This document shows, in pieces, positions 1 to 64,000 of a stretch of 64,000 bases of DNA. Where the stretch lies: contig NW_027191414.1 of the NCBI RefSeq assembly GCF_041146345.1, positions 310,001 through 374,000 on the forward strand. Reading direction: 5' to 3'. Below the pieces are notes generated by a model. It was given only the letters and a program-made list of their open reading frames with translations, did not search any database and was not told the DNA's origin. The translations under genes were made by a program, and so were the position numbers. The DNA comes from Neodothiora populina. Taxonomy: Eukaryota. Position 1 is the stretch's first letter. Each line of letters starts with the position of its first letter.

Positions 1-1608
1 TTGTTGTGATCAAATCGTTGCGTTCAACATGACTGCATCTGAAATATGCCTTTGATTACTCTGCAATACCTAGGTACAGTATAGAGCTGCATGTCACGGC
101 GATGTCTCGGTACACTCTCTCGTAGAAGCAGTCTGCACAAGCAGCATCTGATATCGCCCAATCTCTTCAGCCCTAATCATGAAATAGCATTCCCAATGCG
201 CAATAAGAATGAGAGTTGAGGCGCTTCTCGAAACCGGCAAGAAACCTCCCCTTGGACGCAGGACTGGAACACAAGCTCCAGGGCTGTGACATGAAACGCT
301 AGGCCGCTCATCTACATATGCGATACGCAAGCCACAGAGTCATCGCAGTGACTTTTGTACTGCTCCCCTGACGCAGTTCTTTTGATCGACAAGAAGTGCC
401 ACTTGTGATGTCGAATACCCGTATTCGTGGGCTGCATTTCGAGTCTAGTCATCTCTTCTCATCTGCATAATTCACAGAAGAGCTGCTACGAGTACATGCC
501 AAAGAGGATCGGCACAAAGGGGCGCCAGGGACGATGCACTAGATACCAAGTCACACGTCAGGGAAAATTCGGCGTCAAGCGAGTGGCCACCTGCATGCGG
601 TAGAGGGAAAGAAAAAAGCTTACCCCGCGTTTACGCCATCGTTTAGCCCCTGCCAAGGGACCAATTGAGACTCGAGGAAGGGTGTCGCAAGGCACTTGTA
701 GTGTACGGTAAAGTAGTCTGTATGATGAGTGGTTGGGTATTTACTGGCTGTAACAGTCTGGAAAGGCAAATGCAGAAGTGCTGGAACAGAAAGACACGAT
801 ACGAGAAGGCTGTAGCTTGCCGGACGCGCGACTAAAACTCATAGCTCGCCGTTCGTCTGCAAGATCTCCTGTACCACCTTGACCGAATTGCTGCCTTATT
901 CAGACTGAGCGCATCGTTGTCCTCGTTGTTGATTTGAGCCCTGTTTCTTAGCACTGACCCTCACTTTGACTGACATTGTCTGAACGTCTCTTTCATCTCC
1001 CAGTCAGGCCCCGCTCTCTCTTTCGATTGAAGCTCGCATTGTTCTTCCCTGATCCTCAGACTTGCGCTCGCTTCCGGTCAAAGTCGGAATCCTTTTCTGG
1101 TGTCGGCGCAGCCTTCTCTTTTTCTATCACTGTGGATACTCTGACCCGGAGTTACGTATCCATATCCACGCTTACTAGCACAGCCATCCTAGGAAACCAT
1201 TTCGGACAGCAGCAGCATCACGTAACTGCTGAATTGGTGCTTGCGCCTCCGCACTTTCTTGTTCTTGTAAACACCGCCTGCTTCACCGGGACTATTTTTG
1301 GGCTTTACTAGGAAACAGCGTCAGCAAAACATAATCGACCAACACTCGTGAATAATCACAATACAAACGTACTGTAGTCTCGCAGACGAAAGAGGAGAAC
1401 TCCGACTTGGACTTATTGGAACCGGAAACCCTTGACGTCCTGTCAGAGACCGGCCCCTAGGCAGAGAGCGCTGGACAAGGATATCAACATCACTCTCGTT
1501 TGCGCCACTACCGAACAAGAGTCGCATGTCGCCGTGACGGAAGAGAGAGCAAGAAGAATACTCGGGTCTATTGAGTTGGGAGGGCCGGTGTGATAATCTC
1601 CACACGTG

Positions 1609-3561
1609 ATGCCGTTCTGCAATACCACAACCACCGAGACCAAGAGTACGTTCTAGACATGGACGGTGGCAGCGGAAGATTACCTTTTGCGCTGCAAAGT
1701 GAAACAACCCATGATGAATGTATTCTGACTATATTTGCCGTGTTGCAGTCGAAGAGACGCCCCTCTTTGGGCATGTCCAATTCCATCATGTTGGTCTCAT
1801 CATCTCCGCCTTGTTCGCCCTCATCTCCGTTATAATCGCCTTCTTCCTCATGCAGAAGCATGCCACTCATTACTCCAAGCCAAATGAACAGAGACAGTAT
1901 GTGTGCACCTCTGATCTACTCTCTAAGCGCCCGCTTTTCTCTCTTGTGTACTGATTACCTTCGCTTTCACAGCATCATCCGCATCATCCTTATGTTGCCT
2001 GTCTACAGTACGGTATCTTTCCTATCGTACCTCTACTATGAGCATAGTGTCTACTTCGAGGTCATTCGTGACTGCTACGAGGCTTTCGCAATCGCCTCTT
2101 TCTTCACTTTGTTATGCAATTATATTGCGCCGACTCTACATGGCCAGAAGGACTACTTTAGAACACTGACTCCCATCAACTGGTTCTGGGGTGTGTTTGG
2201 TTTGCAGAAATGCACTGGTGGAGAGGACAAGGGATTTCTGAGACGGCCAAGGAGTGGTCTGACTTGGTTCAACGTATGCATCACTTTCTTTTTGTTTCTG
2301 CTATAGCTGGATGCTGACCGCTTGTGATCACAGGTCGTATGGATTGGCGTCTTCCAATACTGCTTCATCCGTGTCTTCTTCACCATTGTCTCCGTCATCA
2401 CCGAAGCTACCGGTCGCTACTGCGAAACATCACTTAACCCTGCCTTTGCTCATATCTGGGTCATGGTTTTCGAGGGTGTGGCAGTCACTTTCGCCATGTT
2501 CTTCCTTATTCAGTTTTATCTGCAGCTCAAGAGAGATCTTGCCGAGCACAAGCCGTTCCTCAAGGTCATTTGTATCAAGATGGTCATCTTCTTCTCATTC
2601 TGGCAATCGGTATGTATTGTTATTCTTTTGATTCTCGTTACGCCCCGATCGTCGTTCCTCTCAAGTACTAACAAAGACACAACAGCTCCTCATTTCCTTC
2701 CTTTCCTCATCAGGTGCACTCAAAACTTCAGATAAGCTAGCGAGCCAAGATATCAAGATCGGCATCCCTAGCATGTTGCTATGTATCGAGATGGCAATCT
2801 TTGCAGTAATGCATCTTTTTGCCTTCCCCTGGCGCGAGTACGACCTCACCTCCAAATCGAACGCAAACCCCATCCTTGCTGCTGGATCTGGATGGTCAGG
2901 ACCCAAACCAGAGTACAAGGGAGGCAAGTTCGGCACGAAGGCCTGGGTCGACGCCTTCAACCCCTGGGACATCATCAAGGCCTCCGCCAGAGGTTTCAGA
3001 TGGCTGTTTGTCGGCAGAAAGAGCAGACACCACGACATCTCCTACAAGATCGCCGCCGAGGGCGCCAACACTAACGGCAGCACTTTAGACTCACCAGCGA
3101 CCAGCATCCCTGGACCCAACGTCATGACCCAACACGCTCCCTCGGCCACCGAGCTTCAACAGGGTGGTCGTGGACGCTCAGATACAGCAGAGGCTGACGA
3201 CAGAGCTGGCCTGCTGTCTCACGCACAAGAATTCAGTCCGACAGATCCATACGGCAGGTCAGGGAGCTTCAACTCGCAGGACGAGACGGATATCGGTCAC
3301 GGAGGCGCCATGCACATGCCTCCTTCCGTCACTTTTCCCGAAGCAGATGCTTACGGCGGGAGATCGTACGGTCAGTCAGTAGTACCGCAGCATTCCCAGG
3401 GAGGAATCAACGATCCGCCGTGGGACGCCGATACGGCTTACCATGCCGCTCCTAGTGCACCGAGTAGTAACGTGCAGGGAGGAGGAGCAACAGCAGGAGA
3501 CTCGTGGAATCACTGGGCTGGCGCCGGTGGTGCTGGGCCAAATGGCAGGACGGGATACTAG
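1609..3561 (+). CDS. TMEM184/OST-alpha (DUF300) family multi-pass membrane protein, HFL1-like; about 5 exons
   Basis: Spliced by eye: ATG 1609 MPFCNTTTTETK, intron 1646-1748 (GTACGT..CAG), then EETPLFGHVQFHHVGLIISALFAL...HATHYSKPNEQR, IIRIILMLPVYS...RDCYEAFAIASFF, KPFLKVICIKMVIFFSFWQS and LLCIEMAIFAVMHLFAFPW. These are typical family motifs. Confidence 0.9.
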
Positions 3562-4564
3562 TCCTTGACTTTTTTCCCTTCCCTTTTTTCCCTCTTTTCT
3601 TTTTCATCAGACCGGAGAGAAATATCTAGTAGAGAAGGAGAAATGGATGCTTCCCCTCTTCTTTTTCTTTCTTTTTCTCTCCACCGCCTCTCATCAACTT
3701 GGCTTTTCTTCCATCCCGAGAAAGAAGACAAGAACGAGAAGGAACGGGAGGCAGAAAAGAAAAGAAAGTCTGCAGGTCCAGTCCAATTACGGCAACGGCG
3801 TCTTCTTGCTCTGTTTTTCTTTCTGTTGTTCTTGTTGTCGTTGTTTGTCGTGTTTCTACAAAGCTATGATACCAGAAGGTGTTTGCGAATTTTGATTCCT
3901 TTTCATGTTTTGCTGTTTCTTTTCGCGGGATGTAGGTCAAGTCAAGGTGTTATGGAGCAATCAAATCTCGTGAAAAATACCTTGTTCTCTCTACCGTTAC
4001 GAGAGGTCGGGCATGTGTGACTTTTCCTTCTCCCTACCTTCGCGCGAGATCATCTACGCCGAACTGACCGATTGTGCCGCGAGCGGCTGCTGGATGGATG
4101 GGATTATAACTGTTCGACCATCGGGTCGTACAGTGGATATACAAAGGACAAGACGAGGACTGACTGGCTCGGATGGTCTCTAGACCTAGATCTGGATCTA
4201 CTGTAGACTCAGACCAGAAGATCAAGTGTACGGCTTGCTTATGCTATTGTATTGCAGATAGTAGATGAACATGACGCTTCAATCACCCGTTTCAAGCAGG
4301 TGGAAGGAGGGAGGAAAGAGAAGAGAGGGGAAATGGTTTCATACATGTTCTTATACAGATATTGATACAGCGTATACGTACACATACACAAAACATATAT
4401 AATACATCCCAATCTCCTCCCTGTCTAATCAACGCGTAGAGGAGAGAGATAAAACTACACTTTTTCTCTTGGGGGGCCCTTGTTCTCGTAGGAATAAAAA
4501 GAGAAAAGAGAAAGAATAATCGCGCAAACATTTTTCTTCTTCTTAAAAAGGCTCGGCAACATCT

Positions 4565-4590
4565 AAGAAAGAAAGAAAGAAAGAAAGAAA
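4565..4590. repeat. (AAGA)n microsatellite in the purine/pyrimidine-skewed region between two convergent 3' ends
   Basis: aagaaagaaagaaagaaagaaagaaa read directly. Confidence 0.85.
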
Positions 4591-4770
4591 TAACACTAGT
4601 ATATATATGAATAACCTTTTTTGGGTTTGAATCTCTCTCTTTGCACTCCTTGTCTTGCTTCCTGAATCTCTCTATCCTTTGGCAGGCTGTTTTGAACGAA
4701 CACGGCGGGATTGAAGGGGTAAGCCAGAGAATGGAAGAGGTGCCGACGTATTTGCTTCCTCGTGAATGAT

Positions 4771-6759
4771 TTAAATGACGTACTATAGCAAGACACGCAT
4801 AGTCAGCAATCTCATACTAACGGAAAGAAAGGTAAGCGAACGGAGAAAAAGCGACTCACAGGAATGAACATGGCAGGCACCCTCCTCTCGTACTCCTCCC
4901 AGGCGTCACCATACTTGACTCTGCAGCGCTCGACATCACGAATAGCGCGATGCAGGATCATGACAGCGAAGAAGGCCGGGTAGAACCAGGGGAACGGCGA
5001 GTTGAAGCCCGTGATCAGTCCCCATGTCAAGGCAAAGTACATGTCGCAGGTGTAGTGGACCTTGCGCGCCATCTTGTACCAGCCATCGCACAGGATCGAG
5101 TCGCCCTGGTCGGAAGTGATCTTCTCGGGGTTCTTGATGCTCTTCCAGGGGAGTTGGGGGAAGGCCTTGCGCTGGATGGTGTAGCCTCTCTCTTCGGCGC
5201 GGAAGTACTTTGCCTGTGAGTTGCCTGTGTCCCAGACCCAGTACATGAAAAGGTAGGTGGAGAAGAACAGGAAGATGGTGAGCTTGGAGTGCGAGTACTC
5301 GGAAGGATCGTGGTTGGCGAGATAGATGGAGCAGTGGCAGTAGGAGAGAGGAACTCCGGCCATGTTCCAGAAGATTAGCATGAAGCCCCACTTTTCGTAA
5401 AAGACGTCCCTGTTTTCAAGTCAGAAGAGCAGATTGTCAAGAGATGTTCAAGCACTCACCAGCAGACCGGAATCAGCTCCTCACCCTTGCAGCAGGCGTT
5501 TGCGTACAGGAAATGAGCCATCAGAAGAAAACTCATCTCGGGGGTGACATAACCATAAGTCTCGTACTGTCTGGCGACACCACCGAGAGTAACAAGGAAA
5601 AGAATAAACCAGGGCAGTCTGACCTCGAAGAACATCTTCATGTCGATCCAGCCAAACATACGCGGGTTGAGCTCGGCGCCCATGAAGAAGTCGTAGACGG
5701 GATGTCCAGTCATTCTGTGAGTGGCATCTCTGGCGAATGCGCTGAAGTAGGCAACGACAGAAACAATGTAGCCCGACAGGATGGCTACGCTCATCAGAGG
5801 GCCAAACTCATCGATGAGCGTGTACAGCTTGAACGTGCCAGTGACATGAAGGGCAATGGCGGAGACGATAGTAACGTAGAAACTCCACATGCCAGAGCAG
5901 TAGTAGCTGAGCTGCTTGTTCTTGAGATGAGGCAATGGCTTGCCCTTGGCGTAGACACCTGGCAAGTAGTAGTAGAAGACGCTCTGTGCAATCCCGAAGA
6001 CCCAGTAGATGGCCCACGCCCTCCTGTGAGGGAATGCGCCCGTGTACGCCAGACGGACCAGGTGCTTGGCGAATTCCAGATAGCTCTCGTCCGAGGATGC
6101 GCGCGTCGGGAAGTGTCCGTCGTAGTAATGCGCTCCAACCCACATGTACCACATCAGCGCCGGGAATCCGATCATCATGCAGATGACACCGGGAGTCCCT
6201 CCAAAGTCGTAGTGAGGGTCAGCATCGACTCTGGGATCAGATCCCTCGAGCCATCCGTCGATGATGCGCGGCTTGCTGGACTTTCCATTGACCTTTCCGT
6301 TCGCATGGCCGTTGGCGTGGCCATTGCCATTGACCGCGTGGCCGTTCGCGGACCCATTGGTTCTGCTCTTGCTGTCGACTTCGGCGCCTGAAGAGGCAAC
6401 CAGAGCATCTCGTGCCATTGAGGGTGTGGGCGACTCGGTGCGATTTGTTCTTCTGCGTGTGCTGCGACGGCGCGAAGGAGTCTCGACAAGGCCCTCTGGC
6501 AGGTCAGGTTTCCTGTGGATTCGACCATAAGCGAACTGACATATTACATCTTTCGCCAACTCGGGACGCTAGACCATGTGGGCCCTCCCCATCAAGCCTC
6601 CCTGGCTACAAGAAGTCTATCTTGGGATGCACAGACAAAAGAAATGGGCTCAATCTCCTTTGCGATCAGGGATAGGGTGTTTCAGAGCAATGCGCGCGAT
6701 GCTAAGATGAGAAGAACATACTTTGGGGTTTTGCCCGTCTGGCTGCGTGTGACGGTCAT
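4771..6759 (-). CDS. ERG4: Delta24(24(1))-sterol reductase (ERG4/ERG24 family); 4 exons
   Basis: Exon 1 [13 protein letters not shown] (ATG 6759, donor GTATGT at 6721), exon 2 with [21 protein letters not shown] and [15 protein letters not shown], exon 3 with [13 protein letters not shown] and [15 protein letters not shown], last exon YVI* (TAA 4771-4773). Confidence 0.93.
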
Positions 6760-7723
6760 TTCAGACGCCTTATGAGGTGATGGACACAAAGAAATGATTG
6801 TATTTGACAAGAAATGTAAAGAGTAAATAATTTTAATGCAATCACCACGAAAGGTGGGATGGAAAGAATTATGAAAGCGACAGACGCGGACGGGCGAAAC
6901 TGCACGACACGTAGAAAGGTAGACGACTGACGCAACGGTCGATGTATACAATCACTCCCGGTTGACAAGTGAACGCCGCGGAGGGGCCAAATAGAGTCAA
7001 GAGAGGATAGAAGAAAGATGGGGCTACTGGAATCAGGAAATACCAGAGAGATATTGGGTCATGGCGGAAGTCTGACGATATCTTAGCTACCACTTCACTA
7101 CTGGCTACAAGGAACTTTTGCCCTCGCTTTCTCTTGCTCGCCTCAATAGCCTTGTCGCATTTGCTCTGTACACTACTTAGGAAAAGACAAAAAAAAATAT
7201 CCTCGTACTGTACGGGTTCAAAGTAACAGATGTTCACAAGTGATTTCAGCACAGCAGCCGTTCACCCAACTTTGTTTACGCCCCTACCGTCTTGCAGGTT
7301 GATGATGTAGCCATCGACCAATCGCTTTCCCGAAGATGAGGGCTGCATTTAATGCAGGAACCCACTACAGGTGCTACCGCCCCCGCTACCGTACTACTTT
7401 TGATACGAGGAACGAGATTGACACCCCCGGCACTGCTGCTACGATCGAGCTACCGAGATCCAGCTTCACAGAAAAGGCTATGAGGACAAAATATCTGTCC
7501 AAAGTTCGCGGCTCTTTTCAGGTCATCAGTGCTCACGTGGTACCAAAATCTGTAATCTGGTAAATCTACTTCTTTCAATATAAATAAATATACCAATGGT
7601 GATAGCTCAACGGTCGGCGCCGTGGCACTGGTTGTCTAGTATGTAGGTGTAAACATGAACTCACAAACTCCACATTGCAATCATACTCCAGCATCAAGAG
7701 CTCGATGAAAACCTCCTATTCGT

Positions 7724-10084
7724 CTACGCACCGCGTCGAGCAGTCGTACTCATCAATGTGATCTTCTTGCCTTTTTTCTTCTTGCCTTGCCCACCAGCAT
7801 TGCCATTGGGGGCTTGAGCCGCAGATGACGAAGACGAAGCCTGTCCCAGGCTCGCCGCCTGCACTTGAGCAACCAATTCATCGTCCCCGAGCAGTTCTTT
7901 TTCCCAGCCCTGCAACCAACCATCATCGGTCGGAGCATTCACTGCCCGCATTTCCGGACTCGTCAATGGAAGTGCCGATGTACCCCACACGGTGCGTCCG
8001 GTAGCCGGACTGGTACCTGGAGATGCTAGTGATGCGTAGGCTGAACCACCAGTCCGATTCCCCCACGGCGGTGAGGAAGATGATCCATCAGCCGATTCTG
8101 ACATGTCTGCCGAGACGAGTGGTTGAAAGTCATTGGCCGAAAAGGTGTTCTCCGACGGAATGCTCGGTCGCTTCCTGCGAGCGGCCGCGTACTCTTTATC
8201 CGCCATCTTCTCGGCCAAGATGCGCTCTTTCTCCTCACGAGCTTCCTTGTCCATGTTCCTGCGTCTGCGGCGCTCGATATCTGCTTTGAAATGGTTCAGG
8301 ACAGATGGGGCCACCGTGTCAGTCCAGTCGCACTCGAGGAAGCCAACTTCGCAACCGTAAGGCAGGTGTCCCAGATACTTGATGCGTTTTCGAAGATCAT
8401 CATCGACAATGTGACCAGTAGAGACTCGCTCGACTCGAGGAAGGAGGGACGAAGGGAAATTCTCGTAGGACCCGAACGCGACTTTGAGGATGCGGATGTC
8501 GAGAGGTGAAAGATAGTAGTGAAGAAGACCCTGATAGAACAGGTAATAATCCGGAGTACGTTCAGCGTGTTGTCGAGCTCGAAATTCGGCCAGGGATGTC
8601 GATAGAATGCTCGATGTCGCATCCGAAGCGTCCGCATTAGTCTTTTCACCGGGGGCATCGGTTTGTGTCTCATCAGTGGGCGTGACACCATTGGGTAGGC
8701 TTTGACCTGATCGAACAGCCTGCTGAATAGCATACATATCCGGAACAGCATCATCATCATCGTCATCATCGGCGTTGTTGAACTCAATCAACGGTCGTTT
8801 CTGCTTGGCTTCCTCCGGCTTCTTGTTCATCACTGGAGGATTGCCAATGCCTTTGACCTTCTCCTTTGCCTCTTGAATCAGACGGATGGCTTTACCAGTC
8901 CACTCTGAGTCTTCGCCGAACATTAGTTCGTCTTCTTGCTCCATAGCCTTGATAGTCTGGATATATTCGTCATATTGTGCGAGCATGTAATCTTCGCTTC
9001 CCTTCATGACGCGGGCGTAGTCCATGACTTCGGGAGCGAGATACCAGGGGACATCGTCTCCCTTGCCTAAGGCATCGGTGCTCTCCCTGGGCATGGCCAA
9101 GGTGCTGCCAGCTTCTCTCTTGACGAGCCTCAACACAATGTCCATGCCTTCCCTGGGAGGCTCGCCCTCTTCGCCCACGTACCAGCGCACAGGCCTCGTT
9201 TCCGAGATATATATCGAGTCCCAGCAAATGGGACACTTCTTCCATCGTGCCTTTTTCTCATGCGCGGCCTTTTCGCCATCCTCGGAGTGCATGTATCGGA
9301 TGAGACAGGGAAGACAGAAGATGTGACCACACCTGGCCATTCGCGGAGCAACTGGAGTACCTAAGCAAATAGGACAGGCAGCTGCTTGCGACTGCTCCGA
9401 CACCAGAATCTGCATGACATTGTTCCAGTCAATATGCACGTCGGCGTCGACACTCTGGGGGCGGTAGTCGGCTCGAGGGTCGACGATGAAACGGTAGTTT
9501 GCATGTACATATCTGTAGCTCTAGTAAGCATGAGTCGACAAGAAGACAATGGCGACAGGAAGGTCGTACCTCGCCTTGTCCACTGCGTGGTAGCCAGAGC
9601 CCATTCCCCAAGTGCGAGTCCTGGTCGATCGCCCACCTTGTCTTTCCCTTTCAGGACGATATGACGGTCGAGGAGGCAGGGCAAAGTTCATCAAATGGGT
9701 GATGGACGTCTGTCCCTTGCGGCTGCTTGTCGAGTGCATGGCGGCCTGGTGGGGGAATTGTGAGCCAGAAGGTCATCGAGGTGGAATCTGACGAGAAACA
9801 AAACTTACGGATTCCGCAAGAGCATCCTCATCCGCAAGCCGGAACTTCCTGCTTTGCTTGTGCTTCGATTTGCTGCTTTGGTTACTGCGTGGCGTGGCAG
9901 AGGTTGCTTTGTTGCCGGATCCGACGAAGCTGGTGGAAGCAACGCCACTTCTCCGCTGACCGACTTCGCCGCCAAAGTAGCTCGAGTTCTGCGAGGGAGC
10001 AGGCGAGAGTTGAGTTGATGGATTTGCGGACTTGATGGGATGTGAGGATTTGGACGGCAAGGCAGAGGCGCTGTTGGACGACAT
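7724..10084 (-). CDS. MAG2: RING-finger E3 ubiquitin ligase, Mag2/RNF10 family; 3 exons
   Basis: SRKGQTSITHLMNF, YVHANYRFIV, RING CPICL...CGHIFCLPCLIRY...CPIC, YYLSPLDIRILK, YLGHLPYGCEVGFLECDW and C-terminal KKKKGKKITLMSTTARRGA. Confidence 0.88.
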
Positions 10085-10704
10085 GATCGAACGTCAAAGA
10101 GACGCTGTTATCAGACGAGGGGTTGGATGTAATAACGAGGGTAAGGGTATGATGTAGTACTCGCAGCAGCCCACCCGAGTTTACTCGATTCAGGGTTTGA
10201 CGCGCTTCCAAAAGAACAAAGAAGAAGAGCGGGTCCTTATTTCAAGCTAACAAAGACCGATAGGTCATCACAAAAGTGCAATGTGTGTCTGTAAGTTCAA
10301 TAATGTAATTGGGCCTGTCGACCGACCCGAGGGGTAGGTGACGGGATGGTAAGGAAAAGAAAGAATGCAATAAGGAAAGAGCGAGGAGTCATGCATGCAC
10401 TGTTGCATCCTCAGATCCATTCGTTCACTCACGCCTGATTGACGGCGGGACTCTAGGGTACATTTACAGTAATACAGTTCAACTCGAACAGAGCGGAATC
10501 ACAGTTACTGATTGGTGGCGGCAGCCAGAAGCCGAGTGCTCGGAAACGTGATACACGCACAGACCATCGATTGCATCGTCATCTTTGCATTGACTGAATC
10601 TGAGGTGGAGGTACAGTACCTACACTACGATACTGTGGATTGATAACATCGTCTATTCTTCGAAGCCAACCACAGTCTATTGTATAGCTATAGCAAAAGA
10701 AATC

Positions 10705-11842
10705 ATGTTGATTCAAGAGTCGTACAAAGATGTCCCCACCAAGGCGGGCGGAAACATGCGTATGCTTGTAGCAGTAGAGTCTTCACCAACATTGTAGAGC
10801 TGATAGAGGTAGGTGTTTTCATCTTCCACCCCACCATCCCAAACTACCCACAAGCAAAGTTCCCGGGTGTTGTCGTTTTCAGTGAGATTTACCAAGGTAA
10901 ACTTAGGTTCTTTTCTCTCCTTCCGATATTCCAACATAATCCCTGAAACCCTTCACTGGTGTAATCATCCCGTCGGGCTCCCGACGTCGTTATGCGCACT
11001 GCACGAACTCCCCCAGACTTTGTCAGTCTTTCCCCTCTCCGACCAGTCCACAACCCACGTGCAGTCTTGACGACCTATCAAGCACTGCAGTACACAAACC
11101 CCTAACCCCTCCTCAGTGACCGGCCCTGTCGCCCGTTTCGCTCGTCAAATCGCCGGTCAAGGCTTCATAGTCGCCGCACCGAGCTCATACCACGAATTCA
11201 CTGGACCCGAGGCGCTCGCCTACGACGGCCCAGGAACCGACTCGGGCAACGCATGGAAGATCGAGAAGAAACTGGCCGCCTACGACGAAGACGCGACCCT
11301 CTCCATCGACTTGCTGCTTTCTCTGTCCACATGTAATGGCCGCATCGGCGCCACGGGCATGTGTCTCGGCGGCCATCTCGCCTACCGCTGTGCTCTCGAC
11401 CCTCGCGTCGCCGCCGCCGTGTGTTACTTCGCTACTGATGTCCACAGCCACTCGCTTGGAGAGGGCTTGAATGACGATTCCTTGCAGCGCGCCCGCGACA
11501 TCAAGGGTGAACTCATCATGATCTTCGGAAAGAAGGATAACCATGTCCCTCCTGAAGGCCGTGATTTGATCCGCAAGACTCTGCATGAGGCCGGGGTTTG
11601 CTTCAGTTTCTTCGAGGCTTCTTGGGCTCAACGTATGTTTGTTCCTCAGTCTTTTCCCTCCCGGTAACTGTCACTAACGCCATCAAGACGCTTTCATCCG
11701 CGACGAGTCCAGCAAAGGCCGCTACGACCCCGGTTTGACCAAGGTCTGCTTCGAGATGTTGCTCGAGCTCTTCAACCGTACTCTGAGGTCTGATCTAGGT
11801 CCTAGAGCCGGTGGCGAGCAGGAGATTGAGGATGTCTGTTAA
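10705..11842 (+). CDS. Dienelactone hydrolase family (carboxymethylenebutenolidase-like); 4 exons
   Basis: MLIQESYKDVPT, PGVVVFSEIYQ|VTGPVARFARQIAGQG, nucleophile motif GMCLGG, AFIRDESSKGRYD; stop TAA 11840-11842. Confidence 0.9.
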
Positions 11843-12185
11843 GTGTCTTTGGCATATTTGGCTGGTGACATACCTCGATAGCTTGGATATAGATTCTTGT
11901 TTTCGCGGAGATCTAGTCTCGAATAGTTGTAGTCTTCGAGACACCGTTGCCATCGTACGATTGTGGTTGGATCGGTGGCAATAATGAACACAGCCTGAAG
12001 GTACATCATGATTCAGCTGCACTCATGATCAGAAAGTCGTGGTCAAACACGAAGGTCACACTTTGGCGAATACCAGGACTAGCTATGGCAAAATTAAAAA
12101 AAACCCCGACAAAACTCCAGTCCTCATTGGAACAACCTCCCATGCAATTTTCCCCCGCAACAAGGTGCGTTAGACCTTCTAATCT

Positions 12186-13108
12186 TCAGGTGCCACAACC
12201 TCCGACATTGACCGCGGATTTCGTGCTCAGTGCACCCACTTTCCGCCCTCCGCCAGGTGGGCCACGGGGCCCTGCGCCTCCAGCACCTCCTCCGAATCCA
12301 AGCCATCCTGGCCGTCTGCCTGCTTGGCTGTTTTTTGTGTTGAATGGTGATGCCTCTGCTGCGGCGTATGGGTCGAACTGAGCGGCATGTCAGTACATAT
12401 TCCTAGTCTAGTGGATGATAGATGTGCAGGATATGTTCGTATCGAAGAGGAAAGGAACGAGAAAAACACACCGAAAACAGACTGATAAAGTAGAGTCCAA
12501 GAAAGACATAGAGGGCGTCCAAGAACGACTGCAGCTTCGCCCCAAACGGCGCTCCAGAGGTGACCTGGCCACCTCCCAGATAGGTACTTCCTCCCGCCGC
12601 AGCGGCCCCCACACGATCAGAAGAAGCAGTAGCAGTAGCAGGAGAAGCGCTCACATCCCCCAATTTCCTCCCACTGCCCTCAAAAGATGAGACATCTGCT
12701 GTCGCGCTCTTGACGGCCTGCTCTAGACGTTTGGGGTCTGCGCCTTGAATCCGAGTGACTTCCCGTGCATTCTTGAATACCAGAAACGTAGGCATGGCGG
12801 TGATGGAAAGCGAGGTCGTTATCGAGCGTTGTTCATCCGTGTTGATTTTGACGAATGTCACACCAGAGGGTTTGGAATGCTTTGAGGCCAGGGTTTCGTA
12901 GAACGGGGCTATGGCTTTGCAGGGACCGCACCAGTCCGCGTAGACTGTTTGTTCTTCTGATCAGTAAGCTTTTTCTTTGCTGGGCGGAAGTGGTCTTTTG
13001 AAAGACAAGACGTGGGAGGGAAGGCGTACAGTCTGCTACTACTACGCGCGAGGAGCTGAGGATGCGGTTGAGCTCTGCTTGGGAGGAGACTCGGACGGCC
13101 TTTGACAT
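12186..13108 (-). CDS. Thioredoxin-domain protein (WCGPC) with C-terminal TM helix and Gly/Pro-rich SelK/SelG-like tail; 3 exons
   Basis: MSKAVRVSSQAELNRILSSSRVVVAD|FYADWCGPCKAIAP (intron 12945-13029), TM FLDALYVFLGLYFISLFS|FDPYAAAE, tail ...GPRGPPGGGRKVGALSTKSAVNVGGCGT* (TGA 12186-12188). Confidence 0.85.
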
Positions 13109-13630
13109 TTTGAGATCTGATGCGCGATTTAGACTTGGTTGACGAAGAGTTGAGGTTGATGGAATATTGGTGGAAGAGTGCAAGTAGATGATCGCTGATG
13201 GCAGGTACAAGTCTGGATGGCGTTTGAGGCAGCCGAGCTGATTAGGGTCAATTAGGCAAAGGGTCCATCCCGTGCCGTGCAGAATCTGGGGATTGACATC
13301 CATTCCTCGCTATCACTTATATACATGAACTTCGCCGAATAACAAGAATGGAACCGAAACGAGAACATCTTAGTGCGCGGACCCGTATGCTCCTTTACTG
13401 TCATCTTTGGTACTCCAAAGGCTGCATATCTCCACAATTGACATCCAAGATGATAATACTACATACCATCTGGGATGTTATCATACTACATACGCTCTTC
13501 TAGTGCCAAGACTAGCCTCGAAGGAGTAAAGCGTACCTGATTGAGTATCAGATTCGTTCGTTCGCTACATCATATTTTCACCGAGTCGCGAGCATACAGC
13601 GTCCATAGCACTAATTAGAAACACAGAAAA

Positions 13631-15130
13631 ATGTCTTTTCATGACTCAAAGGTATGCATTGAGATAGCAAGAGTCAGAAAAAGGATTTCGGTAAACTAAT
13701 ATCTCATAAAGAAGCGTAAGCGCAATGTTGTAGTGCATCAAGGCAGCGATGAGGTGGATACTTCGAAGCCCTCTGCTGTTTTCACGCCCACTGGTGGTAG
13801 ACAGCATACGCTGAGTATTGCCTTGCCTGGCAGTGTCATTGCAAAGTAAGTGATGTTTTCTTTTTGTCGCGTGTCTCTTGTCTCTCGCACTTTTTCCATT
13901 TCTTCAAATCATATTTCTTTTTTGAGATCGAAAAACAGTATGCTCCCCCCAGAACTTCCTCGAGAATATTCACTACTTTTTTGTCCTCTCATCCACCCAC
14001 GAGACCATCTCGCAGACAAGACAAGCCATTGATCAGGAAGTGGAAGAGGACAAGTGGAGCACTCAGCTTAGGCTATAAACACATTGATTTTTTTCGCCAC
14101 AATCCATTTCCATCCTCAAATCTAACTTACAAAAAGTGCCCAAACCCACGAAACAAAGACTCTCCTAGCCGCCCAAGTCGCACGAGCATGTGCCGTCTTC
14201 AGCGTCGACGAGATCGTCGTCTTCAACGACGGGCAATCCCAGGCCCAACCCAAGAAGCGTTCTGCTTATGACTATCGAGACGACGAGACCGGCTACACAG
14301 GCTACTCGGATCCAGACGACTTCCTCTATCACGTCCTGAGTTACCTCGAGACGCCCCCTCATCTGCGCAAGTCTTTGTTCCCCATGCATCCGAACTTGCG
14401 CACTGCAGGCATGATGCCCAGTCTGGACATGCCTCACCACTTACGCGCGAACGAATGGTGTCGATACCGCGAGGGCATCAGTGTCTCAGTCGAAGGCACC
14501 GAGGCGCAACAAGCCAAACGCAAGAAGCCCTCTTCCGCAACCCCCGACACCTACACCCTAGTAGACTGCGGTCTGCCCGTGCGAGCCAGGATCCCCGTCT
14601 CAGTACCCACAGACAGCAGAATCACAGTGCGGTTCGCAAGCGACTTAGAGCCGCGAATGGACGGCTACACGCCCCTAGACGCAGCAGCAGTGACGCCCGA
14701 CACCCCACGCGAAGAAGCAGGCTATTTCTGGGGCTACTCGACGCGCCTGGCATCCAGCTTATCTGCAATCTTCACCGAGTGTCCCTACGACGGCGGCTAC
14801 GACGTGAGCGTCGGCACGTCGGAGCGCGGAATCCCCGTCTCATCCTTACTTTCTGCATCTCAAAACAGCGAGGGCGGCGACATACCCCCCATCCCCGCAA
14901 AGTGGAACCACCTAATCATCGTCTTTGGCGGCGTCGCGGGCTTGGAGGTGGCGCTGAAAGCAGACAAAGAGCTCACGAGCAAAGGCGTCTCCGAGGCGCG
15001 CGACGTGTTCGACTACTGGGTCAATCTCGTGCCGAACCAAGGGAGTAGGACGATCAGGACCGAGGAGGCGGTTTGGTTGGGACTCATGGGACTGAGGGGT
15101 GTCGTGCAGGAGAGGTTGGACGCTGTGTAA
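13631..15130 (+). CDS. SPOUT-class RNA methyltransferase (DUF171 / SPOUT1-C9orf114 family); 3 exons
   Basis: MSFHDSK|KRKR...RQHTLSIALPGSVIAN|AQTHETKTLLAAQVARACAVFSVDEIVVF, YLETPPHLRK, GTSERG, PNQGSRTIRTEEA. Intron 2 is 13846-14136. Confidence 0.88.
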
Positions 15131-15669
15131 ACTATGAGAGTCGGTGATATGCTCTGTTACTGCCATTGTCTTGGGTTCTTTTCGTCCATAAAGAGGATTC
15201 AGGGGACTGTGAGCGTCTCGCTTGCTATTTGTCTTGGACTTTTGGTCCATACTGGAAGTGAAGAACACCTTTCGCGTATTTCATCATAGAAAGTGCCTTC
15301 TAAGATGCAAGTAGTACATACCTAGGCACGCGGCCACAGCGGATTGCACAGTATGAAAAGAAGTTCACGTCACTTTCGAGTAATCCTTGCCCCATGCAGA
15401 AAGTGTCTTTTCGCTTTCCGCCCCTCTTTCGGAAGTCACGGCATCAATGATAGAACTGGCGAGAACGACAGGAATAGAGAAGGCGGGGAGTCACCAAAGG
15501 GGACCATACGACAGGCAGGCAGGCCAGCCTCCAACGCAACGCATAGTAGTTTATTTGTATGATCAATAAGTTTCATTTCAATAATAAGTAGATAAAAAAA
15601 ACTAATCGCTGACACTACACTTCCCCTTCGATTTCTCCATTTAGCCACACGAAGAAAAAGTCTTTTTGT

Positions 15670-18600
15670 CTATGCAACGCCTCCGACAACAAGAGCCGCC
15701 AGGCCCGGCTCTTCACCTCTCACGTTGATCTTGACCGTCACGCCGCTCTTGGCGCTGTAGGCCATCCTGATCAGACCTGCGACCTTGCCACCCGTGACGC
15801 TCTTGCCGTAAAGCTTGAGGCTATGCGTCGTATTTGACAACGCGACTTCGCTACCCTCGAGTGGCTGCATGGCGAGCGTCTTGACGAGTAGTTCGGTGGC
15901 CTCGGCGATGCTCTTGGCGTTGCCGAGTTGTAGCGTCTCTTCTGCTTCGTGCTCCTCGTCGTTGTCGATGCTGTTGAAGATGGAGTCGAAGCTGCCGGCA
16001 AATGCAGGTACAATGTAGTCTGCACCGACAAGGTCGAGGTCCTCGATCTCGTACTCATCATCGTAGCCAGAGTCCTCGGGCTCGCCCGTGGACGGGTCGA
16101 TCTCCTTGGATGTGAATTTGAGAATGTTGGTGAAGTTTGCCGCGACAAAGTCTTGTCCTTCAGGGCGTTTGAAGGACACATAGACTGTGCCAGGCTCATC
16201 TGTCTTCAAAAGAGGTGCGGGAATAGTGAACTCCTCCTCCAGACCGGAGTCCTCGTCGTCGGCTCCTGATGGAGTACAAACAACTGTGACGTCGGACAGA
16301 ACAGTGTCTGGTAGAGTATTCTTGACATCAAATTGTAGCACAACGTGGTCCTTGAACAAATGCTTGACAGCAGTGACGACGTACTCGGTTTCCGATTCGG
16401 TGAGCTCGACAATCTGACTGCTTTTGAGAACGCCGCCGTATGACGCAAAGTCGGGAACAGCTTGCAATTGCTGAGCGTACTTCTGAGCTGCAGCGGTGGC
16501 TGAGGCGGCAGCTTCTGCTGATCCGCGGGCGGGCTGCTTAGGTCCTGTGGAGGGTGCCTTCAGCGTTGGTGTGGCAGTAGTGAGCTTCTTTGTACGATCC
16601 TCGGCAAGAGACTGTTCGCGAGTGACAACCGGCACTGCGGAGAGGTCGAAAGGCTTTGAGAAGGCGTCTTTGTCTCCGGTCACATACATGACCAGTTGAT
16701 GCTCGAGCACGGGTAGGGAGAACATGGAGTCTGGATAGGTTAATTAAAAAAGGAATGGGAGTACGAATCAAGGGCAATGCCAACTCACCATTTCGCACAA
16801 ACTTGCTTGCCATGGCATCGTCCTCGCTCATGAGGCGCAAATTCAGGGCGGCACGGTCTCTGACTTCATCGTCGGTGTCGTCCAAGCATCGTCTCAAAAG
16901 AACCTCAACACTGCGCTTGACTTCAGGATCTTGTTGACCGACGCCGAATTTGGCAAGGGCGGTGACGGCAGCAGCTCTGACGATGGCGTTCTCCAAGACA
17001 ACACGGTTGTAGATATAGCGAATGTATTTTGTGGGGTGACTTGTTTTGGGACCTTCAGTTCCGAGCAGATGGAGAATGCGCACTGCAAGCTTGGTGAATT
17101 CACAGTCCTCAATGAACTCGCAGAGTTGAGAAAGCGCATCCTCTTTGCTTTCGGGAACAAACTTGATCAGATCAAAGATGGCCTCGACGACGCTGTTCTT
17201 GAAGTCATAGCTGCCCTCTTCTCGCAGAGAACTGCTGAGGAAGGCAAGCATACCGGCCTGTTTGCTGGGGAACTTGAGGCAGAGGGTGCGCACAGCCTCG
17301 ATGACGGTGATCTTGAACTCATCTGTGATGTCAGCCATGAAACCGGAAATCTGCTTCATCAGTCTGTCCACACTGGACTCGTTGCCGGTCTTGAGCAAGG
17401 TGGTAATGGCGAAGGTGGCAATGGAACGGTTGGTGTTGGTGATCAGAGACTCGATATCAGGGTTGCACTGTCGCACGGCATCGGGCTTGAAGGATGCAAA
17501 GTTGTGAAGGATACGAATGGCGGCAAATTTGGTGACTGCGCGAGGAGAAGTCAAGAACAGCTGGAGAACGTGGACAGCTTGTGTGATCTCGGCGTCGGTA
17601 ACATCGCGAACGTCGCAGATGGCCTTTGCAGCCTCGATATTGACGATTTCGCTCTTGTCCCGCAGCCAGCCGTCGAGGAGTTGCATCATGGGCTTCCGCA
17701 GACTGGGGTCTTCTTCAATGAGCTTGGCGGCGAGTCTGACGAGCATCAGTCTGGCAGCGGGACTCTTGACGACACCAGCTGCGCTGTACTGCTGCACCAT
17801 CTTGACGAGCGCCATCCTGTCGTGAGATCGCATCTGGTAAAGCAGGCCAATTGCGTGATACTGGGTCATAAAGTTGGTGTTGGATGCAGCCAGGGTTTGC
17901 GAGCTTCCGCCAAAGCCCAGGGAGAAGCCACCTGACGACTTGGACGACGAGGCAGCCTCCTGCGTCTCACTCTGCCATCTTCGCACAATGTCGCGGGCGA
18001 TGGGAAGCAAGTGGTAGGAAGAGACAAGAGCGGCCGAGGAGACCGAGGGTGTCTTGTCGACAATGGCCGTCTTGATGTTGCGCTCGATAGCTTGCACGGT
18101 GGAAGCCTACAAGTCCGGGCAATGAAAGTGTCAGCCCACTGAATGTATGATATGCGTTCCTTCTCGCATAAAGCGATACGTACGTCTATGATTCGACACA
18201 ACGCTCTGATGGCGTTTGCTCGGTAGACAACATCGCTTCCCACCGCTGTGTCCTTCATGATACTGCTGGTGACCATGATGACATCCTCGGCGGTGTTGGC
18301 GAGCTCTTTGATGACGAGGTAGACCATCTGCCGTAAGGAAGCATCCTTGTTCTGGAACAGCTTGGAGATGCCGAAGAAGAGGGAGGTGGCTTCATTGGTA
18401 GGGAATTTCTCTCCGGTGAAGAGGAGGAGGGCGATCTTGGTTAACAGGATGCGGCACTTGCGAGGAGAGATGGGCGATGAGTTGAAGACGCGAGCTGAAG
18501 AGGAGTTGTGGTATCAGCAACTGTATATCCGTGCAAAGCCAATGGCTTGATCATTGAAGCGCGCGCTAGCCTTGGGAGTTGATGGCGCGAGTGATGTTGT

Positions 18601-18728
18601 GTTATTGCTGCAGCATTGGTATAGAGGGAAAGGGGGAGGAGGATGGAGGACCAACCTTCCTGGAAGACAGAGGTCCGGTCAACCTTGACCATGCCTCCAT
18701 CATCTTCATCCTTCTTGTTGTAGCTCAT
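15670..18728 (-). CDS. SEC21: Coatomer subunit gamma (COPI); 4 exons
   Basis: MSYNKKDEDD, RVFNSSPISPRKCR, LCEFIEDCEF, YIRYIYNRVVLEN, LTESETEYVV and FTSKEIDP. Confidence 0.96.
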
Positions 18729-19341
18729 TGTGGATGATTATTGTTGGATGTCCCTGCCCCGTCGGAGCTGCATCGAATTGTTTTGGGGGATAAGTTAATT
18801 GTTATTCAGCTGCGCTTCTGGAGTTCTGGAGTTCTGGAGACAGCTGGACTTGCACATCATCCCCGTACCTTCCTTGGACCGCCGTTGGCTTATGCCCGAT
18901 GTTTCCCCGCCTTCCCTTTGTACTACAACTGCAAATATAGTCGGACTTTTACATAAAGCAAAGATGGTGTCGCTGAACGGGGATGCTCCTCTCGCGGACA
19001 GGCTGATACACTGCTTGCAAGAACAAGGTATTACAGTGGCTCAGAAGTAGTATCCATGTAGGCAGACTTGACTGTGCAGGGCAATTGCAGGCGCACAGGA
19101 AGTAAAGCCTTGGCACATGACGACGTGGGGAAAACGCCTGTTGCCTTTGCCATGCACTTATTCCTGGACCAACCAAATATATAGAGTAATACAGAGAACA
19201 GAGCAATTACCCGGAACTGGACTCACGAACGAAACTTCTTCCGCACATTGTTGCAATATTCGTATACAGATACATACATACCTCGAATAAGATTGCCATC
19301 GGAGACAGGTTCGAGGCCCGCCCACTTGCAACACCGCAAAC

Positions 19342-20240
19342 ATGAATATGCCGGGGAACATGCCCGACATGCCAGTCAATGTGCCGGTCGACGATCCCAA
19401 TGCGGACACGGAATGGTTGGTCCCTGATATTCTTGTCGCTGTCAGAGCATCTCAGACATACTAAAGGTTTCGTCTAGGAATGACATCCTCCGCAAGCACA
19501 AAATCATCCCTGAAAAGCCTCCTTCGCCGACCCCCATGATCCAGGAAGCATTGGAGGAGGCTCGGAAATTGGCTCACGAGAACCGCCTGGAAGGAAAGGA
19601 CCTTGAAGAGCTAGCTGAATTAGAAGACGATGAGGACGAGGACTTCTTGGAACAATACAGGTACGCCATCGCAATAAACACAATGTCCGAGAGATCTCAC
19701 CCGCCAATACTTACTCATATCTGCAGGCAAAAGCGCTTCCAAGAGATGGCTACCCTCCAAAGTACCTCCATCTATAACCAGGTCTATCCCATCCAGAAGC
19801 CGGAATATGCCAAGGAAGTCACCGAAGCTTCTCAAAAGTCGTATGTTCTGGTTCTGCTCATGTCTTCTTCGGGCACCAATACCGAATCCAAGTTGCTTTC
19901 CGACATCTGGCGCGAGCTGGCCACGAAATTCGGTGACATCAAGTTCTGTCAGATGAGAGCCGATCTCTGCATCGAAGGCTATCCGGACCGCAACACCCCC
20001 ACCGTCCTAGTCTACAAAGATGGCGACATCAAGAAACAGATTGTGACATTGCGTGACCTGCGCGGTGACAAGACTACCATTCAGGATCTCGAGGACCTAC
20101 TCCGTAATCTTGGTGCCGTCAATCCCAACGACTCACGTCTTCGCAAACGAGCCGACATGTCAGACATGCCCGAACGTGGTATCAAGTCCGGCTCTGGCCC
20201 AGGCCTGGGCAATGATGACAGCGACAGCGATTGGGACTAG
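19342..20240 (+). CDS. PLP2: Phosducin-like protein 2 (PhLP2, CCT co-chaperone); 3 exons
   Basis: VPVDDPNADTEW|NDILRKHKIIPEKPP, ELEDDEDEDFLEQYR, CIEGYPDRNTPT and acidic C-terminus DDSDSDWD. Confidence 0.92.
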
Positions 20241-21679
20241 TTACCGTACCACCTTATAATGAACACACTGCAACCATGGGGCAGCATACTTACATGTGGC
20301 TGCAACTTCGTCCGGAACGGCCACAATCACGCTTCCGTCAATTCCCTTCGGACCTCCGCACTCCACTATGTCCGCTAGGCGCGTAAGGCCCATCACCAGA
20401 CAGTGCGCAGCAATACCGGGGTTAAAGGGTCTGGACGTTTCAGGGATGGAAGGTAAGTCGCCGGCACATTGTAAGCCACGTAGGTCTTGTTTTCTAGCTT
20501 CTGTCAAGCCAAAGCAAGAGTGATGCTGTGAATGCGCTACATATCACTCGCTGCGAAAGCACATCTGCCTCGAGACGAGGTCAACACTTTCGGTTGCTTG
20601 CTTGTGGCGTTCGCAAGTGCAGGGAACAGGCGTACCTTGCGTGAAATATCGCTGCGGTAGGGCACACATAGTGGGGCATCCGGGACCCTACATTGAAGTG
20701 CATGGCAAGGTACCTTACTGAGCTTACCTTCAGGTTATGCCTTCAAATGCCTCCCGCTTTCCTGCTGGCTTGGCATCCTGACCCCAGACCTGTGACTTTC
20801 TAGGTCCATCCAGGGCTTGTACTTCTCCATCTGTGTACAAAATCAAGTTATAAATATGTCTGCACTTTCGTCATTTGGTTCTATGGCCCAATGACCTTGT
20901 GATCTCGACCGTTCCATTGAGATGCAACTGAAAATTAATTATAGAACCAGGAGTGACCATGCGACCGATGATGGGCTTTGACTACATTTATTATGTACCA
21001 GACCCTAATCAATAGACTGTACCTGGCTGTTGTGCTGCAAGTACTTGGCCTTCAAGACCGAAGTCCTGTTTCCATAGGGCTCTCTCCACACTAGGCTTAC
21101 TAGGCTTATTGAATAGCCGTCTCACAGTATCGTGCCCCGTTCGCGATGACAATGTCCCCGAAAAACAACTCCGGCATCAAATTCTGGTTCATGTACAGGG
21201 CTACCCTGTACCATTGAAAAATCTCATCTATGCGAAGCCACATCGTGAGGAGACGGAGAGGTGCTGTCTCGAATTCGTGGCGCAGAAGACAGCCGCCAGA
21301 TGCCGCGGCCTCGACCACCTTGTGAGGCTCTGTTTCTGACTCGGATTGTCTGGGGGCGGAGCGACCCTTCCGAGCGCCCTCTTTGGCACACTGTCCCCAG
21401 TGCCCTTTCTCTTCGATCGCTCGAATTTCATCGGAAAGGCTCCTGCAAAACCGTCAGGGTTTTTGTCGCTCAACAACGGAAAAATTCCTGAGAAGCTATG
21501 CTCTTTTTCGAAAGTCATGCATATCGAAATTCAAGTCTCACACGAAGAAATATTGGCCCATTCTTTCGACAAATACGAGGCTCCGCGTCTGCTGATTGGT
21601 TCGGACTTGAGCAACTAAGATGCGGTACAACAACCACAGATCCATTAATCTTTGCTCTCATGACATCATATCGTTATTT

Positions 21680-22808
21680 CTAGCCCCAGGCGTACGCATT
21701 CCAGTCGTTTTGCTGACCAGAGTTGCTGCTCACTGCCATAAACGCTCCTGGAGCTCCTGTTGGCATATTTGGTGGCACAGTAAGGTGAGTGTTCATGTCG
21801 ACAAGTAGGTGGTTTGTTACGCCACTGATCGTGTCTGCCGGCCAGATCTCACATACAGGACCTTGCCTTGCGGGCAAGCCGTTGCCTAGATTATCATGGA
21901 TTTGGACGTGACCTGATCCTGGATTTGACCCTACGATCTCGTTAGTGGGGTTGAACGTCTTGTCTGCAAGGTATGCTGTAGCTCACAATGTGCGGCGCAT
22001 CCATTTGCTGTCTTCTCCATGAGCGTTCCTTGCACCAGACTGTCGTTGCGCTCACGAGCATCATCGCATGCTTGTACGAACCCAGTATTTCCAATGTACC
22101 CGTTCGGGACGAGTCCTACAGCTGCTGGAAATCCTCCCATGCGTAAGAGCTGATTCTCTGCCTGCATTGTCGAAAGTTGCCGCCTGAGATCTTCGTTTTG
22201 TGTTTCTAATGCAGATGATTTGATGGACAGCGTTGTCACTTGCGCTTCTAGCTCTTCAACTCGCTGTCGTTTTCTATCCCTAAGGGCTCGTTGTCTATTT
22301 ATCATAAAGTCAGCAATGTTGCTCGAACACGAAGTCCTGCATAGGAACATACGCGGCTCTGTTCTGCGCTTTCCGTCTTCTCTGAGCGGGTGTCAGAGTC
22401 TGGTTGCTGTCACTGCTCGCATTGCTCTGTGAATGCCGTAACTCAAGCAGTTCGTCGTAGTTGACTCCGATTTCTGCTGTCAAACTTTGAGAACGACTCC
22501 ACGGAGAATTGGTTAAAGGTGATGGAGCTTGGGACGACGTCCCTATGCTCTCGCGCGAGGATACAGGATTCCCATTGTGTGTGATTGATGCTCTCCTAAG
22601 TCCAGACGGCCATAGCGAAATACTCAATTGACGTGATGCTTCATTTCTGGAAAGACTCGATCCATGCTGTGCAATGATCAGTACTCAAAGCCTAGATATA
22701 TCTTTGGAGCAGGATATTGTATACCATTGTCGTTCCGTCGGCCATCGACGTACTGAGCTGTTCAAATCCCTTCGGTACTATAACGTCATACACATGATGT
22801 TGGGTCAT
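21680..22808 (-). CDS. bZIP transcription factor (Yap/AP-1-like basic region); terminal exons uncertain
   Basis: RRRKAQNRAA|QRALRDRKRQRVEELEAQVTTLSIKSSALETQNEDLRRQLSTMQAEN across intron 22295-22352. The first exon (ATG 22808) and last exon (ending WNAYAWG* at 21680) are plausible but inferred from splice signals only. Confidence 0.7.
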
Positions 22809-25800
22809 CCTCTCTATACTCTATAAGGTATCGCTCGACTGTGTTGGAAAACAAACAACAAGATGCTAGCTTGGTATATCAATATGTATAACGAAGGTAA
22901 TTGGTATGAAAATGTAAATGGACTGATGGAATGATCGTCGAGCGGAAAGCATGGCTTGTATATCTAGACATTACCACTTTCCATGGACGAATACAGCATG
23001 TACAAGCCCTGATGCTCCGCTCACGTGTCTTGGACCAGTATCAAGCCATTCAGGGCGCTCTGAAAAGCAACAGGTCAACGATATTACGCAGTACTTCGTT
23101 CCAGTAACTCTAAGCTCGTGGCTCGAGCTGGCGCAAAGCCAAGTGTACATCGATCCCACATCATCTCGATGCTTATTTCCAACCGGCGGGAACGGGAGCG
23201 ACAGGTTCGAAGGGTCCCTCATCATTTCCATTGAGCAAGTAGACGCTACCTCAGGTATCACTGAGCAATGTGGAAAGCATATTTCGCAGGTACGCCACAT
23301 CGATCTACACGGTTAATCACCCAGCAGGACTCGACAACCTGGTCGATTCATTGTGCCGGAAATTTCCTGAGATCTCGGTCAAGTCTAACGCAAAGCAATC
23401 AAGTCACCACTCCAGGGCCATTGTCGACCCTCGCATGTCCATGAGAAATAAAGTTCTGTATTTAGACATCTTCACCTATGACAGATTGTCGTTGATAGAG
23501 AACATTGACCTAACCAAGGCAAGAATCCTTTGACGAACCACGGAGACACTAGCAGAGGCCAAGCCCTAGCAATGGAAAAAGATAACCGGGGTAGATTTGG
23601 CCGAGGAGACGTTTGATGTCTTGGTGGGCTGGGGGTGTTCTTTGCGCTGCTGAGGTACAGTACATTGCGTAGGAATGTTGTCACGGAGTCCCTGGTTTAC
23701 CATCTTTGTCCTAGAATCCGAAGGGGTCGGCTTCGATGCTCGATGTCAAAGACGATGTCAAACGATACTTCTTCGGAAGCATAACTTTGGATCTAAAGAG
23801 CAAGGTTTGAGCCTGTAAGTTGAGCCAAAAACGCCTGCGCAGCTGTCAGCAGGTGGCCGTCCAATTAGGATGCTAGTCACGACTAAGAGATTTACGCAGT
23901 GTACCTCTACCACAAAGACTAGTGGTCACCCAACGACTGTGGGGTTAAGTCTCTGCCTCCGTCCATCCAGGCGGAGGGCCAGGTCTGCTCGCACCGCTCG
24001 TACTTGCCCGCAAGAGGCGCGAGACTCTCTACCGTGTCTCATGTTAACGTGGGTCATGTACCCATAGAAATGATGAGACATAACAGTAGGCGGCCCTAGC
24101 AGTATCGTGCTAACCATTCGACCGTTGAGGCTGCCATATGGTCACCACATGCTGTATCCTTTGGCGGGGCTTTCGGCAAAGGAAGTACCGACGATACGCA
24201 AAGCCTCTTCACAACGACATATCTTGTACAAGATCCTTACTCCGGCCATCGATGATTGGTCAATCGAGCCTCACATTTCACCCCTCTACAATGTCTCGCT
24301 GCTCCGTGAGTATGACCTTTCTAGGACATTGGACAATCTTATACCGAGATTAGTACGGATCTACGAACACTTTGTTGAGCATCGCAAGTCCAATACCGTG
24401 GCCATGGCTACTCCAAGGTCGGGTACCTCTCTAATGCTTATCGTGAGCAAATGTTGCGCTATGGTGCTGTGAGCTGCACAGTATCTTCATCTATATCAAG
24501 ACGCCGCGCTTATGATAACCATATCGGTGCAATACCCGCATCTCAGCGCAGCCATGTCAGATCCTAAGCTGGTCAAGGTCTCAACTGCGGAAACATGATG
24601 ATTTGCTATCGAGAACAGCATCGAGACTCCTTTCGCATACCGATTGTACTGTAGTAGTATATCTCGATGTATCACCTGCTCTCTCCCTCACGCATATTCC
24701 GTATCGGGCACGTGTTTTCCTGAACGCAACCTGTGTTCGTCCTCCTCTGTTACGATGTATTTGAGTGCCACTGCACTACGCCTGCACAAGGTACGATGCA
24801 GCATAAACAAGGACAGTGACCTCCAGCCCCGTGGCTTCTTCGCTAGTAGCCGGACCGAGACCACACAGCCGTAACCCTGTATCTGAACCGATTCATCCAA
24901 CGGCCAACTTAGGGGATGAGTGGCACGCAGCCCGTCGATGGCGCATACCGATAAGTGTCTTGTATCAGTGGATCGGTGACAGACCTGAAGATCGTGGACC
25001 CATTTTGTCCGTGCAGATGCTCCTACGGGTACGGGTCGCAGATGTACTTGTACAGTACTGCATCGGACCGTATGCTGGGGAACTCTATTTCGTCAAGGGC
25101 ATAGCGGTATATATCCCGGAAGCTTACTTATGTAGGAATATGCATGCTGAATCGAGTAGTTACGTACTTCGCCCCATCACGAATCAGACACGTTAGCATC
25201 ACAATACCAAGCCTTGAGTTGCGTCTGAAGGATCTAGATCAAGATGCCGTGCAAGGGTGGGCGCGCTTGGCAGACCCATCGTTAATTCTCCTAAAAAGCG
25301 ATACGTTGCACAGTGAGACGTGATGTTCCTCCTCTCTAGGATAGACTGCCCCTCGTTACGGTACTTCATAATGCCACAAGTACCACACCACAATCAACGT
25401 CCAACTTGTGGCAAAGGCTTACAGGTTTGAGGAATCACGTTGAACCACTAAATGCAGAATTCTAGCCCTGCACTTCACTCTCCGTTCATTAATGACCAGT
25501 AAGGCGGTCGATAATTTGGAGCCTTTCATTCGTACTTACTGACGTGGTTGTAGTGTACCAGACATCCTCTCTAAGATCCACACTATTGCTAGGCAAACAT
25601 AGGCCCGGCTCGATTCGTCTTGTATCTTTTTGCAACGCTATCTATGTGCCAGGCAAGTCTTGTCTAATTCGATCAGCCGCGTCAAGCATTGGAGCGGCAG
25701 CATGAGGCGTACAGATCAATCTCTTGGTTCATCTAGAGTCACGCTCTGCTCCAACGATCCGCTCGTAGCGCGCAATACAGAACACCTCAATCGTTCGGCG

Positions 25801-28800
25801 CCGTGCATCCCCGCATTGATGCCAGGATCTCTTGGGTGAGGCGAACGTGCTGTTGAAGCGTCGTCTTACGTTGCATTTTTGAAGCCGCTACATTGACCCG
25901 ATCAGGGAAACAACGCGGAATGTGGTTTTTACCTTCATGCCACGTTGTTCACAAGTGGGAGCTGGTTGGCTGGCCCCAATGACTAACCGTGGCCGTCAAT
26001 GACATGGATCTCACTATTGAACTACCTGCAATTCCGCTGGTTATGAAGCAGTGTTTCCTCTCATTAAATCTCGACGTTCTTGGACGAATAGACTTTCGTG
26101 CGGAGCAACTCCCGGGACTGTCTTGCTTCTCCCCTGCAAGAACCCTCGGTAGTCGTTTAACCAGCGTCCGACATGTGGACGGCTAAGCGGGCAGGAGTAG
26201 GACGTCTTACTTAGCTGAACAGACCACCTGTGCTTTACGAGTGTCCTTTGGTTAATCAAGGCACGCTAATTTTATCCAGGCAGACCATTTCTAATACAGA
26301 CAAAACCACAAGATATACGGTATGGATATCGCTACCGTGCTGTGTGTACCCCAGGCAAGGAAGGAGTGCTCCGCTGCATCGGCTGAAACACCCGACAGGA
26401 CTAATAGAGATCCCCCTCACGCCGCATTTTCCATGCTGACGGGTCTCTCTGTCAAGCAAATGCACGACGAACAGCACTACGTGACGACAAAAATTGTGAA
26501 GGCGCAACAGCAATCTACCTTCTTCGATCGTCCAACTCTTAAGAATCCCACGGAACAGGCCTAAGCAGCCACTAGCCGATGTGACATGGTCGACTTGACA
26601 TGTACTCGTTCCTGTCTTCCAGCATGTCAACCGAGGTAAGGTCGGAAGCTTCTGAAGACACAAGCTTAAGGTAATGAGGTGTAGGTATGCAAAGCACACT
26701 TCAGAGGCACCGATACGTGAATGGCTTCTTGTACGATCGCATCTGCACCTCTTGAGGATTGCAGACTAGGTACAGTACATTAGAAGCGTGAAAGGACTGA
26801 AGACCAATTATTGCGAACCCACACAACCACGATGATCGTGCTGATCAAGCATCATAACATACCTTGATATTCGTTCTTCGTATTACAGTAGTAAAAACAC
26901 AATCCCTATTCCTCATGTCCACTCCGCGCAATGTGTAGGTGAAGCGCCAGGGAATGGCTCACACATAAAACGGCGAAGAGGCACATGACTGTGTCGGACC
27001 GCGCCTATGCGGCATAGCTGGTAGTAAGGTATCCAAAAGATGAAGAACGATGTACTTATCCAATGTACATGCTGAGGTACTTTACGCTCATACGTCGATA
27101 GACCCCAGATACGTGCTCTAGCACCAATCTACGAAGACGGTTTTTCCCCACCTTGTGGTAGTAAGGTATTATACGGATATACCTCAATGCAGTTCACCGT
27201 TCGCTAAGGTACGTCAGGCATGTACCTATACCTTCCCTCTCGCCGCACCTGCCTTGGCTTCTTTCTAGCGTCTTTGCCAAAGGTTCTTCAGGCAAGTTCA
27301 CCAGCCCTTCTCCTGAGAAGGTGAGGCTCCTGCACCTCTTGGTATCGTGACGCGCCTTTGAGGTAAGAACGTCATTTGGCCGAACAGGTACAGTAAGGTA
27401 CCTTGGTGCATCCGTCACACAGCCCACTCCTCATTCAGTCCGTCGCTTAAATCTGCTGCCTTCTTGGATGGATAGGTACTAAAAGAATCCAGACTCGCAC
27501 ACACATTCATCTCATGCAACATGTTCTCCTGCGGCATAGGTGCCTGTGGCGAAGAAGGGACCGTTGAAGCCTTTCACTAGAGCTGCAGAACCTGACGGGC
27601 CGGACACAGCCTCCGTAAGCAGAGGTAGGTTGGCATAGGTCGATCTACAATCACCCGATAAGGACGCTGCCGGAAGGGCCAGATCCTAGTTCGCGCCATC
27701 ATGCATCCAGATCGCTATGTCTGATTGGATAAGGTTCACTTTGCACCGTGATGGTTTTGTTCGTATAAAGGAATTGCCTGCCTCGCTTATGTCGCTGGAG
27801 ATGTACTTTGTTCTGTACGCCTAACATGTCACCCCCCTGAACCCCCTATCGGCAGCGAGTCGACAGATCGAAGGCAAACCTCGACGTTAGCTAACATAGC
27901 TGAACTGCTTTGAGCTGAGCATCACGGGCTGCAGGCCGCATGCTCGGTGCGACCCCCTCGTCCCTTCTTCTTGCTGGGTTAAGACCTCCTGAGGGATGAC
28001 CCGCGGCGGTATCTGTTCTGGGGTCCAGAGCTCTGCCTGCGTATGTCCAACGGTCTCAATATGAAGGAACATAGTCAATCCCATCTGATTCTAGTCTCAT
28101 CCTTAACATACCTAGCAATGCTTCCCTCGGACCTAATGTAAATGCTGTTGTCGCCGGTGTTATGGTGTACTTGACCTTGCCAATGCTAGTGCTTTCGTTT
28201 TCGCGACATCTTTAGCATGATCCTTGATCATTCACAGCGTTTTCAGAAGTTGATTGAAGACTTCGATAGTCACTATGCTTCTACATATGGCTATAGAAAT
28301 TCCACTTCTCCTCGGATTGATTTCAACCTTGATCTCCTGACGGTACTGATACCTTGGGTTTCCGGAGTCAGCCCGCAGACAATTAGTATTCGTCTATGTT
28401 CATTGTTACAATCATATCTCTTGTGTGCAGCCCCGCCATTGACTAGGTGAGATGTCCCACCTTGCCAGACGCTGAACTTGTATGGTGAAGATCCCCAGTA
28501 TCAACGCTGACACAAGAGCAAAACTCACCATTGATGCGAAAGTTTGAGGTTTCTCCACAGAGAATACTGTAGTGGCTGAGTCGCTCGCTTTCGAAAATGC
28601 ATCCATGTTCGCATATTCGCCGCGGGACTATCATCGCGAAAGTGCAATGCCCTGATCAGGCTTACCTCACTATCTCCACCAAATCTAATCCGTTTGCCCT
28701 TTTGCATTCGTGTTTGTACTGACTAAATTCACTCTACCACAAACGCAACTACTATATCATCATCTTTAGAGGAACGAATTTGCCGCAGCGGATTCCCGCG

Positions 28801-30497
28801 GGATCAGCAATTCAGCTCGCTGAGTCGCGCTATACCAGCTACACCCTCACGTGAACGCCGCGGAGACGTGAGATGTAAGGCGTAACTTCATTGGACTGTC
28901 ACTGGCAATACCATCATATCCTGATTCAAGCGTTCCACCAGGCGCACCGCTGGGCGTTGTTCAACGGGTCTTAAAGGGTCCTGTGCGATCCCTCCGTCCA
29001 TCGCTTGCAGAGAAATTCCGGAAATAACAGGACACAATGGGTGGGTAATGTTTTCTGTTTTGATTTGAGTTTCTCTGCATCATTCTAGGTTCTCGATACC
29101 ATCCCTTGCATGTCAATCGAGTGTTCTTCTCCAATACCTGATCAAGCATTGTACATAAGGTTCTCTCGAGGGAGCTACCTTGTCGTATTTGGCAATTACG
29201 GATCTAGACGAGATGCATGCGCTTGCCAGATACACATACGGCACGATCTCGACCTCGATCTCAACCCATCCGTCCTCGGCTCATCCCCATCTCTCCGTCC
29301 GATACCATGCTCTTCGTCCATTTCTCCTATGGAGGTGGTGTAGCGATTCTCGACCGACAGAAAGTTTCGGCGGGTGGCTCAATCAACCTTCGCTACTCGG
29401 CGATACGCGAAACAAATAAAGGAAAAGCATCAACAACGATGCCGTGAACTTTCGTTCCTGACATCACACTATGCGCTCGTCCTTACTTCCGTCCGAGCAA
29501 GCTCCGAATTGAGAGAGAGTAGGCATTCGGAAGAGGACAGCAATATAACAGTGGAAAACAAAGTATACACAACCGATCACTATACCATGGGTCAACTGCG
29601 CAGTGAAAGACGGGTCCAGGCCCTGCCAGCCATCACCACGTGGCGTTCTGGGGTATGTTTCTAAGCCGTGTACATAGCTAAAAAATATAACAAGACTTCG
29701 GAGCCAGCTCACGGTGCTGTGAACATGCAAATAGTGAGCAATAAATCGACTGTTCAAGGCCACCATGCTTGCTGAGATGGTTGTAGTTGTTGTTGTAAAT
29801 TTGAGCGTACGTCTTCGGCCTCGAGGTGTCATCACGACGGATCATACCGTGCCGTTTACTGTGAAGCGCCAGCCCGCCAGCCAGCACTCTATATTTGGAA
29901 TCAACATCTCGAATGGATGGTGGGACGGGTCATCTCGGAGTATGCAGTTTCGCCCTCGGATGAGGTTTAAGTTGCGTTGCTCTTCATCTGTCAATTCTAT
30001 ATTTGGTTGGCACGCAGGTTCTCAAGTGGTTGGGAGTCTCATAACGACTGGAATGTTGTTTCTTGATACGTGGCTGACTAAGATTTTTCCATTGCAACAA
30101 CGTCGGTGCAGGAGAGACAGACTCTAGAGGAGGGGAGGAAAATACAAGCGACAGGATCACGAGAAGTCGGAAGCAGATCGGACGAAGACGAAGCTCTCCG
30201 TTGACGAACAGAAATCACAGAATGTGGACGCGACGAAGTCTTGCGGTCAAACATGATCAGAAGGCTGAGCCGAGCTTTCTGACTGCCTGTTCACATTGTG
30301 ATTTGTGTCTTGTAGAGACTAGTGCGCCGCCGCCTGAATTAGGACAGAGCTCTCGAAGTCTGGTCATCGAGAAAGACTACCTTAGTGTTTGTTATTATCG
30401 TTCGTCATGTTGGAATCGTCATCGTACAATCACGCCTTCCTTGTTTGAGCAAGTCCACAGGACCAAGAAAAGCGAGTCATCGAGGAAATCGACCCTC

Positions 30498-31640
30498 TTA
30501 GAAAGCCCCAGGCTTGCGCAGCTTCAGCGTGATGAGCGGATCTATGCCCGGAAGCATACTTCCTTCGGCGCCGGCGGCATGAGATGCCGACCTGATGGAA
30601 GGCACAGTACTGTTGGCCCAGTCGACGATGCTTCTATCAAGTACTATAGGCCCATCTGCATCATCGTCATCGTCGTGGAAGCCAAAGCCAGGGAAGAAGT
30701 CATCTGCAATGCGCGGCAACGGTAGAGCGTGGTGCTGGTGGCCCATCTTGGGCGCGGCAGCACCGGCATCGAAGTGAGTCGGAGCGGTAGGTGATATCTT
30801 GGTTGATTCCTGGGATGCTGTGGCTGTGGGTTGATTCGGCAAGTTGTTGTTGTTGGTCTCGGATGTTGGTGGTTCGCTAGATACACCGCTCCTGACGAGA
30901 GGTTTGGGGAAGTCTGTCGGTCGCGGCACGAGTCCGGTTCGGGCGTACTGATCTGGGAACCTCGTTCGAAGGCGGTCACGTAGATCCGTAGGCGTACGCC
31001 CCGTGGACTGGAAGATTTGATCTTTCTGTATCACTTGCCACGTCGGACCGTGTTCGTCATACCCGCGAAGCAAAGCCTCGTCTTCCTCGGTCGTGAATTT
31101 CCGTCGTTTGCGCCGCTTCACTTTCCACAATGTGGCCGCGCTCTCCTTGCCCGTGTCATTGCTGACGTCGATGTCCTGCAAAACGGCGGTTTCGACCGGC
31201 GTGCGAGACGAGCTGTCTTCGTCGGCTCGGGGCGTCGACGGGCCCGCAGAAGTGCTCTCGGCGGTCACGGCACCACCAGCGTTGTTCTGCTGCTCGCGAG
31301 CCTGCTTCGCTTTCTTGGTCCTGGGATTCCCGTACGCGTTAGGTTTACACACGCGGAATCTATGACTGTTAGCCCAGAATTGCCCTCGCTTTTCGCCGGG
31401 GGCTTGCCCCTTCTTTCACTGAATTATTACCTATCCTTGAGGTCAACAGCCGTGCGCTTGTTGAAGCAATACTCGGGACACATCAAGATCTTCTTCCAGC
31501 TGCCTATGCCGAATTTCGCGACGCCGCGAAGGAGATCATCGGTTTCCTGGTCAGTCCATTTGTTACGTTGCGATGCTCGCTTGTCTGAAGGCCTCTCGTC
31601 TGTCGACCTTGTTTCGTTTCTACCTGGCACAGCAGCTGCT

Positions 31641-31698
<58 letters not shown>

Positions 31699-32239
31699 AA
31701 GTAGCAGTCGCAGCAGGTATTTGGGAGACTTGATCCGCAGAAGCTACACTATGGGCAATCGAGCAAGCATTCCTCGTAGAAGGCAAAAGCACCTGCGTCT
31801 CCTCTGCACTGATAGAAGGCAAGATGCGCGACGTCCGCGGCGGCTCATGAAGACCTTGCAGAACAGGCGGAACACGGTGCCGTTTCGTCCCTCGCTTGAC
31901 AGGCAGCTTGGGCAATGTGAAAAGCGTCTGATCGAGCCGCGGCGGCGAGATCTGACTATGGATCTCATCGTCCTTGTTGAGCACATTTGCAATCGGCAGA
32001 CCAGAGGTCGCCGCCGTACTCGTCGTTTGATCGTTATTGCCGGACTGTCTGAGAGCCTGCTTCGAAACCTCATATTGCACCACGTCTCGCCGCGTCTGCC
32101 CCGGTCTACTGTTCAGCAGGAACGGCATCAACTGCTCGTTCGTCGTCCTGTCCAGGTGGTGCGCGGAGAGATTGCCATTGCTTAGTGCGCTGGGCTCGAC
32201 CGGATTCGGCCGACTGATGAAGTCGAGGTCGGATGGCAT
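30498..32239 (-). CDS. Two-Myb/telobox protein (Tay1/Teb1-like telomeric-repeat-binding factor); 2 exons
   Basis: Myb1 RNKWTDQETDDLLRGVAKFGIGSWKKIL...RTAVDLKDR|FR (intron 31360-31430) and Myb2 RRKFTTEEDEALLRGYDEHGPTW...RTPTDLRDRLR. The LKDR/LRDR endings are telobox-type. Confidence 0.85.
31641..31697. repeat. Compound coding microsatellite (GCA)6(GTA)13, encoding the poly-Thr13 run and 6 of the 9 Ala that follow it in the Myb protein
   Basis: Read directly; the protein contains STTTTTTTTTTTTTAAAAAAAAA. Confidence 0.95.
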
Positions 32240-32707
32240 TTGGTCTCATAGCATCACGGGATTCTTTCACTTTTCGCATTCCTGAGTGGTCTATGATGGG
32301 CCCTTTGCCGCATATCACTTTTTGGCGATGCAGGCACGGGAGTGTGCTGATGGTGGGGAAGGAGTGTGTGGCGCCGGAAACTTCACGCACTCCGGTCTTG
32401 GCGCCAATCATAAGATCAGGAGCTATATTGACACAGCTCGACAGTATACAGCATGGTGCATTACAATTGATTGGAAGTACAATGTTCTATTCATCATGTA
32501 AAAGCATCGAAGTATCATGGGCACACTGGACTTGATCAATCATACGAAAGGTAGTAACCATACTTGATACGCCGACCCGCCGCGACGAGTGGTGGCAGAT
32601 GAAAAGCGCGATACTCGCAGATCAATTGCTAGTAAAAGCACTTTATCATTTCTCTAAACATTCTTCGTGGAATCATACCACAATCTCTGTCTAGCGGAAT
32701 CTCCCGA

Positions 32708-35517
32708 CTACGAGAATGTGCCATTGAAAAACACTCCGCTGGCCGGCATATCGAGATATGGCACACCATCACCGTCCGCCGTGTTGACATACACCGTGTT
32801 GCCCCACCTACAGTACATTAGCAAGCAGAATCAAAGACACACGGGGGCAACTATTGCTTACCAGTCTGGAAACGAATATCCAGGATAGCTGACCGCAAAA
32901 AAGATGATGATGCCCGAAAGCGCGGTGCCAGTGTCGATAGCGGCGGCCAGGACGTAGTTGTACTTTGTCCACCATGCGAAGAACCTCTTCTTCAGCCAGC
33001 CGTTGAAGATCCAATTGACCAGTGCCCAACTGGAGTAGTTGATACCGGTCGCAGGAGGCACGTCTAGAATATTTGTCAACGCTACGGTAATTCGATGTCA
33101 AAAGTCTATGCTTGACTTACTATAAGTGCCGACGAAAATCAGCGGCCAATTGACCTTTCTCCAGAACTCCTTGCCTGTCTTTTTCCATAACGTCCAGGTG
33201 ATAATGGGTGCGATTGCGCCGATCCAGAAGAAGTGCAGGAGGTTGGAGTAAATCTTGCCAACAGAGTACAGACGAGCTGGGCCAATGAGACCCCAAATGA
33301 CTGACGACGAAAAGACGGTTCGACCGTTCGGACAGGTGAACGAGTCGGCTTGGTCTGCCGAGCAAATGTTGTCGATATTGCCGAGCATCCATAGAGTGAC
33401 TCCGACCTGGGTCAATGCACCAAGAATCGCAGCGAACCCCTGAGCGAAGAATACTGTGCGAGGAGCGATCTTGAGGTAATGGCCCAACTTTGCACACGGT
33501 CAGCATGCGCATTCCTCCCGAGGGTCGTGAGTATACGTACCTTCATATCCTGGGAGAAGAACACTCCCTGGCTCACGACATCGGTACTAAGAATCTTGAA
33601 GATCATGTTCGCCAGAGGCTTGCCAGAAAACATATATCCTCCAATGAACTCGCTAAGCACATTAAGCTGATTCGCGTCGACGTTGGTAATTCCTGGGGAA
33701 AGTCAATTCCCTGAAGTGTTGGCGTTTCCTTACACAATAATCTCTCTCATACCTTGAACGATTCCACATGGGATCATGTAGATGGCCGGAATCACAAGAG
33801 CCAGGAAAACACCATAAACCGGGAGTTTGGTATCAAATACCTCCACCATCACAATTGACAATGCGGTGAATATGACGATCAGACTCGCATACCACCACCA
33901 GGGAGTCTTCTTGTACGCCAACATCAAACGGCCGTGTATATCCAGATTGCGACGTCCGCGAAGCGCAGCGAGGATGTCTGAACCATGCCATAGATAGACG
34001 TGAACAATGACTGCGGTGATTGATGCAAAAGACAACCCGTACACGAAGGCATAGGTCGCACTCAAGAATGGCGGCGAGTATTGGGCGTATGCTACGGGGT
34101 CTAATGAGCCGGCGGCATTGACGACTTTAGTGACGTTGTAGTCTCCTCCAGTATTGTCGTACACATCAGCAGTCTGGAATTTCATGTTAGCTAGAGAATA
34201 TCTAATATGTGGTTATCATGACCCTTACCATCAGAGGAAGGTACGCAGTATACCACGTGTTAGTGTAATAAATTCCAGGACAGACAATCCAGAAAAAGAA
34301 CGCGAATCCAGCAAAGACATTGAGTGCTGCCCAAGAAGGTGACAACAGAGGATTAGTATTATACGCAATCTGTGACCAATCGAATGTAATCGGACTCAAC
34401 CCCAATCCAGTCTGGAAGCCAAAGAGCTGGTTGACGACTTTGTTCTTCGGCACAATCCAGCAGATCCAAGTAAAGTAACTGAGCCCGACAAAGATAAGAC
34501 CTGGGAACCAATACCTGCACAACCCATTCAATTACTCAAATTCTCAGGTGTAGATGGATCGATACGTACCACACGAATGCGCCTAGCATGACAAACAAGA
34601 AGAAGCGAAGACGGGATATCCGCCAGCCGTTTGCGACCGCATTTGCCCGACTATGCAACGTGGAAAGCAAAGCGCAGTTGCCCAGCACTCCAGGCCAGAT
34701 GATTGTCGCAGGCTCCACAAGCCACGGAGCACAGAGACCAGCGACGCCAAAGCCCAAGAGTTGGCAGCACAGGAACATGAGCACCGCAAGACCGGGAGCG
34801 ATATCAAAGCCATAGAACGCCTTTGCAGCCTGCACGATGTTGCTCGCGTCGGCGCCGCCCGCGAATCCAATCGACACGTTGCTCATGATGGTGATGAGCG
34901 CGTGCTCCTTGATATTGAAGTGTCGGTCCGGGTTGATATTCCACTGGCCCAGACGGCCGAGATTCAGCGTATACACAGGTAGGATGTGAGCAATGGCTAC
35001 ACCCATTGGGAACGACAGCAACTCGGCGACGAGCGACACGATGTGCACGGCCGGATAGCGTAGGGAGAAGAATTGGTTCACACCACTTCCAATCATCGTC
35101 CAGATGATACCTAACAGCCACATGCGGAGAGTGTTTACAGGAATGGCCGGGTCATCTGTTTCTGGGACCACGGCTCGCACTGAAGTCATGGTACGTTCGT
35201 TAGCCCATTGGAAGTCCTCGTCATATACAGTATGCTTGGGACTCGCCTTCTGGGTAGGGAGATGTATCAGCCTCGATATCCTCCACGCTCTCGTCACCAA
35301 GCGCTTTGTCCAGATCGACCTCAATCTCTTGCATGTGGCCATGCTCGATGTCCTGGGACGCGGGCTCGACATTGACATCCACGGTAGCACCATTCTTTGA
35401 TGCGCCATGCTTGCCGTTGTCGCCGAGAGTCTTCTCCGGAATTTTACTCAAGGTGTTCAGCTGCACGTCATCTGTATCGCGCCGCGTCACAGGGAAAGGC
35501 CTGCGAAAGCGATGCAT
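32708..35517 (-). CDS. OPT-family oligopeptide transporter; multi-exon
   Basis: SPYPE|VRAVVPETDDP (SPYxEVRxxVxxxDDP motif), FNIKEHALITIM, KYNYVLAAAIDTG and last exon WWGNTVYVNTADG...FS* (TAG 32708-32710). Confidence 0.93.
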
Positions 35518-35829
35518 GGTTTCTCGCGCGTGTCCACAGCATCCGCCTCCTTTTTTTTCCTGGTTACCACTGGCGACTTGTGTGCGAGCGAGTTGATCAC
35601 AGAGAAGACGAGAAGACGAGAAGACGGAAAAGCAATCAACGATCTACCTTTGTTCCTACAGTACTTGCCCTCTGCATATATTCTAGTCGTTGTATCTCGG
35701 CGTGATCTACATGAATGGGCCTATCTATGCAGTAGTAGTAGCTAAAAGCAATAGCACCAGTAGGGCAATAATTCCACCCTACCTCCTCAAGTAGCATGCA
35801 TACATATGCGCATGGTCACGACTTTCTTG

Positions 35830-36095
35830 CTTATCGTGCGGCCGCGGGCTGGTGGGGAGGGGAGGTGTGCCCGCGGCGGACGCACAGAGTTGGTGTCGAG
35901 TGGAGAGAGTGGTGGGGATACGATAACAACCCTGACCAACACACTGGCCCAGGAAGGTGGTTAGAGAAGTAAGGCAAGATAGGTACTGTACGCAGGTACT
36001 GATAAGAAAGCCAACCCTGCGCGCCGGCTAGCGACGGGGCTGGGTTGAGATGGTAAGGCTTGACGTCCCAATTGAATGTCGTCCATTAGTTATCT
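35830..36095. promoter_or_regulatory. Cluster of GATA (AreA/Nit2-type) sites upstream of the OPT gene
   Basis: CTTATC 35830, GATA/GATAA 35917/35922, GATAG 35978, GATAAG 36001 and TTATCT 36090. Peptide transporters are typical nitrogen-regulated genes. Confidence 0.4.
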
Positions 36096-37508
36096 TACGA
36101 ACCCGACTGCCTGCATGTACGCACGTATGCATGCTGCACCCATAGTCGTCATCGTATGAAAATCGCAACATATAAATGCAGTAGAAGCAAGCAAGATACA
36201 GACCATACCTGACGCCGTATTAGAACTTCGCTTAACGGGAGTCCGGCGCCGTCACTCCACATATCAAGTGTTTCCGTATCTCGAGCTTAATTGTGCTATA
36301 TGCCTTACGAGAACAGTGCAAGCAAGGCACTATGTTCAGAACTGTCCTGCCTCGCAGTAGGACTGTACTGTACGTTCAATGGAACTAAAAGATGCTTTGG
36401 TGCTTTCAAGAGCGCCCGGTCTCTCGCATATCCGGGTCCCAAGTACCAAGGTAGGCAGCGCGCTGTATAGCGCTGGACTCGACTGGATCACACCGCACCG
36501 TACTGCAGGTACGATATGTTGATCAATCTCCGTTTCGTGTACGTGCAACAAAAGGAAGACGGTGGGCTGGTGTGTGGGTGGGATGCTACCTACCATAATT
36601 ATACAACATCCAAAAGCGGCGGAAAGAACCGAAAAAGGCACTTGATTGCGGTAGTCAGTAGTTGAATGCGTTGCGCTTGAATCTCGTGTCACACGTTGAA
36701 ATTCTGCACTCATATTCAATGGACATGGAGAGTCAAAGTAGATATACACATGAACCAGAGGCCCCAAAAGACGAACAGAACCCCAATTAAACTCCATGAA
36801 GCATAATTTATTGTATACGGTATACCCCTCGAGAGAGGAGCGGCCGACTCGGACAGGGTCGCCCTACGTTTACCCCCTCCTGTGTTTTCATATCTACCTT
36901 GAAGGTCCACTTGAGCAGATCAAAAACGAGGCAAACAAGCATGTCAGTAATTCATGCAATCGCACCGTGTATACATGTCTAGTTCCCTTTTCACTCCTTC
37001 GAAGCGTCTCGATGGTTGCGGTTTTGATTATCACGAACACATGAGGGTAGTTTAGCAGGCAATACGTTTGATCCTTTAGACAGTTTAAGGTGTACAAGAG
37101 CACGTAGATAATACAGCATGCATTTCCCTTTCACAGTCTAGTCTTATGCCGAAACCGACATTCGAGCTATGGCGAAGTCGAAGCCAGAGTCTGAGAGAAG
37201 CAGAAGGGCTTGATGACATGCAAGAGAAGAAGCAAAGTCTAACGACGTTGAGGTAGAAGTTTTCTTTCGATCTTGGTATCTAATGATGACAAAAAGGAGA
37301 AGTGTCCTGACAGAATTTTGATAAATGAGACAGCGGCTGCTAGAGACTAAAACAATTAATAAAAGCGAAGGGACATGTGGGATACATGCGGTGGAGATAC
37401 GTTGGGTAAGAGGGAGATAAGACTATACAAATCCCTCGAAAAGTCTGGTGAGAGGAGCAAGAAAACCATCGCCTTTGGTATCATAGCAGACAAGACAAAA
37501 AAGAAGAC

Positions 37509-40500
37509 TTAATCTTCTTCCTGGTATGCAAGCTTGCGCATCTCCCCCAACCTGTGACGGGCAGAGGAGAGAGCGTTCTCCAATTGCAGGATCTCGACTT
37601 GTTGTTCCATGTCTGTAAGTTTTATACGTTAGCATATTATCATTTCTAGATAGACATAACTGAACCAAAGAAGTATATAGAAAGGAGATGCTGGCAGACA
37701 AGGGAAAGCAAGACGTACGCGTCCTGTTGAACTCGTGTTTCGACAGCTTCGAATAATCAACATCGTCGTCCCCGTTGTTCTTGCTATCAATGATAGCCTG
37801 GACCTGCTTGACAAGACTCCTGCAAGCGAATGTGACAGCCTTGCTGGCCTCCTCCAGGCGTTCCTGTGTCTTGGACATGAAGCTGGCCTTGACTCTCGAC
37901 GCGGCGACCAACTGAGCAGTCGAAGCAGCAACATCGTTGGAAGCAACAATGAGCTGCTCAGGAGAGTTACGGCCCGAGATGACACCGTCTGCGGTCTCGA
38001 TGAGGACGTTGGTGCTGTTGGCCACTGCCTTGGCGGCCGAAATGAGACCTTCTGTCCAGCGGTTGTTCTTCTTGTAGAAAGCAGCCTTGGACATGGAGCT
38101 TCCTCTTCCTTCCTTGACAATCTCTTGCTGAGACACGGTAGCTGCCTTGATGAGTCGAGCGATGGCGCTGGTGACGGCGATGGCAGCTTGCAGGATACTG
38201 TCGTGGATCTTGAGTTCGTACGTAGAGTATGCATCTCTGGGCTTGTTGGCAAGCTTGTTGAGACGCTCTGCGGCGTCTTCGATGGCCTTCGCGGCATTCG
38301 TCATTTCGCGGTCGACCAGCTCGCCGAGATCGCCCGAGGCGCTTGTGATCTTGCTCTTGGGTGCAAAGGCATCTGCAATCTTGGAGAGGTGGTTCAGGTT
38401 GACCTGGACATCGTTGTTCTTGTTGATGACAACATCGGTCTTTTGTAGATCATCTAGGCCATCGAGGCGGAAAGACTGGATGCCGCGGAAGAAAGCCACG
38501 GTGCTCTCAGCGCTGCGGCGTGCAGCATTGATGAGCTGATCGGACTTCTTGTCGTCGGAAGCGAAGCGGGTCAGACCCTTGGTGTTCGAGAGGACGTCGG
38601 CGATGGCACCAGAAAACGTGTTGACTGTGCGAATGACCTCGGAGTGTGTCGCATTGGGACCATCCGCGATGAAGTTGTTGAAGGCAGTGGAGAACTCCAT
38701 TGCTGACGAAGCGCCCTTCTCGATGGTGGAAAGAACGTAAGCACCGGACGCGTTCTGGTTACCTGCTTGCATGGTAGAATCAAGCTCGTAGAGAGCGTCG
38801 TCGACACGCTGAACACCAGACTGCAGCACAGAGTCGATGATGTCGTTGATCTTCTTGAGATTGTCGAGCAAAACGACATCGATCTGCTCATCGAGAGCTT
38901 TGTCCGTGTCACCGGCGCCGTTGCGAAGATCGTTGAGCTCCATCAGAGTCTGATCGAGACCGGCTTGCATGATCTGGAGGTCTTCCTCCTTCTCACGCAA
39001 CAGGCGCTCAAGGTCCGAGTTGCCCTCGCCGAACTTGGACTGCGAATCCTCCAAAGCCCTGCTCTTGTGGCGTAGCGCTTCCTCGAGGTCGGAGATCTCT
39101 CTGTTGTACCTCGAGAGCATGGCAGACAGCTCGGATCCCTTTGCCTTTTCTGCATTCTCAGCCTTTTCGAGGGCGAAGCGCAGCTCGCGCTTGAGTTTCT
39201 CCACCTCGTCCTTGTGACCACCGGAAGTACGGTCCTTGTCATGCAGAGCGCGGTCTCTTTCTCTGATCATGTCGGCCAGCTCGAGGTTCTTGGTCTTGAG
39301 TTCTCTCTCCAGCTTGTCTCTCCTGTCAATGGCCTCTTGCGCAGAAGCGGCCTTGAGCTGGACACCCTTGAATTTCTGAAGCAGCTCGAGATGCTCGTGT
39401 CGCAATTGAGAGTAGAGCTTGGCGAGAGCCTCGTACTTTGATCTCCAGGTGTTGATCTGCTCCTGCAGAGCACGGATCTGCTCGTCCTTGGACGTGTTCT
39501 GCTGGGTGAAGTTGTGCGTCATCTGCTGCAGCTCATTCTCGAGAGCCTTCATTCTGGTGTCGTATTGTTGAAGCATAAGCTGGTCCTGCTCGTACTGTGC
39601 TCGTGCATTCAAGTTCTCGCGCTCCAACTCGGCCATCCTGCCTTGAGTCTGTTGCTGGTACTGGTCACGCATGAGTTGTTCCTGCGCCAACCTCGCTTGC
39701 TCAGCCTGTAGACGCTGCTGCTCCTCGAAGTCTCTCTGCGCCTGCATGGACTGCTGCTGCTGTAGTCTTTGCGCCTCCTCCCATTGCTGAGCCAGTCTCC
39801 TCTGTTCCGCCTCGTATTCCTCTTGCTGGCGTGCCTGCTCGTTCTTCCAGAACTCGTTGATTGGCTCCGGATCGGCGGATTCCCTTGGTGGCGGAGAGAC
39901 GGGCTTGGTGACCTCACCCTTCGGCCGCGCAGGCAATGCTGGTCGGTCGTCGTCGGAGGCGAGAAGGTTTGGAGGATCCTGCGGTAGTTTGGGAACAGTG
40001 ATGAGACTAGTGAGGTAGCGAAGGTTAGAGCACTCGTAGTAGAACTTGACCAGCCTGTAGTGTTGCGCATCGTATCTTCCACGTAGCGGCGCGAGGACCT
40101 CGTCGTCTCCGAGAGCCTGGTGCATGGCGCGCAACATGCTCGTGATGAACTTGTAGATTCCGTAGCTCTCCTGCACCAGCGGCATCAATGCAGAGATTCT
40201 GCACTCGTTGTTCTGTCCGCTCTTGAAGTTGGCAAAGATCATCTTCTGGAAAGTCTCGATCTGATCCTGGAGGTTCATCAGATCCGAGATGGTCTCGTAA
40301 CCCTCGTTCGGGTCATTGATCGACTTCAGACTGATGTATTCTTCATACTCGAAAGTTCCGTTGAACTCGGGGTGGTTACGGTGGAAGTTGAGCTTGGCGA
40401 CGAGGTAGTAGACGTAGTCGGAGATCAGCGGACCATAACCTCGCATGCCATCTCCACCCATGGACCCGCGCGACAGCGACTCCAGCCATCCGACATTGGC

Positions 40501-41018
40501 CTGCGCCTCCTTGAGCACAATGGGGTGGCCTTCTTGCAGGACCTTGTGCGTGGTGATGAGAGCCTTGAACGTTTGGACCTCGTCAGCCAGAATGGGTTGC
40601 CTGGGTTATCATTGATTCTCAGCCTGGACTTTCTTCCGTGTACAAACAGAGTGGCCTACACTTTCATGCCCGACCAGAAGGATTGTGACGACTTGTGGTC
40701 CCACGTGTAGACGATACACGCGCGGACATGCTTTCCTGTGCCGATTGTTCAGTCATGCTGTGATATCCCTGTGCATCGCATTGATTATGTTGAAGTGCAT
40801 ACGCTTGGGAGCTGTCTCGTCTGTTGCCTAGTGTCAGCATTCGCTACCGACTCAGCAAAACATGTCGATGCATCCTACCGATGCTCGTGGCCTTTCGGAT
40901 ATTTATCGTGAGCTCTGCCTCTTGCCTGGCATGTTTCGTTAATCACTGATCACCAAGTCCCGCATCAGAGCTGTACCCACTTGCTCATGTCCACATTGCG
41001 CGTCGAGTGAAGCGCCAT
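37509..41018 (-). CDS. SLA2: Sla2/End4 (ANTH + coiled coil + I/LWEQ talin-like domain); several small 5' exons
   Basis: MALHSTRNVDMSK, ETAPKR (18-nt micro-exon about 40803-40820), KHVRACIVYTWDHK, FKALITTHKVLQEGHP, FYKKNNRWTEGLISAAKAVA, ASTAQLVAASRVKA, last exon MEQQVEILQLE...AYQEED*. Confidence 0.96.
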
Positions 41019-41493
41019 CTTGCCGGCCTATTCGGGGGGAGGATGTCTACGGTGAAAAGAAACGATTATGTCGACTTGCAACCCGATCCAGTTACACAAG
41101 ATGGGAGAGTCCAGGCAGGAGCGAGCGTTGCCAGTGACAAAAGGAAACTCAGAGATTATCTGCGAGGGGAAAAAAGAGAGTAAAAGATTATCACTACTGC
41201 GTACAAAGGTACAGGTACTGTACGATACAGAGTGTAGAACAATGTAGGGTAAGATGGTAGAATAGGGTACAGTAAGGGCAAGGGTAGCGTAATCTGGAGA
41301 TGTCGTCGCTTTGGCAGCAGCAGCGCAGCTTCCACGTCGGCTCCTGCGGCTCAACGTCACTTCCGCCCTGGCCACGAGCCCGAAGGGCCCCCCTCCCTCC
41401 CTCTGGAGCCCAAAGTGCTATACATTGCACACACACACAGGCACATTTTGGACCCTTGCCTTTCGCGTCAAGACGCGCAAACATGGGGCTTAG

Positions 41494-41591
41494 TGTCCTG
41501 TGGTGATGATATACATGTGCTAGGCCAAGAAATCAGGCTCCTATTTAATCACGTCCAAGAGGCCCAAGTCTGGATGAACCTGATCAAGACA
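41494..41591 (+). ncRNA. Candidate C/D-box snoRNA
   Basis: C box GTGATGA 41503-41509, D box CTGA 41580-41583, terminal stem TGTCCTG/CAAGACA (6 of 7 bp). The 12-nt element GTCTGGATGAAC just before box D is complementary (one G-U) to the recalled LSU rRNA segment GUUCAUCUAGAC. No clear C'/D' boxes. Confidence 0.35.
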
Positions 41592-41928
41592 ATGGATTCA
41601 CGACCAGCTGAACAGTAGTCACATAGCACAGTTCATACACGACACCGACAGACAGTCATGAGCAGTAAATGAATGAGGAAGAGAGGCAGGCTAAGTTGGT
41701 ATCTTGTTTTCTTTCATAGAGCTACCGTAGTGCTCTTCTGGAGGCACTTTTTCGACTACAATTCGACCATATAATGACATGGCCCATGACCACATGAAGA
41801 ATCCCGCTCCCTCCTTGACGCCTTTTTTGAAGCCTCATCATGCACGGAAAACTTAATTTCGGCACTTTTGACACTTTTTCTCAACACTACCATGCAAGAC
41901 GACTTACCCTAAGTCTGGGCGAAAACGC

Positions 41929-42983
41929 TTACTGGCCAGCAAGGGCGTAAGCTCTGCGGCGGTCACGCTCCTCGGCAATGGAGAGCTATTGAACATGTTA
42001 GTCGTGTCCTGGTTCATGTCTCACTACCACAAAAGACGTACCTTGACACCCTTGCCCTTGGGGAGGGAGATCCAAGGCTTCTCACGGCCGATGACGAAAA
42101 CGTTGCTCTCACGGGTGGCGAACTCGTTGTCTATGGCGTCCTTGATGTGAACAATGTTGAAGCCTCCATCGTGACGCTCACGGTGGGTGATGACACCAAC
42201 ACGTCCCATGTTACGACCACCAGTGGCCATGGCGATGACACCGGTGTCGAAGCGGATGAAGTCGGAGATCTTGCCGGTGGAAAGGTCGATCTTGACGGTA
42301 TCGTTGACCTTGATGGCAGGGTCGGGGTAACGGATGCTAGAAGACAAAAACTCTCAGCACTTGTGCTCTCTCTTTGTGTGTATATCTTCAAAAACCATCT
42401 TTTTCCCCAAAACTTGATCCAACGGCTGATAGATGCAAAGTGTGGTACTCACGTGCGAGCATCATGCGTAACCAAGTATGGGATTCCGCCCTTGCCGAGC
42501 TGAACGCGCTTGACCTTTCCGAGCTTGTACTCGGCCTCCTCGCCAGTGATGCGGTGGACGGTGAAGCGGCCCTTGGTGTCGTAGACGAGACGGAAGTTCT
42601 CGCCGGTCTTCTCGATGCCGATGACGTCCATGAAGCCAGCAGGGTAGGTGGCGTCGGTGCGGACCTTGCCGTCGACCTTGATCAGGCGCTGCATGACAAT
42701 GGCCTTGGTCTCGCGTCCGTTGAGCGCATACTTGAGGCGGTTGCGGATGAAGACGATGAGGGGCATGCAGTCGCGGAGCTTGTGGGGACCGGGAGATGCC
42801 CTGGGGACTCGTGTTAGTGTCTTGTTTCATTCCTTCTCTCTCCCCATCGTTCTATACCGCAAAAAATAGGGAGCAGAAAATGGTGTGTATTTACTTGGGG
42901 GCGTAAGCTCCGGAGAGTTTGTCCAGGAGCCAGTGAGAAGGCGCCGAAAGACGGGCTTGGTGCTTCTTAGGTCCTCTTCCCAT
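41929..42983 (-). CDS. RPS4: 40S ribosomal protein S4 (eS4); 4 exons
   Basis: [75 protein letters not shown]; strong codon bias. Confidence 0.97.
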
Positions 42984-43816
42984 GATTGCGACTTTGTTTT
43001 AGGGCGACTCGGATGGGGGATGGGTTGTCGAGAATGGTCGTCGTGCGTCGTCGAGAGAAGGAGAAGAGACTCTTCTGAGGATTGGGCAAGGGAAGCAAAT
43101 TCGCATTCTCCAGTGCGCGCGGCTGCTCCCGTCGAATTTTGTCTTGGCTACTGGCTGCGGTATCTCGTTCTGATCCACAATAATCCCATCGGCCAGAATG
43201 GCCTTGGCGTGTCTGTGAGCCGAGACGCCAAGATTTTGCTCTTCGCTTACACTGTCATGGTAAAGGATACCTTAAGCCTACTTAAGGAGCTAAGGTAGGT
43301 AGGCAATCACATTACTCAATCGCAACAGGCTGATAGTAAGGTAGTACTCCACTGCCGCTATGGGCTACTACCATGATGCCTTGGAACAGTCGTCGTCCAT
43401 TGTATGCCAAGGTATGCTCTGGTCATGTTGTCGCGGTCCCAAGATGTATGGTCTCAGCTCACCGGATCTTCGCCCTGTTTCTTGGGCAAATACGAAAGTG
43501 AACAGAAACATAATGAAAGACAACTTCACGAACGACTCTCAAGGATTGACTCGACCTCTCTGGAACATGATTGTCACCAATGATCTCAATCTATATACTG
43601 CCTATCATATGACATGATAATAACATCAAATTGTGCTGCGCCCGCAAACCAATGTGCCCATCGTTGTGCCCATGCCAGTACTTGTCCCTGCTGCAAAGCT
43701 CTACAGAAAACAAAATAAAAGGATCAGATAGATCACTAAGTAATTCACGCATCGAAAAGGAAAAAGACGCTTTCAAATACCAATAAAAAGGCAATGAAAA
43801 GGAATGAGCATTACCA

Positions 43817-46549
43817 CTAATCCTCGTCGTCGTCGTTGATCATCCTCACTGTGCTAGCCCTCTTGCTCTTGACGCTCCGGGCCTTTGCGGCAGTGGAAGT
43901 GCTGTCCTGAGACGCACGCGAGCCCGGGCGACCGAGGAGTGCTTCGCCCGAGGCACCGCTGACGGTTCGAGCCTGGAAGCTCAATGTGCTCTGACGTAGA
44001 GAACCGCTAGCGGTGCTCAGGGTGGACTTGCGCTTCTCGCTGGCGCTTGACGAAGGAACCTGCGACGATTTGCGCTTGAGAGAGCCTGACATGCGGCTCA
44101 GAACGCTAGGCTTGTTGATCTTAGGTTCATCGCTGTCGTCCTTCTTCGATTTGCCCTTGCTGGATGATGCCAGGTTCTTTATCTTCTCCACCGCTCTGGC
44201 GCTTCGACTGGGGTACTTCGGACGCTGAATAGATATGTCGGTGTCGACGAGACCTTCACGCTGAAGGCGCTTGAGTTCTCTATCCTTCTCGGCCTCTTCT
44301 AATCTCTGGCGTTCCATGTCTTCGTCCACGTATGCCCAGCCCTTGGACATCTGAGGAACCTTGCGCTTCTTCACGAGCTCCTTGGGGATCTCGACAGGCC
44401 CAGCGGCCTCATCGAAGAGCTCACTAGCCTTGCGCTTGCTGCCGCCTGTGGCTGTGTTTTTGAGGCCCCAGGCCATGTCGAATGCTTCCTCCTTGGTCTG
44501 AGGTTTCTTCTGACCTGCAGGCTTAGGTCCCAAGATTTGGCGACAGTTTGCGGCGCCGCAAAGACATTTCTGGACATTGGTGGTAGAGTACGGGCTAGGC
44601 GCAAGTCAGCACTGAAGCTCGTTCATGTGAGTTCTGATCTATAAACTTACTCAAAGTTGTAGTCGTAGGTCAATTCCTCGCCTGTCATGACTCCATTCGG
44701 ACCGGCAAACAGAGCCATGCGCGGTTGACCAATGACGGTGCGCTTAACCATCTCGCAGTTCGGGTCGCAGGAGTGATTGACGAAGCGAGCCAAAGAACCT
44801 CTTGTGGCATCGAGGATCATGCCTTGATCGAATTCCATTTGATAGTAGTCCTGTGATTGAGATTAGCAATCGTTCGGTAGCATCACCATAGGAAGAGTCA
44901 CTTACGGTCTTGTCTGTGTATTCTTCCCTGACCCGTCTGTAGGCTTCATTGGTCGTGATGATCTCTCCAGTGTATTCAGTAATGATTTCGTGGGGCTGAA
45001 ATTCCCTGCATGCCCTGACTCCAAAACCTCTGTCGCTTGTTTTGATGACCTCGACTCCGGCGTTGTACAGGTAGGCGAGACTCTTCTTGTCGTACTTGTT
45101 AGCACGAGTCATACGTACGGAGAGTTCAGAGAAGCTGCGGTTGCCACAAGTGGATCCGACGTTACAATTGCCATTGTCGCACTCGTAGCCTAAAGCCTTG
45201 TTCCAGCAAGAATCATCGCATTCCGTCTCGCAGACACATCTCGAGCTCGGAAGGTTCTGCGTATCGTTCCATATGTCTCTGGATTCGCCGACGAAGCGGT
45301 TTTTGCTGATCTTGCCCCAATCTTTGGGCTTCTCAGTTCCGCGCTCTCGCCATTGAGGGGCAAAGATGCTGTAGGGTATCTTGAAGGGCCTCTCTCTGTC
45401 GAGGTAGCCGAACATGGGAAGCGGCATGACGGCTGTGCGAACGGTAGTGTCAGACGCCAGAGACTCCGAGTTCTGCTTTTTCGACTTCTTCGCCCCGGAT
45501 TTATAGTCGTCGTGTTGGCCGACGTATAAACCCTTGTTCTGATACTTCTTGACCGGCCTCGATCGAGGTTCGGAGGTCTTTGGTTTGGTAATGTTGAAGG
45601 TCGATGAAAGCGAGGGCATGCTGAAAGTAGAGGCAAGGCGGGCCATTTTGCTAGGTCGCTCCTGTACTTCTTCATCTTCGGCGTTGTCATGCTTAGATTC
45701 GACTCTGGCCAGGGATAATGCCGATATGCGACGACTTGATCTACGTCCCTCATCTTTGGCAGAAGCCGACTCGTCTCGGGTTCGTTTTCCGAGAATCTTG
45801 CTCGTGGCCTTTCCAACCGCGTCTGTGAGTCTATTTGCAGTACTCCTCCGACGCTTGACCCCAGCTGAAGGCTCAGCGTCGGCGGATGGAGTGGCCTCGG
45901 TATTGGCCTCGTTGTTCAGGTCACCGACTTCCCACTCCATGTCGAGTGACTTGACACCCTCATCGAGAAGTTTCCTCCTGGGCGTATCGGTAGCCTCTGC
46001 CGATGTGTCATTCACCAAAGTCTGACCGGAGAAGGAGCGAACCTCTTTACCCTTGAGGTTTTCTACAGAGGCATCGACCAGACTCGTGGTAGACGCGTTC
46101 GCCTTTCTCTTATTGTTCGTCAGACGATCGGATTGGCGACGCGCCTTCTCACTCTCTCGCGCCGCCTGCTTTGCCGCTCTCTCAGTATCTTTGTTGAGCT
46201 TCTTCTCTGCTCTCTCGGCCTCCTTGATGGCCTTCATCTTTTCCCTCAATGCCCTCTTCTTCACCTTGTCTTCTTCGGCGAGCTGCTTGAGCAGGACCCT
46301 CATGTTCTCCGTGACCATCGAGGGTGCGATACCCATACTTTCCTTTTCGGCGGCGGCCTCGTCAGAGACACTTTCCGCAGGTACACTTGTAGGAGGGGTC
46401 GAAGGGTGAGAATCAGAAGACAATTCCGAAGCGGAGCGTATCTTACGCGTCTCGCCGATAACTATATTGGAGAGAATGGAGTCGGAACTGTCAGAGGAAG
46501 CAGTGGAAGAAGCACGATGAAGAGAGAAGCTCGACATCTGCTTTGCCAT
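43817..46549 (-). CDS. ASH1: ASH1-like SET-domain histone methyltransferase (H3K36 class); 3 exons
   Basis: KKYQNKGLYVGQ, AWS-like Cys cluster, SET domain RGFGVRA...EYTGEII, ARFVNHSCDPNC, ELTYDYNF and post-SET CLCGAANCR. It lacks the WW/SRI domains of Set2. Confidence 0.85.
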
Positions 46550-46744
46550 CGCTCAGCCGTTCCTTCAACTAGACGAAGAGACGGTGTTGTTGTGATTGTG
46601 AGTAAGGCAGAGTAAGGTAAGGTAGTTCATGTAAAGTTGCGGGAAGGTGGAACTGGGGAAGACGCGAGGGAGCTGCACGCGTTGCCGAAATCGCGGGTTG
46701 TCTGCCGCGAATTGATCTCCTTTTGACCCTGAGTGGTTGCTTGC

Positions 46745-46786
46745 TTGATTGATTGATTGATTGATTGACTGATTGACTGATTGACT
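46745..46786. repeat. (TTGA/CTGA)n tetranucleotide microsatellite upstream of the SET gene
   Basis: ttgattgattgattgattgattgactgattgactgattgact read directly. Confidence 0.9.
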
Positions 46787-47289
46787 CTGTTTTACTCTCA
46801 CTTCCGAACACAAAGTCGACGATGCAACAAGGAAAATCAAAAGTATGCTAGTGGATCACAAGATATAAAGTGAACGTCCAGGGGGTCCCAAGTGAAAGAT
46901 GTTTGTTTGTCTGTTGACTGCAGACTGTGGGCTGCGCACTGCGGACCGTTGAGAGATGAGTTCGGGAGCACAGAAGGGTCAAAGGTTAATAATGTAGACG
47001 AAAATAATGATAAGCCCCTCGCCTTCCACATTCCTCCATGATGGCCGAGCAACCAAGAAATTTGTACGTAGGTACTGTTGTTACAAACGTGGGGCCTTCC
47101 GATCGTGCCCAGAAAGTATTATTAGTGTTGTACGACTCTGTCAGGTCCAACCTTGGGTATATACATCCATAAGAACTCCGACGCTCGGTATTGCTAGCAA
47201 AAACACAGCAAAACAAGATAAAGACTAGAATATTTACAAGAATCTTGCGCTCGCCAGGTTCTGCCCGGCTTTTGGACACACCAAGGCCA

Positions 47290-49357
47290 TCAAAGTTTCG
47301 GCGAGTCCCCTCTCGGAGTGCTATTGATGTTGTTCATAGGCCCTCGTCCCCGGGGACCCTGGAAGCCGCGTGAACTGCCACGGCTGCTGCCATTCATTTG
47401 CTTCATCTCCAGCCCCGACTCCTTCTCCGGCTGCTTCTCCGGCTTCTTGGTCTTGACTGTGTCGCCGATCCGTCTGTCCCCGCGCTCGTAATGCCCCTTG
47501 AACCTCATGTACGTAGGGGGTCGAGGCCGCGCGAGGATGGCCGCCCAGTTCTTCCGCACGGAGTGCAGACTGAAAGGTCGATGTCGGTCCTTTTCTTGAA
47601 ACTTGTGGCTGTTGAGATATTCTCTCGTCGTTTCTCCACGGCCAGTGAGGAAAAGGTGGTATATCAAGAGACTCGCAGGGTAGGGAATTATGATCAAGGA
47701 ATACACAAACATGGCGAACGGCACTCGCCACACGTTGACAGCGTGGCCAAAATTGCTGTGATGACGCACCATCCAGACCAGGATATGAGCCAGAGAGGCT
47801 GCCAGGAGATAGAAGCCCAGAATGGTCCCCGAGGCGACGAAGGTGAAGAAATAACGGTAGTTTCGTCGTCCGACACAATTATTGAGCCAGACGCAGTGAT
47901 GATCCTGGGTCTCAATACAGGCATCACACACTCGGCAGTGGTGTGCCCTCGGTGGACGCCAGATGTTACAAGATTTGCAGAACTTGATCGGCACTTCCAT
48001 TGCTGTCGTGTTGCCATCCGTGCATTGTGCAAAGGACCGCACAGTAACCCATTCGGTGGTAGGGGGTGCAATGGCGAGAGGATCGTCGTTAGAGACCGCT
48101 GAGAGAGCTGGGTGCAGATTGCGGGGGATGATCTACAATATTGGTAAGCACGGGATCGAGGTGACAGGAACATCGGGAGACCTACCCCAGGCTCAGTAAA
48201 GGAGGCGTGAAGGTATGAAGATAGGCAGATGTAGAAAATGTAGGCAAAGATGATGGGTATCGCCGGAGAGACATTGTGCCATAGCCATGGCGCACTAGAA
48301 ATGACAAGTCAGCAAGACACTCATCTCAAACGGTTGAAGACGCTCACGAGAAAACGAAGAACAGAACTGCAGGTAATATTGCCATGAAAGCTGTGAGAAG
48401 ATTAAGCGGACGTTGGCGCGCGTTGATCAATCGGCCGTGAAGGAAGAAAACAGCATTGCCATTGTAGTATTCGTGATTCCTTCCCAGATCCGGCCTGATA
48501 GCTTTGGGAGCCTTCTCTTCAGCAGCATAGCCTGCCGGTGAAGGTGGGGCGGATTCGAGCTTTGTGTGTCCGTCGCGGAACTCGTGTAAGCGGTTCCTGC
48601 TCTGTCGTCCCCATGAGGGCTGCAAAGACCGGGGCGATCGGGGAGACTTTTGCGCCTTGAGGGAGGAAGCAGATCTGGTTGGTAGACCCAGTTGAAGAGG
48701 GGCGGGCAATCCTGGAGTGTGCAACGGGGTGTGGCTTGCGACACTCTCAGCCGTGTCCATCCGATTGGCGTCGCCTTGCGTCTCGGTGATGCTTGCGCCA
48801 GTACCCCTGGATCTGGGCACGGGCGGAGCATCAGGGTCTACCAGTGGTCGCGGCTGACCTTCGACCGTGACTATGGATGCATTGCTGTTTCTGTGCTTGT
48901 GACTCCGTTGCCCACTCTGCGAACTGGGTCTCGCCATATCTAGCTGCTGAGCAGGGGGTGATAGAGGTCGACGATCGGATTCGCTCTGCTCTCGGGCTCT
49001 CTTGGAGCTGATCGGCCGCAGGAAAGCACTCGATATGATGTTGGGGACATGGGTTCTGCTGGTGGCGGTGGTGGGCGGAGATGGCTCGTAACTGCCGCGG
49101 CCTCGGGATACGGTGCGTCGCATGCCAGAGGAAGAAGTGATGACATTGCCACTGACACGTCGTGCCGGCGGTAGAGCAGCTTCGCCAACCGGACCCGTCA
49201 TCGAGGGTACTGTGGGAGAGGGCTCGCCATTGTCGGAGATGCTGGCGCCGGTCGGCCTGGAGGCATCGTCGTTGGAGATTGTCGCTCCGAGGAAGGTGAA
49301 CAAATCCTCTCCTCTACCTCCAGACCGGGAAGTAGCCGGGGGTTGTTCTTGGGTCAT
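47290..49357 (-). CDS. ERF2: DHHC palmitoyltransferase Erf2 (Ras acyltransferase); 3 exons
   Basis: LGRNHEYYNGNAVFFLHGRLINAR, TEPG|IIPRNLHP, KFCKSCNIWRPPRAHHCRVCDACIETQDHHCVWLNNCVGRRNYRYFF and GETTREYL. Confidence 0.93.
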
Positions 49358-49600
49358 CGCAGTATAGCGGATGCTATGATGACTTGGAAGTGGTCGTGGT
49401 GTATGTCTGGGCCGATGACGGTCGCTTACAAACCATGACTCTGTTCGGGTATTACTGTTTCATGCCCGCATCCATCACGACGACGGCGATTGTGCGAATA
49501 TGGAATTGGAAGGCAGAGTAGGTATGGTGGGCGACGTGGTTGGAAAGTCCGGATGATTTTGATAGAATAAGCTGGCGCAATTGTTTTTGTCGAGTATGCA

Positions 49601-49636
49601 CAGTAACAGTAACAGTAACAGTAACAGCAACAGCAA
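49601..49636. repeat. (CAGTAA)4(CAGCAA)2 hexamer repeat upstream of ERF2
   Basis: Read directly. Confidence 0.9.
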
Positions 49637-50500
49637 CAGTCGGGTACAGTAATTATGTCAAGATACAGTAGTTCCGGGAAATTGAAACGGCCAGAAGCAG
49701 GACCGTTTCTGGTGACTGACGCTACGAGGAGAATGGAAGAACGGCGGAAAAGCACCTTCGGACGGCCGTACTATAACCAGTATTATTACCTCCGTATAAA
49801 TAATGCTAGTACCTTAGGTAGCCTGCTAGTAAACTGGGACACTTCAGCCCGTTTGGCCCATCTCATGCCTCTTGCATGCGCCAAGTTGCACTATGCTTGC
49901 ACTATGCTCTCGCTAGCTCCGGCTGCTAATTTGCTTCTTATTTCCTCTCCGCGCCATCCTCTTGCGCCTTGCTCGGACTCCGCTCTGGCTCTCGGTGACA
50001 GATTGCTCATGTCCTCCCAATCGAGTACAATAACATGGAGGCGGCGCCCGTATGTACTGTGGTTTCTAAGATACGCCATCTCAGCTAGGCTGCCGTGCCA
50101 TGTCTGGACCTGATGTCTGGAACCATCGATTAGGGATCCCTCGACGCTTGGCAGGCAATGGCACTCCTAATATGATATGCTTTGCAGCTTCTCGACTGAT
50201 TGCTGACTGCTCATTGCCCATTCGATCGAGTCTCATATCAAAGCCTGGTCCCAGCGTTTCCTTCTCCTTGCCTGGCTTCAATGCTCGCGCTCAGTCTTTC
50301 TCTCATTTGCGCATCGCTCTCAAGGTCTCACTACATCATCGGATCTCACGTCCCTATAATTAGTATGGCTCATGCGCGAGGTGATGCTCGAAGTCCATGG
50401 TAGATCAATTCCCCTGCTGCAGTTCGTCATTGTATGCCACTTGACAACCGAGAGGGCTGCTCTCATCGAATGTATCTACCAGTAATTGGGTAAGGCGCCG

Positions 50501-50673
50501 CTTTGTTGCCAAGAACAATATCAAGCGCGAGATCTTTTACCTAGTAAGCCACCACTTTCTTTGTCCCATACCATCAACAACCGAATCTTTTGGTTGGGTG
50601 TAAGCTATCAAAGATATAATATCAAAGTCTGTGCGAGAGAATAGAACAATATCATGTTGAGAACAATACCATG
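50501..50673 (+). promoter_or_regulatory. Cluster of HMG-box-type binding motifs upstream of the putative pheromone gene
   Basis: AGAACAATA three times (50512, 50643, 50660; the last two as the repeat AGAACAATAyCATG), CTTTGTT 50501, TTTCTTTGT 50556 and TATCAAAG twice (50606, 50620). Confidence 0.6.
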
Positions 50674-50873
50674 ATCTCCTGGCTGGAGTCATATTTAGGC
50701 ATGCTTGATTTTCAGTTATTCTTTCCGTCTTCCAATTTCTCCAATCACAACTCAAACTTCCACTATCATATTTTTGTCCTTTACCAAGATACGTCTCTCT
50801 CAAAAGACAAACTATCAAGCTACTCACAAGTCAACCCTGCACCACTCCAAGATTGCAAGACTCCGTTAAACCA

Positions 50874-50978
50874 ATGGCATCATCAACCGTCTCTCAACCA
50901 GCCGACTCCAAATGGTGGGGTGGATCCAGCAAGGATCCCTACAACGGCAAGGGCGGCGTCATGTGCATCGTCATGTAG
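50874..50978 (+). CDS. Putative a-factor-type (CaaX lipopeptide) mating pheromone precursor, 34 aa: MASSTVSQPADSKWWGGSSKDPYNGKGGVMCIVM
   Basis: Intronless short ORF. It has a Ser/Thr-rich N-terminus, no signal peptide, a terminal CaaX (CIVM) directly before TAG, a C/A-rich leader and upstream HMG motifs. It is below the ORF-track cutoff. Confidence 0.82.
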   Translation: MASSTVSQPADSKWWGGSSKDPYNGKGGVMCIVM

Positions 50979-51739
50979 ATGCGCATGCTGAACGTCAATG
51001 AGCGCCGTCCATCGACCTACGCCTCATTCTTTCGTAGTGTCGAAGAGCAACTTTGCTTTGATCGATGATGATGGTATTATACTTTACGGTCACTACAATC
51101 TCTGGCAGAAGACATCGACCCAGACGAGCCCTGGACACAGTCATCTAAGACGCAGCCCTGGCACTATCATGGGTTAGCGAGCAACTTTCAAGGTTATTCC
51201 AGAGCAGAAGATAGCAACCTTGCAGATGTTTCGAGTATTGTTGCACTCCATGCAATGCTCGCACAAAGGCAGCGGCCCCATTGTTACTGTAGATGAGCTT
51301 CCAATGAAACATGATTCTCGTCGAGCCCATTATTTTCTCTCATTGTCCTGAAGACGTGAAGCATATCCGTGTCCCAAAGCACTTTCTTATAGCTATATAC
51401 ATGACCTTTAGTACAAGTATACCATTACCTAGCAACGAACCACGAAAGTAATCAATCATGATGATAACCAACCAATCAACAAAGGCGTCATTACATGCAG
51501 CCGAAGGGCGAGCCCTGAAGCCGGCGAGCCGGATCCCAGCCCTAGCAGGGAAACGGCAACAGCCGCAGCAAAGAGGAAAGAGCATCACCAGACGACGACC
51601 TCAGCTTCCGGCGCAGCGGGAAAGCGACGACAAGCAACGACAACACAACTCTATACCACTTCCGACCTCATTGTTGTTCAACTTCGCATACCAAAACCCA
51701 CCCAATCTCCTGACTCCAAAATCCCACAAAAAACAAAAA

Positions 51740-52672
51740 ATGGCCTCCATCATCGGTCGCGCCGCCTTCCGCGCCACTCGTCCTCTTCGCTCTACCGGCG
51801 TTCCCAGCGGTAGCCCTGCTGCCACTGCTGCCGCCGGTCGCCAGCAGGATACCAATGCGCTCAAGAAGGGCGCGAAGAGGGATCCCGAGCTTCTCGTACG
51901 CCAGACCTGCTTCTCTTTCTGATCCAGTCCTTTCTCTCTGTCTGCCCATACCTCATACACCCTCAACCGCGGAAATGAATGGCGTCCGAGGCCCTTTCCC
52001 CCATCCACGCTCCCAGAAAAAAAAAGCCCAGCAGAAAAGATACCCTCCCCGAGCCCGAACAACCACCCCGAGAAGCCCCCCCCCCCCCTTAAGACCAACC
52101 TCCTAACGCGCCCCCAACAGATCCTCCTCACAATCATGTCCGGCGCCTTCGGGCTCGTAGGCTGGCACTTCAGCCGCAACCCGACCTCGTCGAGCAGCGA
52201 GAACGCCGTGGCCAAGGCCCCCAACTCCGAGCCCTGGAACACCGGCTCCGAGGCCAAGTACCAGTTCCACCCTGGCGGCGACAGCTCCAAGCCTAAGAAG
52301 GACGCTCCCTCGGCCCTCAACGAGGTTATTGTGCCTAATGTCAACTTGCCTAGGGTCAGCTTTCTCTCTTTCCTTTTTCTTTTGGCTTTGTGTTCGGTTT
52401 GGGTGGGTTTGTTGTTCTTGGGTCGTGGTTCATGGTAGGGAGCAGTCGCTAGGGTTGGTTTCCTGCCGATTGGAGGTTTGAAAGAGGAGGAAAGGGCCGA
52501 GAGAAGCGAGAACAAGCATGCAGAAACGAAGAAATAACCACTTCAAGAACCTCGAGAACAGGACACCCCACCGACTACGGACCAGGATCCGCAAGCAGCT
52601 CCCCGCTAACATCATCTTCTCCTTTAGGAACTCCACGAGAAGTACAACAAGTGGGGCAAGGAGGGATACTAG
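51740..52672 (+). CDS. Small single-TM protein with mitochondrial-type presequence (possibly NDUFA4/MLRQ-like; family uncertain); 3 exons
   Basis: MASIIGRAAFRATRPLR...KKGAKRDPELL|ILLTIMSGAFGLVGWHF...KYQFHPGGD...APSALNEVIVPNVNLPR|ELHEKYNKWGKEGY*. Introns 51896-52120 and 52355-52627; strong codon bias. Confidence 0.8.
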
Positions 52673-53137
52673 ATCCACCTCCTCCCGTATTCTCACCCTC
52701 TACAACAAACGCGGCAGCGAAAGAGGCAACATCCCTTATCTTGTAGAAAACACGAAACATGAGAATGAGACATTCATAGGAGAGGAGAAGGAGAGACGAG
52801 TCGAACATATTGTGAGACAGAGACAGAGACCGAGACAGAGACAGAGAGAAATGTATAGAGTTACAAAACAACCCCCTTGCGTCTTTTACCACACCAAACA
52901 TGATCCCTTTTCCCATAAGGACTGTTTCAAGTGATTTGGTTTTCAGTTTGTCTTCTTATCGTGTCGCTCTTCACTAAACTCGTACTGATCTACAGCTGCC
53001 AGTAGGCCTTCTCTGGAGTCTAGTGGCTTCATGCAACCATCATCATCTGTCAAAGCTGCTTCCATTACCTCGACCACATCCTGTCTTCGGTCTGGAAGAC
53101 GAAGACGTGGAGCGCACCGGATGATGCTCAGAGTCGT

Positions 53138-55588
53138 TCACCACTTCCTGCCGCCGATACCGACGCCTGCAAACTTCAGTCTTCCCTCCTGGGGCTGGAC
53201 TCCTCTGTTACCCAGACTAGTCAAAGTGCCAATCGCCATTGGAGGCTCATGTTCGACCGCAATCCCTCCTATACCAGCGGTGCCGTGGCCGCCGAAACGA
53301 CTGCTGCTGCTCGTAAAAGTCATGGGCCTGTATCTCGCGTCTCTGCCGATCCGCTCGGGGGGCTGGCCCCAATCATCGCCGAAATAGGACTTGTTGCCAT
53401 TGGGACCCCTGTCGATGCACCACTCGGGAGCCGGTGCGAAACGTGCAAAAGGACCATGGCGTTTCTCAATGGGACCTTCGACATAAGACGCAAGGTTCTC
53501 CAGTACGGGTATCAAAAGTCGCGTGGTGTCTTCATTGAAGTCGACGGAACCTTTGCGCTTGTGACTCGAGGTTGCATTTGCGTTTGGTGGGCCTATAGGA
53601 CCAGGCGAGCGCTTGCGAGGCATAGTCGACTTGTGGGCGAGCTTTATTCGCTCGTAAAACTCGTCTTGTCGAGCGCGAGTGTTGCCGCCTAAAAACCAGT
53701 CTCGGAGTTCTTCATCATAGCTTTTCTTGCTGATATCTACAGCTGGGCTGCCGGTGAAGAAAGGTCCTTTCCAATTCTGAGGTGTTGGCATGGAGTATTT
53801 GGCCAACTCTTCGTTGCTGAGCGAGCTGTATGTGCCAACATCATCAAGGACATCGAAACGTCTTGGATTCCAGGGGTCTGGATCAGGCTCGCTCACACCG
53901 AACAAGTCTCTTCTGTCCACAACACTATCGTCGGGGAATACAGGCAGTGGGCCATGAGCACGGAAACTTTGCTCAGAATGCGAAGCCGTACCCACGCTAT
54001 TACTTGTATACAGCGATGACGCTGATTTGGATGATGGCTTTTGTGCGCGTGCTGCGGTCTGTGTTCCGAGAGGGTCCTTAAGCACTGTTCTGGCCGCCGC
54101 TGCTCCCGTTCCGCGAGCCGACGCCGATTCTCCTAGCTTGTTCAGGTACTCCCGCATAGCGGAGCGCTCATTCTTCCGAATGCTGGCACTAGTGACTGGT
54201 ACAGACGGTTCATGCGAGGACTGGGCAACCACGGGAGGGACGCAGTATGCGGGCTGTTGTGTAGAGACATCGGCAATACCGCCCGCCTTGTAATTGGATT
54301 CATATCCAGGCACGTGTTGATACGAGTATGACACTGCAGTGCCAGGAACAGGTGTATGATGTTCTGACGAGGACCCGCGCCAGGCGAGATGTTCTCCGTT
54401 TGCACTAGCATCAGCAAAAGAAATGGCGGCATTTGCAAAATCGAAGGTACCGTAGTCGTCAGGTACTGACTCCCACGCACCAGAGTTGCGGTGGTACGCG
54501 CTCGGAAATCCACCGAAGGACATGCTGTCAAGCGAAGACTGCGTACTGCTCTGAGGCAAACTTGGAACGGGTGGTAGCTGCGCTTGTGAAGAGTGTGATC
54601 GGTTCTGATTGGCAACTTTTGTTGGCACACCAGAAGTCGTGTCCGTCAGCATTACCGGGGTCTTTTGAGGTGGCTCTCCTTGCGCAACTTTCGAGCTCTC
54701 GGTGGGTACGACAGGCAAATAAGTGTTGACTTCCTTGGGTCCCCAAGGAATGCCCATAGTCACAGCCTCCGACTGCTTTGCCACTGCGCGGAAGTATGCG
54801 AGGGTGTTTTGCATCAAGGCTTGCTGCTCTGTCTCTCCTTTCAGCCTCGTGGCTGCAAGCATGCCCTCTCGACGCCGGCGAATGTTTGAGTATTGACCTA
54901 TGTTGGTCCACTGAAACTTGTGGAAAGACCACTGCTGTGCGGAAACATCGCCGTTTGGGTGCATCACAAATTGTATCTGGCCATTTCTGAAGCCTGTGTT
55001 GGACTGCACAAACTCTGGTGGTGGGAGATCGTTGCCGAAAACCTCGTTGATCTCTTTTTTGTCAAAGGGGGCTGCGATTGCAGGTGTCTGCTCCGAGGTC
55101 CTCGCCTCGTATGCATTCAATGCAGCCGCTGGCTTCGACGCTGCCTTGGCCTTCCTTCCTGTCACCAGCTGGAAACCTCCCTCGTCATCATGTCCTTCCG
55201 AAATGAACGCGCCAGCCCTGATCCTGCTGCGAGTGCTGCTCATCGGTGTGATGGACCGAGTGCCACTGTGGGAGCCAGCAGCGGTGTTAGGTCTGAACTC
55301 TTTGGCGTGAACATCAAAAGGGGTCAAATCGCGAGAAGTGATGGGGTCCGAGGCTGACAAGTTCTCATCGCTGCTGTTGTTAAGGCTGAGAGGTTTCCAC
55401 TCGGTCTTAGCCTTGCGGCTCGACCTTGCTTTGGCGCTGACAAGAGCAGCATCATTTTCGATGATTCTCTGTTGCTGGCGTTTTAGTTTATCGGCAGCAA
55501 GTTCAGCAAGACGAATCTCGTCTGCCTGTGCTGTGTCTGAGTCGATCACTCGTGACATGTCACTTGCCACGCCTCTGGACATGGCCAT
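53138..55588 (-). CDS. Uncharacterised, largely low-complexity protein; start codon uncertain (upstream intron-like segments to about 55870)
   Basis: Open frame of more than 2.4 kb with ordered-looking blocks (GQIQFVMHPNGDVSAQQWS...WTNIGQYSNIRRRREG; LLIPVLENLASY...APEWCID...SYFGDDWGQPPERIGRDARY). The first plausible ATG is 55588 (MAMSRG). Confidence 0.8.
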   Translation of the reverse strand: MAMSRGVASDMSRVIDSDTAQADEIRLAELAADKLKRQQQRIIENDAALVSAKARSSRKAKTEWKPLSLNNSSDENLSASDPITSRDLTPFDVHAKEFRPNTAAGSHSGTRSITPMSSTRSRIRAGAFISEGHDDEGGFQLVTGRKAKAASKPAAALNAYEARTSEQTPAIAAPFDKKEINEVFGNDLPPPEFVQSNTGFRNGQIQFVMHPNGDVSAQQWSFHKFQWTNIGQYSNIRRRREGMLAATRLKGETEQQALMQNTLAYFRAVAKQSEAVTMGIPWGPKEVNTYLPVVPTESSKVAQGEPPQKTPVMLTDTTSGVPTKVANQNRSHSSQAQLPPVPSLPQSSTQSSLDSMSFGGFPSAYHRNSGAWESVPDDYGTFDFANAAISFADASANGEHLAWRGSSSEHHTPVPGTAVSYSYQHVPGYESNYKAGGIADVSTQQPAYCVPPVVAQSSHEPSVPVTSASIRKNERSAMREYLNKLGESASARGTGAAAARTVLKDPLGTQTAARAQKPSSKSASSLYTSNSVGTASHSEQSFRAHGPLPVFPDDSVVDRRDLFGVSEPDPDPWNPRRFDVLDDVGTYSSLSNEELAKYSMPTPQNWKGPFFTGSPAVDISKKSYDEELRDWFLGGNTRARQDEFYERIKLAHKSTMPRKRSPGPIGPPNANATSSHKRKGSVDFNEDTTRLLIPVLENLASYVEGPIEKRHGPFARFAPAPEWCIDRGPNGNKSYFGDDWGQPPERIGRDARYRPMTFTSSSSRFGGHGTAGIGGIAVEHEPPMAIGTLTSLGNRGVQPQEGRLKFAGVGIGGRKW

Positions 55589-57573
55589 GTCTGTAGATGG
55601 AAATGAGGGTGTGTAGACTCTTGCTTTCTCGATGGTTGTCTGGATATCGCACCGCTCACTTTGGGCGAAGTGATCAGTGCAATCGAAAAATAGTGAAGAA
55701 AGGATCAACACGTACCTGCAGTAGACTGCAATCTCAACGGACGAGGCAGCTGCTCAGGGCGACGTTTCCTGTGTCAAAGACGAAATCAGATCGAAGTCTA
55801 CGAGGTCAGTCTACCTGATCTGCATGGCAACACTCATCACGAATCTCACCACTGTAATGGCGTATCTCATGTTAATACCCAGCGACGATCCCTTGGATCC
55901 TTGACGCGATCTGTAGGACGGAAAGCTGCGCCCCTTGGATGCAAGATCTAGAGCGTGCACTGAGGTTGCAGCAGATCCAGTGTTGCGGCACAGGAGGCAG
56001 GCGCACGATGCTTTCACAAGGACAAGTTCCGGGTACATCAGACAATCGCGAATGGCATGAACAGAACAACTAGTCCTCACGCACAGTCTTCATCTACAAA
56101 CGCAGACCCCATTCTGACGATACAGTCCGGCTCAGTCTTCACGGATTTGCCCTTATTTGCTCTTACTCCTCTCCACAACTCTAAGCTGGTAGCATACATG
56201 TACGACACCCATGTGTCCAACAGAAATGAACCGCAGGCCACACGTAGAAGCAGTAGTTATATGCAATGTTGTCAATCTATGAGTGACTGTCACCTGTCCA
56301 GCAGATCATCTTGTTCTGGCTGAAGAAACAAACGATTCAAGGAAAAAGTCTATGATACTTAACAAGTGTGGCCACCCATGCTCGCGTGAACGCTGCATGC
56401 ATCCGAGTCGATGCCGCCTTCCCAACGTTCACTTCACTGCAGCAGAGCCATCGTCTGGCCGTCTTCCATTGAGCATGAGCGTAAGATACCTTAGACGTCT
56501 CTACTGATTCGCCGTCTCTGGTGACCACCTGATTACCTACCTGCCTACCGACCTAGCAGAATAACAAACTTGTGGAATTTATCGTTGATATCCATCTCCA
56601 TACGAAAGCAATGAAGCAGAACACAAGAAGCCGCTACATATATCCTACTACCAACCGCATCGTACTCTCAGCCATCCCTTGTGCCGTCTTGGTCTACCTT
56701 ACCCTTGCTCCGCCCGAACACATTCTGCAACACTTCCGTCGTCGCGAACGGCCAATAGAAGAAGGCACAGTGCCAATGTCAGCCGACGATGTGGACAGTC
56801 ATGATAGAGATTATGCAAAGGAGCACTACGGATCGGATCGGATCGTCCAGGATGATGTAAATTTCATGGATACTGTGCGCTGTGAGATGTGGCTGATAGC
56901 CTCGCAAGCTTTGAATAACAGCGCTGCTCACGAGGATTGCCATGACATACTGGAACCATGAGGCGCCGAAGGTATGACTGGGTAACTACAGCATGCGAGG
57001 ACCTCATCGTTCGGACGCGACACCTTCGATGCTTCTAGTAAACATGCGGAGATAACCTGAGCATGTGCACACGACATTAGTCGATCATCCAGTCACCACC
57101 AGCTTTTGCAAAGTTTTGATGATTTGCTAGGGATCGAAGACGTTCAAGGACTAGCAGAAGTCAGCTGGGGGATGCTGAGGACCATTGCAAGATCATTCAA
57201 TCGGCTTGTCTACAATGCTTGTGTTCGCATATGTGAGCTGTGATGGAGATGGTGAATGGTAGTGGAGTGCGACATGAAGTAGCTGCCGGAAGCGGATGAT
57301 ATGACAAGGCACGGACCACGATGGCGGGGCATCAGCGACCATCAGCGACGGCTGCCGCGAAAGCGATCAACGACTTATCGTGGCCCTCGTCCACCTTACC
57401 GTATCTTAGCATTGTATAACTCGTTTGATCCATTTTGAAAAGTTCGACCACAAGTGCTATTGTATCGTGATTCTACAGGACAGCACGCGCCTTGATTCCC
57501 ATGACCGTAGTCACAGCTGAAAGGACCACCGCCATAACCAGATACTTAACAGTCACAACAAATATAGCCCATC

Positions 57574-58210
57574 ATGCAGGCAATGCCGGATTCACGGGAG
57601 CAGACCTTTGAGGAAATCTACGGCCCGCCAGAGAACTTCCTCGAGATAGAGGTACGCCAACATTGGGGGATCCCGCAAGCGGTCACCAAATCCCCCCCAA
57701 AATAAAAGGCCAGCCCACGCACGCATTCAGACTAACACAAAGACGTCCGACTCCGAATAGGTTCGCGACCCGCAAACACACGGCCTGACTCCCTCGTCGC
57801 GCTACACAACCTACGAGATCGCCCTCTCGACCAACATCCCCAGCTTCAAACTGCGCAACAGCAGCGTGCGCCGCCGCTACTCGGACTTTGAATACTTCCG
57901 CGACATTCTCGAGCGCGAGAGCGCACGCGTCACCATCCCGCCCTTGCCTGGCAAGGTCTACTTCAACAAGTTCGACGACGCCGTCATCGAGGATCGCAGG
58001 AAAGGTCTCGAGCGTTTCTTGAAGATTGTCGTCGGTCATCCGCTTCTGCAGACGGGAAGCAGGGTGCTGGGCAGTTTTGTGCAAGGTGAGTAAGGTTCTT
58101 TGTGTTTTTTCTCTTGCTCCGTTTGGAATGCAAGGGGAGTTGAGACGAGTATGTCATCTTACTGATTCGAACTTTGTATAGACCCCAATTGGGATAGGAA
58201 TGCGTGGTAG
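57574..58210 (+). CDS. SNX3: Sorting nexin-3 (PX domain); 3 exons
   Basis: [33 protein letters not shown]...[30 protein letters not shown]...[18 protein letters not shown]. Confidence 0.95.
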
Positions 58211-59352
58211 TATGCGGCTTCTTGATCTCTCTGATCTTCGTCTTCAACCCCAAGTCAATACCAAGTACGGTCCAGTAAAGCCTACCACATCCTACCTTAC
58301 CTGTAATGGAGGAGAGTGGGCCCCATCTTTCTTGAGGTCATTGTTACCTTGCCTCGTTTTTATGAGCGTTTCAGCGTATATGCGTACCACTATTTTCTTC
58401 CGATTCGCCCTAGGCGCTGCTGACGTAATTTCTTTTGCACCTTCGCGTAATTCACCATTTTTACTACGCAGAATTATAAAGCATTCAGTATGGTTTGTGT
58501 CTTTTCGAATGTGCCAATCTTTTTTAGAGTCTGCCGGTAATCTTGCGTATGCCAGTAGGTAAGGACACATCCAAGTGAGGTAGGTGGTCATTAAGTGATC
58601 TTATCGCTCGTTGAGCGCAAGGCGTTATGTCTCTGAAAGAACTGCCATACCATTTTCATGTCTCATGTTTTCAGCATAGAGGATTGCAATAAGCTGTTTG
58701 ACACAGAGTCAATCTTAGGGATTTAATCTTCGCAGTGGCGTAGGTGGTTCTCTTTCTTAATTGATCTCTACACACAACAGTGATTCTAATTCTACTCTAC
58801 ATTATACATTCCTCGCTACCTAGATTATCTGCATGGATCTTTCACGAGATTCTGAGGTCCAGCCACTTGCATAGTTTGGGAAAGCCGCACTGAGACATAG
58901 TCTGCTAAGTCAGAAAGGGCAGTCCAACATGACACTTGTGTAGCAGCAGAGTACAACATCACGGGCTCGCAGTGAGGCGCTCTAGCGGTCCTATGCCATG
59001 CTAATCACGTTAGGACCGCAGCTAGCAGTGTTCGTAGCATCTCTGATCACTGCGCTGGCCATGTTCCCAGCCGCTCTAGTGTAGTAGACTGCACTTTCGC
59101 TGGCACTTGTTCAGTGTACCAGCCCCCTGTTGCCTAAAGAAGCTGGACTACGAACATGCGCACTCCAATGCTATTGTTGTCGTGAGGAACCTGAAACACA
59201 TTGGTCTCATAGTTACCAGCCACCTAGCTTGTTGTTTGTGCACAAAACAGACGTAGATCAAGTGAACATTCCTTTCCCATTGCACCCATACTTCCTGTGT
59301 TCACACAAATTCGTCTAACAAAGAAAAGTCTTACCTTGGCCTTTTGTACACC

Positions 59353-60621
59353 ATGTCTGCTATCGGTCCATTGGCTGAGCAGCTGGGCGAGATCCTGGCG
59401 CAGTATACCCCTGAACAAATTGCTGCACTTATTGATGCTGCTGTGAAGATGCAGCCAAAGACCACTCCTCCAGCTGCGACACCTGCAAAGCGTCGCTCGA
59501 AGAAGACTGCAGTCTCCAAAGTCGCACAGCAGACTGATGAAGCTAAGCTCGATAAGTCCATCAACACTGCTCCATCTCGTCCACTGAACTCCTTTCTGGC
59601 CTACAGAAGTAAGCATTTCAATTGTTCTCGCCTTGCTGTTGATCATTTTTTAACAAAAAGGCAACAGGCTACTACGCATCAATCTTCAAGAAGTACCAAC
59701 AGAAAAATATTTCTGGTCACTTGAGACGTATGTGGACTGAGGATCCTTTTAAGGCCAAATGGAGCATTGTTGCAAAGGCCTACTCAATGATCCGTGAGCA
59801 CGAAGCCAAAGATGACGCCCCTCTGAGCGAGTTCCTAACCATTGCCTGCCCACGCATTGGCATCATCTCCAAGGAGAATTACTTGGCTGTCATGGGCTGG
59901 GTAATCACTGAAGACCAGGATGAAAAGAAAATGGTCCGCCGTTTCGAGCCAGACTTCACCACTTTCGGCGATGACATCCTTGTCACCAACATGTCTGCTG
60001 ATGACGTTGTTGCTTTCGCTGCGCACTCTAAGTACATTGATCAGGTTAGTGACGGCGCTGCTCATTTTCATTGCCAACTTACTAATGACCTCTGCATAGT
60101 CCACAGGTGCCGCTATCGAGCCTTCTTCACCTACACGCGTGCAGATGGTCGCTGCTTCTCTGGCCCAAGTCCTTGCCAACAACCCGGCTCAGGTCCTTGA
60201 TACCGCTGCTGCTCAGGCCGTTGCTGCTGGTCCACCTCTTTTCGTGGGCACTACCCAGGCCCAAGCCATGGCTTCGGCCACAGATGCTCCTGTCGTTCCC
60301 AAGGCCGTTCAGACAGCTGACAAGACTGTCGAGACCACTTACATGCCACAAATTATCGATAGATACACTCCTGGTAGTGTAGCCGCGCTGCAACAGACTC
60401 TCTTCGACTTCTCCGATCAGGAGTACCCTTTCTACGATGGTTTTGACCCACTGGCAACTGAGACTCCAACTCCAACTTGGAACCCATTGGTCGGCAACCC
60501 TGACATTCCTTACGATGTCACCGACCCCGCCACCTACCTCCCCCAGACCGAACTTGATTTTCCCAGCGACTTTGACATCGACGAGATCATGAGAGGAAAC
60601 ACACTCGGTCTTTTTCAGTGA
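59353..60621 (+). CDS. MAT1-1-1: Mating-type protein MAT1-1-1 (alpha-box transcription factor); 3 exons
   Basis: RPLNSFLAYRS|YYASIFKKYQQKNISGHLRRMWTEDPFKAKWSIVAKAYSMIR, with the conserved alpha-box intron in the Ser codon (59609-59667). It continues with APLSEFLTIACPRIGII..YLAVMGW, a second intron 60045-60099 and an acidic C-terminus. Confidence 0.95.
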
Positions 60622-60981
60622 GACTGCTCATTGGAACTTCTCTACACATACAGCACTTTAGGCACATAACGCACATACAGCAGTTATAGCACATATCGAA
60701 GGGATGATGTCGCTCACATGCGGCACTAGAGACGGTGTTTACGTGATTCTGGGGTTTGGCTTGGCTGTAGCTCCGGAAGGAGGGTTCGGCGTTTGGGGAG
60801 GCTCCTTTGCGTGTACCTTACAGTACACATAGCAGGTACAACAGCACATTCCATAGTAATAAATACCCTGTCACCATAATCGCTTTCGAAATACATTCCC
60901 TATCTCATGTGATCGAAAACATGCATCGTAACTATATCTCTTGTTCATTAAAACCCCAGTGAATCTGAGGTTGCCATCTTG

Positions 60982-63900
60982 ATGGGTCCTTTCTCGGTCT
61001 TGCTGGTGTATGTCATCGGCGGAGTGACCTTCATACCATTGCTGCTACTTGGCGCACTCGCTTTCTTCGTCGCTTCTACTACCCCTGTCAAATCGGATGC
61101 CAAACCGCTCGTAGATGGGCTGGAGAAAGAATCAGTAAAGTCACAGGATGGCGATGGCAAAAGTGGAAAGAGTTGGGCCCAGCAGAACGAGCCAGATGTC
61201 ACGGCAGCCTACTTTGCTGTTTGTAGAGAGTATGTGCCAGGAGGCATCAACGGAAAGCCACCAGAGCGATCGACCCCGGCTGGCGAGGTACTCATAGCAG
61301 AGAGCCCAAGCGTCTACCAAAGCATGTACAGGAGCATCTTCGAGCGAGGAAAGACCCAAATACCTACGATCGAGGGAGATCGGAAAGATGGGAAAGCTGT
61401 GAAGAAAGCTCGTAATGTTTTCTTTGTGGTCTTGAGACACGGTCATCTTATGCTCTACGACGACTCTGAACAGCTCGAAGTCCGTCATGTCATATCTCTG
61501 GCTCACCACGATATTGACGTATATGGAGGCCATGACCGCCTCACAGAAGGTGATCTCTGGATCAAGAGAAACTGCATACGCCTGACGCGGAAGGCTCTCG
61601 ACAGCAGCACAGCTCCATTGTCTAAACCTTTCTATCTCTTCTCTGACAATTGCTCCGAGAAAGAAGACTTTTATCATACGCTGCTCCTCTATCAATCTGC
61701 CTCTCAAGAACCGAATGCACCACCATTACCCCAACAATTTGAGACTCAGCACATCATCAAGCTAGTGCAACAGCTCTATGCTCCAGATGCCGATCCAAAT
61801 GCTCGCTGGCTGAATGCGCTTATTGGCCGGCTCTTCCTTGCTATGTATAAGACCGACGACATTGAGAACTACATCCGCGCCAAGATCAACCGCAAGATCA
61901 GCCGCGTGTCCAAGCCTAACTTCATCACATCCATACAGATACAAGACATTGACATGGGCGACAGTGCTCCCGTTATAAGCAACCCTAAATTGAGAGATAT
62001 GAATGTGAATGGTGATACCACGATAGAATTTGACATCAAGTACAATGGAGGCTTCAAGTTACAGATGGGAGCGGTAGCTCGTATCGACCTCGGTTCTCGC
62101 CTGAAAGCGCGGGAAGTCAATCTCATCATGAGTGGTACCCTTCGCAAGCTCTCTGGGCACATGCTCGTTCGCATAAAGCCGCCCCCAAGCAATCGCTTCT
62201 GGTTAACATTCGAGAATATGCCACACATTGAGTTGAGTATTGAACCCATCGTCAGCAGCAGGCAGATCACGTACGGAATCATCCTCCGTGCCATCGAAAG
62301 CAGGATCAGAGAGGTTGTGGGCGAGACTCTCGTCTTTCCGAACTGGGACGACAGCCCGTTCCTTGACACTTCGAGAAAGGATTGTCGAGGCGGTATTTTT
62401 GAATCCAACGCTACGGTGAACGGCTACCCAGCCTCAAAGGCGCAAGAGGCTGAAGATCACGCCTTACCGACTGTGGCACACGAACTTGCGAAGGTGGACG
62501 ATCTCGACAAAGACTTGCCGGGCCTGTCATCGCTGAGGAACAGCCAGCAAAAGACAATGAGCATGCCTAGTCTGTCAGATCCCCCACAGAAATTTTCCTT
62601 GCGTAAAGTCGCCAAGAAGTCTGTGACCAGCCTTGCAGAAGCCAGTACCGCCACCAGTACCGGTACTTCGATGACTGGTTCATCTAGTGTACATCCTGTC
62701 GCAGCATCACCTCCATCGCTGCCATCGAGAAAGCCGAGGCCCATGCGCTCGCAGTCATTTGCGTCTGCAGCGACGCCTCTCGTGAGTACAGAGCAAGCGA
62801 ATGCCGAGGCCATCAAGCCAGATAGCAGAAGTAAGAGGAACTCCAGGGGTGCCGTCGAATTAGTGAAAGAAGTTAATACCCGCAATCAATCACAATTTTC
62901 ATCGCCAACTGCTCTCGAAGCAGACTGCGGATCGGAAGATGTGCCGCATTTCGACATGGACAAAGAATTGTTAGCGTACGTTCACGACGAGGTCGGGCAA
63001 GGCGACAGTGAAGAAGGTGCGAGCGAGACCAGCGCCAATGTGCCAGACAACACTCGAAGACTTTCTGAACCTGCAACGCCTGGGAAAGAGATTAATGATC
63101 CGGCTTTCGGCACTCCTCGCTCGCCATCTACATCAAGCATACCGATAAACGGCACCAGGTCACCTTCAATTGAGTCTTCCTCCAAGCTCAGCAGCCAATC
63201 TGCCCCTTCAACATCTCATTTGAGCACAGCTGCCAATGCAGCGAAGAAATGGGGTCTTGGAGTTCTCCACAGACAATCGGCAGGCTCAAGTATTACGTTG
63301 CCCAGTGGATCGTCAATGCTCTCCACTTCTAGCGTCAACAGCACAAGAACATCTTCTTCTGTGCAGCCCTCTCTATCGCTTTCGCCAAACCAATCTGCAC
63401 CTTCTCATGCTGAGACAGCCAGAGCACTCCCTCAAGTACGAGGGGGACCTATGGGTAGGGGACAGCCGTTACCGCCGCCCGGTATGCCCCTACCCGGACC
63501 TCGGGCCCAGAAGAGTTTGTGGTCTGCAAGCAGCCTGAATCTTGGCATAGGGAGCTTGAAGCGAAAGCCTGTTCCCGGTCCGCCGTTGCCACCACGAAGT
63601 GAAGAGCACAGCAATGAATCACGGAAGGTTCCCCCAGCTCTGCCAGCGAGAAATTCGAATGGAAGACAACTGCCACAAACTCGTTCCACCGTAACTCAAG
63701 ACTATACCACAGCTGGCGAAGATCCTAATGATAGCATGCTCGTAGTGACTGTCCCCGAAGAAGACGAAGACAACAGTATGCCTACAACGCCCATCAGACT
63801 CTCGTTCGATGGATCGGTACCTACTCATGGAGATGACATGGATCATACAGCCGTGTCCAGAAATGAACGTATTGATGGTGGTGATGATCGCCCTAGCTCG

Positions 63901-64000
63901 GATTTGCTCAATTTTGACACAACAATTTATGAGGATATCCGGTCAATACCACCACAAGATAACGCGCCGCCTGATACTGCTGAGGCTGGCGATGGGGGAA
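60982..64000 (+). CDS. NVJ2: Nvj2/TEX2-like protein (N-terminal TM, PH domain, SMP domain); runs off the window end
   Basis: Missing from the ORF track because it has no stop in the window. MGPFSVLLVYVIGGVTFIPLLL, AAYFAVCREYVPGGINGKPPER, FFVVLRHGHLMLYDD, LWIKRNCIRL, WLNALIGRLFL, KPPPSNRFW and ETLVFPNWDD. Confidence 0.92.
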   Translation, partial: MGPFSVLLVYVIGGVTFIPLLLLGALAFFVASTTPVKSDAKPLVDGLEKESVKSQDGDGKSGKSWAQQNEPDVTAAYFAVCREYVPGGINGKPPERSTPAGEVLIAESPSVYQSMYRSIFERGKTQIPTIEGDRKDGKAVKKARNVFFVVLRHGHLMLYDDSEQLEVRHVISLAHHDIDVYGGHDRLTEGDLWIKRNCIRLTRKALDSSTAPLSKPFYLFSDNCSEKEDFYHTLLLYQSASQEPNAPPLPQQFETQHIIKLVQQLYAPDADPNARWLNALIGRLFLAMYKTDDIENYIRAKINRKISRVSKPNFITSIQIQDIDMGDSAPVISNPKLRDMNVNGDTTIEFDIKYNGGFKLQMGAVARIDLGSRLKAREVNLIMSGTLRKLSGHMLVRIKPPPSNRFWLTFENMPHIELSIEPIVSSRQITYGIILRAIESRIREVVGETLVFPNWDDSPFLDTSRKDCRGGIFESNATVNGYPASKAQEAEDHALPTVAHELAKVDDLDKDLPGLSSLRNSQQKTMSMPSLSDPPQKFSLRKVAKKSVTSLAEASTATSTGTSMTGSSSVHPVAASPPSLPSRKPRPMRSQSFASAATPLVSTEQANAEAIKPDSRSKRNSRGAVELVKEVNTRNQSQFSSPTALEADCGSEDVPHFDMDKELLAYVHDEVGQGDSEEGASETSANVPDNTRRLSEPATPGKEINDPAFGTPRSPSTSSIPINGTRSPSIESSSKLSSQSAPSTSHLSTAANAAKKWGLGVLHRQSAGSSITLPSGSSMLSTSSVNSTRTSSSVQPSLSLSPNQSAPSHAETARALPQVRGGPMGRGQPLPPPGMPLPGPRAQKSLWSASSLNLGIGSLKRKPVPGPPLPPRSEEHSNESRKVPPALPARNSNGRQLPQTRSTVTQDYTTAGEDPNDSMLVVTVPEEDEDNSMPTTPIRLSFDGSVPTHGDDMDHTAVSRNERIDGGDDRPSSDLLNFDTTIYEDIRSIPPQDNAPPDTAEAGDGG

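Follow-up and report, generated by a model that had tools for sequence, protein, structure and literature searches.

Genes for a-factor-type lipopeptide pheromones are notoriously hard to find outside Sordariomycetes, and the locus studied here raises the question of whether a 34-codon open reading frame (ORF) near the mating-type gene MAT1-1-1 is one of them. Before a Leotiomycete candidate was put forward, no a-factor was known in Pezizomycotina outside Sordariomycetes (PMC10569646, 2023). A later paper (Krappmann et al. 2025, Curr Biol 35:2414) deals, by its title, with the a-factor-like pheromone PpgB of Aspergillus fumigatus, a heterothallic ascomycete outside Sordariomycetes, and our search of the literature on a-factor or CaaX in Dothideomycetes and Eurotiomycetes found nothing further. 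We analyzed the ORF and its surroundings in a stretch of 64 kb (hereafter the window), and we consider it probable (roughly 0.65) that the ORF is a real precursor gene for a single-unit, a-factor-type CaaX lipopeptide mating pheromone in a heterothallic member of the Pezizomycotina, lying in the flank of the MAT1-1 locus, outside the idiomorph.

The reading frame and its position near MAT1-1-1

The haplotype of the window is MAT1-1, as defined by MAT1-1-1 (Table 1). Within it, the candidate ORF has the position and reading given in the initial annotation, ATG GCA TCA ... TGC ATC GTC ATG TAG on the plus strand, and it lies inside the SLA2-MAT interval, with ~8.4 kb from its stop codon to the start of MAT1-1-1. 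The "extended mating cluster" that had been deduced from this proximity found no support. At least three genes (the small three-exon gene, the 871-aa ORF, and the PX-domain gene) part the candidate from MAT1-1-1, and a domain scan of the 30 larger window ORFs revealed neither a Ste3-type receptor nor another mating gene. Because the first two of these three genes also adjoin the palmitoyltransferase gene ERF2 in relatives (L003, L042), the candidate most likely lies outside the idiomorph and would be present in both mating types. Tight physical linkage to MAT is a fact, and a functional cluster with it is not supported. A literature search on the gene order MAT1-1-1, SLA2, palmitoyltransferase, and sorting nexin retrieved nothing relevant.

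Table 1 Features of the candidate locus and of its neighborhood, in positions of the window.
Feature	Position	Strand	Remarks
SLA2 (ANTH + I/LWEQ)	37423-40605	-	
Ribosomal protein S4 (RPS4)	42024-42826	-	
SET/AWS protein	43817-46552	-	
ERF2-type DHHC palmitoyltransferase, divergent upstream neighbor	47081-49579	-	Pfam DHHC E 2.2e-37; introns 48133-48185, 48295-48347; spliced X2 contig with poly(A) end
HMG-box-type site cluster, putative upstream activating region	50501..50671	+	7 sites within 162 bp; 210-375 bp 5' of the ATG
Sites of the cluster			CTTTGTT 50501; GAACAATATCA 50513 and 50644; CTTTCTTTGTC 50555; ATCAAAG 50607 and 50621; GAACAATACCA 50661
Putative core promoter and 5' leader	50704..50873	+	ATG-free, pyrimidine/CA-rich; read off the sequence
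Candidate precursor CDS	50874..50978	+	34 codons + TAG, MASSTVSQPADSKWWGGSSKDPYNGKGGVMCIVM*; Cys31 = predicted farnesylation site, CaaX box CIVM
X2-covered stretch	50932..51421	.	Depth 2-6; 3' end of the CDS (47 nt) plus about 440 nt beyond it
Possible 55-nt intron of a minus-strand transcript	51164..51218	-	GT..AG, CTAAC branch-point-like motif 13 nt before AG; one contig, depth 2, 28 nt short side
Second, smaller HMG-type group	51236..51285	.	TATTGTT, ACAAAG, CATTGTT; 260-300 nt past the stop codon
Small conserved three-exon gene, downstream neighbor	51671-52898	+	Introns 51896-52120, 52354-52626; poly(A) at 52898
871-aa ORF	53138-55753	-	
PX-domain gene	about 57761-58093	+	
MAT1-1-1 (alpha-box)	about 59353-60621	+	Pfam MATalpha_HMGbox E 1.7e-29; alpha-box ORFs 59266-60621
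PH/MMM1-domain gene	from 60952	+	

The candidate's ATG is the first one in its stop-to-stop frame (50709-50978), and the 170 nt 5' of it contain no ATG in any of the frames. The locus is single-copy, with uniform DNA depth. Also borne out was the a-factor-type build noted at the outset: 34 aa, a CIVM end, and no hydrophobic signal-like N-terminus. The N-terminus (MASSTVSQPADSK) is hydrophilic and S/T-rich, KR/RR (Kex2) sites are absent from the 34 aa, and Y-N-G and G-G stand 5-9 residues ahead of the single Cys, while the dipeptide G-Y is absent. A Met in the X position of a CaaX box leads to farnesylation. CIVM itself is among the endings given for putative Leotiomycete a-factors (PMC10569646).

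The window holds 739 ATG-to-stop ORFs with a length of 15-120 aa, of which the candidate alone has a strict C-[AVILM]-[AVILM]-X end. Simulated windows (first-order Markov, n=100), however, held 2.7 generic CaaX short ORFs on average, and 94 of the 100 held at least one, so a generic CaaX end of a short ORF is not above chance and proves nothing. This count speaks for an alternative that we regard as unlikely: the candidate would be a chance, untranslated ORF, and the HMG-box-type site cluster upstream of it a real element that serves a low-level, possibly minus-strand non-coding RNA or the divergent ERF2. What speaks against a chance ORF is the more specific ending of pheromone type, C[VIT][VI]M, which occurred in 0 of the 100 simulated windows; this pattern was picked out of the endings in PMC10569646 after the ORF was seen.

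Searches for homologues were made with the peptide and with the surrounding DNA. When 1.84 billion representatives were searched in full with HMMER, no relative came up, the two matches being long tandem-repeat proteins; a word-based protein search with a 40-aa in-frame stretch of the candidate returned nothing, and the ESM Atlas gave no usable match. For comparison at the level of the locus, we used 80 fungal loci from metagenome contigs, fetched with the DHHC exon of ERF2 (52-79% identity). The tblastn search of these loci with the candidate peptide gave only chance-level matches, and blastn with 49460-51700 gave none. The best-placed tblastn match, ASSIVAMPSDSK (L042, L004), was rejected, as it is antisense to a 492-aa ORF. 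Genes of the a-factor type diverge fast, and short peptides are usually skipped by gene callers. The lack of homologues agrees with a chance ORF, but for a 34-residue, fast-evolving peptide it carries little weight either way.

A different alternative, which we judge very unlikely, is that the ORF encodes a genuine small CaaX peptide or protein other than a classical pheromone specific to one mating type. It would then have another signaling role, as debated for the Leotiomycete candidate, or be a remnant of the tail of a G-protein gamma subunit. By eye, and unscored, the candidate tail WWGGSSKDPYNGKGGVMCIVM resembles that of Botrytis Bcgg1, ...IWGTVEKKDDPYAPQQSGGCCLVM (PMC10569646 File S3), the two having W-G, K, D-P-Y, G-G, C, and V-M in common. 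However, no Pfam match with E up to 10 was obtained in the candidate, in its 89-aa open frame, or in the three larger plus-strand upstream frames, and inspection by eye of all plus frames of 49460-50880 revealed no coiled-coil, G-gamma-like exon. We likewise rejected the candidate as the last exon of a G-protein gamma subunit gene (Ste18/GpgA), there being no GGL domain and no upstream exon in these frames.

HMG-box-type sites and transcripts around the candidate

The region upstream of the ORF stood out by its HMG-type sites. When the cores [AT]CAAAG and AACAAT[AG] were counted on both strands, the cluster reached 7 sites in 50501-50662, where the next-best 200-bp window of the 64 kb held 3 and the maximum in 200 simulations was 4. 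Three exact copies of GAACAATAYCA lie in it, at 50513, 50644, and 50661 (-361, -230, and -213), and no other exact copy exists in the 64 kb; with at most one mismatch, the whole window holds 6 against 1.7 expected, numbers to be read knowing that the motif was spotted by eye and then tested on the same data and is not an independent prediction. Ste12-type pheromone response elements (TGAAAC[AG]) were absent from the 700 nt upstream of the candidate and of three CaaX ORFs in related loci that are described below (L038, L068, L070).

The cluster combines M-box-like GAACAATA, Ste11-box-like CTTTGTT and CTTTCTTTGTC, and two ATCAAAG sites. PMC1693924 reports that in fission yeast the M-boxes upstream of mfm1-3 (e.g. 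AACAATAG, ACAATG) bind the HMG protein Mat1-Mc, which acts with Ste11, and that in M-specific genes they stand upstream of weak Ste11 boxes (AACAAAG), with a reported spacing of 14-26 bp; mfm2, in Table 3 of that paper, reads AAACAATGGGTCAAACAATAGG...AACAAAGAG. For Podospora anserina, PMC3730723 describes a core ATCAAAG common to both pheromone genes, which depend on the Ste11 orthologue PaHMG5, the deletion of which lowered pheromone transcripts 250-2500-fold. The most economical reading of the cluster would be HMG-box control of the candidate by the mating-type pathway, as predicted from these sites. A promoter with HMG sites of the pheromone-gene kind also argues for mating control against a peptide with another role.

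We then considered transcripts. No run recorded as RNA contains the stretch. Run X2 (labeled "DNA?"), which shares its sample with the probable source assembly, looks like cDNA of the sequenced strain: it skips the introns of ERF2 and of the small gene and shows poly(A) ends. Among the contigs listed, its cover of the candidate region starts inside the ORF (50932), and contigs at depth 2 also lie over 49997-50240; we count the uncovered 50874-50931 neither for nor against the candidate. For comparison, the depth was 9 at ERF2 and 60-180 at the small gene. From run X3, only small near-identical pieces were seen, elsewhere in the stretch.

The possible intron of Table 1 appears on the plus strand as a CT..AC joint, which denotes a spliced minus-strand RNA and counts in favor of a chance ORF. 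It hints, weakly, at an RNA from the minus strand that is probably antisense or non-coding and that lies downstream of the candidate and overlaps it. But the HMG-type cluster lies downstream of the mapped end of this RNA (50932) and is thus not its promoter. Nor is ERF2 an obvious target, the cluster being ~920 bp away from the mapped ERF2 5' end and the ERF2 intergenic region being short in most relatives. Heterothallic Sordariomycetes express their a-factor preferentially in MAT1-2 (PMC10569646); since the strain sequenced here is MAT1-1, a low expression is neither surprising nor informative.

Related loci and multi-repeat CaaX ORFs

Among the fetched loci, the order of the small gene, the divergent ERF2, and then SET is widely kept. 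A small-gene homologue adjoins ERF2 in 41 of the 80, and 41 span the whole ERF2-to-small-gene interval. A syntenic short CaaX ORF in this interval of relatives, to which the initial annotation had looked, was convincing in none of them; this result favors a chance ORF. The sole weak case, in L039, is a 55-aa ORF ending in CTAP. In most of the 41 loci (31), the interval spans 577-1422 nt, and in the remaining 10 it reaches 1.9-2.9 kb, compared with 2764 nt in the window; in L042 and L004 the extra DNA consists of the unrelated 492-aa ORF. The candidate is absent from the nearest relatives that cover the interval (L042/L004, L003, L014). These relatives are not close: the N-terminal exon of ERF2 is at most 53% identical to that of the window, and 48% identical in the nearest locus covering the interval. 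Because the 41 loci lack a convincing CaaX ORF and their interval is mostly shorter, the candidate lies in lineage-specific DNA.

Unmistakable CaaX ORFs built of multiple repeats are present in four of the metagenomic fungal contigs (L031, L038, L068, L070), opposite in strand to ERF2 and ~2 kb past the SET-domain match. These contigs make up 4 of the 21 loci extending at least 2.6 kb past SET. The ORF of L031 reads MSGIISLH(RTPAPGVQCTVQ)x4RI and that of L038 MAGVGASPQCTVQRSGTGSSPQCTVQRGGTGASPQCTVQRSGTGSSPQCTVS, while those of L068 and L070 run ...GGCTVSRGPIGTGGCTVQRSDPIGTGGCTVS and ...GGCTVQRIAKGGTKGGCTIQRNAKGGVNGCTVQLGGVSGGCTVQ, respectively. A word-based protein search with the L070 peptide found nothing. 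In L038 and L070, the multi-CaaX gene is flanked by SET on one side and by a HAD-hydrolase gene on the other, and no MAT gene is visible.

Upstream of these ORFs, we found the motif GAACAATAG, mostly as GAGAACAATAGTA. All four have GAACAATA(G/T) between about -210 and -320, and a TATAAA box follows between about -113 and -136. The ORFs of L038, L068, and L070 have two or three AACAAT-type sites each in the former range and TATAAA at ~-130, one alone of the sites in L038 being an exact GAACAATAG. Only one copy, AAGAACAATATTAAGC, is present in L031, at ~-215, with CTTTGTC at ~-145 and TATAAATA at ~-113, and its AAGAACAATATTAAGC is identical at 15 of 16 positions to the first copy in the window, AAGAACAATATCAAGC. 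CTTCAA/CAATTTC-rich leaders, similar to that of the candidate, lie 5' of the L038, L068, and L070 ORFs.

In the 760 kb made up by the 80 related loci and the window, GAACAATA occurs 23 times, and clusters of it (at least two within 200 bp) exist in three places, which are those 5' of the candidate and of the ORFs in L068 and L070. When the pattern was relaxed to AACAAT[AG], 4 of the 9 clusters in the 760 kb lay directly 5' of CaaX ORFs. The densest HMG-type 200-bp window among the related loci (5 sites) is again 5' of the L070 ORF. An HMG-type cluster in L003 (11861-12029) was rejected as a pheromone promoter, since its place is the 3' end of the SET gene and no CaaX ORF is close to it. This distribution speaks against a chance ORF: in the 64 kb, HMG sites are densest directly 5' of the candidate, where the cluster is arranged as at the four multi-CaaX ORFs, and the only related loci with a GAACAATA cluster have it 5' of theirs.

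In five separate contigs, the window included, pheromone-like genes lie beside the ERF2-SET block. Because of this, an old association of such genes with the ERF2-SET block rather than with MAT is suggested, as a lead. A wider reading, which we rate as quite unlikely, would be that in Pezizomycotina the gene for the lipopeptide pheromone has long resided in the ERF2-SET block, where it is marked, instead of by its peptide, by an M-box-like GAACAATA(G/T) promoter shared with the M-factor genes of fission yeast; a local move, and the joining of SLA2/RPS4 to SET, would have placed it here in the low-recombination flank of MAT.

Relation to known pheromones and significance

The Sordariomycete a-factors (Neurospora mfa-1, Sordaria ppg2, Podospora MFM; PMC10569646 File S2) resemble the candidate in consisting of one short precursor with no signal peptide, in their S/T-rich M-x-S-S/T start (e.g. 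MPSTAAST...NGYCVVM, PMC10569646), in having Gly, Asn, and an aromatic residue near the Cys, and in their C-(V/I)-V-M end. Podospora MFM/MFP share with it the ATCAAAG HMG-type sites in the promoter, according to PMC3730723. However, the Sordariomycete precursors have 21-24 residues instead of 34 and no detectable homology to the candidate, which differs further by its WW-GG-S middle, by YNG in place of GY, and by its location 8.4 kb from MAT. The putative Leotiomycete a-factor family (B. cinerea BCIN_13g03330; PMC10569646) is also a short CaaX ORF found without BLAST, with an S/T-rich N-terminus and CIVM among its listed endings, but its members are 45-64 aa long, Cys-rich (...CLECDGYECCCIPIPCTVM), and conserved in 111 species (PMC10569646).

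Multi-repeat CaaX/CpaX a-factors are known from Huntiella, from the Fusarium fujikuroi complex, and as the h-type pheromone of Trichoderma (PMC10182648). The Huntiella a-factors (PMC10569646 File S2; PMC10182648) have the same build as the four metagenomic ORFs, a repeated unit followed by C-T-V-Q/S and R. The candidate has in common with the multi-repeat a-factors and the metagenomic ORFs a CaaX end and a Gly-rich stretch before the Cys, and with the metagenomic ORFs also the GAACAATA(G/T) motif at a similar distance and the ERF2-SET neighborhood. In contrast to the multi-repeat ORFs, with 3-5 units ending in C-T-V-Q/S and then R, it has one unit, an M end, and a place on the other side of ERF2. 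The S. pombe mfm1-3 genes, as described in PMC1693924, are likewise CaaX pheromone genes with AACAAT(A/G)G- and AACAAAG-type HMG sites 130-330 bp upstream. Basidiomycete P/R loci are comparable in that a lipopeptide pheromone gene lies near a mating-type determinant, but the 30 larger window ORFs include no Ste3-type receptor, and the candidate most likely lies outside the short idiomorph, with conserved housekeeping genes in between.

Taken as a mating pheromone precursor gene, the candidate would be turned on mainly in MAT1-2 cells by HMG-box regulators acting on the seven-site cluster, for which MAT1-2-1 and a Ste11/PaHMG5-type factor are candidates. The 34-residue cytosolic precursor would be farnesylated on Cys31, the IVM tripeptide would be cut off and the new C-terminus carboxymethylated, and the N-terminal part of the precursor would be trimmed. 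A Ste6-type ABC transporter may then export the lipopeptide, which would act on a Ste3/Pre1-type receptor of MAT1-1 partners. The reading of the ORF as the species' a-type pheromone gene is partly supported, with the precursor features, the HMG-site cluster, and the motif common to the four independent multi-CaaX ORFs on its side, while its extension to a mating cluster is not supported.

Of more general use are two products of this work, the promoter signature and the four multi-repeat precursors of the related contigs. A BLAST-independent signature is suggested: a short CaaX ORF less than ~400 bp downstream of clustered GAACAATA(G/T)/CAAAG HMG sites. In the 760 kb, the strict cluster recovered the candidate and 2 of the 4 multi-repeat precursors, and the looser one 3 of the 4, L031 having a single motif copy. 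Such a signature could be run over whole genomes from classes such as Dothideomycetes, Eurotiomycetes, and Lecanoromycetes.

If the candidate is real, it provides a testable pheromone for the species. Its distance to MAT implies tight genetic linkage, which bears on the co-evolution of pheromone alleles and mating types. Should the gene in addition be an old ERF2-SET resident that now lies in the MAT flank, each mating type would inherit its own pheromone allele, and the locus would represent an ascomycete first step toward a basidiomycete-style, pheromone-linked mating locus.

Multi-repeat CaaX precursors beside ERF2 in related fungi

Four of the related fungal metagenome loci (L031, L038, L068 and L070) encode multi-repeat CaaX precursors, each with 3–4 units that end in CTVQ or CTVS and are each followed by R. 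The position of all four is conserved, ~2 kb past the SET-domain match and with the palmitoyltransferase gene ERF2 adjacent, and upstream of every one of them (4/4) lie the motif GAACAATA(G/T) and a TATA box. These precursors have the appearance of a-factor genes of the Huntiella type that went unannotated in other lineages of the Pezizomycotina. The L031 precursor carries RI between its last unit and the stop codon, so trimming would be needed ahead of prenylation.

Coordinates of the CaaX precursors and of genes around MAT1-1-1 and SLA2
Feature	Location	Strand	Context
Multi-repeat CaaX precursor	L031:13040-13215	-	metagenomic fungal contig
Multi-repeat CaaX precursor	L038:12495-12653	-	metagenomic fungal contig
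Multi-repeat CaaX precursor	L068:8056-8217	-	metagenomic fungal contig
Multi-repeat CaaX precursor	L070:12782-12940	-	metagenomic fungal contig
PX-domain (sorting-nexin-like) gene	window 57761-58093	+	close flank of MAT1-1-1
Stretch holding MAT1-1-1	window 58300-60950		between PX-domain and PH/MMM1-domain genes
PH/MMM1-domain gene	window, from 60952	+	close flank of MAT1-1-1
Ribosomal protein S4 gene (RPS4)	window 42024-42826	-	between SLA2 and SET gene

Tail and 3′ end of the window candidate

By eye, with no formal score, the tail of the candidate pheromone precursor in the window, WWGGSSKDPYNGKGGVMCIVM (50910-50975), is similar to the C-terminal tail of Bcgg1, a G-protein gamma subunit from Botrytis, ...IWGTVEKKDDPYAPQQSGGCCLVM (PMC10569646); neither a G-gamma domain nor an upstream exon is present at the candidate. 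In run X2, one cDNA-like contig omits 55 nt at 51164-51218; read on the minus strand, the omitted segment is bounded by GT..AG and has a branch-point-like CTAAC. At depth 2 and with 28 nt on its short side, this contig is a weak hint that a low-level transcript, antisense or non-coding (region 50932-51421), overlaps the candidate 3′ end.

Organization of the MAT1-1-1 and ERF2 surroundings

MAT1-1-1 is tightly flanked by the PX-domain and PH/MMM1-domain genes, and this closeness on both sides points to a short putative idiomorph in this MAT1-1 haplotype, which would measure less than about 3 kb and have MAT1-1-1 as its sole recognisable gene.

Some 30 kb from the candidate, a phosducin-family ORF (19428-20240 (+), Pfam E 6.8e-11) belongs to a class regulating G-beta-gamma signalling and is probably an ordinary neighbour.

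Immediately upstream of ERF2, a CAG/CAA trinucleotide repeat (49599-49640) attracts a pile-up of many unrelated contigs from all three sequencing runs, with X3 depth up to 921; this is a mapping artefact, to be disregarded in depth plots.

Since RPS4 and SLA2 were found beyond SET in none of the 80 related loci, the junction of SLA2-RPS4 with the ERF2-SET block may be lineage-specific. The nearest relatives covering the ERF2-to-neighbour interval hold an unrelated 492-aa ORF there (L042:2587-4065 (-) and a matching stretch of L004), and different lineages thus seem to take up different DNA in this intergenic region.
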